Of a DNA stretch of 64,000 bases, positions 1 through 64,000 are shown in pieces (within the stretch, counting starts at the first letter, position 1; every line of letters begins with the position of its first letter). The DNA is from Lepidodermella squamata. Lineage: Eukaryota; Animalia; Gastrotricha. The DNA lies in NCBI GenBank assembly GCA_047495785.1, contig JBLDXI010000004.1:1054001-1118000 (forward strand), written 5' to 3'. Position numbers and translations under genes: made by a program. The notes below the pieces were generated by a model. It did no database searches. It was given only the letters and a program-made list of their open reading frames with translations, and was not told where the DNA came from.

Positions 1-1633
1 GCTGATGGTGGTTTAGTTGAGGAAAGGGTGTCCGAAGAAAATCACACTCAAGTCCTGTTTGTCTCTACTAAGAAGATGCGGCAGCGCCTTGAACGCCAGA
101 AGCCGAAAACCATGATTTTGGATACAACCTTCGGGACCAATAAGTCGGGTTACAAGCTAATGGTCTTTTGCTATCCAAATGCTGATAATGGCAAAACTGC
201 TATTGCAGCTATTGCCATGTTGGAGGATGAAAGCGACTCCAACGTCAAGGCGGCATTTCTTATTTTCAAAGAACTGCACTCGCCAAAAATATTCTTGGTT
301 GACAAAGACCTGAAGCAGATCGAGCTGCTGCGGTCAACCTTTCTGTGTATCGTACTTCTATGTCATTGGCACGTCGCCAAGTATCTGAAAAACTTGATCG
401 CCACAGCTCCCACAGAAGTTGAGGTGAAGGTGGAATTGTATAAATTGATTCTTGCCATGATGCGCTCGCGTGATGATGATGTGTATGGAGAATACCTGGG
501 TCAATTCAACGTCGCTGCGGAAGGAATACGAGTTCGAATTCAAAAGAAATATGTTTCATTGTGCGAATACTTTGAACGCAACTGGAACAGTTGCACCGAA
601 ATGTGGGTGAAGCATTTTCGCAGTCGTCTGGAAACAATGGGTGAAAATACGACCAGCAGAGCAGAAGGATCATTCGGCAGTTTCAAGGTTATATTGCATG
701 CAACACTCGGCAAGAAACCGAAGATCGAAGCTGTCGTGCCGGCTGTGTGCGAAATGGCAGATGATCAGGCTGAAACCATCCACGCCAAGAGAATTCAGCC
801 TGTCTCCGACGAATTTCAAGCCGTCCTCTACAAGGCATCTTTTGCAGTGTCATCTTTGGCGGTTAAAAAGTACTTTCAGCAACTGAAAGCTCTTAAAACC
901 GTCGAATACAAGAAGCTGTCGCTTGGACAGGTGAAAGTTCTTGCAGCTGAAGGGGACAGAACGTACTCGACTTATCATGACCAATGCGATTGTTCCATTT
1001 TCAATCAAAGCAAAATTCCGTGTCATCACATTCTTGCACTCCGTCAGAAAGATGACTTGCCTATGTTCGAACTGAAATTATTCGGGCTTCAGTATCATCG
1101 AATCAGCTCCAACGAGGCGCCAGCGAGTGATCAAGACGAAGATTCAAGCTCGGAAGCTGGGCAGGCATCTGCACAGGAGGAGGAAGAGGAGGAGGAAACT
1201 TTTGACTTCGAGGAAGCCAATTTTCACAGCCCGCAATCGAGCAAAGCGCAGCAAGCTAAGTCAGCCAAAGCGAAGTCGACCCAGAAGAAGTATCGCGGTG
1301 CCATGGATCTAATGACTGACATTGCGAATATCATGTCTCAGCATGGTATGGAGCAGTATGATCGCTACGTCGCCAATCTCCGTCAATTCAAAATGTTGAT
1401 CAATGATGGTAAAAACGTTGTTGTCGGTGAAGAAATCAGTGAACGTCTTGACGAAGATGGCGAAGATGACGAACTTCCTGAATTGGCCATTCCTATTGAA
1501 GAAGCTGATGTCATTGAGCACGAAAAAACTCCCTCTAGGCCTGGATCGAAGTTCGCTTTGGCTTACAAAACCGGCGTCAAGTGTCGAGGAAGACCGAAAG
1601 ATTCAGACAAGCAGGCAAATTCAATGCTAAATA
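1..1633 (+). CDS. Mutator-like (MULE) DDE transposase with SWIM zinc finger, 5' part; open at the window edge and interrupted at 1634
   Basis: ORF 28..1938 frame is open from base 1. MULE motifs ILDTTFGTN, FLVDKD, LCHWH, TTSRAEGSF; SWIM CDC-x8-PCHH. Sequence after ~1634 (HPAGHPAG...) is translated inserted repeat. Confidence 0.9.
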
Positions 1634-2089
1634 TAACTTTGCATCCCGCAGGTCATCCCGCAGGTCATCCCGCACGTCCCGCATCAGGGCAGCATCGTCC
1701 CGCATCAGTATCCCGCAGCCATCCCGCAGCTATCCTGCACATCATCCCGCAGCTATCATCCGCTATCACTTGTTACATATGGCTGTTGCCAGATGAATTC
1801 AAATTTGCTACTGGATGTTTGCGGAAATGGAATGTATGTGTTCTGCCGCCATTTTTGACCAGAAATTTGACTGACTTTGCACGCATTTTCAGCGCGAACC
1901 AAGTATCGCCGGCCCATAAATCTTATATCGGCGGATAGCCCTCGAAATTCTGTACAAACTATCCGCGGCCGCTGACCAAATTCGCCGCCGATCGTATCGA
2001 AATCGGCTTCAGAAATCGCGATTTTGGTCTTGGCCGCACGCCATTTTGACTGACTTAATTTCACGTAATTCCAGCGCGATATAAATATC

Positions 2090-2223
2090 AGTAGTAGGAA
2101 TTCTCCGCTTCTGGCATGCCAGAAGCTTAGAACCCCTACTACTGTTAAGCTGAATATAGATGACCTGATAATTCGAATTAAATTAAATTGAAATTCAAGT
2201 GACACCGCGTAAATGGGCGGGGG
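2090..2223 (+). repeat. Maverick left TIR (~133 bp)
   Basis: Reverse complement of 45073-45206 with a few mismatches. Confidence 0.93.
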
Positions 2224-2359
2224 TCTTGTCCGCCTGGGTTTGGTGGGGTAGGGCCCCGACGACCGGGCGGACCGGGTAGTTCAAACCCCCCGCCCCTTTT
2301 CAAGCGATGATGAATCGATGATATCGGGAGTGGTTGTGAGTTGATCATTCAGACTCAAA

Positions 2360-5300
2360 TTTTCTCTTAAAGCGACAGAATTTCATCATTTCTCTGCAAG
2401 CGACCGGAATTTTAAAATCGTCTCTTCAAGCGACAGGAATTTAAAAATGTCTCTTCAAGCGACAGAATTTCATAATTTCTCTTCAAGCGACAGAATTTCA
2501 AAATTTCTCTTCAAGCGACAGAATGTTCAAACTTTCTCTGCAAGCGACAGGAATTTTAGAATCGTCTCTTCAAGCGACAGAATTTCATAATTTCTCTTCA
2601 AGCGACAGAACTTTCATAATTTCTCTCCAAGCGACAGGAATTTAAAATTGTCCCTTCAAGCGACAGAACTTTCATAATTTCTCTGCAAGCGACAGAAATG
2701 TTTCATTTTCTCTCCAAGCGACAGGAATTTAAAAATGTCCCTTCAAGCGACAGGAATTTCAAAATCGTCTCTTCAAGCGACAGGAATTTTAAAATCGTCT
2801 CTTCAAGCGACAGAATGTTCATAATTTCTCTGCAAGCGACAGGAATTTCAAAATTTCTCTGCAAGCGACAGGAATTTAAAATTTTCTCTTTAAGCGACAG
2901 AGATGTTTCATTTTCTCTCCAAGCGACCAGGAATTTAAAATTGTCCCTTCAAGCGGCAGAAATTTCAAAATCGTCTCTTCAAGCGACAGAATTTCATAAT
3001 TTCTCTTCAAGCGACAGAATTTCAAAATTTCTCTTCAAGCGACAGAATGTTCAAACTTTCTCTGCAAGCGACAGGAATTTTAGAATCGTCTCTTCAAGCG
3101 ACAGAATTTCATAATTTCTCTTCAAGCGACAGAACTTTCATAATTTCTCTCCAAGCGACAGGAATTTAAAATTGTCCCTTCAAGCGACAGAACTTTCATA
3201 ATTTCTCTGCAAGCGACAGAAATGTTTCATTTTCTCTCCAAGCGACAGGAATTTAAAAATGTCCCTTCAAGCGGCAGGAATTTCAAAATTTCTCGTCAAG
3301 CGACAGAATTTCAAAATTTCTCTTCAAGCGACAGGAATTTAAAATTGTCCCTTCAAGCGACAGAATTTCAAAATTTCTCTGCAAGCGACAGGAATTTAAA
3401 ATTTTCTCTTTAAGCGACAGAGATGTTTCATTTTCTCTCCAAGCGACCAGGAATTTAAAATTGTCCCTTCAAGCGGCAGAAATTTCAAAATCGTCTCTTC
3501 AAGCGACAGAATTTCAAAATCGTCTCTTCAAGCGACAGAAATGTTTCATTTTCTCTCCAAGCGACAGGAATTTAAAATTGTCCCTTCAAGCGACAGAACT
3601 TTCATAATTTCTCTGCAAGCGACAGGAATTTCAATATTTCTCTTCAAGCGACAGAATTTCAAAATTTCTCTTCAAGCGACAGAACTTTCATAATTTCTCT
3701 GCAAGCGACAGGAATTTAAAATTTTCTCTTTAAGCGACAGAGATGTTTCATTTTCTCTCCAAGCGACAGGAATTTCAAAATCGTCTCTTCAAGCGACAGA
3801 ATGTTCATAATTTCTCTGCAAGCGACAGGAATTTTAGATTCGTCTCTTCAAGCGACAGAATTTCAAACTTTCTCTTCAAGCGACAGAATGTTCATAATTT
3901 CTCTGCAAGCGACAGGAATTTTAGATTCGTCTCTTCAAGCGACAGAATTTCATAATTTCTCTTCAAGCGACAGAACTTTCATAATTTCTCTGCAAGCGAC
4001 AGGAATTTAAAATTTTCTCTTTAAGCGACAGAGATGTTTCATTTTCTCTCCAAGCGACCAGGAATTTAAAATTGTCCCTTCAAGCGGCAGAAATTTCAAA
4101 ATCGTCTCTTCAAGCGACAGAATTTCAAAATCGTCTCTTCAAGCGACAGAAATGTTTCATTTTCTCTCCAAGCGACAGGAATTTAAAATTGTCCCTTCAA
4201 GCGACAGAACTTTCATAATTTCTCTGCAAGCGACAGGAATTTCAAAATCGTCTCTTCAAGCGACAGGAATTTTAAAATCGTCTCTTCAAGCGACAGAATG
4301 TTCATAATTTCTCTGCAAGCGACAGGAATTTCAAAATTTCTCTTCAAGCGACAGAATTTCAAACTTTCTCTTCAAGCGACAGAAATGTTTCATTTTCTCT
4401 CCAAGCGACAGGAATTTAAAAATGTCCCTTCAAGCGGCAGGAATTTCAATTTTTCTCTTCAAGCGACAGAATTTCAAAATTTCTCTTCAAGCGACAGAAT
4501 GTTCATAATTTCTCTGCAAGCGACAGGAATTTAAAAATGTCTCTTCAAGCGACAGAATTTCAAAATTTCTCTTCAAGCGACAGAACTTTCATAATTTCTC
4601 TCCAAGCGACAGGAATTTAAAATGGTCCCTTCAAGCGGCAGAAATTTCAAAATCGTCTCTTCAAGCGACAGAATGTTCATAATTTCTCTGCAAGCGACAG
4701 GAATTTTAGATTCGTCTCTTCAAGCGACAGAATTTCAAAATTTCTCTTCAAGCGACAGAATTTCATAATTTCTCTTCAAGCGACCGGAATTTTAAAATCG
4801 TCTCTTCAAGCGACAGAATTTCAAAATCGTCTCTTCAAGCGACAGAGATGTTTCATTTTCCCTCCAAGCGACAGGAATTCAAAATTGTCCCTTCAAGCGG
4901 CAGAATTTTCAAAATTTCTCTTCAAGCGACAGAATGTTCATAATTTCTCTGCAAGCGACAGGAATTTAAAATTTTCTCTTCAAGCGACAGAAATGTTTCA
5001 TTTTCTCTCCAAGCGACAGGAATTTAAAATTGTCCCTTCAAGCGACAGAACTTTCATAATTTCTCTGCAAGCGACAGAAATGTTTCATTTTCTCTCCAAG
5101 CGACAGGAATTTAAAAATGTCCCTTCAAGCGGCAGGAATTTCAAAATTTCTCGTCAAGCGACAGAATTTCAAAATTTCTCTTCAAGCGACAGGAATTTAA
5201 AATTGTCCCTTCAAGCGACAGAATTTCAAAATTTCTCTGCAAGCGACAGGAATTTTAGAATCGTCTCTTCAAGCGACAGAATTTCATAATTTCTCTTCAA

Positions 5301-7113
5301 GCGACAGAACTTTCATAATTTCTCTGCAAGCGACAGGAATTTTAGAATCGTCTCTTCAAGCGACAGAATTTCATAATTTCTCTTCAAGCGACAGAACTTT
5401 CATAATTTCTCTGCAAGCGACAGGAATTTAAAATTTTCTCTTTAAGCGACAGAGATGTTTCATTTTCTCTCCAAGCGACCAGGAATTTAAAATTGTCCCT
5501 TCAAGCGGCAGAAATTTCAAAATCGTCTCTTCAAGCGACAGAATTTCAAAATCGTCTCTTCAAGCGACAGAAATGTTTCATTTTCTCTCCAAGCGACAGG
5601 AATTTAAAATTGTCCCTTCAAGCGACAGAACTTTCATAATTTCTCTGCAAGCGACAGGAATTTCAATATTTCTCTTCAAGCGACAGAATTTCAAAATTTC
5701 TCTTCAAGCGACAGAACTTTCATAATTTCTCTGCAAGCGACAGGAATTTAAAATTTTCTCTTTAAGCGACAGAGATGTTTCATTTTCTCTGCAAGCGACA
5801 GGAATTTAAAAATGTCTCTTCAAGCGACAGAATTTCAAAATTTCTCTTCAAGCGACAGAACTTTCATAATTTCTCTCCAAGCGACAGGAATTTCAAATTG
5901 TCCCTTCAAGCGGCAGAAATTTCAAAATCGTCTCTTCAAGCGACAGAATGTTCATAATTTCTCTGCAAGCGACAGGAATTTTAGATTCGTCTCTTCAAGC
6001 GACAGAATTTCAAAATTTCTCTTCAAGCGACAGAATTTCATAATTTCTCTGCAAGCGACCGGAATTTTAAAATCGTCTCTTCAAGCGACAGAATTTCAAA
6101 ATCGTCTCTTCAAGCGACAGAGATGTTTCATTTTCCCTCCAAGCGACAGGAATTCAAAATTGTCCCTTCAAGCGGCAGAATTTTCAAAATTTCTCTTCAA
6201 GCGACAGAATGTTCATAATTTCTCTGCAAGCGACAGGAATTTAAAATTTTCTCTTCAAGCGACAGAAATGTTTCATTTTCTCTCCAAGCGACAGGAATTT
6301 AAAATTGTCCCTTCAAGCGACAGAACTTTCATAATTTCTCTGCAAGCGACAGAAATGTTTCATTTTCTCTCCAAGCGACAGGAATTTAAAAATGTCCCTT
6401 CAAGCGGCAGGAATTTCAAAATTTCTCGTCAAGCGACAGAATTTCAAAATTTCTCTTCAAGCGACAGGAATTTAAAATTGTCCCTTCAAGCGACAGAATT
6501 TCAAAATTTCTCTGCAAGCGACAGGAATTTTAGAATCGTCTCTTCAAGCGACAGAATTTCATAATTTCTCTTCAAGCGACAGAACTTTCATAATTTCTCT
6601 GCAAGCGACAGGAATTTTAGAATCGTCTCTTCAAGCGACAGAATTTCATAATTTCTCTTCAAGCGACAGAACTTTCATAATTTCTCTGCAAGCGACAGGA
6701 ATTTAAAATTTTCTCTTTAAGCGACAGAGATGTTTCATTTTCTCTCCAAGCGACCAGGAATTTAAAATTGTCCCTTCAAGCGGCAGAAATTTCAAAATCG
6801 TCTCTTCAAGCGACAGAATTTCAAAATCGTCTCTTCAAGCGACAGAAATGTTTCATTTTCTCTCCAAGCGACAGGAATTTAAAATTGTCCCTTCAAGCGA
6901 CAGAACTTTCATAATTTCTCTGCAAGCGACAGGAATTTCAAAATCGTCTCTTCAAGCGACAGGAATTTTAAAATCGTCTCTTCAAGCGACAGAATGTTCA
7001 TAATTTCTCTGCAAGCGACAGGAATTTCAAAATTTCTCTGCAAGCGACAGGAATTTTAGAATCGTCTCTTCAAGCGACAGAATTTCATAATTTCTCTTCA
7101 AGCGACAGAACTT
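2360..7113 (+). repeat. Satellite array, 28-30-bp units with CAAGCGACAG core (left part)
   Basis: Well over 100 tandem units such as CAAGCGACAGAATTTCATAATTTCTCTT; a limited set of variants recurs in higher-order blocks. Confidence 0.97.
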
Positions 7114-8937
7114 CGTCGATGTCGGTTTGAAAGGGGCCGCAAATTTTTTTATTAGCCCGATTTCGTAGTTATACATTTAATTTATTTATAAAATTTATAT
7201 CACCATTTTTGTCTAACTGAGGTCCATCTATTGATGCCGATGGTGATTTTGTTATCACCTTTGGCTCTAGTTAAAGCCGCAATTTGTCGTAATAACAGTT
7301 TATTGTTATTATGGCGACTTCATCGCATACTTGTTATTATTATGTGCTGCGCAACGACGGTCCCTCGGGAGTCAGCGTGATTTCGCATTCAGAAACAGCC
7401 AGCCTTAGCGCGAGGAAGACGAAGGCCAATTACAGATAACATTTATGATTAGGGTGATAGGCTTGTTTACATCCATTTCAAGGTGATAGCTGATAAGTAA
7501 AAAGCGGCGGTGAATAAAGTGGCAAAGACAGAAGACTCTTCAATTCACCTCTCACCTTCAAACTGACGTTAACAAAAGTAAATCCGAGGTTTTAGACGCC
7601 GCCATGCAACGACATGGTACCAAGATCTATAATTAGGCTCCGCAACAAGGAAAATCTACTCTCCTAAAATAAATTCCGTCTGATAAGCATCGATTATGTT
7701 TCCTTTACACCAAAAATATTTGTTGTCGTTCAATTTTGATAATCTATTTCTTTTACTAAGTTTGATCGTTTCGTCGATGTCGGTTTGAAAGGAGTGTGCA
7801 CAAGAGTACAGTATCAACAGTATTTTGATACTGTACATTCTGGTACAGTTTTGCTGGCCGTAAATATCAGTACGGCTCACTCGACTGTAGAGTGAGTACA
7901 GTTGATCGGGCTGTATATTATGAGATGTACGGTGTTTTCCTCCTGTAGCTTTGGGTACAGCTCATTGAACTGTACTCATTGTACAGTCGAATGCAACATA
8001 CATGCTGAGTACAGGAGTGGCTTCCGTAATGACTGTGTATGGTTCGTCCAAGACGTACTCGAAACTCGAAAGTACAGCGATTCCATGTTTTCTAACGTAG
8101 CACAGGGATTCTCGAACTGAGAGTCGCCGAGTCAGCTGAGGTCACCTTTCGGAGATTCGGTTGATTTTTGGTCACCCCTCTAGCAAAAATCTACGGAAAT
8201 AGCGATAGCTAAAGCTCACTAAAAACCCACAAAAATGCGCTCATGAGCCCAGTTCATGGAAAGGTAATTTTTATTGGAAATTATAGGAAAAATATATGTA
8301 AATATGGCAATATTGATAGCTTGGAGGCCGAATTTCACAATTCTGAGCATCTTTTACCACACTGAAAACGATAAAAATTGAAAAACCGCAACCTAGTAAG
8401 AATTTTTATATGTTATTTTTTATATCCCCACGCTCCAAGGGTTGGGTCATAGTTCACGAAGCTGATTCGCACGACGGGTTTTGGTCAATGATGACCGGCC
8501 AAAAATGCCTGATTTTTTTTATAACATTTCAAGAATTTACGAGATGTGCATTATTTCGGCCGGATTCACTCGACGGCTCGACCGACCCAGGGTAGAAAGT
8601 TTATAATCAGTGTTTAATGCAAAGTGCGTGAGTGTCCGATCTGTAACATTATTGTCTCTGGCCGGGTTAATCGTCAATGCGTTGGGGCCCGAGTCCGAAT
8701 GCGGCCCGTATGCGGTCGGGTAACTGCATTTTACCACTCCGCGCTCGGGCCGCTTTAAGACATGTCCGTATGCAACATTTACTGTAAATTTAACAAATTC
8801 GAATGAATGACGCACCACTGCCCACGGGCCAGCCGAGGTGCAAGCCCGAGCACGCCGGAGAACAACGGGAACCAGCAGTGCTATTGTTAGGCGCGCGCCG
8901 TACTCGGGCCGCCGAGCTTGGGCCTGGATACAGTTAT
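7114..8937 (+). repeat. Left long inverted arm of the 17.5-kb insertion
   Basis: Near-identical reverse complement of 23003-24590; the right copy lacks ~8474-8709. Identical ORF translations 7656/23824 and 7902/23584. Confidence 0.93.
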
Positions 8938-8957
8938 TGTAGAAATCGATAATCGAT

Positions 8958-9188
8958 GAAAATATCCGTCGGTGCTTTCCCAAGACCAAGTAACACCCGT
9001 AAAACTCAAATCTGAAGTCAAAATCACCTTATACTTATTCCTTCCCGAAGAAATCACTGATTATCGATGATCGATAATCGATAATCAGTGATTTCTTCGG
9101 GAAGGAATGAGTATAAGGTGATTTTGACTTCAGATTTGAGTTTTACGGGTGTTACTTGGTCTTGAGAAAGCACCGACGGATATTTTCG
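8958..9188. repeat. ~230-bp near-perfect palindrome
   Basis: GAAAATATCCGTCGGTGCTTTC... mirrored by ...GAAAGCACCGACGGATATTTTC around an ATCGAT-rich centre. Confidence 0.9.
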
Positions 9189-9826
9189 AAGCACAGGTCT
9201 CGTGCAAAAAAATCTGGCTATATTCTGCAAAATCCAGAATACTCACCTATGAGTATATGGCCGTTAAAGTGTTAAACCGGCCTGAGCTCGGAGATCCAAA
9301 TCAATGCTACCCGTCTGCGCACGGGCCGGCCGGAGCGCGTACGAGCCGAAATCGACCCCAACAAATATACGAAAATATTACAGGGTGTGGCCGACAAATT
9401 CCACAGTAGGCGAATTTGATGCGCGTCAATTTAATGAGTTTTAATTAGTTGAAGAATTTCAAGCATTCTCTTGCCGATGGAACTCCTCAATTTCTTGAAA
9501 CTCCTCATCAAATTTATGCGCATCGAATTCGCCAACTGCGGGATTTCGTGGGCACCCTGTAGCATTCATACAGCACAACTACGTCGCCGCTACGGTAGCG
9601 CTACGGCGACTGCTATTTCAGTGCTATGTAGCACTTTTGGGTAGCACTACAGTACCTGAGTTGTTATAAAAACATCGAAACCGGCATAGGATTTTCACGA
9701 ATTTTCGTAGACTATGCCTTAAAATTTACTCAACCTGAAAAGAATTCAAAAACCAGAAAACACAGTTAGGATGAGGTTTTGAAAATTCACTATGTAGCCG
9801 GCTGAATATCATAGGCTGAATGTATA

Positions 9827-10233
9827 CCGTAATCCGGTACAACTTTGAACACCTACGTCCATGCAAACCCTAATGTGCTGAGTAAATTCAACAGATGCGA
9901 TTTTGGTCTGGTTTTCAACGTAGTTCGACTGGAGCCGCCCACCGTAACATCCTGATATTTTTTTATTCTCGGAAATTCGCAAGCGTAAGGATTTGGCAAG
10001 GGGAACCCCAAAAGTAAAACTTTGAACACCAAGATTTCGTGAAATGAAAATCCACCGATTTTAAAGGCAGAGACCGTGGGGATTGTGTTGATGAAACTTG
10101 GCAAAATGTTAGCCCACAACGATATCTGTATTCAGTAAAATTCCCAAGTGATAGATCCCCATGGTTTCAGAGAAAAGCTGATTTGCGTCAAATGTTCAAA
10201 CTTGTACCTGTTCGAAGTTGTACCGGATTACGG
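9827..10233. mobile_element. MITE (Tc1/pogo-like ends)
   Basis: TIR CCGTAATCCGGTACAACTT / AAGTTGTACCGGATTACGG; TA on the left flank. Confidence 0.7.
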
Positions 10234-11952
10234 AATCGGCTACTCCTGTGTAATACGAGGTGCCTATACTCCCGAGGTGCGGTAAATACTGATTGCGGCG
10301 AAATATTTACAAAGACGACTCGTATAGGAATACGTCTCCGAAGGGAGTTTCCGGAACTCGTGAAATAGGGCTGAAAGGCAAACTCTAAAAACAGGAACTT
10401 TAGGAACCCAGGCAGTGAAAGGCGGGCGGGTTCCAGCAAATGCAAATGCAAATGTCAGCTGGGATCCCTGGGAACTCGTTGAAATCCTGAGCTGGGGAAG
10501 GGAGTCTCCGGAACCCGTGATAGGACTAATGGTAGTATGTGAATACATTTTTTCTGATTTGACATACTTTCATATATTTCCTACGTATCTGAGGCAGTTA
10601 GATAAGCCGTACCGGCACCGTAGTAGCCCCGTAGTTCACCGTGTTGGCAGTACGGTGCGACTGCTATTATTGAATTCAATTGAATTCAATGCTATTATTG
10701 AATGTAAAATTCAAAATGATCCTCCCCAACTTCGCCCTTCGTGCCTCCATTGAGTTATCACTGGCAATCTTATGCCCAGCCGAAGCTAAGCAACAGTCTG
10801 ATGGGGTGCTTATTTCGTTTTTTTTAGAAAAATGATAGGGCGCTTTGGTTTCTTAAATAACATGGGGTAGAATTACGAGGTGCGGTATTTATGATCAAAC
10901 GGTAAGGTTTACAGGGTTGTATTCGGGGTGGGGAACATTTTCGAGGTGCGGTATATTTTCGAGAAATACGGTACTTGGATTCATGGGCCTCCGATTAAGT
11001 AGTTCTGTAATAGTAATAGTTGCCGGGCTGCCGGGTGGTCGTGGGCGGAGAACCCCTGACCACTGACCCCGGTACCTCTAATAGGGTTTCGGAACCTTGG
11101 AATTTCAAAATATAATATTTTAAAACAGCGTAATCATTGATTTTTGACGAATAAATTTTCAAAATTTGCATTAATTAATTGCCACAGTCCGAATTCCTAC
11201 CTAAGAAAATAATTAAGTGTGAACCCCTAATTCGCACCATACAGAGTTAACTCCCCGAATGAGCAGGCCCCAGGCGTATGAATTCGGATGATAGAATTGC
11301 TTGTAAAGATCAATTATGCATCCCCCAAATTCGGACCATTTTTTTTCTTGTGTAGAGCTGCCGAAATCGGAGAGCCATTTGCCTAATTAACGATATAAAT
11401 TATTTTGCCTAATTTGCCTAATTAACGATATAGAAACTAATTAATTGATGGAGAATTAGCGGAAATAAATGCCAGAGATCGAGATGAATGGCAATTAGTG
11501 TGTAATAGCATCGAAAATTATGAATTTTTGGGCAAAAGCAGGTTGTTCGCGACCGATCTTTCGGCCCCTGAAGCCGATCGCCTGTCGTCAGCCGTCCCCT
11601 AAACCCTCACGGGTAAGGCCTTTTTTTCTACTCTCTAACATTAACATCACATGCCTACGGAGGACGAAAAATAAAACTGATTCATTTGGTCATTCATTTG
11701 GTCATTTTAATTGATGGAGCCCTGAATTCACCAACATGGATTAAGTTATTTTAAATTTTTCAATAAAAATTCATGCGCATGAAAATATTGCTAAAAAGTG
11801 TAATTGAATTCATGGGACGACACTTAATTCATGTGGCAGGGTGATGAATTCATGGGGGTTTTTTTCCCGTGCTTGAGCAAGTTTATTCGAGCATTTCGCT
11901 TTTGACCGGCCCTTTGCGAGTTATTATTTACGCGCTAATTTTTTTGCTCAAA

Positions 11953-12379
11953 CTATCCATAAAGAATTTTTTCCGATTGGGTCTGCAACACCATTGAGAA
12001 GAGCTTCTTCATAGCTAACAAGTCTGGTGATATCAGCCGCGATGAGGCTAGAGACCTTTGTTTGGCCAATTTTGGGCAACTTGCGAGTGTAAAAACTTCA
12101 CAAGAGCAGGAGGACGTTCGATCAGCCCTAGCAGCTTCTGGGTTTTCGTCTGGCTGGGCTGGCTTGAGCAAGTTCTCCGGTGCTTATCACTGGATCGATG
12201 GGTCAAATTTCACGGCGCTGAACCAGCAGTGGGGGCCAGGAGAGCCGGGCAATGACAAATGCGCGGAGTATACTCAATATTCAGGCCGCGATGGTTATGC
12301 AACGAATCGCTATATGAACGACCATTTGTGTGATGCCAAGTCGAAAAGCGCCATTTGCGAAACATACCAAGCCTTGTAA
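11953..12379 (+). pseudogene. Orphan terminal exon of a C-type lectin domain gene
   Basis: WAGL...YHWIDGS...WGPGEPGNDKC...MNDHLC...AICE motifs; no upstream exons recognisable inside the insertion. Confidence 0.75.
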
Positions 12380-13304
12380 TGCTTGGAAATGAGCAAGTAT
12401 ACGCCGTTTGTGAGACTTCTGTCGAGTGATTTTCTCACTTTTTCTATCATTTCTTTCTAAATCAATGAGATATTTTATCTAAATCTACACTGAATTTATT
12501 ATATATATAGGGGATATATTATATATATATATATATATCGGTAATTTACCCCGGCAGGTTCCATAATTTCCGCGCAATTTATTTCAATGCTGTCTGTTTT
12601 TCGGATAAGACCAATTGGCTCATAGACACAACTTGTCTGTTGGTATTGAGTTCAACAACTTTTAACCCTAATTATTTCTCGCTATTTTTCGTGTCATCCT
12701 GTAGTTAAAATGCTGGCATGTGGTAACATTATGAAATATGAACTATTTTTGCGTGCATCAGCTGAATAAAATCAGAAAATCATTATGCGTTAGAAAAACG
12801 GAATGTCTATTCGTACATAGAATGTACGCGAAAATTGCTATTCGTACATTCCGATATGCTTTTTTCTAAGATGAACGACTCTAATGTTTTGTGAGCTGAT
12901 AGCAATAATCCCGAAAATAGGTTTTTACTCAGGCTTATATGTAACGCAAAATAAGCCGTGTAAGCGCAATGAAAGCGACTAGCGATCCTAAGCCAGGTCC
13001 TAGCTTTACCATTTTTCCAACATTTTTCTATATTATTGTGCGACAGATTTTTATATAAAACGATTCGTCGTGAGTTGGGGATTTCAAAAATCCAAGTCCC
13101 ATTCTCCTAGCTGTCACACACAGTGTGCGAAGTAGGATCCGGGAGCTGTGGTGTTTTCTAGGACCCAGCCGAAGAAACCAAAGGGCTCCCGCCTGTGGTT
13201 TTTTCAGCCTTCCTCTGGTTGGAGTCCCGGAGCAGGCATGGTGTCGCGACACCCCAGCACCCTTGTATTTCGCACCCTGAATCAACAGAGAGCATGATTA
13301 CTTG

Positions 13305-13470
13305 CCTGAACTTCGTTTAAAAAAGAACAGGCTGCTTTACAGCCGGTGAAGCCATCATTCAGCCGGGAAAAGCAGCGTCTATAATCGGCTGAATAAGCCA
13401 CGCCTGTCAAGCTGAGGCTTAGAATAACTCGCAGTAACGTAAATTGTAAATTGAATCGTAAATTATCCAT
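13305..13470 (-). pseudogene. Orphan first exon (signal peptide plus Cys module) of the local secreted lectin family
   Basis: DYRRCFSRLNDGFTGCKAACSFLNEVQ matches exon 1 of the paralogs starting at 56401(-), 57459(-) and 58522(+). Confidence 0.8.
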
Positions 13471-16400
13471 ATTAAAAGGCACAAGCACAGCTTTCATTTC
13501 ATAAGAGTAACACCTCGCCGAAGGCCAGCGGACTTTTTAGGGTCGTCGCCGAAGTAGTCATAACTGATTACTTTGGGGCGGCATTCATCTCCAGCGAGGT
13601 GTTTTTTTTCTATGGTAGTAAAATTACCGGCATCTCTTCCTTGATCAATCTGTTTAGCAGCATGTCACAGCGGACTTCTTAGGGTCGTCGCCAAACTACT
13701 CAATTCAGAGCACTTGGGGCTGAGATAACACGCTGTAAAACCTTGTTGAACTCAGAGGAAAACGCCTCGCACATGAAATATGAAAGTGAGCTAGTACGCG
13801 AAGGTACTTGTGCTTGCGGATAAATTTACGCGCTGAGGTATGAACATTTTCAGAAAAATAATCATAAATTATTAGGTGTAATTTGAAATAACTGGACTAT
13901 ATTTTCATTAACAATGAGCATTATTTGGCGCAGTCGGCAATATTTATCCGTACGCCAGTATTGACAATGTTAACCGTGGAAGTTATTCATGTCAATTACG
14001 GGGTGATTTGGCCGATTTTCTTATCCATTATACGTAAGAGCAGAAATCGAGCCCTAAATCGATCCGGTTTAGACCACCAGACCGGTTCAGAGTCCGGTAT
14101 GGAAAGTCCGGTTTAGAAAATGAATAGAAGTAGTATTTGAAAATATAAGTAGCAAATTAAATTATAAATTAAATCAAGTCCGGTTCATAACTTCATCACG
14201 AACTAAGCCGCTTGTTTAGGGAGGAGCATTATCTAACATGCGTACAAATATTTATGCTTTATGAATCATAAGCCTTTGTTTCTCTGGCGATTCGGTCTTG
14301 CGCTCGAACGGAAAGCTCGAACAAACTGAAACCATACGAACTCATCATTTATCAAGTCTATGGCTATTTCCGTGCATGTAAATACTACGGAAAAGGGCTG
14401 GAATTATAGGCTGTGTATATATTTTTATTGCCATTAAACTCAAACTATAATACTTGCTTATTATTCATGATCAATATTTCGTCGTGCGTGAGGAAAAAAA
14501 CTGTCATGCCCGTACCCGGCCGTACCGCGGCGATTTTTTCGTTTTCGTATTTTTTCGAAATTGGGGACGATTAATCACCCTAGGCAACGAACCGTGTACT
14601 GTTAAATCGTTTCCGGGTTTTCTCCGCTAAATCTTTTAATTAAGGATCGAATATTCTCCTTGGATTTTTTTCCAAAATTACAAACTTGCAAAATTAAAAA
14701 ATGTTTGCGTAAATTCCGGGACACGTATTTTTTGTAGGTTACGAATTTTTTAGAAAAATTTCGAATAATAATTGAGGCTAAATTGAGGTAAAAATAACTT
14801 CAAAGTACCAATTAAGAAAAAATATTATTTTAAAATTTCTATTTGAAATTGCTTTCTTGACGCTTCGGAAAAAATCGACATCCCATTTATCTGGTTTTTA
14901 TTTTTGTGTGAAATTTTGTGGGCGTTGCTAACAAATCAATTTAAAAATGAAATTTTGCGGTATCAAGTAATCGCAATTTCGCGATCACATCGTAAGCTGG
15001 CACGTGATCTATACAATTCTCCTGCTGATAAATAGAAATGCTGATAAATCGATTTCGCGATTATAGAAACTCTTTAATGTTACATATCTTTTGCGCCGTG
15101 TTCACTTTTTATTTTGCACTCCATCCTTCGGACTTTCATGGACGCAAACATCAAGTTCAAGCGTCAATGCGGCAATCAACTGGCATCAGTTGTTGGCCAA
15201 CAATCTCGGACGCTTACATCTCTCCACAATGTAAATAACTAATGAAACAATAAAAAGAATAGCTAAAATAGAGAAAAATGTCAGCATAAAACGCTCCGCA
15301 CAAAAGTCCTTGAGGCAGAAAAGCAGTGTTTCTGGCTTCTTATTACTTTTTAATACGGCTGTCGATCGGCCGCATAGAGAAGCACCAGCCTGCCGAATAC
15401 AACGGGGTGGGCATAGAGCGATCGGAAACGGCGCACAGTATTGTATGAAGCTAAACGGGAGCTTGACTGCTGACATTTTCACCGCAAATAATCGCCTCAA
15501 ATATCCTCAAATAATCTATATTGAGATAACCGAAAGATGAATGAAGAATACCTATAAAATATGACTATCCACCGGTCATGCATTGGATGAATGTTTAAAG
15601 ATGAATGAAGAATACCTATAAAATATGCATTGTGGAACCGCTGGTAAGTTGAACTTTGGGGCGCACGCTGATTGGTCAATTTATCGTTGCTAATGACTCC
15701 GGAATGAAACAATTTAGTCGTGCGATCCACTAATAAATTATTTTATATTTATGCAAAAAATGACCTTGCCACACCCTCTGCACGGTTTCCATTGACCACG
15801 AGCGTAAACTCCATATTAATGGTGGTAAATTGCTGCGGCAAAAAACACTTGTTGAAAAAAATCTTATGGATCGCACGACCAACATGTTTCATCCGGGAGT
15901 CATAGCAACGATAGATTGACCAATCAGCGTGCGCATTGGATTGGACTTTTAAGTGGTCACACAATGTGACTATCCACCGGTCATGCATTGGATTTCAAGG
16001 TAATGAAACTGCTATCAGATGAAATAAAACACATTAACCCGGAGAAAATTTTAGTCTTGTCAAGTTGTCATCTATTATGATGGATAGTAGTCCTGATTTG
16101 CAGGCTCAACGTAGGTTGATTTTATAAGCGTTGTTTATTACCAACTATTAGTGCGTCTGTTGGTAAGTTCGTGTGGTCGTTTTATTATCAACAACGCGCC
16201 TGTCAACCAAAATCAGCGGCGTATTATAATTTCATAATAATGTCATCTGCTTACAATTACATTCTGTTTTGCGCTATCAGGGCCGGTAAAAACCGCGCCA
16301 GGTGTAAATGACTTGAAAGTAATTTCGGCAAATGAGATTTAAGCAATGATAAAACAGTCCCAAATCAGAAGCCTCAATCTTGAATAGCCTATTGAACTTT

Positions 16401-16693
16401 GAGGTTAGAAACCCCAACTGAGCGTACGATTTTCCGACAGGGCATCACTATTATTTAGACCCGAAATCCACATTTAATCACTTTTATTTCACCAATCAAC
16501 GATTTTCAAATTCGTTTCACAAGTTATGATATAAACTCGCGCGTCGCGGTGAACAGTTGTAGTAGAACCGAAGCCGCGAAGCCTTGAGCTGCTTGGAAAC
16601 TCAATCCACATCGCTCCATTGCTAGATGCCAATCCAGCAATTCGAGTCAATCTGAAATTGAAGTGAATTGAACTGAAATTGAATTGAATAGAA

Positions 16694-17083
16694 GTGACTA
16701 CTATTCATCGATTGACGGTGCCTCGTATTATGAAAGATGTAAAAAAACTAGGACTGTGTCCTCTTGAAATCAGACGCTTTCAACATGACCTTGCGCTATG
16801 CCATAAAATGTACCTAGGCTGTGTGGATGCTAGCTTTTCTACATTCTTCAAAATATCTTCAAATCCCCGTTTACCAGCTCATGCTGTTGCGATGAAACGA
16901 TTTGAACATCCGAGCTCTCAGTTCAGCTTTACAAGGCGAGTGCGCGCAGCGTGGAACCGGCTGCCCTCAAGTATTGTCAATAATTCTCATACTGTGTTTC
17001 TGCGATATCTTAAATCTAAGTCAGATGAACTAGTGGATTTTACGACCTCTGAGGTGAGGCGCCGAGAACTAACCTATTGCTAA
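16694..17083 (+). mobile_element. 3' fragment of a CR1/L2-type LINE ORF2
   Basis: LGLCPLEIRR..DL...HK and FSFTRRVRAAWNRLP C-terminal motifs; short AATCAG repeats downstream. Confidence 0.8.
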
Positions 17084-18121
17084 CTGTTGCAAAACAAAAT
17101 GCATAATAAAATCAGAATCAGAATCAGAATTAATTCGACTGAATTGTAATCAATGAGAAAATAAATTTTGAGGTATATTTTATTGTATATTTTGCGAAAA
17201 GGTGAACATGTAAAATTGTCAAGTTTGAAAGGGGCCGCAACATTTTTAATTGGCCTGCTTACGTGGATATACATTCAATTTATTGATGAAATTTATATCA
17301 CTCTGTTTGTCTAACAGAGGTCCATCTATTGGTGCCGATGGTGAATCCGTTGTCACCTTTGGCTTTTGTTCAAACCGAAATTGGTCGTAATAACAGTTTA
17401 TTGTTATTATGGCGACTCTATCACATAGTTGCTATTATTATGTTTCGCGCGATGACGCTCCCTCGGGATTCAGCGTGATTTTGCATTAAAAAACAGTCAG
17501 TTTTAAAAAGCGGAAGGGAGAAAAAGGCCTGTTACAGCGTAATGCGAAGTCAGTGAAGGGCCATTTCTTCGATATTAACCTTGTTAACAGAGTAAGATTT
17601 CTTTTACGAAATGCCGAAACTTCATAAAGACAAAAGGGTGTCCTAGATTGAAATTCTTGTGAATTTGCTCGTACGGCAGGGGATAGCTCACACCTCAAAC
17701 CTCACCCACGAAAAATATAATTCCTCTTAGCAATTTTCTAAAATTTAATAAGCTCCATTGTTGGAAGCTCAAGAAACTCGAAAATAATTCATTACCGTCA
17801 TTTGGGGCGAGTTGGGCAGTCACAAAAAATGACCCCCTGGTTTTATTGCATATTTACACGTTTTCGAGGGTCCTGATTACGAAAATGTATGTAACTCAAT
17901 TCGCCCCAGGTTTGGGGCAAATTGGGCAGGTGTTTTGGGGCGAATTGGGCATTTTGCCTCGTGCATTAGGCCTGTGGGTAATTTTTAGAAAAAAAAATTC
18001 TAAGTCATTTTTCATATTTTAACCATCATGGCGTTGCCTGTTAGTAGTAGTTTATTGTTAAAACAATGATCCGACTGATACTAAGTAACAGTTTGCCTAT
18101 AGACGCGGGTATTTACATTAA

Positions 18122-18510
18122 CTAATTCTTTCTGTACAAATGATTATTTATGATTTTGCATGAGTCTTTTATCGTTGAAATGACGATGTCGCACATGAGT
18201 GACTGCGGTAGTTCGAGACGTTTTGCGAAGTCGCGGAAGAACTTGGTGATGGTACCACGGGCTCCAACGAAGAGACCGATTACTTCGAGGGAAGTTAGAT
18301 TGTATCTTTCCTTGAAGTATTCTGCGCAAGGCTCGTAGTGTGCCCGTTTTTCTTTGTCGACTTCCAGGGCTTGATCTGGGCTTTTTTCGAAGCGGATGGT
18401 AGGGTCCAAGATCCACCCTTCTCTCGTGTTTTTATTGAAGGCGATAATGTCGACCCTTTTGAGGCCGTCATTTTCTGCGAGGCAGGAAACTTCCTCGTAG
18501 ACTTCAAGGG
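18122..18510 (-). mobile_element. Restriction-like endonuclease (RLE) C-terminal fragment of an R2/NeSL/Utopia-type non-LTR element
   Basis: Reads EVYEEVSC...KRVDIIA...GWILDPTIRFE...EKRAHY...GLFVGARG; no RT domain present. Confidence 0.75.
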
Positions 18511-18735
18511 TCTAGTAACTTGAATACAGCTGCATAAAGTCGGTTATTCATTGCAAAAACATGTTTATTTCCGGCATGTTATTTTTATTGCCAACTTTTA
18601 AAAAAATATATTTCAATATAACAACAATAGACTCTTCTCTCAATAAGTACGTGTTCAACAAAATCTCTCGTTATCACAACCATCATCGGCTTGTAAAAAT
18701 ATAAAGCCAGTTTATTATCTAAGGACGAAAGACGG

Positions 18736-19728
18736 TTATTGCGGTCGAAAGCGGTGTAGTAGCCCATTTTTGCAATCGACTTTAATTTGAGGAGGAGTGC
18801 CGGCGATGGGAACACCAGAAAGCACGACAGAATAGTAGTGATCGCTTCCGTTGTAAGCCACGTGGAACTGATTCTCAGTGGATAATTCCATGCCGGCATA
18901 AGCTGGAAAGATGTAGGAATGATTGTAAGTGTGAAGCAGAATGTCGACTTGACATGAACGTGCGAAGGCGGCTAAAGTATCGTTGTCGCCCCAGGTTTCT
19001 TCGTCGTCAAGACTAGCTCCGCTTGAGAGGGCCATTACTAGATGTGATCATTTCTAACGTAAATAACATAAGTTTAGTCTCCAAACATACCTCTTTGTTC
19101 AAGAACCGCGATTGCTTCTTCCCGGTTTGCAAGCTGTTGATATCCGTCTTCGGGTAGGCAGTTCGAAAATTCATCAGCGTGGTCTAGGATGAACTCGACA
19201 ATCCTTAACCTAATTTCCTGCGTCAGGGTAAAGTCACCGCACAATTGATGGCTCAGAGCATGAAATTGACAGTCACTGGAAAAAAATACAATTAAACACC
19301 GATTTCAAGTGATCAGAGAAGCAATTAACCCATCGGCCGGTACGTCAACGAGAATAAGGTCGAAAGGTTGGAGCCGTTTTCTTAATAGCTTCATACGCTG
19401 GTCCAGAGGAAGCTTCTGTTTTGGTTTAGGACCCGGCTTGTGTTTCGGCGGACGGCCGCGGCCTCGCTTCACCTGGTGGTCCTCTGCCACCGAGGACCCT
19501 GGCAGATTCGTGTCCAATACCGGCTGCAAAGCGGGTAGAATGACGTCGTCCACTGACTGCGACCCTGGCTGATTCCCAGCATCGACTGGTTGCGACTCGG
19601 AGACAAGTTTGCGACTTGTCTTTGATGCCTTTGATCGCTTAGCGCCAGGTGGCTTGAGATTATCGCCCTTCACTGGTGCTTTATCCTTAGGCTTACGAGC
19701 GTTGGCCAGGTCTTCGACGGAGATGTGC
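18736..19728 (-). CDS. AT-hook plus OTU cysteine protease domain, spliced C-terminal extension of the pogo transposase
   Basis: Introns 19276-19329 and 19038-19090 (GT-AG, 54 and 53 nt) give VPADGDCQFHALSHQL...TWGDNDTL...HVAYNGSDHYYSV; AT-hook KRGRGRP. Confidence 0.85.
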
Positions 19729-21208
19729 CCGGCTGAAGATAAACCGTGGAACCCCGGGGCCTTTTTTCTGCTGGCGACGGTACCAACGCCTTCAGATGTT
19801 GCAAAACGGCGTTGCCAACTTCCGTCATGGCAAGTTTAGGCGCCGCTTTCGGTAGACCATACTTCATCACCACAGTCACATCGCCATTAGAAGTCGAAAC
19901 GGCTATTTCGGGTATCAATATCACCGGACCATCAGGAGCATCTTGAGGGTCAGAAGTCTCGGCAAGTGTATCCGATAACGATTTAACAGTCAGTCTAGAT
20001 AATGCCCTTTCAACGTTGACAGGCAGGATGCCACATGCCTCAAAACCGGCTGCGATGTTCTTATATCGCGTCAGGTTGCGTCGCCCAGCATCGGCAATTG
20101 CGTTCGATTCCGTCAGAGCTGCGATGAGCTGCGAAAGCAGCCTAGGAAATTCGCTTTTCGAAAGAACAGTTTTATCGCGATTATTTTCTTTCCAATCACG
20201 CAGCAATTCTCTCCATTTCTTTTTCATCGGTCCGAAGAACGCCACATCCAACAGCTGACAAACACTTGTTGAATTTGGAGGAAGCAGCACAAAGTGGATA
20301 TCATGTTGTTCGCATTTTTCCAAAACTTTGAAGGACAAGTGGCTGGATAAATTGTCACCGATTATGACTTTTTTGCCAGTTCCATTTTTCAGATACGGTA
20401 ACGCGATTGTCAAAAACCAATCTTCAAAGGTTTGCATGTCAAACCAACCACTTTTGGTTATACCGAACCGTGTATTTTTAGGGGCACCTTGCCCCCAGCT
20501 GCTACGAAATTGCTTCTTGCTGCGATAGCATACGTATGTTGGAAGCAAAGTTCCATCGGCGGCTCCGCAAAACATCAACGAGATGCTGCCTTTCGATGCG
20601 TTAAGCACACGGCCAGGCCGTTTCGTGTTTCTTCTGTAGACGAATGTCTTTTTGCCAGGGTCGTCTGTGACGTTGGTTTCATCGAAATTAAGAATGAATT
20701 TGGCATCAGCACCAGCTAGGGTCGACTTGAGATTGTTGTAAAATTTTGTGAGTGTTTCGCGCGACAACTGGGCCTTCGATGTAGACACATTCTCACCGAA
20801 TCGCGGCTTAATAACACCAGCATGCCGGGATAGATAGCCGTAATACCAATCTAGCCCGGGCATGTTGTCCTTGAAGGTAGCGATGGTAATCTTCTTGCTA
20901 TCCAGGTATCCTTTAACAATTAGGCGTATGTCTGATTGATCTAGCGGGAACCCAAAGTCGCCGAGCATGCAGATGTAATCTAGCAAGGCCTCTTCGATAT
21001 CAGAAGATAGTGCACAGCGAAGGTTGGCATTACTTGTGCTCTTGTTACGTTTGGCATGGCGCTGAAGCGTCGATCTGGGAATGCCTGTTGCGGCAGCGAC
21101 AGACGACGGCCTTTCGCCGATTTTAACACGTCGAACGGCGTCTTTCAGCAGTGACGATGTGTAGTTGCGGTAATTATTACCAGGAGCGGGCCTGTATTTT
21201 CTAACCAT
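19670..21208 (-). CDS. pogo-type transposase (psq HTH, CENP-B HTH, DDE_1)
   Basis: GIPRSTL HTH; NFDETN, SGWFD, IIGDNLSSH and LPPNSTSVCQLLDVAFFGPMK motifs. Confidence 0.93.
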   Translation of the reverse strand: MVRKYRPAPGNNYRNYTSSLLKDAVRRVKIGERPSSVAAATGIPRSTLQRHAKRNKSTSNANLRCALSSDIEEALLDYICMLGDFGFPLDQSDIRLIVKGYLDSKKITIATFKDNMPGLDWYYGYLSRHAGVIKPRFGENVSTSKAQLSRETLTKFYNNLKSTLAGADAKFILNFDETNVTDDPGKKTFVYRRNTKRPGRVLNASKGSISLMFCGAADGTLLPTYVCYRSKKQFRSSWGQGAPKNTRFGITKSGWFDMQTFEDWFLTIALPYLKNGTGKKVIIGDNLSSHLSFKVLEKCEQHDIHFVLLPPNSTSVCQLLDVAFFGPMKKKWRELLRDWKENNRDKTVLSKSEFPRLLSQLIAALTESNAIADAGRRNLTRYKNIAAGFEACGILPVNVERALSRLTVKSLSDTLAETSDPQDAPDGPVILIPEIAVSTSNGDVTVVMKYGLPKAAPKLAMTEVGNAVLQHLKALVPSPAEKRPRGSTVYLQPGTSPSKTWPTLVSLRIKHQ

Positions 21209-23002
21209 CCTACATAAAAAGAGTGTAACATTAACGAGAGAAAATTTGATCAGAGCCTCCGGCCGTCCTTCCACGGGATCTGTAATATTTCATAATAACA
21301 CCAACTCCAGCTTCTAAAATTAGGAGAGACTTTCAATTGGGAATACTGGCGAATACTCGGAGATTAGCGACAACACCAGTTCCGTAACCGGGGTTGTAAC
21401 GGGGACCATCAACGGTTGCGAGCAGTCGATATCCTTTGCCTAGCAAAGAATGTAATAGAGCCGTTTCGGTTTTTCTTACATGACCAAGATTCGCTCGATC
21501 AGAGCTGCGAATAACCTATTAATAGCTTTCAGTTGAAAACAAACGATCCGTTGAAGCGCGAAAATGTATCACTTTTATAGCAAAACGGTCGTGCATGTTT
21601 GTAGGCTCAGCAACAAATTCACATGCGTCGCCTGGGAAACATTTGGCGTTGCCAGCGTTGTGTTGGCCGACAAGCAGTACGAAAAAAGAATGGCAATCGT
21701 GTTCGATCTTATTAATATGATCCATATTAGATCACCGATACGCCGGTCAACAATTCGCAGCAGTCGATAAATTATCAATGACGTAAAACAAGGTCTATGA
21801 AAACACAACAGTTAACAGAATCGCATTAGAAAAAACACATCTTAAAGCCAATCACGACACCTTAGCAACGATCCGCTGTTGTTAGCGTTAGCCTCCTACC
21901 ATGATCAAGACATTGTGCGTGTGTAACGCGTCAAGTTTGACTCTGCGCGATTTCACGCGGTGAATCGTTAGCGCCTAACTGTAGTTGAAGATCAATTAAT
22001 TTACAATATTATGCAAAACTAATTTTATTATCGATAACGACTCTTAGAAAAATAATTAATTTCAAAACTATAAATAAGAAATCTTACCTATTTGCCGCAG
22101 GAAAGACCAATTCGCCCCAGTAATTAACTTTTCTATGGGGCAATTTGGCCGCATTTACCTGGGCATAACTGTGCATCGCCTCGTGTCGCTCTTTTTTTCC
22201 CGTAATCACTGAAGGCAATCGTCAAAGGAAAAATTGTTATCTAGGCAGAGGAATAAGTTTTTCGTCCCAGCTAATTCAATTTACTGGGGTCTTTTTAAGC
22301 CGCCTAAACTCATTTCGGGTCAAAACTGGCTGAAAATTTTACAGTCATAGGCGGTCTGTTGAGGATCATCTGTACAAATTTTTACTGCAATCAGACGTAC
22401 AGTCTTCGAGCTATCAAAAATGATGCAATGACTTCAATTTTCGGCCAAATCGCCCCAAGTGCCCAATTCACCCCAAACGACGGTATCAATAGAGCTACAA
22501 CTAAAAATACCACCAACTTTAGCCAATACCAAAAAATACTACCGAAAAACATTTCAGCATCACTACGTAGTCATCACTACGAAATTTTTGCCGCTGCAAT
22601 CGACGCAATTCTGACATGTCTGATTATAATGAACTTCTCTAAATAAGCATTCCGTAATACACGATGAAAAATTCGGGACATTGACCAATGATCTTAGAAT
22701 TCAATTAACTTCAAGAAAATATAATAATCTGGGGGTCGAATTTTTTGGTAGGTACATCGAAAATACCCCGGCGCTGCAGGAATGGTACACGTGAAAAAAG
22801 TGTTAAGACATGCCCGTATGCGACATTTACTGTAAATTTAACAAATTCGAAAGAATCACGCTCCACTGCAAACGAGCCAGTCTAGGTGCCAGCCCGAGCA
22901 CGGCGGAGAACAATAGGAACCAGCGCTATTGTTCAGCGCCACAATCGGGCCGCCGGGCCTATGGAATCGGCTTGGGTCATCCTACAACCAACGCCCTACC
23001 CG

Positions 23003-24590
23003 ATAACTGTATCCAGGCCCAAGCCCGGCGGCCCGAGTACGGCGCGCGCCTAACAATAGCACTGCTGGTTCCCGTTGTTCTCCGGCGTGCTCGGGCTTGC
23101 ACCTCGGCTGGCCCGTAGGCAGTGGAGCGTCATTCATTCGAATTTGTTAAATTTACAGTAAATGTTGCATACGGACATGTCTTAAAGCGGCCCGAGCGCG
23201 GAGTGGTAAAATGCAGTTACCCGACCGCATCGTGCGAATCAGCTTCGTGAACTATGACCTAACCCTTGGAGCGTGGGGATATAAAAAATAACATATAAAA
23301 ATTCTTACTAGGTTGCGGTTTTTTAATTTTTATCGTTTTCAGTGTGGTAAAAGATGCTCAGAATTGTGAAATTCGGCCTCCAAGCTATCAATATTGCCAT
23401 ATTTACATATATTTTTCCTATAATTTCCAATAAAAATTACCTTTCCATGAACTGGGCTCATGAGCGCATTTTTGTGGGTTTTTAGTGAGCTTTAGCTATC
23501 GCTATTTCCGTAGATTTTTGCTAGAGGGGTGACCAAAAATCAACCGAATCTCCGAAAGGTGACCTCAGCTGACTCGGCGACTCTCAGTTCGAGAATCCCT
23601 GTGCTACGTTAGAAAACATGGAATCGCTGTACTTTCGAGTTTCGAGTACGTCTTGGACGAACCATACACAGTCATTACGGAAGCCACTCCTGTACTCAGC
23701 ATGTATGTTGCATTCGACTGTACAATGAGTACAGTTCAATGAGCTGTACCCAAAGCTACAGGAGGAAAACACCGTACATCTCATAATATACAGCCCGATC
23801 AACTGTACTCACTCTACAGTCGAGTGAGCCGTACTGATATTTACGGCCAGCAAAACTGTACCAGAATGTACAGTATCAAAATACTGTTGATACTGTACTC
23901 TTGTGCACACTCCTTTCAAACCGACATCGACGAAACGATCAAACTTAGTAAAAGAAATAGATTATCAAAATTGAACGACAACAAATATTTTTGGTGTAAA
24001 GGAAACATAATCGATGCTTATCAGACGGAATTTATTTTAGGAGAGTAGATTTTCCTTGTTGCGGAGCCTAATTATAGATCTTGGTACCATGTCGTTGCAT
24101 GGCGGCGTCTAAAACCTCGGATTTACTTTTGTTAACGTCAGTTTGAAGGTGAGAGGTGAATTGAAGAGTCTTCTGTCTTTGCCACTTTATTCACCGCCGC
24201 TTTTTACTTATCAGCTATCACCTTGAAATGGATGTAAACAAGCCTATCACCCTAATCATAAATGTTATCTGTAATTGGCCTTCGTCTTCCTCGCGCTAAG
24301 GCTGGCTGTTTCTGAATGCGAAATCACGCTGACTCCCGAGGGACCGTCGTTGCGCAGCACATAATAATAACAAGTATGCGATGAAGTCGCCATAATAACA
24401 ATAAACTGTTATTACGACAAATTGCGGCTTTAACTAGAGCCAAAGGTGATAACAAAATCACCATCGGCATCAATAGATGGACCTCAGTTAGACAAAAATG
24501 GTGATATAAATTTTATAAATAAATTAAATGTATAACTACGAAATCGGGCTAATAAAAAAATTTGCGGCCCCTTTCAAACCGACATCGACG
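23003..24590 (-). repeat. Right long inverted arm of the 17.5-kb insertion
   Basis: Reverse complement of 7114-8937 with an internal deletion; 22806-22960 is a further diverged copy that folds back on 23010-23185. Confidence 0.93.
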
Positions 24591-24594
24591 ACTT

Positions 24595-25470
24595 TCATAA
24601 TTTCTCTGCAAGCGACAGGAATTTAAAATTTTCTCTTTAAGCGACAGAGATGTTTCATTTTCTCTCCAAGCGACCAGGAATGTAAAATTGTCCCTTCAAG
24701 CGGCAGAAATTTCAAAATCGTCTCTTCAAGCGACAGAATTTCAAAATCGTCTCTTCAAGCGACAGAAATGTTTCATTTTCTCTCCAAGCGACAGGAATTT
24801 AAAATTGTCCCTTCAAGCGACAGAATTTCAAAATTTCTCTTCAAGCGACAGAATGTTCAAAATTTCTCTGCAAGCGACAGGAATTTTAGAATCGTCTCTT
24901 CAAGCGACAGAATTTCATAATTTCTCTTCAAGCGACAGAACTTTCATAATTTCTCTGCAAGCGACAGGAATTTAAAATTTTCTCTTTAAGCGACAGAGAT
25001 GTTTCATTTTCTCTCCAAGCGACCAGGAATTTAAAATTGTCCCTTCAAGCGGCAGAAATTTCAAAATCGTCTCTTCAAGCGACAGAATGTTCATAATTTC
25101 TCTGCAAGCGACAGGAATTTTAGATTCGTCTCTTCAAGCGACAGAATTTCAAAATTTCTCTTCAAGCGACAGAATTTCATAATTTCTCTGCAAGCGACCG
25201 GAATTTTAAAATCGTCTCTTCAAGCGACAGAATTTCAAAATCGTCTCTTCAAGCGACAGAGATGTTTCATTTTCTCTCCAAGTGACAGGAATTCAAAATT
25301 TCTCTTCAAGCGACAGAATGTTCATAATTTCTCTGCAAGCGACAGGAATTTAAAAATGTCTCTTCAAGCGACAGAATTTCATAATTTCTCTTCAAGCGAC
25401 AGAACTTTCATAATTTCTCTGCAAGCGACAGGTATTTAAAATTTTCTCTTTAAGCGACAGGAATTTAAAA
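24595..25470 (+). repeat. Satellite array, right part (continuation of 2360-7113)
   Basis: Same CAAGCGACAG units in the same orientation. Confidence 0.97.
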
Positions 25471-25658
25471 ATAAGTCCCTTTCTTGCTACAGCAATTTTC
25501 AATTATTCTCGAAGTTTCGCAATTCAAGTCGTAGAAGCAATTCGGTTTAAGGGTTATAGAATTAAGGAGCTGTTTTTTTATTTCGTGAAAATATTGCTGT
25601 ATGAAAATCTCTCAATGGAGTATTTTTTGTCAATGCAGCAAAAGATGAAGAATAGCAC

Positions 25659-26782
25659 GTGCGTCGCCCTATAAATCCCATCGATCTGAACAAAATTTCA
25701 GCCATGAGTAATAGTCAGAGCTATAATAATATTTTAGTATTCCCTAGGTTAAAATCAGTAGAATTCGATTTCATCAATGCTTCTATCGATAGTTTCAACA
25801 AAGAATGTGTTTACAAGTGGGAGCAATCAATGATTGGCGCTGTGGACATAATTAAAAAAATGTAAATATTCTATCGTCGTTCGATAATGTATTTCTCTTA
25901 TGGGAAGTTTTTTTAGATTGGAAAGATGCGAGTCTCAAACACAGATGCTGGAAATCACTAGTGACGATATTTCTAAACTGAAAGAATTCCTGAATTCTGC
26001 GAGTCAACTACCAGTCTTGAGAATACCTCCCGCTCAAATGGAGCCCGCCCGTGATATGTCGAAGAAAAGGAAACTGGATGACGACATCAATCCTGCCAAT
26101 GTAATTAAAGTAAGGCAAGCGTCATTTCAAGTCTCATCACCCCTAAAATAATTTTCAATAGGATTCTACCGGAATCCATCATCCTATCGGTACAAACGAT
26201 GAGCTTCTGGCTTTCCTAGTAAAAATGACCACCGACTTCGAAATCAATTATCCGGATCGGCATAGCTCTAATTCGAAAAGCATTAAGGATAAAACCTCTA
26301 CTTTTGATTCCCTTATGCACCGCGCTCATAATTACTGCGAAGCTTTTAAAAAATGTGGCTCTCAAAAACTTCAAAAAGCTTTTCACCTCGGGGAATGTCT
26401 GCACTGCCTGAGACCTGTATACAAGCAAAAATTTAATTCGGGAAAAGGTTATGTCAAGTATTTACAAGAAAGTCTAAAAGTTAGTGACAAATGGCTCTAC
26501 AAAATCATGGCTCTGTATGATTCATTTAAAGCATTTCCCAACATGATGTACATAAACATTAGCATAACTGCTATGATTGATCTTCGCGAGCGTCTTTCCA
26601 AGTTACTTCACTGGAATGAGCAGTTCAAGCGATTCTATCGAGATCTCTCTGAGAAAGTCGAGACCTATGTCGGCGAGAACTTCGATAACGAATCTAACGA
26701 CCAAACCGACGAAAGCGAGTCTAATTCGTCCGCTGAACCTGGAACGAGCAGCAATTCCATGGAATATGAAGGGACGCGCTAA
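25659..26782 (+). CDS. Maverick accessory gene, three exons, putative nuclear DNA-binding protein
   Basis: GT-AG introns 25862-25916 and 26110-26161 join ORFs 25659, 25900 and 26225 in frame; KKRK NLS; acidic tail. Start codon uncertain. Confidence 0.7.
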
Positions 26783-26929
26783 AGTTGAATGCAAACGATG
26801 TTGTTGTATGTGTTATTGTTGGAATTGTTTTAAATGATGAAAGGAAGTCAATAAAATCTTATTTCATTTTTATCATCGTTATCAATTCATTTGTAAACTG
26901 TTGGCTGAAGCAACTGTTCTGTTGAAACG

Positions 26930-27136
26930 TTAATCTGGATGAAGGAGTTCTCCAACTTCACGAGAGTTCAGATCAAAGAAGTCGTTCAGAATAGCTAGCG
27001 TGATTTCATTTTCTTCGGTGTAATCGATTACCCAGCCATAATAAGGATCCATGTACACACTTACTTTTGATAAATAAAACTGCAAGCTTAGGACTTCCTG
27101 CGCGTTCCTGGGATATCTCACTTCGGTGTAGGTCAT
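26930..27136 (-). CDS. Small hypothetical Maverick protein
   Basis: 68-aa ATG ORF directly downstream of pPolB on the same strand. Confidence 0.5.
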   Translation of the reverse strand: MTYTEVRYPRNAQEVLSLQFYLSKVSVYMDPYYGWVIDYTEENEITLAILNDFFDLNSREVGELLHPD

Positions 27137-27169
27137 TGTTACCTAATCCTGATAGGCTTGTATCTTTAA

Positions 27170-30100
27170 CTAAAAGAGGGAATCGCTACTTCTCATCAGC
27201 TGCATGAAATCAATCATGAAATGGCCGTGCGCGAAAGTGTTGATGCCATCGTCACTGACCCATCGCTTATCATCATAAGGACACAAGGCAACCTTGGAAC
27301 TCTGCATCGTAACTAAATTATGGGAGAATGATCGAATCTGATTGAAATTTATATTGACTACTTTCTTGTTCTTCACGCAATCCCTGTAATGGTCGAATGT
27401 CAGCTTCGACTTCACGCCATGCCGCCTAACTCCCTTTGCCTTTTTTATTTCATCTTTTTCTGAGTACAAAATTGCATAGACCTTGGATCGTGCGCCGGCG
27501 AATTCTCGTATTACACGTCCCTTTGCTTCGTCTTTAAATACGCCGTTAGTTTTACAGTTGATAGTTGAGAATAGGAAGTGATCTTTAGGATAATCCGAGA
27601 AATCGAATAGGCTTTCGATGTGTTTCATGTCTGTGTAAACGTCTTCAGTTGTGATATGGTAGCACAACGAATCTGTGTCTGTGAAGAGAAGCTTAGCTTT
27701 GTCGCCGTACTTTCGTTTGATGACATTGTAGTGAAAGTCGTACATATGCACCTTGGACAAATCCAAAATGGCTGCTCCAACGATAATTGGTCGATCATAA
27801 AAGATGTCAGTTTTTGCCATTTCCACGCTGAACAGCTCATCACTTATCTTCTTAGCGTCCTTGAATGTTGGTTTGTTTACGAGTTTCTGAAGCTTCTTAG
27901 GGCAAGTAACCAGTTTTAAGTCAATGCGATTCCGTACGTTCTCACAAGTCTTCCCGAAAATGACGTTATTCATCAGTTTGAAAAACCCCTTCTCAAATTC
28001 ATTGCTAGCCTCTTTTCGCTTTCGAGTATTGAATGCGATATAGGGCTCGGCCCAATTGCTCTGTTTGAACTTCAAAGCTCGGTGCACCTTTTTCAGAACT
28101 AGACCATTATCAAGAGCTTGCTGTAGCGCGCGATAGTGCATGACGTAATGTTTCTTGTCCTTCAAATTTTGTGTTAGCTTTTTCACTTTTGCCGGCCTGT
28201 TAAGTCCTAATTGCTTATGCAGATCTTGCATGTGGGGGCTCGGTTCGCAAAGAATATGCTCTGGACAAAACGGATAGTCATTATGTGAGTCATGAAGCCT
28301 TGCAGGATAGTCGATATCAACCTCCAGCATGTACCCGAAATCGTCTTTGTCCCCAAGTGACTTCACGAAATCTTTGGTGATTGTTTCAGGACCAATCCAT
28401 TCGAAGTCTTTCTGCGGTAACCACTGGGTCATCGCGAAAGAATAAAGCGCGTTGGCGTCCCAATACATTATAAACGATTTTGGAGCATTTGCGTCATAGT
28501 CTGTCATACCTTCGTTATTCGCCTTCGCGTACCTTCCAGGAATAACAGCTATACCGCCTCTTATGCCTTTTTCAACGAATTCAAGCATCTCCTTATTATC
28601 AAAGAGATCCAGTTCAACACGTGTGTATTTCAACATCGCATCCCAACTTAACCCAGGTGCGCCTAAATAATGCGCTGGGTCCAGATCGTAATAGCTTTTG
28701 CAGGTGTCTCGAAAACTGTCAAAACAATCTGCTAACAAGAAAACATCTGTTTTCAAATACAGGTCGTGGTAGTCTTTCAGAGTTTTGCAATTCAGTTTTG
28801 ACCAAACGGCTTGTGCGTGTTCATAATCCTCGTCAGATATAGAAGTTACTTCAATTTTGCTATCATCAAGCGAACAAGAATTTAGTCTACTTGAGAAATG
28901 TGACTTATTCGGTAGCTGAGTTTCATTCAGTTTGTCGAGGCTATCTATATAATCGTACGGATACACTCCCTTACGAAGTAGCAGGGATCTTTGTTCAGTT
29001 GTGAACTTAGAAAGCTGTTCATCAAAATGAGCGAATCTCTTTCCCGATTTTTTCAGATTACTGACTATCTGGTCCAGGCTTTCACTCATAAATTGAAACG
29101 AATCGATAAATCGCAGTTTGCCGATACTAAAACTTAGATACTTTTCCGAGGAATTAGCTATGACGTCAATCGTCAACAGGTTTGGTCTTTTCTTTTTGTC
29201 TTCTTTTTTGAAATTTGCAATCTTTTCTCCATTGATTTCGTTTACTACTTTTCCGGCTGCCTGCATTATCAAGTGCGAATCGTACCCACTCAGGTTATGA
29301 AAAACAACCGGGATGAAAGAATGCTTGAGATTCAAATTCAGATTGCAGGCATTATGAGCAGCTCCCCTGAAACGGCCTGTAAGATGGTCATGATCGCGGA
29401 CTTTATCGTCGCCCAAGGTGCTTCGACAAACATGGCAGTGCTGTGCATTATCATAACTTTGTTGCTCTTGTTGAGATAACAACATGTTTTTATTGGATTC
29501 CTGAATAAATTTCCTCAAACTATACTGCTTTTTAATCAAGAATCTCAGAAACTGCTCCGCACAATTCACCCCTTCAAACTGCCAATACTTCGAACGGATC
29601 TCAGGTACCTTACTAGCCAGTAAACATCCGAATGAATTCGCAACATGCTTCTGATAAATCAAGGACCTACCCTTTTGAACATCGGAATTCGTTAGCGTAG
29701 TCTCCGCATCACAATAGAAAACGAACGGTACTTCAAGCTGCTTGTAGTAATTTTTGAAAATAACTCGGCTACCTTTCGGAGGAAACTTCACTATGACGTT
29801 GCCATTTATTATGCAATTATGCTCTTTCAGCTTTATTTCGCTGTCAAATCCAGTCAGACACTGTAAACACCAATGCTTTTTGTGCTGATCAGAACTAGGT
29901 AGCTACCGGCTCAAATTTTTTATCCAGCTGAAGTGTGCTTTCACCTCAGCACCGTCTCTGAGAGTAGTTCGCAGAAGGTTAACTTCTTGGGCGTAAGGTT
30001 TCTTCGACGCGTAGTATGAAATAAGGCGATGACAGCCATCTTTTTCTTTGTATTCAATCACGTTGATCTTAATCCTATTCTGATCTTCAAGATTTGAAAT

Positions 30101-31213
30101 ATCGTTCAACGAAATGGGGAACTTGATGCCATCATGTTTCAGTTCATTTTTAAATAACTTGTACTTGGATGTTTCCTGTGCATTTTTATCTACTGGATGC
30201 AAGCAAGCCAGCATGCTCCAGATAATGCATTCATCGTCGGTGTTTTTAACATTTATAACGGCCTTTTTATCTGCAATAAACTTCGGTGTTGGAATGTAAG
30301 ATCCTGTCCCTAACGGGCAGTAGCTGAAAGCACAAACACGGAGTCGCGAAATGTTTTGGAAGATCCAGCCGGAGCCGCGCTGCTCGTAATTCTCAATGGC
30401 ACCACCAAGTTGAGAAAAGTGTTGGTCTACAACGCTCCCTATGTCATCATATTTCCTGATAACTGGGGCAGCCTTCACAGCGGAAGACCATTTATGTTCT
30501 GATTTACTATTGTTATCTTTTTTCCAATTCAAATCAGCGTTAAACACTATTTTGATGTTATCATTTTGCTCTAATTTTTTTTGCACGTAATTAACAACTG
30601 ATTCTCTAACCTTTTCGGTGAATAGATGGAAGTCACTTCCTGAATTATGAGCTTCAATGTCTAACCTATAGAGGATATTCTTGAAATGCTCGGGATTTTT
30701 CTGCTCATTAAATACCATATAATTGTTATCCTCGAGAGAGTTAATGCGTTCGATATAAATGTAGCCTTCGGCAATCAACTTGTTGTACGTTGGTCCACCC
30801 CATTTGATGAATTTCAAAGTCTTAGGATGTATGACATGATTTTCTTCCTGCCCTCTGAACACCATTTCACCAGCAGAATTCAAGAAATAGCCATCTTTAC
30901 GCAGCCTCTGATAGTCCTGGCTGCCACTTTTTATCTTGCTCACACCTCGTTTAATAAGCTGATTATTCGCTTCGTCATAGAAAAACTCCTTCTCAAGTTT
31001 TTTGAAATTGGACGAACCGATAGAAATATATTTTTGCGTGATAGGATTTAATACTGTTTTCCGTTGGGTTCTTTCGTAAGGCATCCCACCCTTCGTCCAA
31101 CGGTTATCTTTAAATTCAAACCCCTTCCTCAATAGCGTATTGTATGCTCGGCCACCAACCTTAATACGACGACCGTTAGGTCCCATTACATTGGTTTCAC
31201 TGTTGTCGGTCAT
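27170..31213 (-). CDS. polB: Protein-primed family B DNA polymerase (pPolB), ~1347 codons with one in-frame TAG at 29903-29905
   Basis: ORFs 29903..31213 and 27170..29791 share a frame. Motifs YCDAE, HNLSGYD, FIDSF, LRKGVYPYDY, YWDANALY, KLMNNVIFGK, FTDTDS; EndoVII-like CHVC..VRDHDH...HNACN insert. Confidence 0.95.
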
Positions 31214-31304
31214 GATTGTATATATTATACTAAGAAAATAATCTTTAAGTAATTTTCCGCAATTGAAGAAAATCTTATATAGTTTTTTCTAATGATAATA
31301 TATA

Positions 31305-31613
31305 ATGACTACAAACACGATTAAGCAAAGAGGTCGCCCGAAGAAATATCTGACTGAAGAAGAACGCGAGACAGGCTATCGTGATCAGCATCGTATAGCT
31401 TGCAAAAACTACTGGAAAAAAACTATGGAAGTTGTTAGAGCAAGTCGTGCAAACCCTGTACAGGGAAAATGTCATGAAGTGACTTCACAAAAGGAAGGAG
31501 CGATCACAAGCGACAGAATGTGTGAGCCTAAGCCTGAAAAACTTACGACGAAGGATATAGAGGAAATTATAAATCAAATGTTGGCAACAAAACTGCAAAA
31601 ATTGCTCTCATAG
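31305..31613 (+). CDS. Small basic protein with RGRP (AT-hook-like) motif
   Basis: KQRGRPKKYLTEEER; TCTA motif upstream. Confidence 0.7.
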   Translation: MTTNTIKQRGRPKKYLTEEERETGYRDQHRIACKNYWKKTMEVVRASRANPVQGKCHEVTSQKEGAITSDRMCEPKPEKLTTKDIEEIINQMLATKLQKLLS

Positions 31614-31638
31614 GCCTAGCTGTGCGGTACTGATTGAA

Positions 31639-33060
31639 CTAATCCAACAAGTTATCAGCGGGCTCCCAAGTCGGCTTATCATATCCTGCCCATTTGACGT
31701 GAACCATTTCTTTACCATTAACTTTCTTTCTTCTCAAAATCTTTTCAACCCGGTAAAGGTTTTCTTGCTGTTGGGAGGATTTCTGCAATTCCTGTTCGTA
31801 AAAGCTACCTACTACTGGTTCACCATCTAGAGCCTCGATTTTATAGGTTCTAGGAATGGTTTCGTTAACCTTGACGACTTTAAGAAGCTCTTCACTCCAG
31901 GAAGGGTGGAAACCTTTTTCAAAGGTCTCTTTCAGTCGGCTGATCCTCACAATGTCACCAACAGCGAATTTGGGTTTAAGTAACTTATTTTCCTCTGATT
32001 CCGCGTACAAATTGTTGTGAACGACGTCTCTATTCTTTGGATCTATTGCCTGAGTTGGCGTCATTCGAATCGATCTGTGCTTAGTAAGGTTGTACTCTCT
32101 AACAAGGTCATCTAATATTGCAACCCAATTACGTGAGTTGTTAAGTGTAAAGCGTTTCCACATTCTAGTTTTAAGAGTCCTGTTAAACCTCTCGATCATA
32201 GGGTTATGAAAATTTTCATAGGTCGAGTACCGATTCACCTTATTTGCTTTCAACCATTTAGTGAAGATTGAATTATAAAATTCACTGCCCTCATCGACCC
32301 AAATATTTTTAGGCTGTCGTCGGCTTGTCTTAATAACTGATGAGAAGGCATGGAAAACACTTTTTGCGTCTTTTGATTTCAGGGGGACGACCCATGCATA
32401 TCTGCTGAAGCAGCATATCACGGTCAAAATGTACTTATAGCCATTATTGTCATCGGTCAAGTCGTTCATGAAGACAATGTCCATGCCCCATGTGTCGTCA
32501 ACGTTATGCACATAAACGCGACGTCTTGGAAACCGCTTTCTTGCGGGTTTATGAAGCTCCTCAGCTAATGTTTCAAACTTCATTTTGCTAACTGTTTCTG
32601 ATCGCGGCGGCTCTTGTTCTGTCTTTCGCTTCGGAAATTGTTGCGAGTAGCTAACAGGTTTCCTATCTCGAAGAGCCATGCCTTTCCCCTGCAGGTGGTC
32701 AGCGATTCCACCTTCAACGAACGTTTTGTAGACAAATGCTGCCATAGCCCTCTCGTAACCACTTTTCGATAGATCGCTAGCAATCCCGAGTGCCTTGTCT
32801 GCAAGAATTCTATCGCTAACGGTGCGTCGGTCTCTGTCTTTGTAAAAGTGATAGGCAGCGTCATGTTCTCTGGCTGCCTCGTCCAACTTATTTATACCTC
32901 TGTAGCCCTGGCTCATTCTTTGAACAAAATGTGTTCCTGGGCCAGCGTAACTATATGACTGCTTATTGTTATAAGACCCTCCAGGAACGAATTCTCCTTG
33001 AACGGGATAACTCGGTAAATGAAATTCCACCGGCAAGCTGTTAATTATTTTGTCAAACAT
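31639..33060 (-). CDS. int: Parvovirus-type phospholipase A2 fused to retroviral-like (rve) integrase and chromodomain
   Basis: YAGPGT...NKLDEAAREHDAAY (PLA2); WGMD...WVDEGSEF...IERFNRTLK (DDE); YRVEKIL...VKWAGYDKPTWEP (chromodomain). Confidence 0.95.
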   Translation of the reverse strand: MFDKIINSLPVEFHLPSYPVQGEFVPGGSYNNKQSYSYAGPGTHFVQRMSQGYRGINKLDEAAREHDAAYHFYKDRDRRTVSDRILADKALGIASDLSKSGYERAMAAFVYKTFVEGGIADHLQGKGMALRDRKPVSYSQQFPKRKTEQEPPRSETVSKMKFETLAEELHKPARKRFPRRRVYVHNVDDTWGMDIVFMNDLTDDNNGYKYILTVICCFSRYAWVVPLKSKDAKSVFHAFSSVIKTSRRQPKNIWVDEGSEFYNSIFTKWLKANKVNRYSTYENFHNPMIERFNRTLKTRMWKRFTLNNSRNWVAILDDLVREYNLTKHRSIRMTPTQAIDPKNRDVVHNNLYAESEENKLLKPKFAVGDIVRISRLKETFEKGFHPSWSEELLKVVKVNETIPRTYKIEALDGEPVVGSFYEQELQKSSQQQENLYRVEKILRRKKVNGKEMVHVKWAGYDKPTWEPADNLLD

Positions 33061-33096
33061 TATTCATTAGGACTTGAAATTCTAAATAAAGAGCAA

Positions 33097-33789
33097 ATGA
33101 TCAATTGGGACAGCATCGTTCAATCACAACAACAGGAGTACAAAAATGGATCGCCCTTTTTCCCTCAGCATCCTTCCCGATGTCTTATTATTGGACCGTC
33201 CGGGACCGGAAAGACTTCAGATCTGTTGACAATACTGCATAACTCCTTTTTTCACAAGATCTACTTATATAGTAAAACTCTTGATGAGGACAAGTACGAG
33301 TACCTGATTGGGCTTCAGAAACAGAAGGAAGACATTCTTTCCAAGCAAGGAATTTCAGTAAGCCTTGTTCACTCTTCCAATGACATTTCTGAAGTCATGC
33401 CTCTTGAGAGCCTAGATAAAAGTTACCAGCATGCTTATATTTTCGACGATATTTGCATGGAGCAAAAGAAGCTGCAAGAAACACATATCGGTGCAATGTG
33501 GATAAGATGTCGAAAGTACAACGCGTCAGCCTTTTATCTTTCGCAGTCATATTTTAAGATCCCAAAGACAATTAGGGATAATGCCGATTTTGTTGTGCTG
33601 AAGAAGCTGGCAGACAACAGGGAGCTGAGCATAATTCATCGAATATACGCCCCCTCAATTAAGACAACTGAATTTATTGCCAAGTACAATGAAGCCGTTA
33701 GCCTTCCTCATGGTTCGTTTATCATTGACGGTCAAAGCAAGCCACAGTGTCTACGAATTAGAGCTAATTACGCTTCAATCTTCGCCTAA
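33097..33789 (+). CDS. A32/FtsK-like DNA packaging ATPase
   Basis: Walker A GPSGTGKT, Walker B YIFDD, LSQSYFKIPKTIRDN. Confidence 0.93.
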   Translation: MINWDSIVQSQQQEYKNGSPFFPQHPSRCLIIGPSGTGKTSDLLTILHNSFFHKIYLYSKTLDEDKYEYLIGLQKQKEDILSKQGISVSLVHSSNDISEVMPLESLDKSYQHAYIFDDICMEQKKLQETHIGAMWIRCRKYNASAFYLSQSYFKIPKTIRDNADFVVLKKLADNRELSIIHRIYAPSIKTTEFIAKYNEAVSLPHGSFIIDGQSKPQCLRIRANYASIFA

Positions 33790-33967
33790 TCATTTTTAAC
33801 TATTAAAAATTAGTTTAAATTATCTATCAAACAGTTTGAATTATCTTGGCTTTACTGATTATCTCCAGTATAAGATGAGTTCAACTGAGCGTTCAATGGG
33901 CGATCATTAGGCGTTCAAGAAGCGATCATGTGGCTAACGAGGAGCGATTTATTCTAGCCAGAGTGAT

Positions 33968-35011
33968 ATGCCGCTACGCGAATTAACAACTGATGAACAA
34001 ATTCGAATTCTTGAAGATTTAGATAAGCAGGAGAAGATGTACGACCGACACTTGGCCATGGTTAAAGGTGATGTATATGCTTTAAAGTATAAGCATAGTG
34101 TAAACGTTGAACCCGATCCCCTTACAGCTTTGCAAGAGACTTACAGGCAGATGCCAACTGTGGAGGCAATAAGATCCGTTGCCAAGGAGCTCAAACAAAC
34201 AGCAAAGAGAAGCTTACCAACAGCTAATCACCCGCATCACCTAGAAGCGGTATTACCAAAGGCGGAGCCGACAACTGAAGAGGCGAAGGAATCAGTGGAG
34301 AACATAGTTTTGAAGAGACATAACTTCCCCACAGCTAAAGAAATTGAAGAGGCTGGGGCTGACCCCGCGCATATTATTGTATCTCTTTCGCACTATAATA
34401 AAAATGTTTTGGGCTCCCAACTAGCTCAGCTCACTAAAAAAGGATACAAAGACTCTCCACAGTATCAATCGATTCAAAATGATATACAGATTTTGAAAAA
34501 CTTCAAGAACTCGTTGCTTGAGACATTTGAGAATCAAAGGGTGCTACTTGAGAAAACTGGTACAGGTATATCCAACAATTATTTGAAGATTGGTAGGTTG
34601 TACGCCAGAAAAGACGACATAAAGCGAGGGGTTTTACGGATTCGCAAGAAGAATAAAGGAAAAGTGCAAGGTTTAGCCGATATAGACATAAGTGATGGTG
34701 TCAAACAATTGCTCTTGAAAAGGTACAATCCGAAGGTGAACTTTTCTAAGCAAGACTATGATCAATACCAAAGAATTTGTGAACAGACTGGATATCGACC
34801 AAAACCCCATTCTAAAATCTGGAACAGAATTTACGTGACTGATGTTGTTGATGCCCAAAAGAGGCTCGTAAACGCGATTGGTGAAATCAGAGCGGGAAAC
34901 AATAACGCTGAAATATATAACGAAGTTGTGAGTATTGCAGATTTTCTTTTGAAGAACAATAGATTGACCAAAGCTGAATACGAAAATCTAATAACACTGG
35001 TAAATGGGTGA
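33968..35011 (+). CDS. Maverick hypothetical protein, probably structural
   Basis: 347-aa ORF in the capsid module with C-terminal GEIRAGNNN motif; TCTA upstream. Confidence 0.75.
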   Translation: MPLRELTTDEQIRILEDLDKQEKMYDRHLAMVKGDVYALKYKHSVNVEPDPLTALQETYRQMPTVEAIRSVAKELKQTAKRSLPTANHPHHLEAVLPKAEPTTEEAKESVENIVLKRHNFPTAKEIEEAGADPAHIIVSLSHYNKNVLGSQLAQLTKKGYKDSPQYQSIQNDIQILKNFKNSLLETFENQRVLLEKTGTGISNNYLKIGRLYARKDDIKRGVLRIRKKNKGKVQGLADIDISDGVKQLLLKRYNPKVNFSKQDYDQYQRICEQTGYRPKPHSKIWNRIYVTDVVDAQKRLVNAIGEIRAGNNNAEIYNEVVSIADFLLKNNRLTKAEYENLITLVNG

Positions 35012-35744
35012 TCCAATATTTCTGCCTTTGGAATATTACTGCAATAACAGGTCGGACGCCAGCAACGTCATCGATCGTTACCTAAATGATAAGATCGATT
35101 TCACAAAACGCAGCATCGCCGTTTCATATATTCACTTTTACGATGTTTTTTATAATGTATCGCAGGCTTCAGGTAATAGTAAGCTCAGATATAAAGATCC
35201 AGAGGATGCAACTTTTGAAATACGATTTCCTGATGGAACCTTCACTTTTCGTGATTATAACAATTATATTCACTTTGTTATGAAAGGAAACGGCCATTTC
35301 AAGACCATCGACGGCTCAGAAGTTTACGGCATAAGCTTATCTGTCAATACTGTTCTGAATAAACTGAGCTTTCGAATTCAACCAGGTTACGCTCTTCTGA
35401 TCGAGCATGATGCCACGTCTGAATTTCTAGGTGTAGACAAAGGCGAATTCCGATCAGATTTTAATGGGCAGCATATTCCTAACATCACGATGTCAAATGA
35501 CTCAATGTTTGTTCACTGTAACGTCGTCAATAATAGCCTAGTCCCGGAGGTTAGTGATGTCATCTTCACCTGTCCGATTAACAAAAATTTCGGTCAACAC
35601 GTTAACATTGTTCCAAATGAGAAACGTTACTTGTCCTGTACGAATGCTAATACACAAAACATAAAAATAACGCTCACCACCCAGGCTGGTGCACCACTGG
35701 AGATGACTGAAAGAAAATGGGGTATTGGTCTAGATATTCGCTAG
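35004..35744 (+). CDS. Minor capsid (penton-like) protein
   Basis: YNVS..GN...FPDGTF...FVHCNVV pattern, beta-rich, located upstream of the MCP. Confidence 0.8.
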   Translation: MGDPIFLPLEYYCNNRSDASNVIDRYLNDKIDFTKRSIAVSYIHFYDVFYNVSQASGNSKLRYKDPEDATFEIRFPDGTFTFRDYNNYIHFVMKGNGHFKTIDGSEVYGISLSVNTVLNKLSFRIQPGYALLIEHDATSEFLGVDKGEFRSDFNGQHIPNITMSNDSMFVHCNVVNNSLVPEVSDVIFTCPINKNFGQHVNIVPNEKRYLSCTNANTQNIKITLTTQAGAPLEMTERKWGIGLDIR

Positions 35745-35766
35745 CTTTTTCTAGTTACTTTGTATA

Positions 35767-36066
35767 ATGAAAAATCGCAGAACAAAAGCATATGTCGTAG
35801 GACGCGGTTACGTAGACATCGCAAAAAATATGCTCGACAAATTCACTGGTCTCTTACCGGTTCAGACTTTGGCCAAATCAGCTCTATCAAAGGCAGCGGA
35901 AGTTGCCGGTGACAAAATAGGTGCCTATGCCGCAAATAAACTTGCAGACAAAGTGATGCCGGCAAAGCCAGCTGAGCGCTCTATTCAGGCTATTGAGGAG
36001 CTTGAGAAGAAAATCAAAAGAGACATCGATAATTACACCGGAACAGGCTTTAAGCTGATACGCTAA
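35767..36066 (+). CDS. Small basic core/structural protein with adenain-type cleavage sites
   Basis: VVGRG and YTGTG motifs; Ala/Lys-rich amphipathic segment. Confidence 0.7.
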   Translation: MKNRRTKAYVVGRGYVDIAKNMLDKFTGLLPVQTLAKSALSKAAEVAGDKIGAYAANKLADKVMPAKPAERSIQAIEELEKKIKRDIDNYTGTGFKLIR

Positions 36067-36085
36067 ATATCTAATGCCTATTTAA

Positions 36086-37459
36086 ATGCTTCAATCCGAA
36101 ATAGTGAACTGTCTCTTTGAGAGCCCGACCATAGATGATCGGCAGTTCGAAAGGAAAAGCTGGGCCGAGGTTTGTGCAACAAGTTTTATACAGGATCAGC
36201 CCTCTCAGCCTTCTCGCCTTATCTTTTCTACATATAACTTACGTGAGTTGTTTTTATTGCCGAGGGAAGCCTATATCCAATTGACAGTTGAGTTCCGTCG
36301 AAACGATAGTCAGGCTTTCAAAGCAACCGACAAGTACGCAATTAGGAACCATGTTATATCCATGTTTGAAACAGTTGAAGTGCAAGTAGGTGATAATGAT
36401 AACCAGGTAGAGCAAACACGTTATAACGAACACTGGAGCTCGTTGCTGGGCGTTATTCACTGGTCTGATGACTATGCGCGAAGTCTTGGGGAAGAATCTC
36501 TTTTCGCCAGAGACTACCCAGCCCATGTCAATTATGAAATGACTCCTGAAGTTACAGCAGAAAGTTTCGATCCTGCGAAGAACAGCTGCAACGAGGGACT
36601 ACTCTTGAGATCCTTGTATGTTAAAGATCATAAGATGGTTGTCACACTTTACTTAAGGGACATTCCATTCTTCCAAAATTATTTTGGGATGTGGACCAAG
36701 GCGAGATTTCGTGTGATATTAACACCAAATTACACCAAACCCATAGTCGCAGCCATAGGGAAAAACGATGATTTGCCGGAAGGGATGCATTTCCAGATTT
36801 CATCAGCTTATATGTTTATTCCGGAAGTCACATTGATGCCTGAAACTAGAGCACGCATTTTGAAAGCTTTCAATACGGGTCTCACGAAAGTTTACAAATG
36901 GCAATCGCTAGAATGCTTTCAGAGCCCCCAGTTTGCTGTGAATAGTTCTTCAGTACAATGGACAATCACATCTGAGATGAAAAAACCAAGCTGGCTGTAT
37001 ATTGTATTCTTGCAAGACTTCTCAGACGCAGAGTATCAAACTAAACTGACACAAATTTACACTCAATGGAATATATTCAGCTACTCTCTCATGATAAACA
37101 ATAAGGAGGCGTTTGCCGAGGCCAACATGAACTTTTCACGCTTCAACGCTCACCGGCTCTATAACTATATTAAGGAAAACATGAACCATTTCAACGATCG
37201 CGAAAGTACGAACACTGGTAGTCAGCTTAGTTACCTTGATTTTTGTCGATTTTACCGTTTCCTGGCATTCAATCTGGAAAGTGTAGATGCCGGTGCTATA
37301 TATAATTCACGCGGTGACCAAAGCGTGAGTGTCACATTTAAAGCTAGAATCAGTCCTGTCGATAAGCCATTAGTTATGTTTTGTTTCATTTTTAGGGAAA
37401 AAGAAATAGGCTTCAACTACAAAGACGACAAGCTCGAGATAAGCCTTAACATGCTGTGA
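36086..37459 (+). CDS. Major capsid protein (double jelly roll)
   Basis: 457 aa, beta-rich; size and position typical; KPSWLYIVF and FLAFNLE motifs resemble Polinton MCPs. Confidence 0.85.
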   Translation: MLQSEIVNCLFESPTIDDRQFERKSWAEVCATSFIQDQPSQPSRLIFSTYNLRELFLLPREAYIQLTVEFRRNDSQAFKATDKYAIRNHVISMFETVEVQVGDNDNQVEQTRYNEHWSSLLGVIHWSDDYARSLGEESLFARDYPAHVNYEMTPEVTAESFDPAKNSCNEGLLLRSLYVKDHKMVVTLYLRDIPFFQNYFGMWTKARFRVILTPNYTKPIVAAIGKNDDLPEGMHFQISSAYMFIPEVTLMPETRARILKAFNTGLTKVYKWQSLECFQSPQFAVNSSSVQWTITSEMKKPSWLYIVFLQDFSDAEYQTKLTQIYTQWNIFSYSLMINNKEAFAEANMNFSRFNAHRLYNYIKENMNHFNDRESTNTGSQLSYLDFCRFYRFLAFNLESVDAGAIYNSRGDQSVSVTFKARISPVDKPLVMFCFIFREKEIGFNYKDDKLEISLNML

Positions 37460-37480
37460 ATTTTCTAACTTAGAATAATA

Positions 37481-38059
37481 ATGACTAAATACATTCCATT
37501 CGACATTAAACTAACAGAGACCCAGAGAAGAGCATTTAAAAAACCAGGCCAAGTTGTATTGCGTTTCACAATTGATCAGCTTCTTGCAGATCCAAATGGT
37601 TCCAAGTTGTTGTTGACGCAAAGGCAGATAGATAAAGTAATGAAGAGCAAACAAAGGATGAAAGGGCTTGATATCAAACTGAGCAAAACTCAGCTCCGGA
37701 AGAATCAGTCTGGCGGGTTCCTGTTACCGGCGCTTGCCACAGCTTCTAAATTTATAGCCCCTGTAGCCGTTGCAGCGCTGAGCGGCCTTGCCAGTTCCCT
37801 CGCCAGTACAGCAGCTGACAAGATCGTAGGCAAAGGCGTGTCGCTGACAATACCAAAAGAGGATTTAGATGAACTGCAAAAGGCGGTTTCGCTTCTGGAG
37901 TCCCGACAAATTGTGCCTGCTGGCAGTAGCAAGGCAATTAAAAGCCATATAGAGCAACAGGGTGGAGCTTTTATATTGCCGCTTGTATCAAGCTTACTGG
38001 GTGCATTTCTTCCGACCTTATTCGGAAAAGGGGTTTACATGCCGTGGGAAAAAAACTGA
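37481..38059 (+). CDS. Core/membrane-active precursor with two GG-F-L-P hydrophobic repeats (adenovirus pX-like)
   Basis: QSGGFLLPALA...IVGKG and QQGGAFILPLVSSLLG...LFGKG. Confidence 0.7.
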   Translation: MTKYIPFDIKLTETQRRAFKKPGQVVLRFTIDQLLADPNGSKLLLTQRQIDKVMKSKQRMKGLDIKLSKTQLRKNQSGGFLLPALATASKFIAPVAVAALSGLASSLASTAADKIVGKGVSLTIPKEDLDELQKAVSLLESRQIVPAGSSKAIKSHIEQQGGAFILPLVSSLLGAFLPTLFGKGVYMPWEKN

Positions 38060-38502
38060 AAAATAGCGGGTTTTATCCTCTATCCAATCTTGAGATAACC
38101 GAAGCTTTAAAGAGGCTTCTCGGAAACGACTTCAAGGGCTGTTACGCTCGGGACGACCTTCCTGCTACACTTCAACGAGGATATTACGTCATTAACCTGG
38201 ACGATAAAGTTAACCGCGGAAGTCATTGGGTCTCAATGGCTGTGAAGTCGACTGAAATAATCTACTTCGATAGCTTCGGGTTTATATGCCCTAATGAGAT
38301 CATTAAGCGTCGCGGCAAACGAGTAATTTGGTATTCTACACATGATATACAATATCCTGGCTCTGTTGCATGTGGCTTCTATGCCATTTACTTTCTAAGA
38401 GAATTAGGTAAAGGTAGGGATAAGTTAGCTATTTTGCTAGACTTCAATAACACCGGGTCACTGCACAATGATGACTTACTGAAAAATCTATTGTTAAGCT
38501 AG
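38044..38502 (+). CDS. Adenain-like cysteine protease; no ATG before the catalytic His
   Basis: INLD...GSHWV...YFDSFG...IQYPGSVACGFY catalytic H/D/Q/C. Confidence 0.9.
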   Translation: MGKKLKNSGFYPLSNLEITEALKRLLGNDFKGCYARDDLPATLQRGYYVINLDDKVNRGSHWVSMAVKSTEIIYFDSFGFICPNEIIKRRGKRVIWYSTHDIQYPGSVACGFYAIYFLRELGKGRDKLAILLDFNNTGSLHNDDLLKNLLLS

Positions 38503-38504
38503 AT

Positions 38505-38684
38505 ATGTATTGCCTGCATTGTAGGAAAAACACTAAATCAGTGAATGAGCAGCAATTAGCCACTCGTAATAACCGAGCTCTCATGACAGGATCTTGTACA
38601 CTCTGCGGTATGACAAAGTATAAATTCATAAGAATGTTAAAGAGAAACGCCATCGTAGATAAAAAGGATGCAAGCGTCCGTTGA
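38505..38684 (+). CDS. 59-aa zinc-ribbon protein (DUF5679-like); not in the ORF track
   Basis: MYCLHCRKNT...TRNNR....GSCTLCGMTKYKF; TCTA 14 nt upstream. Confidence 0.8.
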   Translation: MYCLHCRKNTKSVNEQQLATRNNRALMTGSCTLCGMTKYKFIRMLKRNAIVDKKDASVR

Positions 38685-39174
38685 AGATGAATTGAAGAGA
38701 CTGATGGATAATTTTGAGAATTCTAAATCAGTGAGAAAGACATTTTCTACCATGCCTTACGTGTATTGCGATGCGTGTGCCACAGAACTTTTGCTTGACG
38801 AAAGGGCGAATTTCAACGTATGCCCAAACTGCGGTTTATGTTATCCATACTGTGAGCACTCCCCGCCATTCAAATTAGTACCTTACAAACGAAAATGGCA
38901 TTTAATGACTGTAATTAAAAAGCGCGGTATAGAAATGCTACCTCCTCAACTTGAGAGGCTGATGTCGAGCTTTATCAAGTTTGACTCGGGCTATGCAGAA
39001 CTCTTTCCCGATCAAAATATGATGCACCTTGACTTTGTTATCAAAGCTCTGGCTCAGGAACATGGATACGACCTTGTGGCACAGAGCGTACACGTGAAAT
39101 CGGTTAACGATAAGACGCTGAGGCAATGGCGGAATAAGTATAATCTAGTCATCGCTCATTATGAGATCGAATGA
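38668..39174 (+). CDS. VLTF3-like (poxvirus/NCLDV late transcription factor 3) protein
   Basis: CDAC...VCPNCG ribbon followed by PYKRKWHL, then F..F...Y...FP..NMMHLDFVIK.L, the layout of the VLTF3 family. Confidence 0.65.
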   Translation: MQASVEDELKRLMDNFENSKSVRKTFSTMPYVYCDACATELLLDERANFNVCPNCGLCYPYCEHSPPFKLVPYKRKWHLMTVIKKRGIEMLPPQLERLMSSFIKFDSGYAELFPDQNMMHLDFVIKALAQEHGYDLVAQSVHVKSVNDKTLRQWRNKYNLVIAHYEIE

Positions 39175-39820
39175 AATATTCATTCCAAGTGAATGGTTTG
39201 AAAATGCACGACAGGCAGCAATTTATTTGAGGGCAGACGGCAGTACTCCATTCGCGGCAAACCTAAACGCGAATAGCTACTGCATCGAAAATTTGGGCGG
39301 CCCCGTTTTCGACAACGATGCTGTTAGTAAAAATTGGGTTGAGCGAAGTTGTTTAATGATTTAATCCGATCAGACTGTTGACTTTAAAAATGCTAGGCTC
39401 ACGAACATCCATCCACCAATAAATCCAAACGATGGCGCGATTCGGGCTTCCAGATTGATATGCTCTGGCAAGGTTTCTCTTGCGCGCGAGAATAAGCTAA
39501 GTTTTGATAACATGATTTCCGGAATGCCTGAAGTAAGCGATAGCTTAGTGTTTCGGGCAGACGTAACAGCCAGAGTGGAAATGTGGTACCGGCTGGACGA
39601 CAACAGAGCCACATCCTTCACCCTTGATTTCTTCAAAAACAACGGTAACTTGTTCTCGAAATACTTCAACTATAACAATGTTAATTTGGAGAGCAGCAAT
39701 GAATACTGTTCCTTTATAGAGCAATTCCGATTGAATGATAGCTTAACGGTTATTGCAGCAGCTGACGAAAGCATACAACTGTCATACATTTTGATTATTT
39801 CTAACCTAAAGAATACGTGA
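39161..39820 (+). pseudogene. Fibre/spike-like protein with in-frame TAA at 39362-39364
   Basis: YLRADGSTPFAANLNANSYCIENLGGPVFDNDAVSKNWVE shaft repeat, and a second copy after the stop (DFKNARLTNIHPPINPNDGA); ORFs 39161 and 39455 share a frame. Confidence 0.7.
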
Positions 39821-41404
39821 TACATATATTCAGAATGAATGACAACCAGCTAAAAACAGTAGAAAGTATTTACCCCACTGCTCCCAGACTACAGATGTCT
39901 TCTACTCAAGAGTTCAGGCTTGCTGAGCTCCGGCGCCTAAATGATGTTTTCAACACAGAAATATCGAAAAGAAAGAAGCTTTATAATAGATATTCCCGTT
40001 TTTCGTCAATTTGCAAAGCTACTATTCATGGAATAACGGGCGGCACAACATCGCTTGCGATTGGTGGAATCGCACTACTGTCACTTGGCCTCCCAACCGG
40101 TATCATGTTGGAGATTACTGCAGCTTCGGGCGGCATGGTCATACTAGTTCTCAACCTGCTTGACTTAAAGTTCGAAAGGAAAGCCGAAAAACATGAAAGA
40201 ATCGCCACTCTTGCCATGTCGAAAGCCAACTCAATAGGCGACATGATCAAAACAGCCCTGGAAGATAACCACATCAGTGACACTGAGTATCAGGTTATTA
40301 TGAGAGAAAACGAGAAATTCCATGATATGAAAAAGTTGCTCCAGAAGAGTTTAAATTGTGATCGCACGCAAATATTTCTTGAGGAACTCAAAAAGGCTCA
40401 ATTCCGGGCCCCCCTTAGTTTCGTGCGGCCCCCAACATTAATTGCGCAATCAGAAGGTAAAAGTGGACTTGTGCGCGAGCGAAGTCGAAGTTTTTAATAG
40501 TTTTAGGGCCGCGCGCGCTAATGTCAAAAGGCTACTTTTTATAATGTAGGCGGTTTTTATACCAAAATGTAGGTCGGACGATTCTCTATCGAGTCAATAT
40601 GATGTTCTCGCGTGAAAAAATTAATAGGAATCAGTTTTACGTGCACACCAAATTTCTGCAACGAAGTGCGCACGCTCTCACCCTGCGCGCGAAATCTAAG
40701 GTGCACGTAAAACTTTTTCCCATCAATTTTTTCACGCGAGAACACCATATTCAATCGATAGAGAATTGTCTGAATTATTTTTTGGTATAAAAACCGACGC
40801 GATATTTGAAAGTAATCCTTTAACATCTTTGCGCGCGGTTTTAAATTCGTTAAAAATCATGACTTAGCCAGCGCGCTTTAGTCGCGCGAGGTTAAATTTT
40901 CAGAGTCATGATTTTTAACGAATTTAAAACCGCGCGCAAAGATGTTAAAGGATTACTTTCAAATATCGCGTCGGTTTTTATACCAAAAAATAATTCAGAC
41001 AATTCTCTATCGATTGAATATGGTGTTCTCGCGTGAAAAAATTGATGGGAAAAAGTTTTACGTGCACCTTAGATTTCGCGCGCAGGGTGAGAGCGTGCGC
41101 ACTTCGCCCCTCGAAACTTAGGATGCACGTAAAACTTTTTCCCATAAATTTTTTCACACGAGAAGACTATATCTATTCGATAGAGAATTGTCTGACCTTT
41201 ATTTTGTTATAAAAACCGCTCGAAAAGTCAAAACTAGCCTTTTGACATAGGCGCGAGCGGCTGTGAAATTTTCGAAATTTTCGACTTAGCGCTCGCGCAC
41301 AAGTCCATTTTTACCCTCTGGTTGCGCAATTAATGTTGGGGCCGCACGAAACTAAGGGGGGCCCGGAATTGAGCCTCAAAAAGCATGGTGTGAACGTCCC
41401 TTGA
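39817..41404 (+). CDS. Maverick two-TM coiled-coil protein (possibly the adintovirus GasderminX-type gene), C-terminus interrupted by a MITE
   Basis: FRL..L...K.EKHE.I..LA.SK.NSI....TALEDNHISDTEY; removing the MITE gives ...EELKKHGVNVP*. Confidence 0.75.
40396..41374. mobile_element. Foldback MITE with 9-bp TSD (Mutator-type)
   Basis: GCTCAATTCCGGGCCCCCC...GGGGGGCCCGGAATTGAGC; TSD CTCAAAAAG; almost entirely palindromic. Confidence 0.9.
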
Positions 41405-41406
41405 GC

Positions 41407-42390
41407 TAGCGAAAAGGCGAGTAAAATATCATACGTTTCTTTGGTGCTCTAACTGCTTTAGCATGATTGCCTTTGATTTTGGAAGGCTTTTTAATTCTAT
41501 CCCTATTCAGGGCCGGATTAACATTCGGGTGGCCCCTGGGCACTTTCTGTTTGGCGGCCGTTCTCTTCATATGTTTCCACTAAATATGTTTTCATACCTG
41601 AAACCATGATCAAAGTCAATTTTCTCAATTTCCTGATTCATTGAACAATAATTCCTTCTAAAATTTAGTTTTGCTTTGGTACTTTGTTGCTACGAGCCAC
41701 CTAGTATTCTACATCATAGCTGGAGTTGGCGTTAATAAGTGCGTTAATAACCGCAAATTGGAACATTGTCCCATTACCACGAGCGAAGCAAGAAATTTTC
41801 CAAGAATATTCCTTAAAATCGTTTTTCTTATGCAGAAAATCCTTGCTTTCCCGTTTCATTCTGATAGAGTAAACTCGGAAAACATTGAGGCAAAGAGGAT
41901 TGAACTCTCATTCATTTTTCATTCAAACCCCTAAATGAGTTTACGATTGTTCAAAATGAATTGCATAGGGGTAGTACTGATAAATAAAGTGAACAAAAGT
42001 TGACGAACTAGCGAGCGAAGCGAGCAAAATTTTAGCAAAATAAAAGAAAATAGGTTGATCCGGATGCTTGGAAAGCCTCTCAATTGCAAAGCATAACGAC
42101 CTAATAAAGGCCCAACAATATTCCGGAAATGTTTAGTAAAAACAAACATTTCACCACTTTCTGGCGGCCCCTTTTGACTGGCGGCCCCTGGGCACGTGCC
42201 CTGTGTGCATATGCGTTAATCCGGCCCTGTCCCTATTCACAAAATACCCTAGCAACGCGGCGATTACACTCAATGCAACAAAAATGCGTTGAAGCTGGGC
42301 GTTCGTCCTTAAGCAGTCGATCTGAAGTTCTCTAACAAGCACCTTAATATATGAGATTATTTCTTCTTGGGCACTCGAGTAAGTATTCAT
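41407..42390 (-). pseudogene. Small single-TM Maverick protein interrupted by the hAT MITE
   Basis: MNTYSS...IFVALSVIAALLGYFVNRD continues as RIKKPSKIKG...SPFR* once the MITE is removed. Confidence 0.6.
41508..42229. mobile_element. hAT-type MITE with 8-bp TSD
   Basis: CAGGGCCGGATTAAC...GTTAATCCGGCCCTG; TSD TCCCTATT. Confidence 0.9.
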
Positions 42391-42408
42391 TAAGTATTAA
42401 AACGATTT

Positions 42409-42744
42409 TTATTTTTCTCGTCGCGCCCTCATTTCAGCTATGAATTTCTCTATATCTGACTTCCTTTTCTGTCGCCGTTCAGACAGCTCAGCTTTGCGCC
42501 TCTGGCTCTGTAACTTACGGTCGTTATCTTCTTTTTCCCTTGCAGTCAGCAAATCGCTGTATTTCTGTTCAATGACAGCCTTCTCGTTCTCCAAAGTCTT
42601 AATACGGGTATTTGAGGACTGTCTCTTGAGCGAGGAATACTGATCGCTGATAATCTCAACTTCCTGCTTCAGTTTGTCAATATCTTGATCCTTCTCGTCG
42701 ACGATTTCATCGACCTCTGTGTATGAAAGAAATCCTATCTCCAT
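42409..42744 (-). CDS. Coiled-coil hypothetical protein
   Basis: 111 aa, charged heptad pattern, tightly packed with neighbours. Confidence 0.65.
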   Translation of the reverse strand: MEIGFLSYTEVDEIVDEKDQDIDKLKQEVEIISDQYSSLKRQSSNTRIKTLENEKAVIEQKYSDLLTAREKEDNDRKLQSQRRKAELSERRQKRKSDIEKFIAEMRARREK

Positions 42745-42751
42745 GATTATA

Positions 42752-43009
42752 TTATTTACCGAGAAATCTTCTTCTTAGCAGGTAAGCTTCCTTGCCGCCG
42801 ACATGAGAGACATCCTTTGGAATCAGACTAACGTTGATGCCACCGCCCTTCAGCGATGAGACGCGTTGTTGTTTGCCTAAATGATAGTAAATCGTGCCTC
42901 TGCTGAGTCCCACTTCAGCTGCGATTTTATCTACTGTCTTAGAGCTATTCTGATATTCATGGATTGCTTGGCTGATTTTGTCGGGATTTATTACCTTGCG
43001 ACGAAGCAT
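42752..43009 (-). CDS. Small helix-turn-helix DNA-binding protein
   Basis: TVDKIAAEVGLSRGTIYYHL HTH signature. Confidence 0.75.
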   Translation of the reverse strand: MLRRKVINPDKISQAIHEYQNSSKTVDKIAAEVGLSRGTIYYHLGKQQRVSSLKGGGINVSLIPKDVSHVGGKEAYLLRRRFLGK

Positions 43010-43653
43010 CTTATATTTATTTGAGAAATTAAAATATTTCGATATTTCGATGTTTCATTATTCAAATGTTTGAACGTTCAGTCATATATATGTTGAAATT
43101 AACAGCGTTGTCGATTTCCTTGTCAAGTGTTTGAACATTTCAAAATTAAAACATTAGAAGGTTCGAATAATTGCTTTATCGAGAAGTTTAGCTTTGAACA
43201 TCGCTGGATCAGTAAATAATTATTCTGAATCAGATGAAGGCATGTGAAGTTCTAGGCAAGAACAGATACTTGACAACAGTGGCAGCAGTAAGTTCCGATT
43301 TCAATTCTTCGTCGCTAACAATTTCTCCACAGACGAGACATACCGCCTCATTGCAAAAGAGGTATATCGAAGCATTCTTCAGTACTTTGAGATTCAGTTA
43401 TCAGGATGCTCTCTTGAGTAGTCTCGTCAGGTCCTCGCATCAGTTAGAGAAGACGGATTCCTCTCCAAGAGCAAAAAATGCAACCAATTGCAAGAGTAAG
43501 CGTGCTTAGGGTGATTACGAATGCAGCGCACAAACGAGCTGACGTTAAATAATTTATCCTCTGCCCTCGATCGAAATCGGTCGATATTATCCCGGCAACG
43601 AGAGAAAACATGTAGCTGAGTCAGCTGGCAGTTTTCTATATACGAAAGTTTTT

Positions 43654-43767
43654 ATGGGATTAGAGTGCCCGTTTTGTAAGCACAGTGAATCTACCGTTGA
43701 ATTAACTGACTGCCTTTCCTGTCCTTACTGCGGCAGAAAATATCCTGTTTCTCCGTTTCAAGTTTGA
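43654..43767 (+). CDS. 37-aa zinc-ribbon micro-protein
   Basis: MGLECPFCKHSESTVELTDCLSCPYCGRKYPVSPFQV; TCTA 15 nt upstream. Confidence 0.6.
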   Translation: MGLECPFCKHSESTVELTDCLSCPYCGRKYPVSPFQV

Positions 43768-44370
43768 AAAGCGTTTGAAAATCGTCGATATTGCCTTCAT
43801 AGTTTTCCCATATACAGGTTACGAAATGAATCAGCAACAACCATGCGAACCTTGCCGACCCTGGGGGCCTGGCGGACCTGGTGATGGAGCCCCGAGGAGT
43901 TGTAGTGGAGCCTCCGGACCTGATGGACCTTGTGAACCATGCGGGCCTACTCGTTGATAAAATACGACCAATATTTGACTTTTGCCATTAATATATTTGA
44001 GGAAAATTAATATCTTTGCCATTAAAATATTTAAGAGAAATAAATATCTGACCGGTCGGAAACCCTGCTACTTACAATGAGACGGCATGTCATAGTTTTC
44101 CGGTATTTTCTTGGGTATTATTACACAGCACCTCTTCAGTCGCAGTATATCGTTTTATTTGCGTTATGATTATGACTCTTCAGCTAATGTTTCATAATGG
44201 GGCCTGAAATAGAGTTAGATTTGAATATTCCAACTGGATAAAAGCGTAGATCTAACAACTTATATTTAATGTTCAATGTTCAAATATGACTGTAATGATA
44301 GGTACAGGCCTTAAGCATATGGATCCAGGCTTGATCCTGTTTCTCGGTTCCCGTTTCAACAGTTCCATTC

Positions 44371-44478
44371 TCAGCGATGCCCAACAGTATTGCCACAGTC
44401 ATTGCAAAGTACCGTGCCCATTATGTCATCCTCCACAATATGTTTGTCTCCACTATGTTCGCAGTCGTTTCCAGGCAT
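44371..44478 (-). CDS. 35-aa TFIIB-type zinc-ribbon micro-protein
   Basis: MPGNDCEHSGDKHIVEDDIMGTVLCNDCGNTVGHR. Confidence 0.6.
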   Translation of the reverse strand: MPGNDCEHSGDKHIVEDDIMGTVLCNDCGNTVGHR

Positions 44479-44706
44479 GGTGAACTTGGTAATTGTTCAA
44501 ATTAATTCTAAAGGAAACGGTTGACAGCATGTAAAGGGGCTATGATTCGGCAAATTCGGCATAAAATTTCACCGCGAGAGCACACATATAGAAGAATCGA
44601 ACTACCAACCTTGTTCACACACTGGTTCGTCATACATTATGCGTCATCATCGATTTTGAGCAGTGGGTTCGATATAGAGATGACGCATTGCAGCAACCGT
44701 TAAATA

Positions 44707-44859
44707 ATGAATCAGCGAGAAACAATAGCTTTTATTGACGCGAATTCATTTTATCGGTCTCCCTGCTGCGCCTATATCGAATTCTCTGCTGAAATACTTA
44801 ACCGCCTGGACTGTCCTTACTGTCCTAAAAAGGTTCTCGACTCTTCAGGTAAGTATTAA
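44707..44859 (+). CDS. 50-aa Cys-containing micro-protein
   Basis: MNQRETIAF...SPCC...LDCPYCPKKV. Confidence 0.45.
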   Translation: MNQRETIAFIDANSFYRSPCCAYIEFSAEILNRLDCPYCPKKVLDSSGKY

Positions 44860-44907
44860 AATACCTCAGCCTTTTCCTGGATAACTATTTCGAAAACAGC
44901 TTACAAT

Positions 44908-45006
44908 ATGCATGATTGCGGTTGTGATGATCCGGATATTATAAACGATGGAACATTTTATGTATGCCAAAACTGTGGCGCGATTGTTGGGCAGGTCTAC
45001 GTATGA
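44908..45006 (+). CDS. 32-aa TFIIB-type zinc-ribbon micro-protein
   Basis: MHDCGCDDPDIINDGTFYVCQNCGAIVGQVYV followed by AATAAA. Confidence 0.6.
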   Translation: MHDCGCDDPDIINDGTFYVCQNCGAIVGQVYV

Positions 45007-45072
45007 GGAATAAATTCTATTTTCTGCAAAATAAATAAAACTGTGGTCTGTGGTTTAAACAAAGCTCCTTTA

Positions 45073-45206
45073 ACCCCGCTCCTTTACTCCGTGTCACTTG
45101 AATTTCAATTTAACTTAATTCGAATTATCAGGTCATCTATATTCATGTTAACAGTAGTAGGTGTTCTAAGCTTCTGGCATGCCAGAAGCGGAGAATTCCT
45201 ACTACT
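45073..45206 (-). repeat. Maverick right TIR
   Basis: Reverse complement of 2090-2223, ending ...CCTACTACT. Confidence 0.93.
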
Positions 45207-45238
45207 AATATCGCCGTTCTGTATATGTTAATGTGAAT

Positions 45239-45317
45239 CGACCGGTGGCGCAATCGATTAGTGTGCGCGTTTGGTGATTGCAGTCATTGGTTCGATTCCT
45301 GCTAGCCTCCGGTTTTT
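45239..45317 (+). other. Degenerate tRNA-like Pol III unit inside the small TIR element
   Basis: A-box TGGCGCAATCGAT, B-box GGTTCGATTCC, then a T-run; acceptor stem does not pair. Confidence 0.5.
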
Positions 45318-45546
45318 ATTTATTTCATACGCTCCAAGTGCGGGATGACACTGCGGGATGAGCTGCGGGACGATTGGGATGAGCTGCGGGATCCCGCACC
45401 CTGAGTTGCGGGATGTGCGGGATGAGGTGCCGGATGAGCTGCGGGATGTGCGGGATGCACAGCGGGATGAACTGCGGGACGGTGCGGGACGAAGTGAACT
45501 TGAGGCATCCCGCACCGTCCCGCAGTTGATGCGGGATGCAAAGTTA

Positions 45547-46487
45547 AGAAGATCACGTCGAAACCATCTAACCCAGTAGCGCAGAAGTCGAAAAAGTTAG
45601 AATCTGGAGCTGAATCAGATGAAAGCGATAGTGTTGTGAAGCCATCAAGAAAGTCCGGCAAGAACGGTAACAGGCGATCGAAAAAGCTGGAAACCGATTC
45701 GGAAACTTCGAATGAATCTTTGCGAGAGTCCCTTTTGGAAGAATCTGAAGCATCTTCGTCTAAATTTTCTGAACTATCGACAAACGTCTCGAAAGTCCAA
45801 GACAGCTTTATTGCTCGAAGCGGGTAAGACGCTCAACCTTTTATTGAAACAACATTAATTTCCATTATTTCTAGGATACCTTGGATCGCCGATTTGAATC
45901 TGGGCGTCGAAGATCGAGAAGCCATCGCGAACCCCAAGGGTTTGTTGACTGACGATATAATGACGGCAATTACTCAATGAGCTCGAGCGCATTACAGCCT
46001 GAACTTGCCAGATGAAGAGGTGACCGCATTCGCTGCTCCCGTTGCAGCTGGTCGGGCAAGTCCCGGATATATGCCGGCCAGTGACAGGGGCTTTCAACTA
46101 CACAATGTCAACGATGCCCACTGGGTGCTATCGTCAACTTTGGAAGGAAAAGTTCAGCTATTCGACTCATTGCCAGGTAGCATTCCAGGACCTTTGGCAA
46201 AGCAACTGATCGACAAGTACCGTGTTCTAGCAACAAACGGTATTCTATACGTCTACATTGAAAAGTGTCAAAAGCAGGAAAACGCTTATGATTGCGGGGT
46301 CTTCGCCATCGCATATCTGTGCGAGATCCTGCTAAATGGCAATCCTGTTTCAGCCATTTTCCAGAAGCCCAAAATGCGGCAACACTTGGTTGACTGTCTG
46401 GAAAAGCAGCAACTACAGCGATTTCCCGCGACGAAAAAGAAGGGCCGCACGCCATCGGCGGAGCTCGTGGAAATTAAGTTAAATTAA
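45547..46487 (+). pseudogene. 3' part of the MULE gene: acidic linker and Ulp1-like (C48) protease domain
   Basis: Intron 45824-45874; GLLTDDIM, HWVL, QLFDSL, KQENAYDCGVFAIAY; in-frame TGA at 45978. Confidence 0.85.
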
Positions 46488-47234
46488 ATTGGGTTATATT
46501 TATGAAAATGATGAGATGATGAGAGACGAGGAAGAATAAAATACCTTCGAGAGCATTTTGTCTTATTTTGTCTTATTCCAGCCTTTTAGCTTAATTATTT
46601 TTCTTATGTACGAATAGCAAAAAATGTGTACATATTTATGTACGAATAGCAGCACCCAAATAAAAAAATGACGAATTAAGAATTAATGGAAGACTTGCCA
46701 GCTGTAATCTAATGCTATTTCCATTTTCAGAAAATAATCAATACAACGAGGATTCGAAATTCTCTATTAGAAAGATCAACGATGTGTGAACTGAACCGGA
46801 ATGATATTATTTGTTATTATAGGGTGTAAAAAAATGAGCTAACCTACAAAATCGTGGGTTTGCGAAATTCGGTCAAGAAAAAAACCGCTGTTATGCCGGC
46901 AGCTGAGTTAACGTGTACAGTGTAAACACATATACGATCATAATTAAAATTGTCTAATTCACTGATTATTAAAAAAAATCGCAGACGCCGCTGTCACGTG
47001 AAATGGCGGCTCGAGGTCGCCAGAGATTTTTGAGTTCAACATTCTTTATGACTGAGCTGGAATATTCATCACCTTCAATTCGCCGTTTTTCATTTCAAAT
47101 GCCAAAGGAAATTTATGTGAAGTTGATTCAGCTTTCCAAACAAGTTTCACAAGCGCTAGCACAAGAATATCAACTCCAATAATCGAATTGCTCAATGATA
47201 GCTATCTAATATAGGCATTTCTTTGAATAATTTG

Positions 47235-50200
47235 ATGATGATCCTGCTGATAACGCTACTAGGCAAGTGCCAATTGCTAGATTATTGTTTTGATTATCAA
47301 ACCTTTGCAATTATAGGCTTATCCTGTATCGCCTGTGGCCTTTGCTGCGCCCCGTCCCAGCAGAAAATCGCCCTCGTAAGTTCGTTAGTTCGAGCATCCG
47401 TCAAATTAATAAGCCTTCGTCGCAAACAGTCATGCAGCAACGGGGGTACGTACGATTCGACGGCCGCGCTATGTCGATGCGCATCCGGTTATGCAGGCAA
47501 GCTGTGTGAAGCGTGTAAGTTCTTCTGAGGGCCTGTGAATTCTCGTCTCGACTTCTCTCATATAGATTCCTGTCCGAACTGTAAGAATGGAGCCACGTGT
47601 GATGGCCCCAACCACTGCAAGTGTCCGAGTGGCTGGCGGAGATTTAACTGCGACGAATGTGAGTCAAAGATCGCTACGACAAAATCAAGTGTTGATTTTT
47701 CTTCCCGGCCACCAGTTTACTGTAGCGAACCGTGGTGCTGGAACGGCGGAACGTGCATCGGCCCTCACAAATGCGAATGCCTGTCGGGTTGGACAGGGGC
47801 GAATTGCAGCCAGTGTAAGCTAACGCCACTACAGATAGACGGGGAGTTTCAATGAAGCTGCTTGTATATCGAATACCCCCCACATAGTACTGTAACCCCA
47901 GCTCGAGAGGTATCGGCAAGATATAGAGACTCGAAAGGGGCCCGAAAATTCGGGGTGGATTATAGCCAAAAATTCCACATCATTCTTCGTACTTGGAGCC
48001 CGTTTACCGACGATGATTGCCTCAAGTGAACTGAATTTGCCTCTGAATTTTTCAGCTGGCTGCAACCTTGCGTGTCAAAATGGTGGTAAATGTGGAGCAT
48101 CCTCAACCCAGTGCACTTGCCCTAGCGGTTTCAGCGGCAATCTGTGCCAAACAGGTTTGATAGCGCCCCTTGAATATTTGTCGGAATCATTCGCTGTAAA
48201 CAATTTGAAGCCAAGTATTTCGTGGCAACGGGGGCTGCGGCTGATTACGCCAAGTCAGCTTACAACTGCTTTTCAGGTGGCGGGCGACTGGCGCAGCCAA
48301 TGACGGCCGACGAGTTAGCGGCTGCGAAGACGGCCGCCGCCGGCACGCCCCGCTACATCGGGCTGACGGCCAAGTTTCGCCTCATTTCCGGCGATTCGAT
48401 AATGACCGGACTCCCGGCGTTCCCAGACACTGGGCTGAACGTGGCGGAAGGCTCGGGTGATTGTAAGTGGGCATTACTGCTGCTTTAGCCAGCGTGAAAT
48501 GAATTTTTCGCCTCATGTCCTTATTTAGCTGGATCATCTAGTGTGACCACCTCGATTGTATGGCGATTTCGCTCGTGCACTGAAACAGTCAGCCACATTG
48601 TCTGCCAGGACGCATCCACGGTAAGTCATCTTTTTTGCGAATTCGAGCTACAATTCGTAAAATGTAATTTTATGCAGAATAGTTTGTGTAGGAAATCACT
48701 TTCAAAATTTTCGCCAAAACTAAATTTTCTGATTCAAGTTATCCTTTTTATCCATTTTCCTTGAACTTTGAATCCTTCAGCCAAGTTGATTTGAAAGCTC
48801 TATAATGTCTCTTTCACAGCGTAAAATGTGGCTGTACGCCCAGAACAACAACTTTGACCAAGCAAAGGCGTATTGCGAGGCGAAAGGCTTGACAATGCTG
48901 AGTATCAAGAAAACCGCAGAGTACTGGCGAGTCCAGTATTTGCTGCAATTCAAATACGTGACTGACATTGCAGTGTGGGCTGGGTTCAAACGCGACCGAA
49001 CACCGCCGTACTACGCTTGGCTGAACAAGCAGCCGTACAGCAGTAACGACGCTCTGCCAGATGGAAACGGCGGAGCTAAAACGTTCAGCGACTCGAAATC
49101 ATGTGAGTGGGATAAATTTACCATACTTTTCGCGTGCTATGGTTACAATTATGTGATACAGGCGGTGCAATAGCCGTTGATGGTTCGCTGTACGCTGTTA
49201 CCTGTACGACTGCGATGACAGCTCTTTGTGAGCGTCCTTCAGGTGGGTTCAATCAATTTTCAATCAAGGTTAACTAAGTATGGATAAAATCACTTGCCAT
49301 TCCTCAACCATGAGGTTCCCCGGGCTTATCTTTCGACCATCGACAGTCCGAACCCATAGGAGTGAGCTCACTCAACTCATGAGCCATCGCTACATGAAGT
49401 TGAATACCTCTCGATGGTGCCCTAAATTTGCATAAAAGCTTCACTTCTGAACCTGAATTGCATACTCGCTCAATTTGAATCCTCTTGGGTTCCAGAATTA
49501 TTGAAACTGAATGGTTAACTGCGGTGGTCTCGTAATATTCAGATTATAACAGTTAAAAAACGTTAAAACTACTCTTATCATAGTAGTGAGATTAACATCT
49601 TGCATCATTTTAGCTATTTGCAACCCTCCGTGCCAAAACGGTGGCTCGTGTTTCGATAACAATGTCTGCTCATGCACTGAGCTCTTCATGGGATCGACGT
49701 GTGAAACCGGTTCGTTTGATTAATTTTAGCCATTGATTATAACAATTACAGCCCTATTACCTATTACGTAGCGCGGCTGTTCGTCGCAGCCGGCGGGCCG
49801 AAGAAGTACGTCGAGGCGATTCGAGCGTGCCAGGCCGAAGGAGCGCAGCCGCTGTCGTACACAGACGCGACTTTTCAGGCGGCTGGTAAGCTGGTTGCCA
49901 ACCAGATTTACTGGCTGTCCTATTCCAGGTCGTTCACATTCGATGACGGCCAGGTGCTCGACTGGGGGCTGCAGCCGGTGAGCTGGTTCCCCGGCGAACC
50001 AACCCAAGATGGCGATTGTGAGTCTATGTCGATTCTTACTGCTTTCAGTGAAGCTTAGCGCTTAGCTAATTGCAGGCAATGGAGTTTGTTAACTTTTTAT
50101 TCAACAAAACTGAAGACTGTTGGAAGGTGTTCTTCCCAGCTATTTATTTCGCATAAAATTGAATTTTGCAAAGTTCGGCTCGAATCGGATTTCGTTAAAA

Positions 50201-51342
50201 TGTAGTTAAAATGCTCAAGAACGCGCGTTTAATTGAGTTGATTAATTTGCGATAGTACCGACCTGATTAATTACATCCAATTACGTTTTAAATTCAGGCC
50301 CCAGATAGTTTTTCAACTATTCGTACATAATTGACTATTCGTACATATTCTCAAACCCAACCCTAACCCAACCCTAACCTGAAATAAAATTCAGTTGAAA
50401 TATGTACGAATAGCCAAAAACTCAAAATCATAGCTTAGCTGGGTGCTGGGTTGCAAATCATTTGAAAAATTGACATCGAAAATAAATAAATTTAAATATT
50501 TAAAGTTTTGAAAATAATTTAATTAAAATGAGATTTTATATGCCATAACTTGAATTCAATATATATATATATATTTTTTTTTTCAGGTCTGACTTTGAGG
50601 ATCGACTCGGCGTCATCTTACGGTTACAACGACGTTCACTGCACGTCGTTCACTCTAATAAACATCTACTGCGCCGATCCGACTTCGGTACGCTGCTGTT
50701 AAATATGAATATTATGAAGAGGAGGGGCTTTGATTAATTGTATATTACTCTATTGTGTTTCAGGGTGAAGTGGCTTTGCAGAGCAGTGACGCCGCAAAGT
50801 CGTGGACAGAAGCAGACACGTTGTGCAAGGCTGCGTCAAAGATGCTGCCGATCGCCGCCGACTCCGCATCAATGTTGAGCCTGGCCACGCGGTTCCCGTC
50901 TGCTGTTAACATTTTTCTAAATGCGAAAGCACGGGCCTTCCCTCTTCACGTTCACGACTACCGATTGGGCGCAGCTTTTGCGTGGACCGCATCAGACAAG
51001 CAGTGTGAGTGCTTTTTCAAAACCGCAGCTTCGAAATACGCTAATATAATAGTAGCAAGAATTTAAATTAAAATTTAATTTAAAATTTAGTTATTCCTGG
51101 AGATTTGTAAGACATCGTTTTTTCACCTGGATTGATAAGTGATTGTCGTATTTTCATTTTAAGATTTCTAAGTTTTATTTAGAACGGTTGGATTTTAGAT
51201 TCATTTAGAACTTGGCTATTCCTGCTTGTTTTCTTTTTTTGTAGGTATGTTCCTACGGGGTGAGTACGGCATCATGTCTGATTGCAACTCGGCGGCCTAC
51301 CCGATTGTGTGCATCAAAATGCCTGGCAATGAACTCATCTGA
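47235..51342 (+). CDS. Host multi-exon secreted EGF-repeat and C-type lectin domain protein
   Basis: Signal peptide, several CxNGGxC...CxCxxGxxGxxC exons and ~4 CTL-like modules (YIGL, VWAGF, SWFPGEP) separated by GT-AG introns; exon boundaries approximate. Confidence 0.8.
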
Positions 51343-52892
51343 GCGGGAGCAAGATACATCATCGACAGACTTCTAAATTCCTCTTCATAATCTTGTTATT
51401 GTTTTCTGCGTCACAAGATGGGCTTCTGAAATAAAGCTGCCTTGAAGTGAAGTTACAGTGCTACCTCGATAGAACTGGGTGCTGGGTCATATAGGGAAAC
51501 AGCTATCGAGAGCATCAAATATTGCAAGTTGCCAGCTGAATTGAGGTGAGAAACCAGTTAAAATCATGTGACGTAGATAGGACGCCGCACTCAGAGCACG
51601 CCGGCTGACAAAAAGGCGTCTTCACTTTTGAGCTCATCAATATTCCAAATAATTTGCAACCTAAAAAAATAATATGTCGGGGCTCCATTCGAATTTGCTT
51701 AATAATTAAAATTAAAAAATTAAATAGTTCAAGTTTCAAAGATCACAAAAAGTAGAGTTTTGGCGCGGTTTCCGAGATACTAGCCGCATTTACACTACAC
51801 CATTCGAATGGTAAATGATGGTAAGTAACACGACCAAATGGATAGTATGACCTATGCCGCGATTTTGACCCCGCCCCTGTTTCGCATGCTTGTCTACTGT
51901 AATCCACAACAACCTCTTCGAATAGAGCTGCCTTCTTTCGCAGGTTGCTAAACAGGTCCAAGTGTCTCTGCCTGTTCGACGTCTCATACTCGAAAGGTCC
52001 AACCAGAGTCCTGCGACGGCCGGGCTCGGGCTTGGGGCTTGGGACATCGCTCTTACCGTTAGCGTTGGAGGAATTCTGTTCACCTAACATTCACTAACAT
52101 TCACAGATGGAAATCATTATCTCCATCTCGGCCAGACCGGCGCGAGTCAATACACAATATTGCAATTATTTAAAAAATTAATTATAAAAAAAACATCATC
52201 CTCCAAAAATTATAGGAAAATTACAGCTTATTACTTGATTTTTTTTGACACTCGCTGATATAATGTGCGGGCAGCGATTCAACACGTAACCTAGGGCTAT
52301 AATTTTGGATTCTGTTACTATTTTTAGCCCTGTTGCCATGGCAACGCTTGGAAATCCGGCGCGCGACTTGTGTTTTTTTCCTAAATTTAAATTTTTCCTG
52401 ATCAATCTTTCGCCCTGGAACTAAGAACAATCTTGTGTTCTCTGATTATTTTGTTCCCAAAATTTTTCTCTGACTCGAAATGAATTCATGCTATTTAGCG
52501 TTGTCTTCACCAGCAATCAATATTGCTTGATCTTTAGTGCTTGTATCATTTCGGCCCATATTTTTGAAATTACCTGATGCTGTTGTGACTGATGCCGTGA
52601 ACAAAGAAATATCGGGATGAGTAATCAAAGATTCGTTTCATGAGATCAGCGATTAGATCCAAGATAAAGCTCAAGCTGGTTTGATGAAAATTCAGGTTTA
52701 TGAGTTGATGGGCATGTCTTGAACTCCGGCAAAAAAGAAACCATGATCGGCCCAATGACTTTTGAATTGCCAATGGACAAGCTGAGATTCCCTGAAAAAT
52801 AAATGGTTGCGAACAGCTACATGAGCAATTGAACCGAAATTATCCCTCCAGAATCAGGCGACTAAAGATGTGGCATTTGCAATAGTTTCTTA

Positions 52893-53509
52893 CCGTATTT
52901 TACGAATTATTAGGCAGGACCCAATTATAGGGCAGAACCGGAATTAAGGGCAGAGGGCAAAGGTCATTTGAAAAAATAAAGGGCAGAACCGTAATAATGG
53001 GCAGGGCCTTACAACACGCGACCAACCTGAGGCGCGTGTCGTGTGTCAATTTGAAACGAAAATCATTATTTTCTGCTGTATGGCTAAACTGTCTATCTGA
53101 TGACACAATATATACGGTCGGCAGTCTGTATTAAGACGACCGGGCACGAAAAAGCCAAGATAATAATCGTGATTCTGACGGCTACGCCCGAACGCAAATT
53201 GAAACCTTTCGTATTGATAAATCGCATTAAGCCTATAAAAGCACTTGATCGCTATAATCGTGACCTGACTATTTGCTACAGCGGTAAAGCAACTTCAATG
53301 AATGACGACCTCACAGCGGTGACAGCGAAGAAGAAATTGACGTAGAAAGTGATTTTGACCAGTGACCTACTGTGACCTGGACTATTCTGATGAGTTTGAA
53401 AAAAATAAAGGGCAGGACCGTAATATAGGGCAGACCCTAAATACAGGGCAGGACTTGGGCTTCGTTTAAAAAAAATATAGGGCAGGGTCTTATAATTCGT
53501 AAAATACGG
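52893..53509 (+). mobile_element. Internally deleted pogo/Tc2-like element
   Basis: TIR CCGTATTTTACGAATTAT, TA on both flanks, AGGGCAG subterminal repeats, residual KTTGHEK...KLKPFVL transposase fragment. Confidence 0.85.
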
Positions 53510-54357
53510 TATTTTATAACAAGCTTGTTCACGCTAAGTGAATAAAAAATCAATTAATATTTGCGAATCGCACTTTTTGGCACGTGCCGATATGAAATCA
53601 CGCAAAAAAACATAGTAGTGAGAAAATTGTGAATGAAAAATGTCAACATTTCGGTTAATGGACGACTAAAAATTCAAATTTCGGAACCGCGCCCTGGATT
53701 TTTGTAGTAAAATCATTAGAAAAATTATGAATTTTCCATATTTTATACCAAAAATCGTGATGGATGTTTTGGAGAAATGATTTGTTTTCGCCATACATTT
53801 GTATAGGGTCCAAAGGTCGCGTGATTTTATTTACACATAAAACAGGGCTTGATCGTGAGTGTCATATCTGCAGCATTTTTTTATCTATGGTTGACACAGG
53901 GGTTGAAAAATCCACAGGGGGTAATGGGTAATCCCTTTGATCCGATTAATTCGAGACGAATAACCCAAAGGCACCTCTGACTCGCGAATCATACTCCCTG
54001 CTGATTAACTACTTCGAGAGGTCCAGGAAAGTCAACTCGAAAAATATGATTTCTCCGCATTGCTGATGTGCTACATGAAAATTGCTCCATTACTCAAGAC
54101 AATAGCGGCTTTCAAGCCGAAATGTCCCATTTTGTAATCGAAATTGTGGTGAACTCATACCGAACACACACAACACTTCTCTTTCCCCTAAAAAGTGTCT
54201 TTCCCTTCATTTTCAGGCTTTATTCCGTTCGACTTCTAAATTATAACATCGGAGAGCATCATTCAAAGATTAGATCATACATGTTTCATACACGGCCATA
54301 CCCTTCCATTTCATCATCAGACACAGCTCACGCGTGTGGTAATACTTGGCAGAAAAT

Positions 54358-56401
54358 TCAAAAGAACCTCTCGCATAAGACGTAGGCGAGCGATAGGTCA
54401 CAAGCAGCAGATATAAAGTACCAAGGGCCTCCGATATAGGCGATATTAGCACAGCCATCGAGCACCAACCCAGTCACTTGCGAATCGAACGTGAATTTCG
54501 AACCATCGTCCCATTTAAAGACTCCCCCTTGCGCGGAGAGGCCGATCCAGTAACGGTAAATATGTTGGTTGATAGACGCCGTTGCAAATTGCCTAGCCAG
54601 AGCCAGCTCTTCGTCTGACCTAATCGTAGCTATCGTAGCGTTGTTAGCAAGGCATGTCGCTACGCCGTCAACTTTACTGACCGCTGAGCCGGACGACTTG
54701 AATTTCAAGAATTTCTTGGTCGCATTCTTGCAGGCGTTTTCGTCGGCATATGTGATGTTGGCCGGAATTTGCAGCTGAGTTGCCGCGTTGCAGCCTATCG
54801 ACTGCCTTACGCAATGAACCGCCCCGTCACTGTTGTCGACACAGCGAACACTGACCTAGAAGTCCAATGGCAATGTTGAACACAAGGGATAATATTTTGT
54901 GAGTATTACCAGAGATCGCAAGCAGTCGGCGTAGTTTCCGACAAAATCTGATTTCGACTGGAAAATCGTTACCTGAAAGAAGAATATTTTAGGACAATTT
55001 TTCACGGATAATGGTTCAATGAAACAAACAACATCATACAAAATCCCTCAAGCAAAATGATTTAGAATTTTTCGTGAAGACCAATTTAGACAAAAAAGAT
55101 TTGCTAAACATTCAGACCAGTAAAACTGTAGATTCAATCCTCGGCTTTTCATGATTCAAGGTTCAAAATCGTAATTAAAAATAGAGATCAGCCTACCACT
55201 GTCATAGGCGACGGGCACGAGTTGCGGCAAACCATTCCGCCAGATGTCGAGCATAAGGCAGCGGGCTGAAATATTTCTGGAATTAATTTTCTATAATTAT
55301 TATTGCACGAAGAACGAACTCCTGCGGCGCAATGGAATCGGTCGATGTGAGTTCCACTACTGTACGACTGATGATAGGAATATTAAAAAATGTGCTTTCA
55401 ATCTTTAAAAGCCAATTAACCTGAGCCATTGAGGTTTGATTGCAGGGCGTTGTTTGGCAGCCGACGAAGGACCGATCGCTTTGGAGGAAGCATCGAATGT
55501 GAGGCATGAAATCAGATTCAATCCGCACAACTGTAGAAGTTGTTATAAACTTTTCAATGAACAACCTCAGCAAAAAGACCCCCTGAGGGTTTTCTCACTT
55601 TTACCTGCCCAACTTTACGATACCTGATTCTAAGAACAATAAAAAACTAACTGTGTTCCTGAGCCAAGCAGAGTTGCATCGTGCTATAGCTGCCGACCGG
55701 GTTCTGCTTTGGGATAATAACAAAAAATGAACAATTTCTCGATTCAATATCAATTAAATCCCACCCCACTATTTGGGCAAGAGCCGTTGATTGGAATGCA
55801 AGTCCGCTGGCCATTTTTGTCACAAGCCGTCGCCTGAATATTCTAAAGTAGGTAAAAATGCCGCGTTTCAATGCCGTATCCAAATAATTTCTCAAAATCA
55901 AACCAAGATTTTTTTGATCGTCGATCGGCACACATCGTACTGCGATGCGAATGAGTCTCCGAGAAATTCAGCCGTCTATATCAAGGAATACGAGTGAGAA
56001 TTTTACTTGATAGTACTACTACAAACCATGACTTCATCATTTTTATCACAGCCAAGATTACGAGGGATGCATCGCATGTTGATTGTTTTGTGGTTGAAAC
56101 AGCTTCGAGCAGCCTAAAATCAAATTTGTGATAGTTGACGAGCTAAAAAGCGACATAACTCACGCCGGATTTGCAGCTCGAAAATGAATTCAACGTGAGC
56201 CCGAGCTTTATTAAATGCCGAAATAGCAAAAATAAAATCAGTGTTAAAAAAATCGCTTGCCTGAAATTCATCGAGGAACGAACAACTTGCTTTACAGCCT
56301 GTAAATGTGTCATTCAAACGGGAGAAACATCGCTTGAATTCTTGTGGATAGGCCGAAGCAGTTATGCTCAATATGAGGAAAACACGAATTAATTCAGTCA
56401 T
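54358..56401 (-). CDS. Host multi-exon secreted Cys-rich protein with C-terminal C-type lectin domain
   Basis: Exon 1 MTELIRVFLIL...KRCFSRLND; last exon YWIGL...FKWDDGS...GC...WY...C...LCER; about 10 short exons. Confidence 0.8.
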
Positions 56402-57084
56402 AATTCGAAATCGGATTTTAAGATGGGTGAAAAATGGACGAGTAAAATAAATGAATGAAATGAAATCACTTACCGATGCGAGCACACGTTGTTTGTGTCA
56501 TTTCCAGGAAAACAACCGGCGATTGACACGCGCTCTTTTCAAATATATTGTAAACAGCGTATTATACTCAACCTCGATAGCTCGATGAATCAATTTGAGA
56601 TTTGAGAAATCCCAAGATTTTATGGGCACCAATTCCTCAAGTGTTTGCCGATGAAGCAAACAATCTGTTGCGTTCGCCACTGCCGCCGAGGACCAACTTC
56701 GGCGTCTTGAAGTTCTACATTCTACAAAACAATCATCTCCGGGCGATTCTCCGCGTCCGCATGGATGACCGTGCCCGGGTCTATAGTCTACACCTTTGGG
56801 CCTCGCAGTAGTATGCCCAGTCTACCCACACATCTGGCTTGTGTTCAAAGCCCCTATGTGAAGAGTCATATCGCTAGCGACGTTGAATAACTCGGAGTCA
56901 GGCTAGTTTACTTCCATTTCAAGGTGAAAAGTGAAAAGTGAAATTCCTTTTGCTAATGCATTCTTATTCAAGTAAAAAGCCGCTTAATCGTCTCCAGTCA
57001 CATTGAAACGGATGAAACGGACAAGCCTAAATCCTAGATATTCAACGTCGCAAACGATATATCCGAAGATTCGACCACCTTTCA

Positions 57085-57459
57085 AGAAAATTGTACTAAT
57101 TCTGTGGCAAACCATGACTTCATCATTTTGATTGCAGCCAAGATTAAGAGGAATACATCGCATGTTGACTGCTTTGCAGTTGAGCAGACTGGAATAATGC
57201 TCAAGAATTCGAAGTTATCACAGTTTGTCAGAAATTCACGCCTGATGAACATGACTCAGGTGACAGCAAGGCAAGGCCGAGCTAAATTGAAGGCATGACA
57301 ATGAAATAAACTAGCAACCTGAAATTCATCCAAGAATGAGCAGTTCATTTTACAGCCTACGAAGGCATCATTCAAGCGTGAAAAGCAACGCTTGTATTCG
57401 GCTTTAACGCCAGCTTGAAAAACGATTGAAGCAAATAAAATTCGAAGAATAAAGGTCAC
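57085..57459 (-). pseudogene. Truncated paralog (first exons only) of the Cys-rich lectin family
   Basis: EYKRCFSRLNDAFVGCKMNCSFLDEFQ; 57100-57190 matches 56025-56100 at the DNA level; no later exons seen. Confidence 0.65.
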
Positions 57460-58521
57460 ATCTTTAAATCTCGAATTTTCAAAAATTATGAAAATATGGC
57501 TAAAATTAATGTCGAAGAAATAGGCCGATAAAGTGTCAACTAAGCGAATAATAAGGGTTCATGTCATTATTTCAGCAATTTCAGCAACACGCGTTCGCAT
57601 CGGGAGAAATTTTTTGATCTCGTTCTCCCTTTCTGCTAACAAAGACAAAAATTGATTGTCCAACGCTCCAGTCAATAAAGCAAATATTCCATAATTGACC
57701 AATCTAGAACATTTATTGTCCTAGTTGTACTATTGCGCAACTCTTCTAACGAAACGAACGAGGTCAAATTCCGAAGTCACGCAACAAATTAAATTATTGT
57801 CGCATGACTAATTTTCATTTCAATTTCCAATTTCCAATTTATCATCATTTCAAATCTTTTGTGTTCAACTCTATTTAATGAATTTTCCAAGTTCCAAGAT
57901 TATGTCTGCTTTTATTTGAAGAATGCCAGAAGTTGTTACGAACCCAAATAGTGTTAGACTAAGTTTCTTTCAATTTCAATCCTGTGGTAAATGATAGCCA
58001 CATTGCGATGAGGTCGCGTTGCTCCTTAGTTTCCAATAGCTAATAAAAGGGCTGTATAGCGATTGCTCAGAACAGTCCCAGCTCGGGCTCGAAGCTTGAC
58101 CACAGGGGGACCTTTATGCTTTTTTCTCTGGCCCCTGCGGAAACTTTAGCGATATAAGGGGGACCCTTACCTATATCCCCCTTTCGGCAAAGTGTCCATC
58201 TTCACTGTAAGGACCGATGGAACTAGCAGGGATGAGCGGTATTTGGCTCTCTGAACCATTTTTAACTGCCAAATTTAGCGGCTGTGGCATCATTTTTTTG
58301 CCTTTTGCCTGTTTTGCCTGTCAACAAAAATGGCATGGAATTTATTTTAAAGAATTTTTAAGATAGTGTAGGCCTGCAGGTTCAAAATAAATTCCCCATT
58401 CCCAAAATCCCATGTTTGGTTCCTTGAATCTGACATTTTTGCATTGTTCCATGGCAAACGATCTATCATTTCTTATTCATTAGATTTTATATCAATCAAT
58501 TAAAAATAAAATCTTAATAGT

Positions 58522-61391
58522 ATGACGGCTGCTATCCTGCGCATGGCCTTATTTCTCGGATTGATCGAATTTGCGTTTTCAGTCGACTACAAACGCTGCT
58601 TCTACCGGCTCAATGACACATTTGCCGGCTGTAAAACCACCTGTTCCTTTCTCGACGAAGTTCAGGTATAAAAATTACATCACGTCAACGAATTTCTCAT
58701 CAAAGCCGATTTGACAATTTCAGCTGGGACTCGCTTTACCGTCGTCGTCAAGTTGCTTAAGTGGGGTAAGCTATTGTCGTAGCGAATTCAAATTCGAGGC
58801 TATTGTTCATCTACTTATGCCGATTTTTTAGGCAGCTCGAAGCTGCTTCAACTACAAAACAATTAACATGCGTTGTATCCCACGTAACCTGGGCTGTTCA
58901 TCGACTGATGAAGTTATGGTTAGCACGAGAGATTCACGTCAATACGATCTTAGCTATTTGTGTCATTTTACGACAGACTGCCGAATTTCTCGGAAACAAC
59001 TTTGAAGTCCAGTATAGGACGTGCAGGTCTGCGATTAAAGAATTTCTGGTCAGTTACACAGAGAGATAGAGATACAACAATAACAACGCTAATTTATCAT
59101 TCTCACAGAATACTCAAGCCACGCTTTGCGACAAAAATGGCCAGCGAACTTGCATTCCAAACAATGGCTCATGTCCGAATGGCGGAGTAATTACTTTTTT
59201 CACCCTCAATTCCTTTTTAAAATATCACACTTTGTGATTATTATTAAATTTTATATTTTAATTTAGGCTTCATTTTTCTTCGAGAGTTAACACTCTGATC
59301 ACTCCGTTCTCTATGATTCCTTCGAAGAATTTCGTAGGCTACTGGTCAACAACTTACTCGTGCATGGCGCAAGAGAATCGTGAGTTTTTTTGGGGATCAA
59401 GCCATGGCTGATGATTTCATTCACGTTACAGTTGAGCGAAATGACGCCGATTTCCTGCCACATTATCGATGCTTTCTCCAGAGCGATCGGTCTTTTCTCG
59501 GCTGCCAATCACTCCCTTGCAATTCTACTACTATGACTCAGGTACGTTGTTGGGGAAATGACAATGGTAACAATGTTCATAGTTCATTTTCAGTCTTTCA
59601 GTGGAGGCACGTACATCGACAAAGCTCATTGCATTAACGGGGTTGGTTTGAAATGTTGTAGGACTTTTTAAATTTTTTTTCGAAAAATCACAGCCGGCAG
59701 GCCTTTGCTCGTCGTCGAATGGCAATGTTTGTCGCAGCTCCTGCCCTGCTCCCATGGCAGAAGTAGGTTCCTTCCTATGAAATTTCTCACAATTTTCAAG
59801 TCGATTGCGAACCTTTAAGGTGTCGATATTCAGCTCGAAAGCAGACTTTCCTAGCAACTACGCCGAATGCCTCACGACACAGGTTTGAATTAAGTGTCAA
59901 CGATATATTTGCATAACAAGCCTGTAAACTCGTTAGAAACCTCACACACTATGCGTTGATCAAACATCCTTCGCGTATTTGAAGTGCTTGCTCGTCGCCA
60001 ATGGTTCATCTTGCCCAACAGGAAGTATTACAGGACTAACTTTCAATACCTTGGCCGATTGCTATTCAGGTTGGATTCGATGGTCCATATCTCTCTAATC
60101 ATTTGGTTCTCCTATCTTCCTAAAGCTCCACCTGCCATGTACCCTAATAAACGCTGCTTCGAGCCATCGAGTGGGGCTTTCTCAGGCTGTATTGCAGCAA
60201 GTTCGTCGTGCCCTGTTGGCGAGGTAGATTGCCTTGTTTGAGAACTACTCGAAAATTTGTTGAATTTCTTCAATAGTCACCCGGCTCATCTGTTTACGTC
60301 ACCAAGGCCGCCTGCGAAATTGGCGTGAGTTCGAAATTTAATATCGAATTTTTTGATAAGCTGCGATCGTATTTCCTTAGAACATTCAACTGTGTTACGA
60401 TTCGACTACCGGCGGAAGTTGTCGCGAATCTTGCCAGACTGGAAACGGGAAATATGATGTGAGCCTATGCTAATTTCTTTGCTTCTTCAAGGCCTACTTT
60501 TATTTTTCTAGTTTGGGCCAATTGGGAATGCGAACGGTTCATTCATCCAAAATATCGCGACATGTCAAAGCTTGGTCCAGGTTCGAAATAATCAGGAAAG
60601 TTCAGGAATTACAAATTTAAAACAATTTTTTTCAGGGCCAGCATAAAAAATGCCTCAACAATGGTACAAATACCTATGCTATTTGCGTTCCACAGACGAA
60701 ATCTTGCCCCCTCAATACTGTGAGTCAATTTTCGACGTTTTTGGGTGATTGATGTTTCTGAGTCTTTTTCAGGTACAGATGAGTGGCAATGCAATTAGTT
60801 CCAACTTTAGCATGTGCCAAGCGGAGTTAGTTCTTTTCACTGGTCAAATTCTGACAAAAAATCAAATATTTTCACATCTCGATTGAAACAGGTTCTTCCG
60901 ATGCGAGGCATATGGTGGGGTGGTCAAGTGCTACCCGAATTTCGCTGGCACCTGCGGTCAAAATGAAACTCGCTACCCCAATTCGACATACTTGAGCGAG
61001 AGCCGATGCCTCAATGCCACTAAGCAATTTTTCGCAATTCAGTGGGGTGGTTCTTATCTCTCAAAAGCTCAAGCGAGGGACAAATGTCAGAATCAGGGTG
61101 GCCGACTCGGTATGATAAAAGCAATCAAGCAATGAATTGGCTTTGGTGCAACAGATCAACTCATTGGTTAGCACGTACAACCTGTGGATGGCTATGACTC
61201 GCATATCCGGGGTGTTGACCTGGGACGACGGAACTCCTTACACCGTAGTCGGTGCCGATTGGCGTTACGGCGTACCCGATAGCTCAATGGACTGTGCAAA
61301 GATGTACCTCTTCATTGGTAAATGGTACTTTGATTCAACGTTATGTACCAGTACTTGGGCTGGGGCCCTGTGCGAGAGATACATTGCCTGA
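58522..61391 (+). pseudogene. Paralogous Cys-rich/C-type lectin gene with a frameshift in the last exon
   Basis: MTAAILRMAL...DYKRCFYRLND; exons colinear with the 54358-56401 gene; frame change near 61120 (apparent 4-bp GCAA insertion) splits ORFs 60920 and 61137. Confidence 0.7.
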
Positions 61392-63128
61392 TCGAGATAT
61401 TTCTCAGGCTGACAAGCTGCATCGCGAGTTACGGAACAATTTTTCGATTTATTTGCCCGTATATAATCTATATTATGCAAATCACCTGATAATTGCAAAT
61501 CGCACTGTCTTCAGTGTTAAATAATACATCTTCGATTAAAAATGATATTCTGAAGTCAAGAAAATGTGTGTCAACAGGGGTTACAAATAAACTTAGTTTT
61601 CGATGTTGCCGATATTCTTTCAATCGAAATAAATCGAGGTTTTGCTCTGCTTTTCCTGTTTTGCTTGAATTTGCCTGAATTCAGTCAAAAAATAATTTCA
61701 ACGTGGCCAAATTGATTTTTTTAATTTAGAAATGTGGAATTATTGAATGAGCAGACTCGGCTTTTCGAAAGACTGGCCTGGCTTTACCCGAACTTGCGCA
61801 ACAGCGCAACGAATTACGAACCCCGCGAGACGGAAGAATGATTCACCAAGAGCGGTACTTAAGCGGTGAGGCGCCTTACCAATTGCTAAATGTTGAAGAA
61901 CAAAATGCAACAATAAATACAGTAGCAGTAACTTGCGGCCAGGGTATTCGGTTTAAAGTCAAACCAGTTCCTACCAGTTTACACCGGTGCCGCTATAAAC
62001 CGGTTTTTTTCAAGTTCAATAAAAACCGCGGTTTTACGTAAACAGACAAATCCGACGGTTAGACAGTAAGACATCACCAGGAATGTGTCGTCCTAGCTGA
62101 AATTGTTAGCGCAAAGATCAGGAGTTGCGTTGGTTATGATAATCAGCTTTGATTCTAAGCGTGAAGGATCATTTGCCAAGTAAGATTCGGCAAAATTCGA
62201 ACAAAATCAATCATTCACTGTATAATCGATAATCGATAACCGATACTCCCAGTGTGAAAACAGATGCGCTCAGTGTGTTCAGCGCCTCAGATTACCCCTA
62301 GTATTCAACTATCTCCAAATAATTCACAAAACTAACGAAAATATCGCAAAATCAAAATTCACTTCCGCTTTCTTAATTGTTGAGCGGATAATTGGAAAAA
62401 AATTTTTCAAAGGAATCGGCAAAACCGCGTCTTTTGATCGCAAAATCCCCTTAGAAATCGATGATTTTGCGCTTAAGCCGACCAACGAGAAATAAATTCC
62501 TATACAGAGTACTACGCACTATAAACAGCACTACGCGCGCATAATATTATAAGATATATACTTATTTGAAATATCTGTATAAACCCCAACCCTGTTGAAA
62601 ATGCATATTTACTACGCAGGTCAACGGACACCAGCGACTGAAATCGGATTACTCCTTACCTCAACCGTCTTGTTACCGCGGTCTGGGACCGATTGGATAG
62701 CGCAAATCATGGTAGCACCCGCATATTTGCTATTTTATAAGAAGTATGCGCTTCATTCAACTTGTTACAGGTGAAATAAGGGCTCTGCCGCGTAAGGTAA
62801 GGTGAATAGCCCAGTTTTGAAGCTCGATTTTGAGCTTAAAATATGATTATCCATCAAGGCGAAAAATTCGTAGATAAGTTGTCGTGGTTCATGCTGTTTT
62901 CTTTTTTGAAACCTTCTTCTCAATCTTCTCTCCTGTTTGAATACAAAAACTTATGGTGCAGCCATGGGTTTTTTCAAGATAAGTGCCATGAAAGATGAAA
63001 AATCCTCACTTTCTCTTCGATTCGGACTTGAATCGGATGTGGAGGGAAAATACCTTTAAACCGTTTTCAGAATTGTCATAGCTATCACAGATCTTGAGAA
63101 AATTAGCTGTTTTTCTTTTTTTTAATGC

Positions 63129-63162
63129 TTTATTTATTTATTTATTATTTATTTATTTATTT
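63129..63162. repeat. (TTTA)n microsatellite
   Basis: Direct reading. Confidence 0.8.
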
Positions 63163-64000
63163 GAAAGCTCATACGCCCAAGAGAGGGCAGCTTGACAATG
63201 TTAAGGAAAACAACATATAATTGCAGGACAAGTTCAGATTATAGGACAGGAAAGGTGTAGTAGGAGAAAACAAAGTTATAGATCAGACACTCGATCAATT
63301 CTGTTCTGATGTAACTGAGCAACAAAATCGCAACAAGAATCGTTAAGTATATCTTGTGTAAAAAATCAATGTCAGCATGTTTGCGAAGTTCGGAGTCCAA
63401 GCTGCTTTCAGGCCCGAATGTATACCTAACGGTCCCACTATGGGTCTAAGGGTCCCACCTGCGGTTTTCTTGTGGTTTTCAGGTCTGAACCTCTTGAGGA
63501 CCCTCACTGGCCTTGGCCCCACCTCCCGGACAAAAAAGTTTGAGTAAATTAACATTGTAAATTCCTGTATTTTGGTGTGAATTGCAGTTTATTCTGGTAT
63601 TTTCATGTCAGCAAATCAGGAACCAGCTCAGCGATCCGGAATTCAGCGTTGTAAAACAGGGTTTTTCGTTTTTCGGCCGAGAAACTTCATGTAAATTCGT
63701 GTAAACCCTGAAATTCGGTCATGTAAACTCATGGATCTTCGTCCTTCAGTTATTTCTTCGATGTATTTCAATGGAAGCTGTACGATTTCTCGTCTGAAAC
63801 ATCCTCACATGATTTTACATCCTGAAAACGACGTTGTATTCTCATGTAGGAAGATCGATCGAATAAAAAGTAAATAAATTTTTAAAACTAGCAAAACAGG
63901 CGGGCGCAAGCGCCCGCCAATGTATTTATACTTCCTATTGAAAGCGTAATACTGCCTGAAACCCCTCAATGAATGTTAACGACCGTGTTTCTCATTCTTA

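Follow-up and report, generated by a model that had tools for sequence, protein, structure and literature searches.

A repeated TCTA signal, likely a late promoter of the giant-virus type, precedes most genes of a Maverick in Lepidodermella squamata

The window, the whole 64-kb stretch of Lepidodermella squamata DNA analyzed here and the reference for all coordinates, contains a Maverick (Polintoviricetes), as originally predicted; its gene set comprises pPolB, an rve integrase with a chromodomain, an A32 ATPase, a double jelly-roll capsid protein, and a C5 protease (Table 1). Contigs of sequencing run X1 reach a depth of 680 to 1350 over positions 27302 to 39981 versus 114 to 137 on the flanks, and sister copies, seen solely as differences in sequencing-run contigs, differ by a few percent only. 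The left end of this copy is cut at 27164, where other copies continue; no inverted repeat of at least 40 nt brackets the copy, and terminal inverted repeats with a target duplication were not found. Two in-frame stops and two insertions add to the decay marked by the cut end. The host part of the window contains C-type lectin and EGF genes, with short spliced introns of 52 and 55 nt, which point to an animal host.

Table 1. Features of the Maverick copy, with the TCTA tetramers, the starts they precede, and the gaps between them
Feature	Span	Strand	TCTA	Start	Gap (nt)	Remarks
Maverick/Polinton copy	27164..43045					Multi-copy family, decayed; depth, loose end
pPolB with endonuclease VII domain (PF02945)	27170..31213	-				In-frame stop near 29903
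Two-part promoter of pPolB	31219..31239	-				TTTT-TCTT + 9 nt + TATA
ORF 31305-31613 with two-part promoter (31284..31304)	31284..31613	+	31288	31305	13	Small basic protein, weak AT-hook
Phospholipase A2-like + rve integrase + chromodomain	31639..33060	-				PF00665 4e-12, PF00385 5e-7
A32 packaging ATPase	33077..33789	+	33081	33097	12	PF04665 2e-9
ORF 33968, 347 aa	33949..35011	+	33953	33968	11	No family match
Likely minor capsid protein	34983..35744	+	34987	35004	13	TCTA in end of previous ORF
Small basic ORF with two-part promoter	35746..36066	+	35750	35767	13
Double jelly-roll major capsid protein	36066..37459	+	36070	36086	12	Homologues
ORF 37481, likely pX-like core protein	37460..38059	+	37464	37481	13	Slippery A-run at end
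Adenovirus-type C5 protease, -1 frame	38047..38502	+				PF00770 E 3e-4, just under cut-off
DUF5679 zinc-ribbon ORF	38483..38684	+	38487	38505	14	PF18930 E 1e-13; TCTA in protease end
VLTF3-like late transcription factor	38668..39174	+				Overlaps DUF5679 ORF; no upstream motif
Gene 39161-39820	39140..39820	+	39144	39161	13	In-frame stop 39362-39364
ORF 39835	39796..40497	+	39800	39817 (GTG)	13	End broken by foldback insertion; L006 homologue
Small ORF 42744 and HTH protein 43009	42409..43030	-				TCTC variants

The polymerase shares 39 to 45% identity over approximately 760 aa with the polymerases of seven viral loci and has visible family B motifs; Pfam DNA_pol_B_2 gave no match to it. Thirteen homologues of the major capsid protein were identified, two of them with PF21738. 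ORF 35004, which gave weak tblastn matches in many viral loci and no Pfam match, likely encodes the minor capsid (penton) protein, judging from its size and place. The homologue of ORF 37481 in contig L104 matches Adeno_PX weakly, and an Atlas lead (0.85) was obtained for this ORF. ORF 39161 is the front part of a longer gene split by one in-frame stop. For the VLTF3-like ORF 38668, Pox_VLTF3 was found in 27 of 30 Atlas matches (best, 0.95), together with a weak A2L zinc ribbon; a search for sequence homologues was empty, its single-sequence fold was poor (pLDDT, 47), and fold and PDB searches were uninformative. No VLTF3-like ORF was detected by phmmer in 109 loci (single divergent query, partial contigs) or by Pfam in 14 ORFs of L104. 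Poly(A)-type hexamers are present at three block ends (33802, 42396, and 42413), with none at the ends of the integrase and ORF 31305. Seven stretches at gene-block ends or downstream of the slippery site were folded, and none gave a significant hairpin (z between 0.5 and -2.2, one below -2).

The element resembles Group 2 Mavericks and adintoviruses in its pPolB, rve-chromodomain integrase with a phospholipase domain, A32 ATPase, double jelly-roll capsid, and C5 protease, and a VLTF3-like gene is known in a subgroup of these. Unlike them, it has a capsid and ATPase clade of its own (three cluster representatives under 1e-30; 100% support in a quick ATPase tree, in which deep placement is provisional). 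Mavirus and type 4 EMALEs are likewise small integrating viruses with pPolB, an rve integrase, an A32 ATPase, a protease, and capsid genes, but the studied element differs from them in its likely animal host, in having no named helper, and in not qualifying as a virophage on either its capsid type or its ATPase tree: its capsid profile matches only PF21738-type proteins (4 of 86 loci: L002, L003, L004, and L006), and a quick tree puts its ATPase apart from the virophage-type clade of 35 rows. Homologous families exist at 55 to 70% protein identity (13 capsid and 16 ATPase close homologues). Capsid or single-ATPase searches identified no close relative in IMG/VR and JGI, and a prokaryote scan gave three matches, all unrelated.

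Ten genes of the element were predicted to be preceded by TCTA, and all ten coordinates and gaps proved exact when checked against the sequence. Nine of the starts are ATG, at gaps of 11 to 14 nt; the tenth, at 39817, is GTG and was rejected, the ORF being taken from its first in-frame ATG at 39835, 31 nt behind the tetramer. Two starts were checked independently of the motif: the Met of 33097 corresponds to the first residue of all 16 close ATPase homologues, and 11 of 13 capsid homologues begin at, or 1 to 2 residues from, the Met of 36086, the two that deviate being one extended and one partial. The four positions 5' of the ten tetramers are A or T throughout (40 of 40 bases), and the 3' side is mixed, not all A/T, at 33953 and 39144.

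At a gap of 11 to 14 nt, TCTA was found before 9 of 15 chosen element gene starts versus 5 of 523 other element ATGs. The anticipated positional enrichment over a shuffled background was borne out, as none of 5000 dinucleotide shuffles of the 15 upstream 60-mers reached 9 and two reached 8 (any 4-mer in any 4-nt window was scored; the 15 starts were chosen by the analyst). The best score among 5000 random sets of 15 element ATGs was 6, and with a blind ORF caller TCTA preceded 7 of 22 element ORFs versus 14 of 519 other ATGs (p = 5e-6). A chance origin of the placement was rejected on the basis of these shuffle, random-ATG, and blind ORF tests. An origin as a by-product of stop codons was also rejected, because no tetramer overlaps the stop of the preceding gene. 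We consider it very probable that the repeated signal is a real promoter for some reader.

In its extended form, the signal consists of four A/T bases followed by TCT and one further base, often with TATA nine bases on, and a 21-nt span covers this two-part promoter. Exact two-part matches number three in the 64-kb window, all at gene starts, and TATA at offset 9 is present at 4 of 14 sites of the element; two sites end in TAAATG. Of the 15 element starts, 10 are preceded by exact TCTA and 4 by variants. The VLTF3-like ORF has none, its score being at background, and the C5 protease frame has neither a start nor a motif of its own; both absences had been predicted. Absence before pPolB and the integrase, also predicted, holds for exact TCTA but not for variants, as pPolB has the two-part form with TCTT and the integrase has TCAA at gap 13. 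The one-part scores of these two are not significant, being reached by 10% of 19 and 16% of 38 AT-matched ATGs, respectively. The HTH gene 43009 has TCTC at gap 13 and ORF 42744 has TCTC at gap 16. Exact TCTA precedes 10 of 11 plus-strand genes versus none of 4 minus-strand genes (p = 0.004); it thus marks the plus-strand, mostly structural block, and variants mark the minus-strand genes. This split agrees with the proposal of a dedicated late-gene regulon, but restriction to late genes is only half right because the two-part form also precedes pPolB, both here and in three of six distinct pPolB relatives (L100, L101, and L106).

Among 32 virophage-clade loci (484 ORFs), 133 matches were found at gaps of 11 to 16 nt versus 45 at gaps of 25 to 48 nt in the same upstream regions. 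The fourth base is free in these matches (T, 44; C, 39; A, 38; G, 12). TATA at offset 9 accompanies 77 of 185 virophage-clade sites, 8 of 14 in L001, 5 of 8 in L003, and 3 of 3 in L004. The link to CroV drawn in the original prediction was therefore too narrow, as the pattern is general in virophage-clade contigs. Conservation in related elements is partial: two further contigs of Maverick type are enriched in the same geometry, but none was seen in L006, L022, and L085, L002 has another motif, and L102, L105, L087, and L088 have little. The box could instead work at the RNA level, serving as a splice acceptor, a trans-splice acceptor, a branch point, or a translation signal, given that TCTAG occurs at 3 of 10 sites, CTAAY fits at 5 of 10, and host introns are short. 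However, no AG lies between motif and start at 3 of 10 sites and AG has no fixed place at the others, on which grounds a splice acceptor was rejected; the partner of the box is TATA at a fixed offset, and the motif is common to virophage-clade contigs. An RNA signal is the least probable of the readings weighed here.

The late promoter of CroV and mavirus is described as TCTA with A/T-rich flanks (PMC5294985, PMC8547959), and the non-random motif fits this description, as had been claimed: A/T-flanked TCTA lies shortly before the start codon, as it does in the late promoter that CroV and ChlorV use and that mavirus and type 4 EMALEs also carry. Unlike in CroV and mavirus, the 3' spacer is not always A/T-rich, and TATA at offset 9 is described here. 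In mavirus, the CroV late promoter is described as preceding every gene (PMC6723459), which argues against a signal dedicated to late genes; such general presence is not seen in the studied element, with exact TCTA before two-thirds of its starts. ASFV late promoters are described as an upstream element, a TATA initiator, and a short leader (PMC7458399), and those of poxviruses as a core-spacer-TAAAT layout (PMC5294985). The present signal is like both in its upstream A/T-rich element, short spacer, TATA or TAAAT initiator by the ATG, and very short leaders. Unlike the studied element, ASFV and poxviruses encode their own RNA polymerase, and a TCT core is not described for them in the available text of these sources. 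From its sequence, the signal is likely a giant-virus-type late promoter. No report of the motif in animal Mavericks was found in the open-access main texts searched, and no promoter motif for Group 2 Mavericks or adintoviruses was found in the literature searched.

Host RNA polymerase II starts 25 to 30 nt behind a TATA box. A TATA-box role was rejected, because such a start would fall past the ATG. Polymerase II alone might still read the box if it served as a compact core promoter of the initiator type in this small-intron animal, and contigs of the RNA-type run X4 extend over 36990 to 37876. However, the 37464 site lies within an X4 contig, and contigs show neither starts nor levels; none of 62 ORFs outside the element carries the motif (raw ORFs, mostly not true first exons), and the same geometry occurs in virophage-clade contigs from unrelated hosts. 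We regard reading by the host polymerase alone as improbable.

A -1 frameshift from ORF 37481 at the slippery A-run is the likely source of the protease and would explain why it has no motif. The layout of an ORF followed by a -1-frame protease also occurs in the related contigs L002, L003, L004, and L006, with an in-frame fusion in L022, and no indel is present at the frameshift site in X1/X3 contigs. A literature search for a protease frameshift of this kind gave only one preprint, which predicts other adintovirus frameshifts (penton and hexon-adenain).

Virophages are held to use the late machinery of their helper (PMC6723459, PMC8547959, 10.1101/2025.10.09.676808). A co-infecting large DNA virus may similarly supply the RNA polymerase and late factors that read the signal of the studied Maverick, the element being a virophage-like parasite stored in the host genome; to this reading we give an even chance. 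Counted in its favor were the virophage-clade geometry, the likeness to ASFV and poxvirus layouts, and the finding of Mavpol2-clade elements in entomopoxvirus occlusion bodies (PMC11296320). The entomopoxvirus-associated polinton-like viruses (Barth et al. 2024) are likewise animal Maverick-clade elements tied to a large DNA virus, but the main text of that paper does not contain the words promoter, motif, or transcription, and no shared signal is shown there. Counted against it were the element's own VLTF3-like and HTH genes, the poly(A)-type hexamers, the motif-poor relatives, the transcription of coral polintovirus genes, capsid genes included, with no helper reported in the available text (PMC11131425), and the protist hosts of CroV and ChlorV, the only giant viruses for which a TCTA late motif is described (PMC13196603).

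Alternatively, the element could be autonomous in the nucleus, its VLTF3-like (38668), HTH (43009), and DUF5679 proteins binding W4-TCTA and recruiting host RNA polymerase II to the TATA-like start, with a promoter inherited from ancestors shared with virophages. The element does encode these three proteins and is integrated in multiple copies; the HTH gene and pPolB, which have variants while exact TCTA occurs only in the plus-strand block, could come first, and hexamers at block ends and the gene-class-specific expression of coral polintoviruses (PMC11131425) are in line with autonomy. On the other hand, demethylation in Amoebidium activated 32% of the genes in VLTF3-bearing adintoviruses, with no capsid genes among them in the available account (PMC11244446), a pattern to be expected were the host unable to read these by itself. 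Reading by the element's own VLTF3-like factor, one of the two readers originally proposed, is weaker than reading by a helper because ORF 38668 lacks its own motif and follows the TCTA-preceded DUF5679 gene, and because the motif-bearing relatives L001, L100, and L104 have no VLTF3-like ORF in the available stretches. Poxvirus VLTF3, moreover, works with the viral polymerase. Autonomy thus appears rather unlikely.

If a helper virus reads the signal, W4-TCTA followed by a TATA-like start site about nine bases later would give each gene its own mRNA, starting 9 to 10 nt behind the tetramer, with a leader of 0 to 8 nt (approximately 20 nt for ORF 39835). Directly behind two of the tetramers, ATGs begin at 31292 and 36074, either out of frame or with a stop three codons later; these would stand in the way of a longer mRNA. 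The protease and VLTF3-like ORFs would need no motif because they would be translated from other mRNAs, the former by -1 frameshifting on that of ORF 37481 and the latter as second ORF on that of DUF5679. The VLTF3-like protein would then be a product of the regulon, at most an amplifier and not its trigger.

No Maverick virion has been observed (10.64898/2026.06.19.733378). We tentatively propose, as possible rather than probable, that helper-dependent proviruses make up a large part of animal Mavericks, with an ancient promoter of W4-TCTN, nine bases, and TATA shared with virophages. Their capsid genes would remain silent until the polymerase is provided by a large DNA virus that infects animals, hence the missing particle; the motif could then guide a search for these helpers, and a conserved -1 frameshift would set the dose of protease. 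With a defined 21-nt promoter, the way in which animal Mavericks express their genes, and the reason for the missing virion, become testable. If true, virophage-like parasitism, and possibly defence, would extend to animals, and virophages and Mavericks would be tied by a regulatory signal and not by genes alone.

Rather than being read by a present-day helper, the signal could be a relic, once helper-read and now readerless, kept by recent arrival of the family or by coding overlap. The decay of this copy and the small divergence of its sister copies would fit. Sister copies show no change at 16 motif bases (two sites) among the 40 listed of 42 differences, where approximately 0.5 would be expected, so this comparison has no power. 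A relic is nevertheless very improbable: homologous families exist at the protein identities given above, four TCTA sites lie within reading frames and yet have W4-TCTA intact, and all ten tetramers are perfect.

The TCTA tetramers noted originally before ten genes of the Maverick were all found in place, with the stated gaps between tetramer and start; at the tenth gene the motif is present, but the stated start is a GTG, and 31 nt separate the motif from the first ATG. The four bases 5' of each tetramer were A or T in 40 of 40 cases (W4-TCTA). Across both strands of the Maverick W4-TCTA occurs 26 times, 10 of these being the reported sites, and four of the ten fall within the end of the preceding reading frame. 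Positional enrichment over shuffled controls was borne out, as none of 5,000 shuffles put any 4-mer in nine genes. TCTA at a gap of 11 to 14 nt preceded 9 of 15 gene starts picked with the motif already known, compared to 5 of 523 other ATGs, and in random sets of ATGs the maximum was six. As the 15 starts were picked in this way, a blind ORF caller was added; 7 of 22 ORFs had the motif versus 14 of 519 other ATGs (P = 5e-6), and none of 62 ORFs called outside the Maverick in the window carried it. The ATPase and capsid starts were set by homologues, independently of the motif. Conservation in sister copies is consistent with the motif, in a comparison that has no statistical power. The Maverick signal is real and promoter-like, and is very probably a promoter. 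The motif is known, but its setting, a Maverick of a probable animal host, is new, and its two-part definition is sharper than before; a search of accessible article text turned up no earlier description of such a promoter in animal Mavericks.

The second part of the signal is a TATA nine bases past the tetramer, found in 4 of 14 aligned sites, including those of pPolB and ORF 42744, a small minus-strand ORF. W4-TCT-N10-TATA has three exact matches in the 64 kb, all at gene starts and one of them that of pPolB, a count by itself within chance (9 of 100 shuffles). Minus-strand genes other than pPolB have TCAA or TCTC at gaps of 13 to 16 nt. With a one-part matrix, pPolB, the integrase, and the HTH gene ranked in the top 2 to 4% of background ATGs, ranks that were not significant once AT content was matched, and ORF 42744 ranked at 19%. 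The absence of the motif before pPolB and the integrase, as originally noted, holds for exact TCTA, present before 10 of 11 plus-strand and none of four minus-strand genes (P = 0.004), but pPolB has the two-part form. This split may mean that one promoter exists in two strengths or in two classes. The integrase and ATPase genes appear to share a 36-nt divergent promoter (33061-33096) containing a near-palindrome that reads TCTA toward the ATPase and TCAA toward the integrase; a similar shared box occurs in the Maverick-type locus L081.

An ATPase profile retrieved 80 IMG/VR and 6 metagenome loci, of which 44 were left at <80% ATPase identity. Thirty-two of these form one ATPase clade, which contains all 16 loci with a virophage-type capsid gene and excludes the ATPase of the window. 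Across the 484 ORFs of this clade, W4-TCTN occurred 133 times at gaps of 11 to 16 nt versus 45 times at gaps of 25 to 48 nt, the fourth base being free, and 77 of 185 sites had TATA at offset 9. The ATPase of L081 clusters with proteins encoded on megabase contigs, and in this locus TCTA lies 14 to 20 nt before all five evident starts, including the integrase. L104, which has the canonical Maverick gene set, has W4-TCTN at a gap of 11 to 20 nt in 8 cases versus 0 among 15 ORFs, with a TAAAA-like sequence replacing TATA. The two-part form is present in L001, L003, L004, and L100. Among six distinct loci, it precedes pPolB in L100, L101, and L106; L103, which is the contig of L001, has a TAT variant. 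L002 carries another motif, a near-invariant 19 nt (T-run, ATATTGC, TAATATA) that precedes at least eight genes, alike in geometry but different in core. L084 has TCTC at a gap of 19 nt, L087, L088, L102, and L105 gave little signal, and no motif was seen in L006, L022, or L085. L106/L088 is a contig joining window-type pPolB and integrase to genes that are virophage-like in size and order.

The role of a TATA box was excluded by the short distance between motif and ATG, and ATGs immediately 3' of two tetramers argue for transcription starting behind the box. Large cytoplasmic DNA viruses have late promoters of matching layout. Those of ASFV combine an upstream element with a TATA initiator and give short leaders (PMC7458399), and those of poxviruses have a core, a 5- to 7-bp spacer, and TAAAT (PMC5294985). 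CroV and ChlorV have TCTA as their late motif (PMC5294985, PMC13196603), and mavirus and type 4 EMALEs carry copies of it (PMC8547959, PMC6723459). Only EMALEs with the TCTA motif responded to CroV (10.1101/2025.10.09.676808), a Halocafeteria preprint reasons in the same way, and in Amoebidium demethylation activated adintovirus genes but not the capsid genes (PMC11244446). This layout, the TCTA precedent, and the silent Amoebidium capsid genes favor a reader supplied by a co-infecting large DNA virus, whose machinery would recognize the W4-TCTA box, a reading to which we give an even chance. Reading by the Maverick's own factor with host polymerase is rather unlikely. Several points count against the helper: no animal virus is known with this motif, coral polintovirus capsid genes are transcribed (PMC11131425), poly(A)-type hexamers stand at three gene-block ends, and VLTF3 absence tests in relatives have weak power.

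Two plus-strand genes lack the motif, as originally noted. The protease lacks its own start codon and lies in the -1 frame relative to ORF 37481 (the pX-like core candidate), whose end it overlaps at a slippery A-run. This site is spanned gap-free by two contigs of sequencing run X1, and none of the runs lists an indel within 37380-38720. Among six related loci compared, the -1 overlap at a slippery run recurs in L002, L003, L004, and L006, with an in-frame fusion in L022 and a separate start in L001; an overlap of this kind was not seen in L101. We infer that in five elements a programmed -1 frameshift fuses the maturation protease to a pX-like core protein, and no strong stimulatory hairpin was found at the protease site. 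Other adintovirus frameshifts are predicted in one preprint (PMC11071296). L104 also has a slippery A-run (8000-8050), at which a DUF5679-phospholipase ORF is followed in the -1 frame by the integrase, unlike in the window, where phospholipase domain and integrase form one frame. The VLTF3-like ORF, the second gene lacking the motif, overlaps that of DUF5679 and is likely carried on the TCTA transcript of the latter. G-K/R/T-G motifs near the ends of several ORFs or between their domains (31639-38059) are presumably C5 protease cleavage sites, by analogy with adenovirus.

Features of the window and predicted frameshift sites in related loci
Feature	Location	Strand	Basis or remark
Maverick	27164 to about 43045	both	gene set
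Insertion 1 in Maverick	40387-41374		skipped by other copies
Insertion 2 in Maverick	41500-42229		skipped by other copies
Inverted repeat pair, 1,383 nt	7108-8490, 23214-24596
Pogo-like DDE transposase	19670-21208
-1 frameshift site, window	38047-38062		predicted
-1 frameshift site, L002	14370-14392		predicted
-1 frameshift site, L003	2117-2135		predicted
-1 frameshift site, L004	3645-3670		predicted
-1 frameshift site, L006	11800-11825		predicted

The minus strand of the Maverick encodes the polymerase and integrase, and the plus strand the ATPase, capsid, protease, DUF5679, and VLTF3-like genes. X1 contig depth was 680 to 1,350 across 27302-39981 and 114 to 137 in the flanks, indicating a multicopy family. 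The copy in the window is truncated on the left, at 27164, and has two in-frame stops. Insertion 1 is a MITE-like foldback of approximately 990 bp whose inverted arm is perfect over 203 nt, at very high copy in X1 and missing from other Maverick copies, while insertion 2 is a hAT-like MITE that has short terminal repeats and shows an 8-bp target duplication. The flanks encode C-type lectin and EGF domains, and a spliced host gene with GT-AG introns of 52 and 55 nt (25861-26810) adjoins the cut end; from these flanking genes the host is probably an animal. Satellite-like tandem arrays lie at 2600-7100 and 24600-25470, beside the inverted repeat pair.
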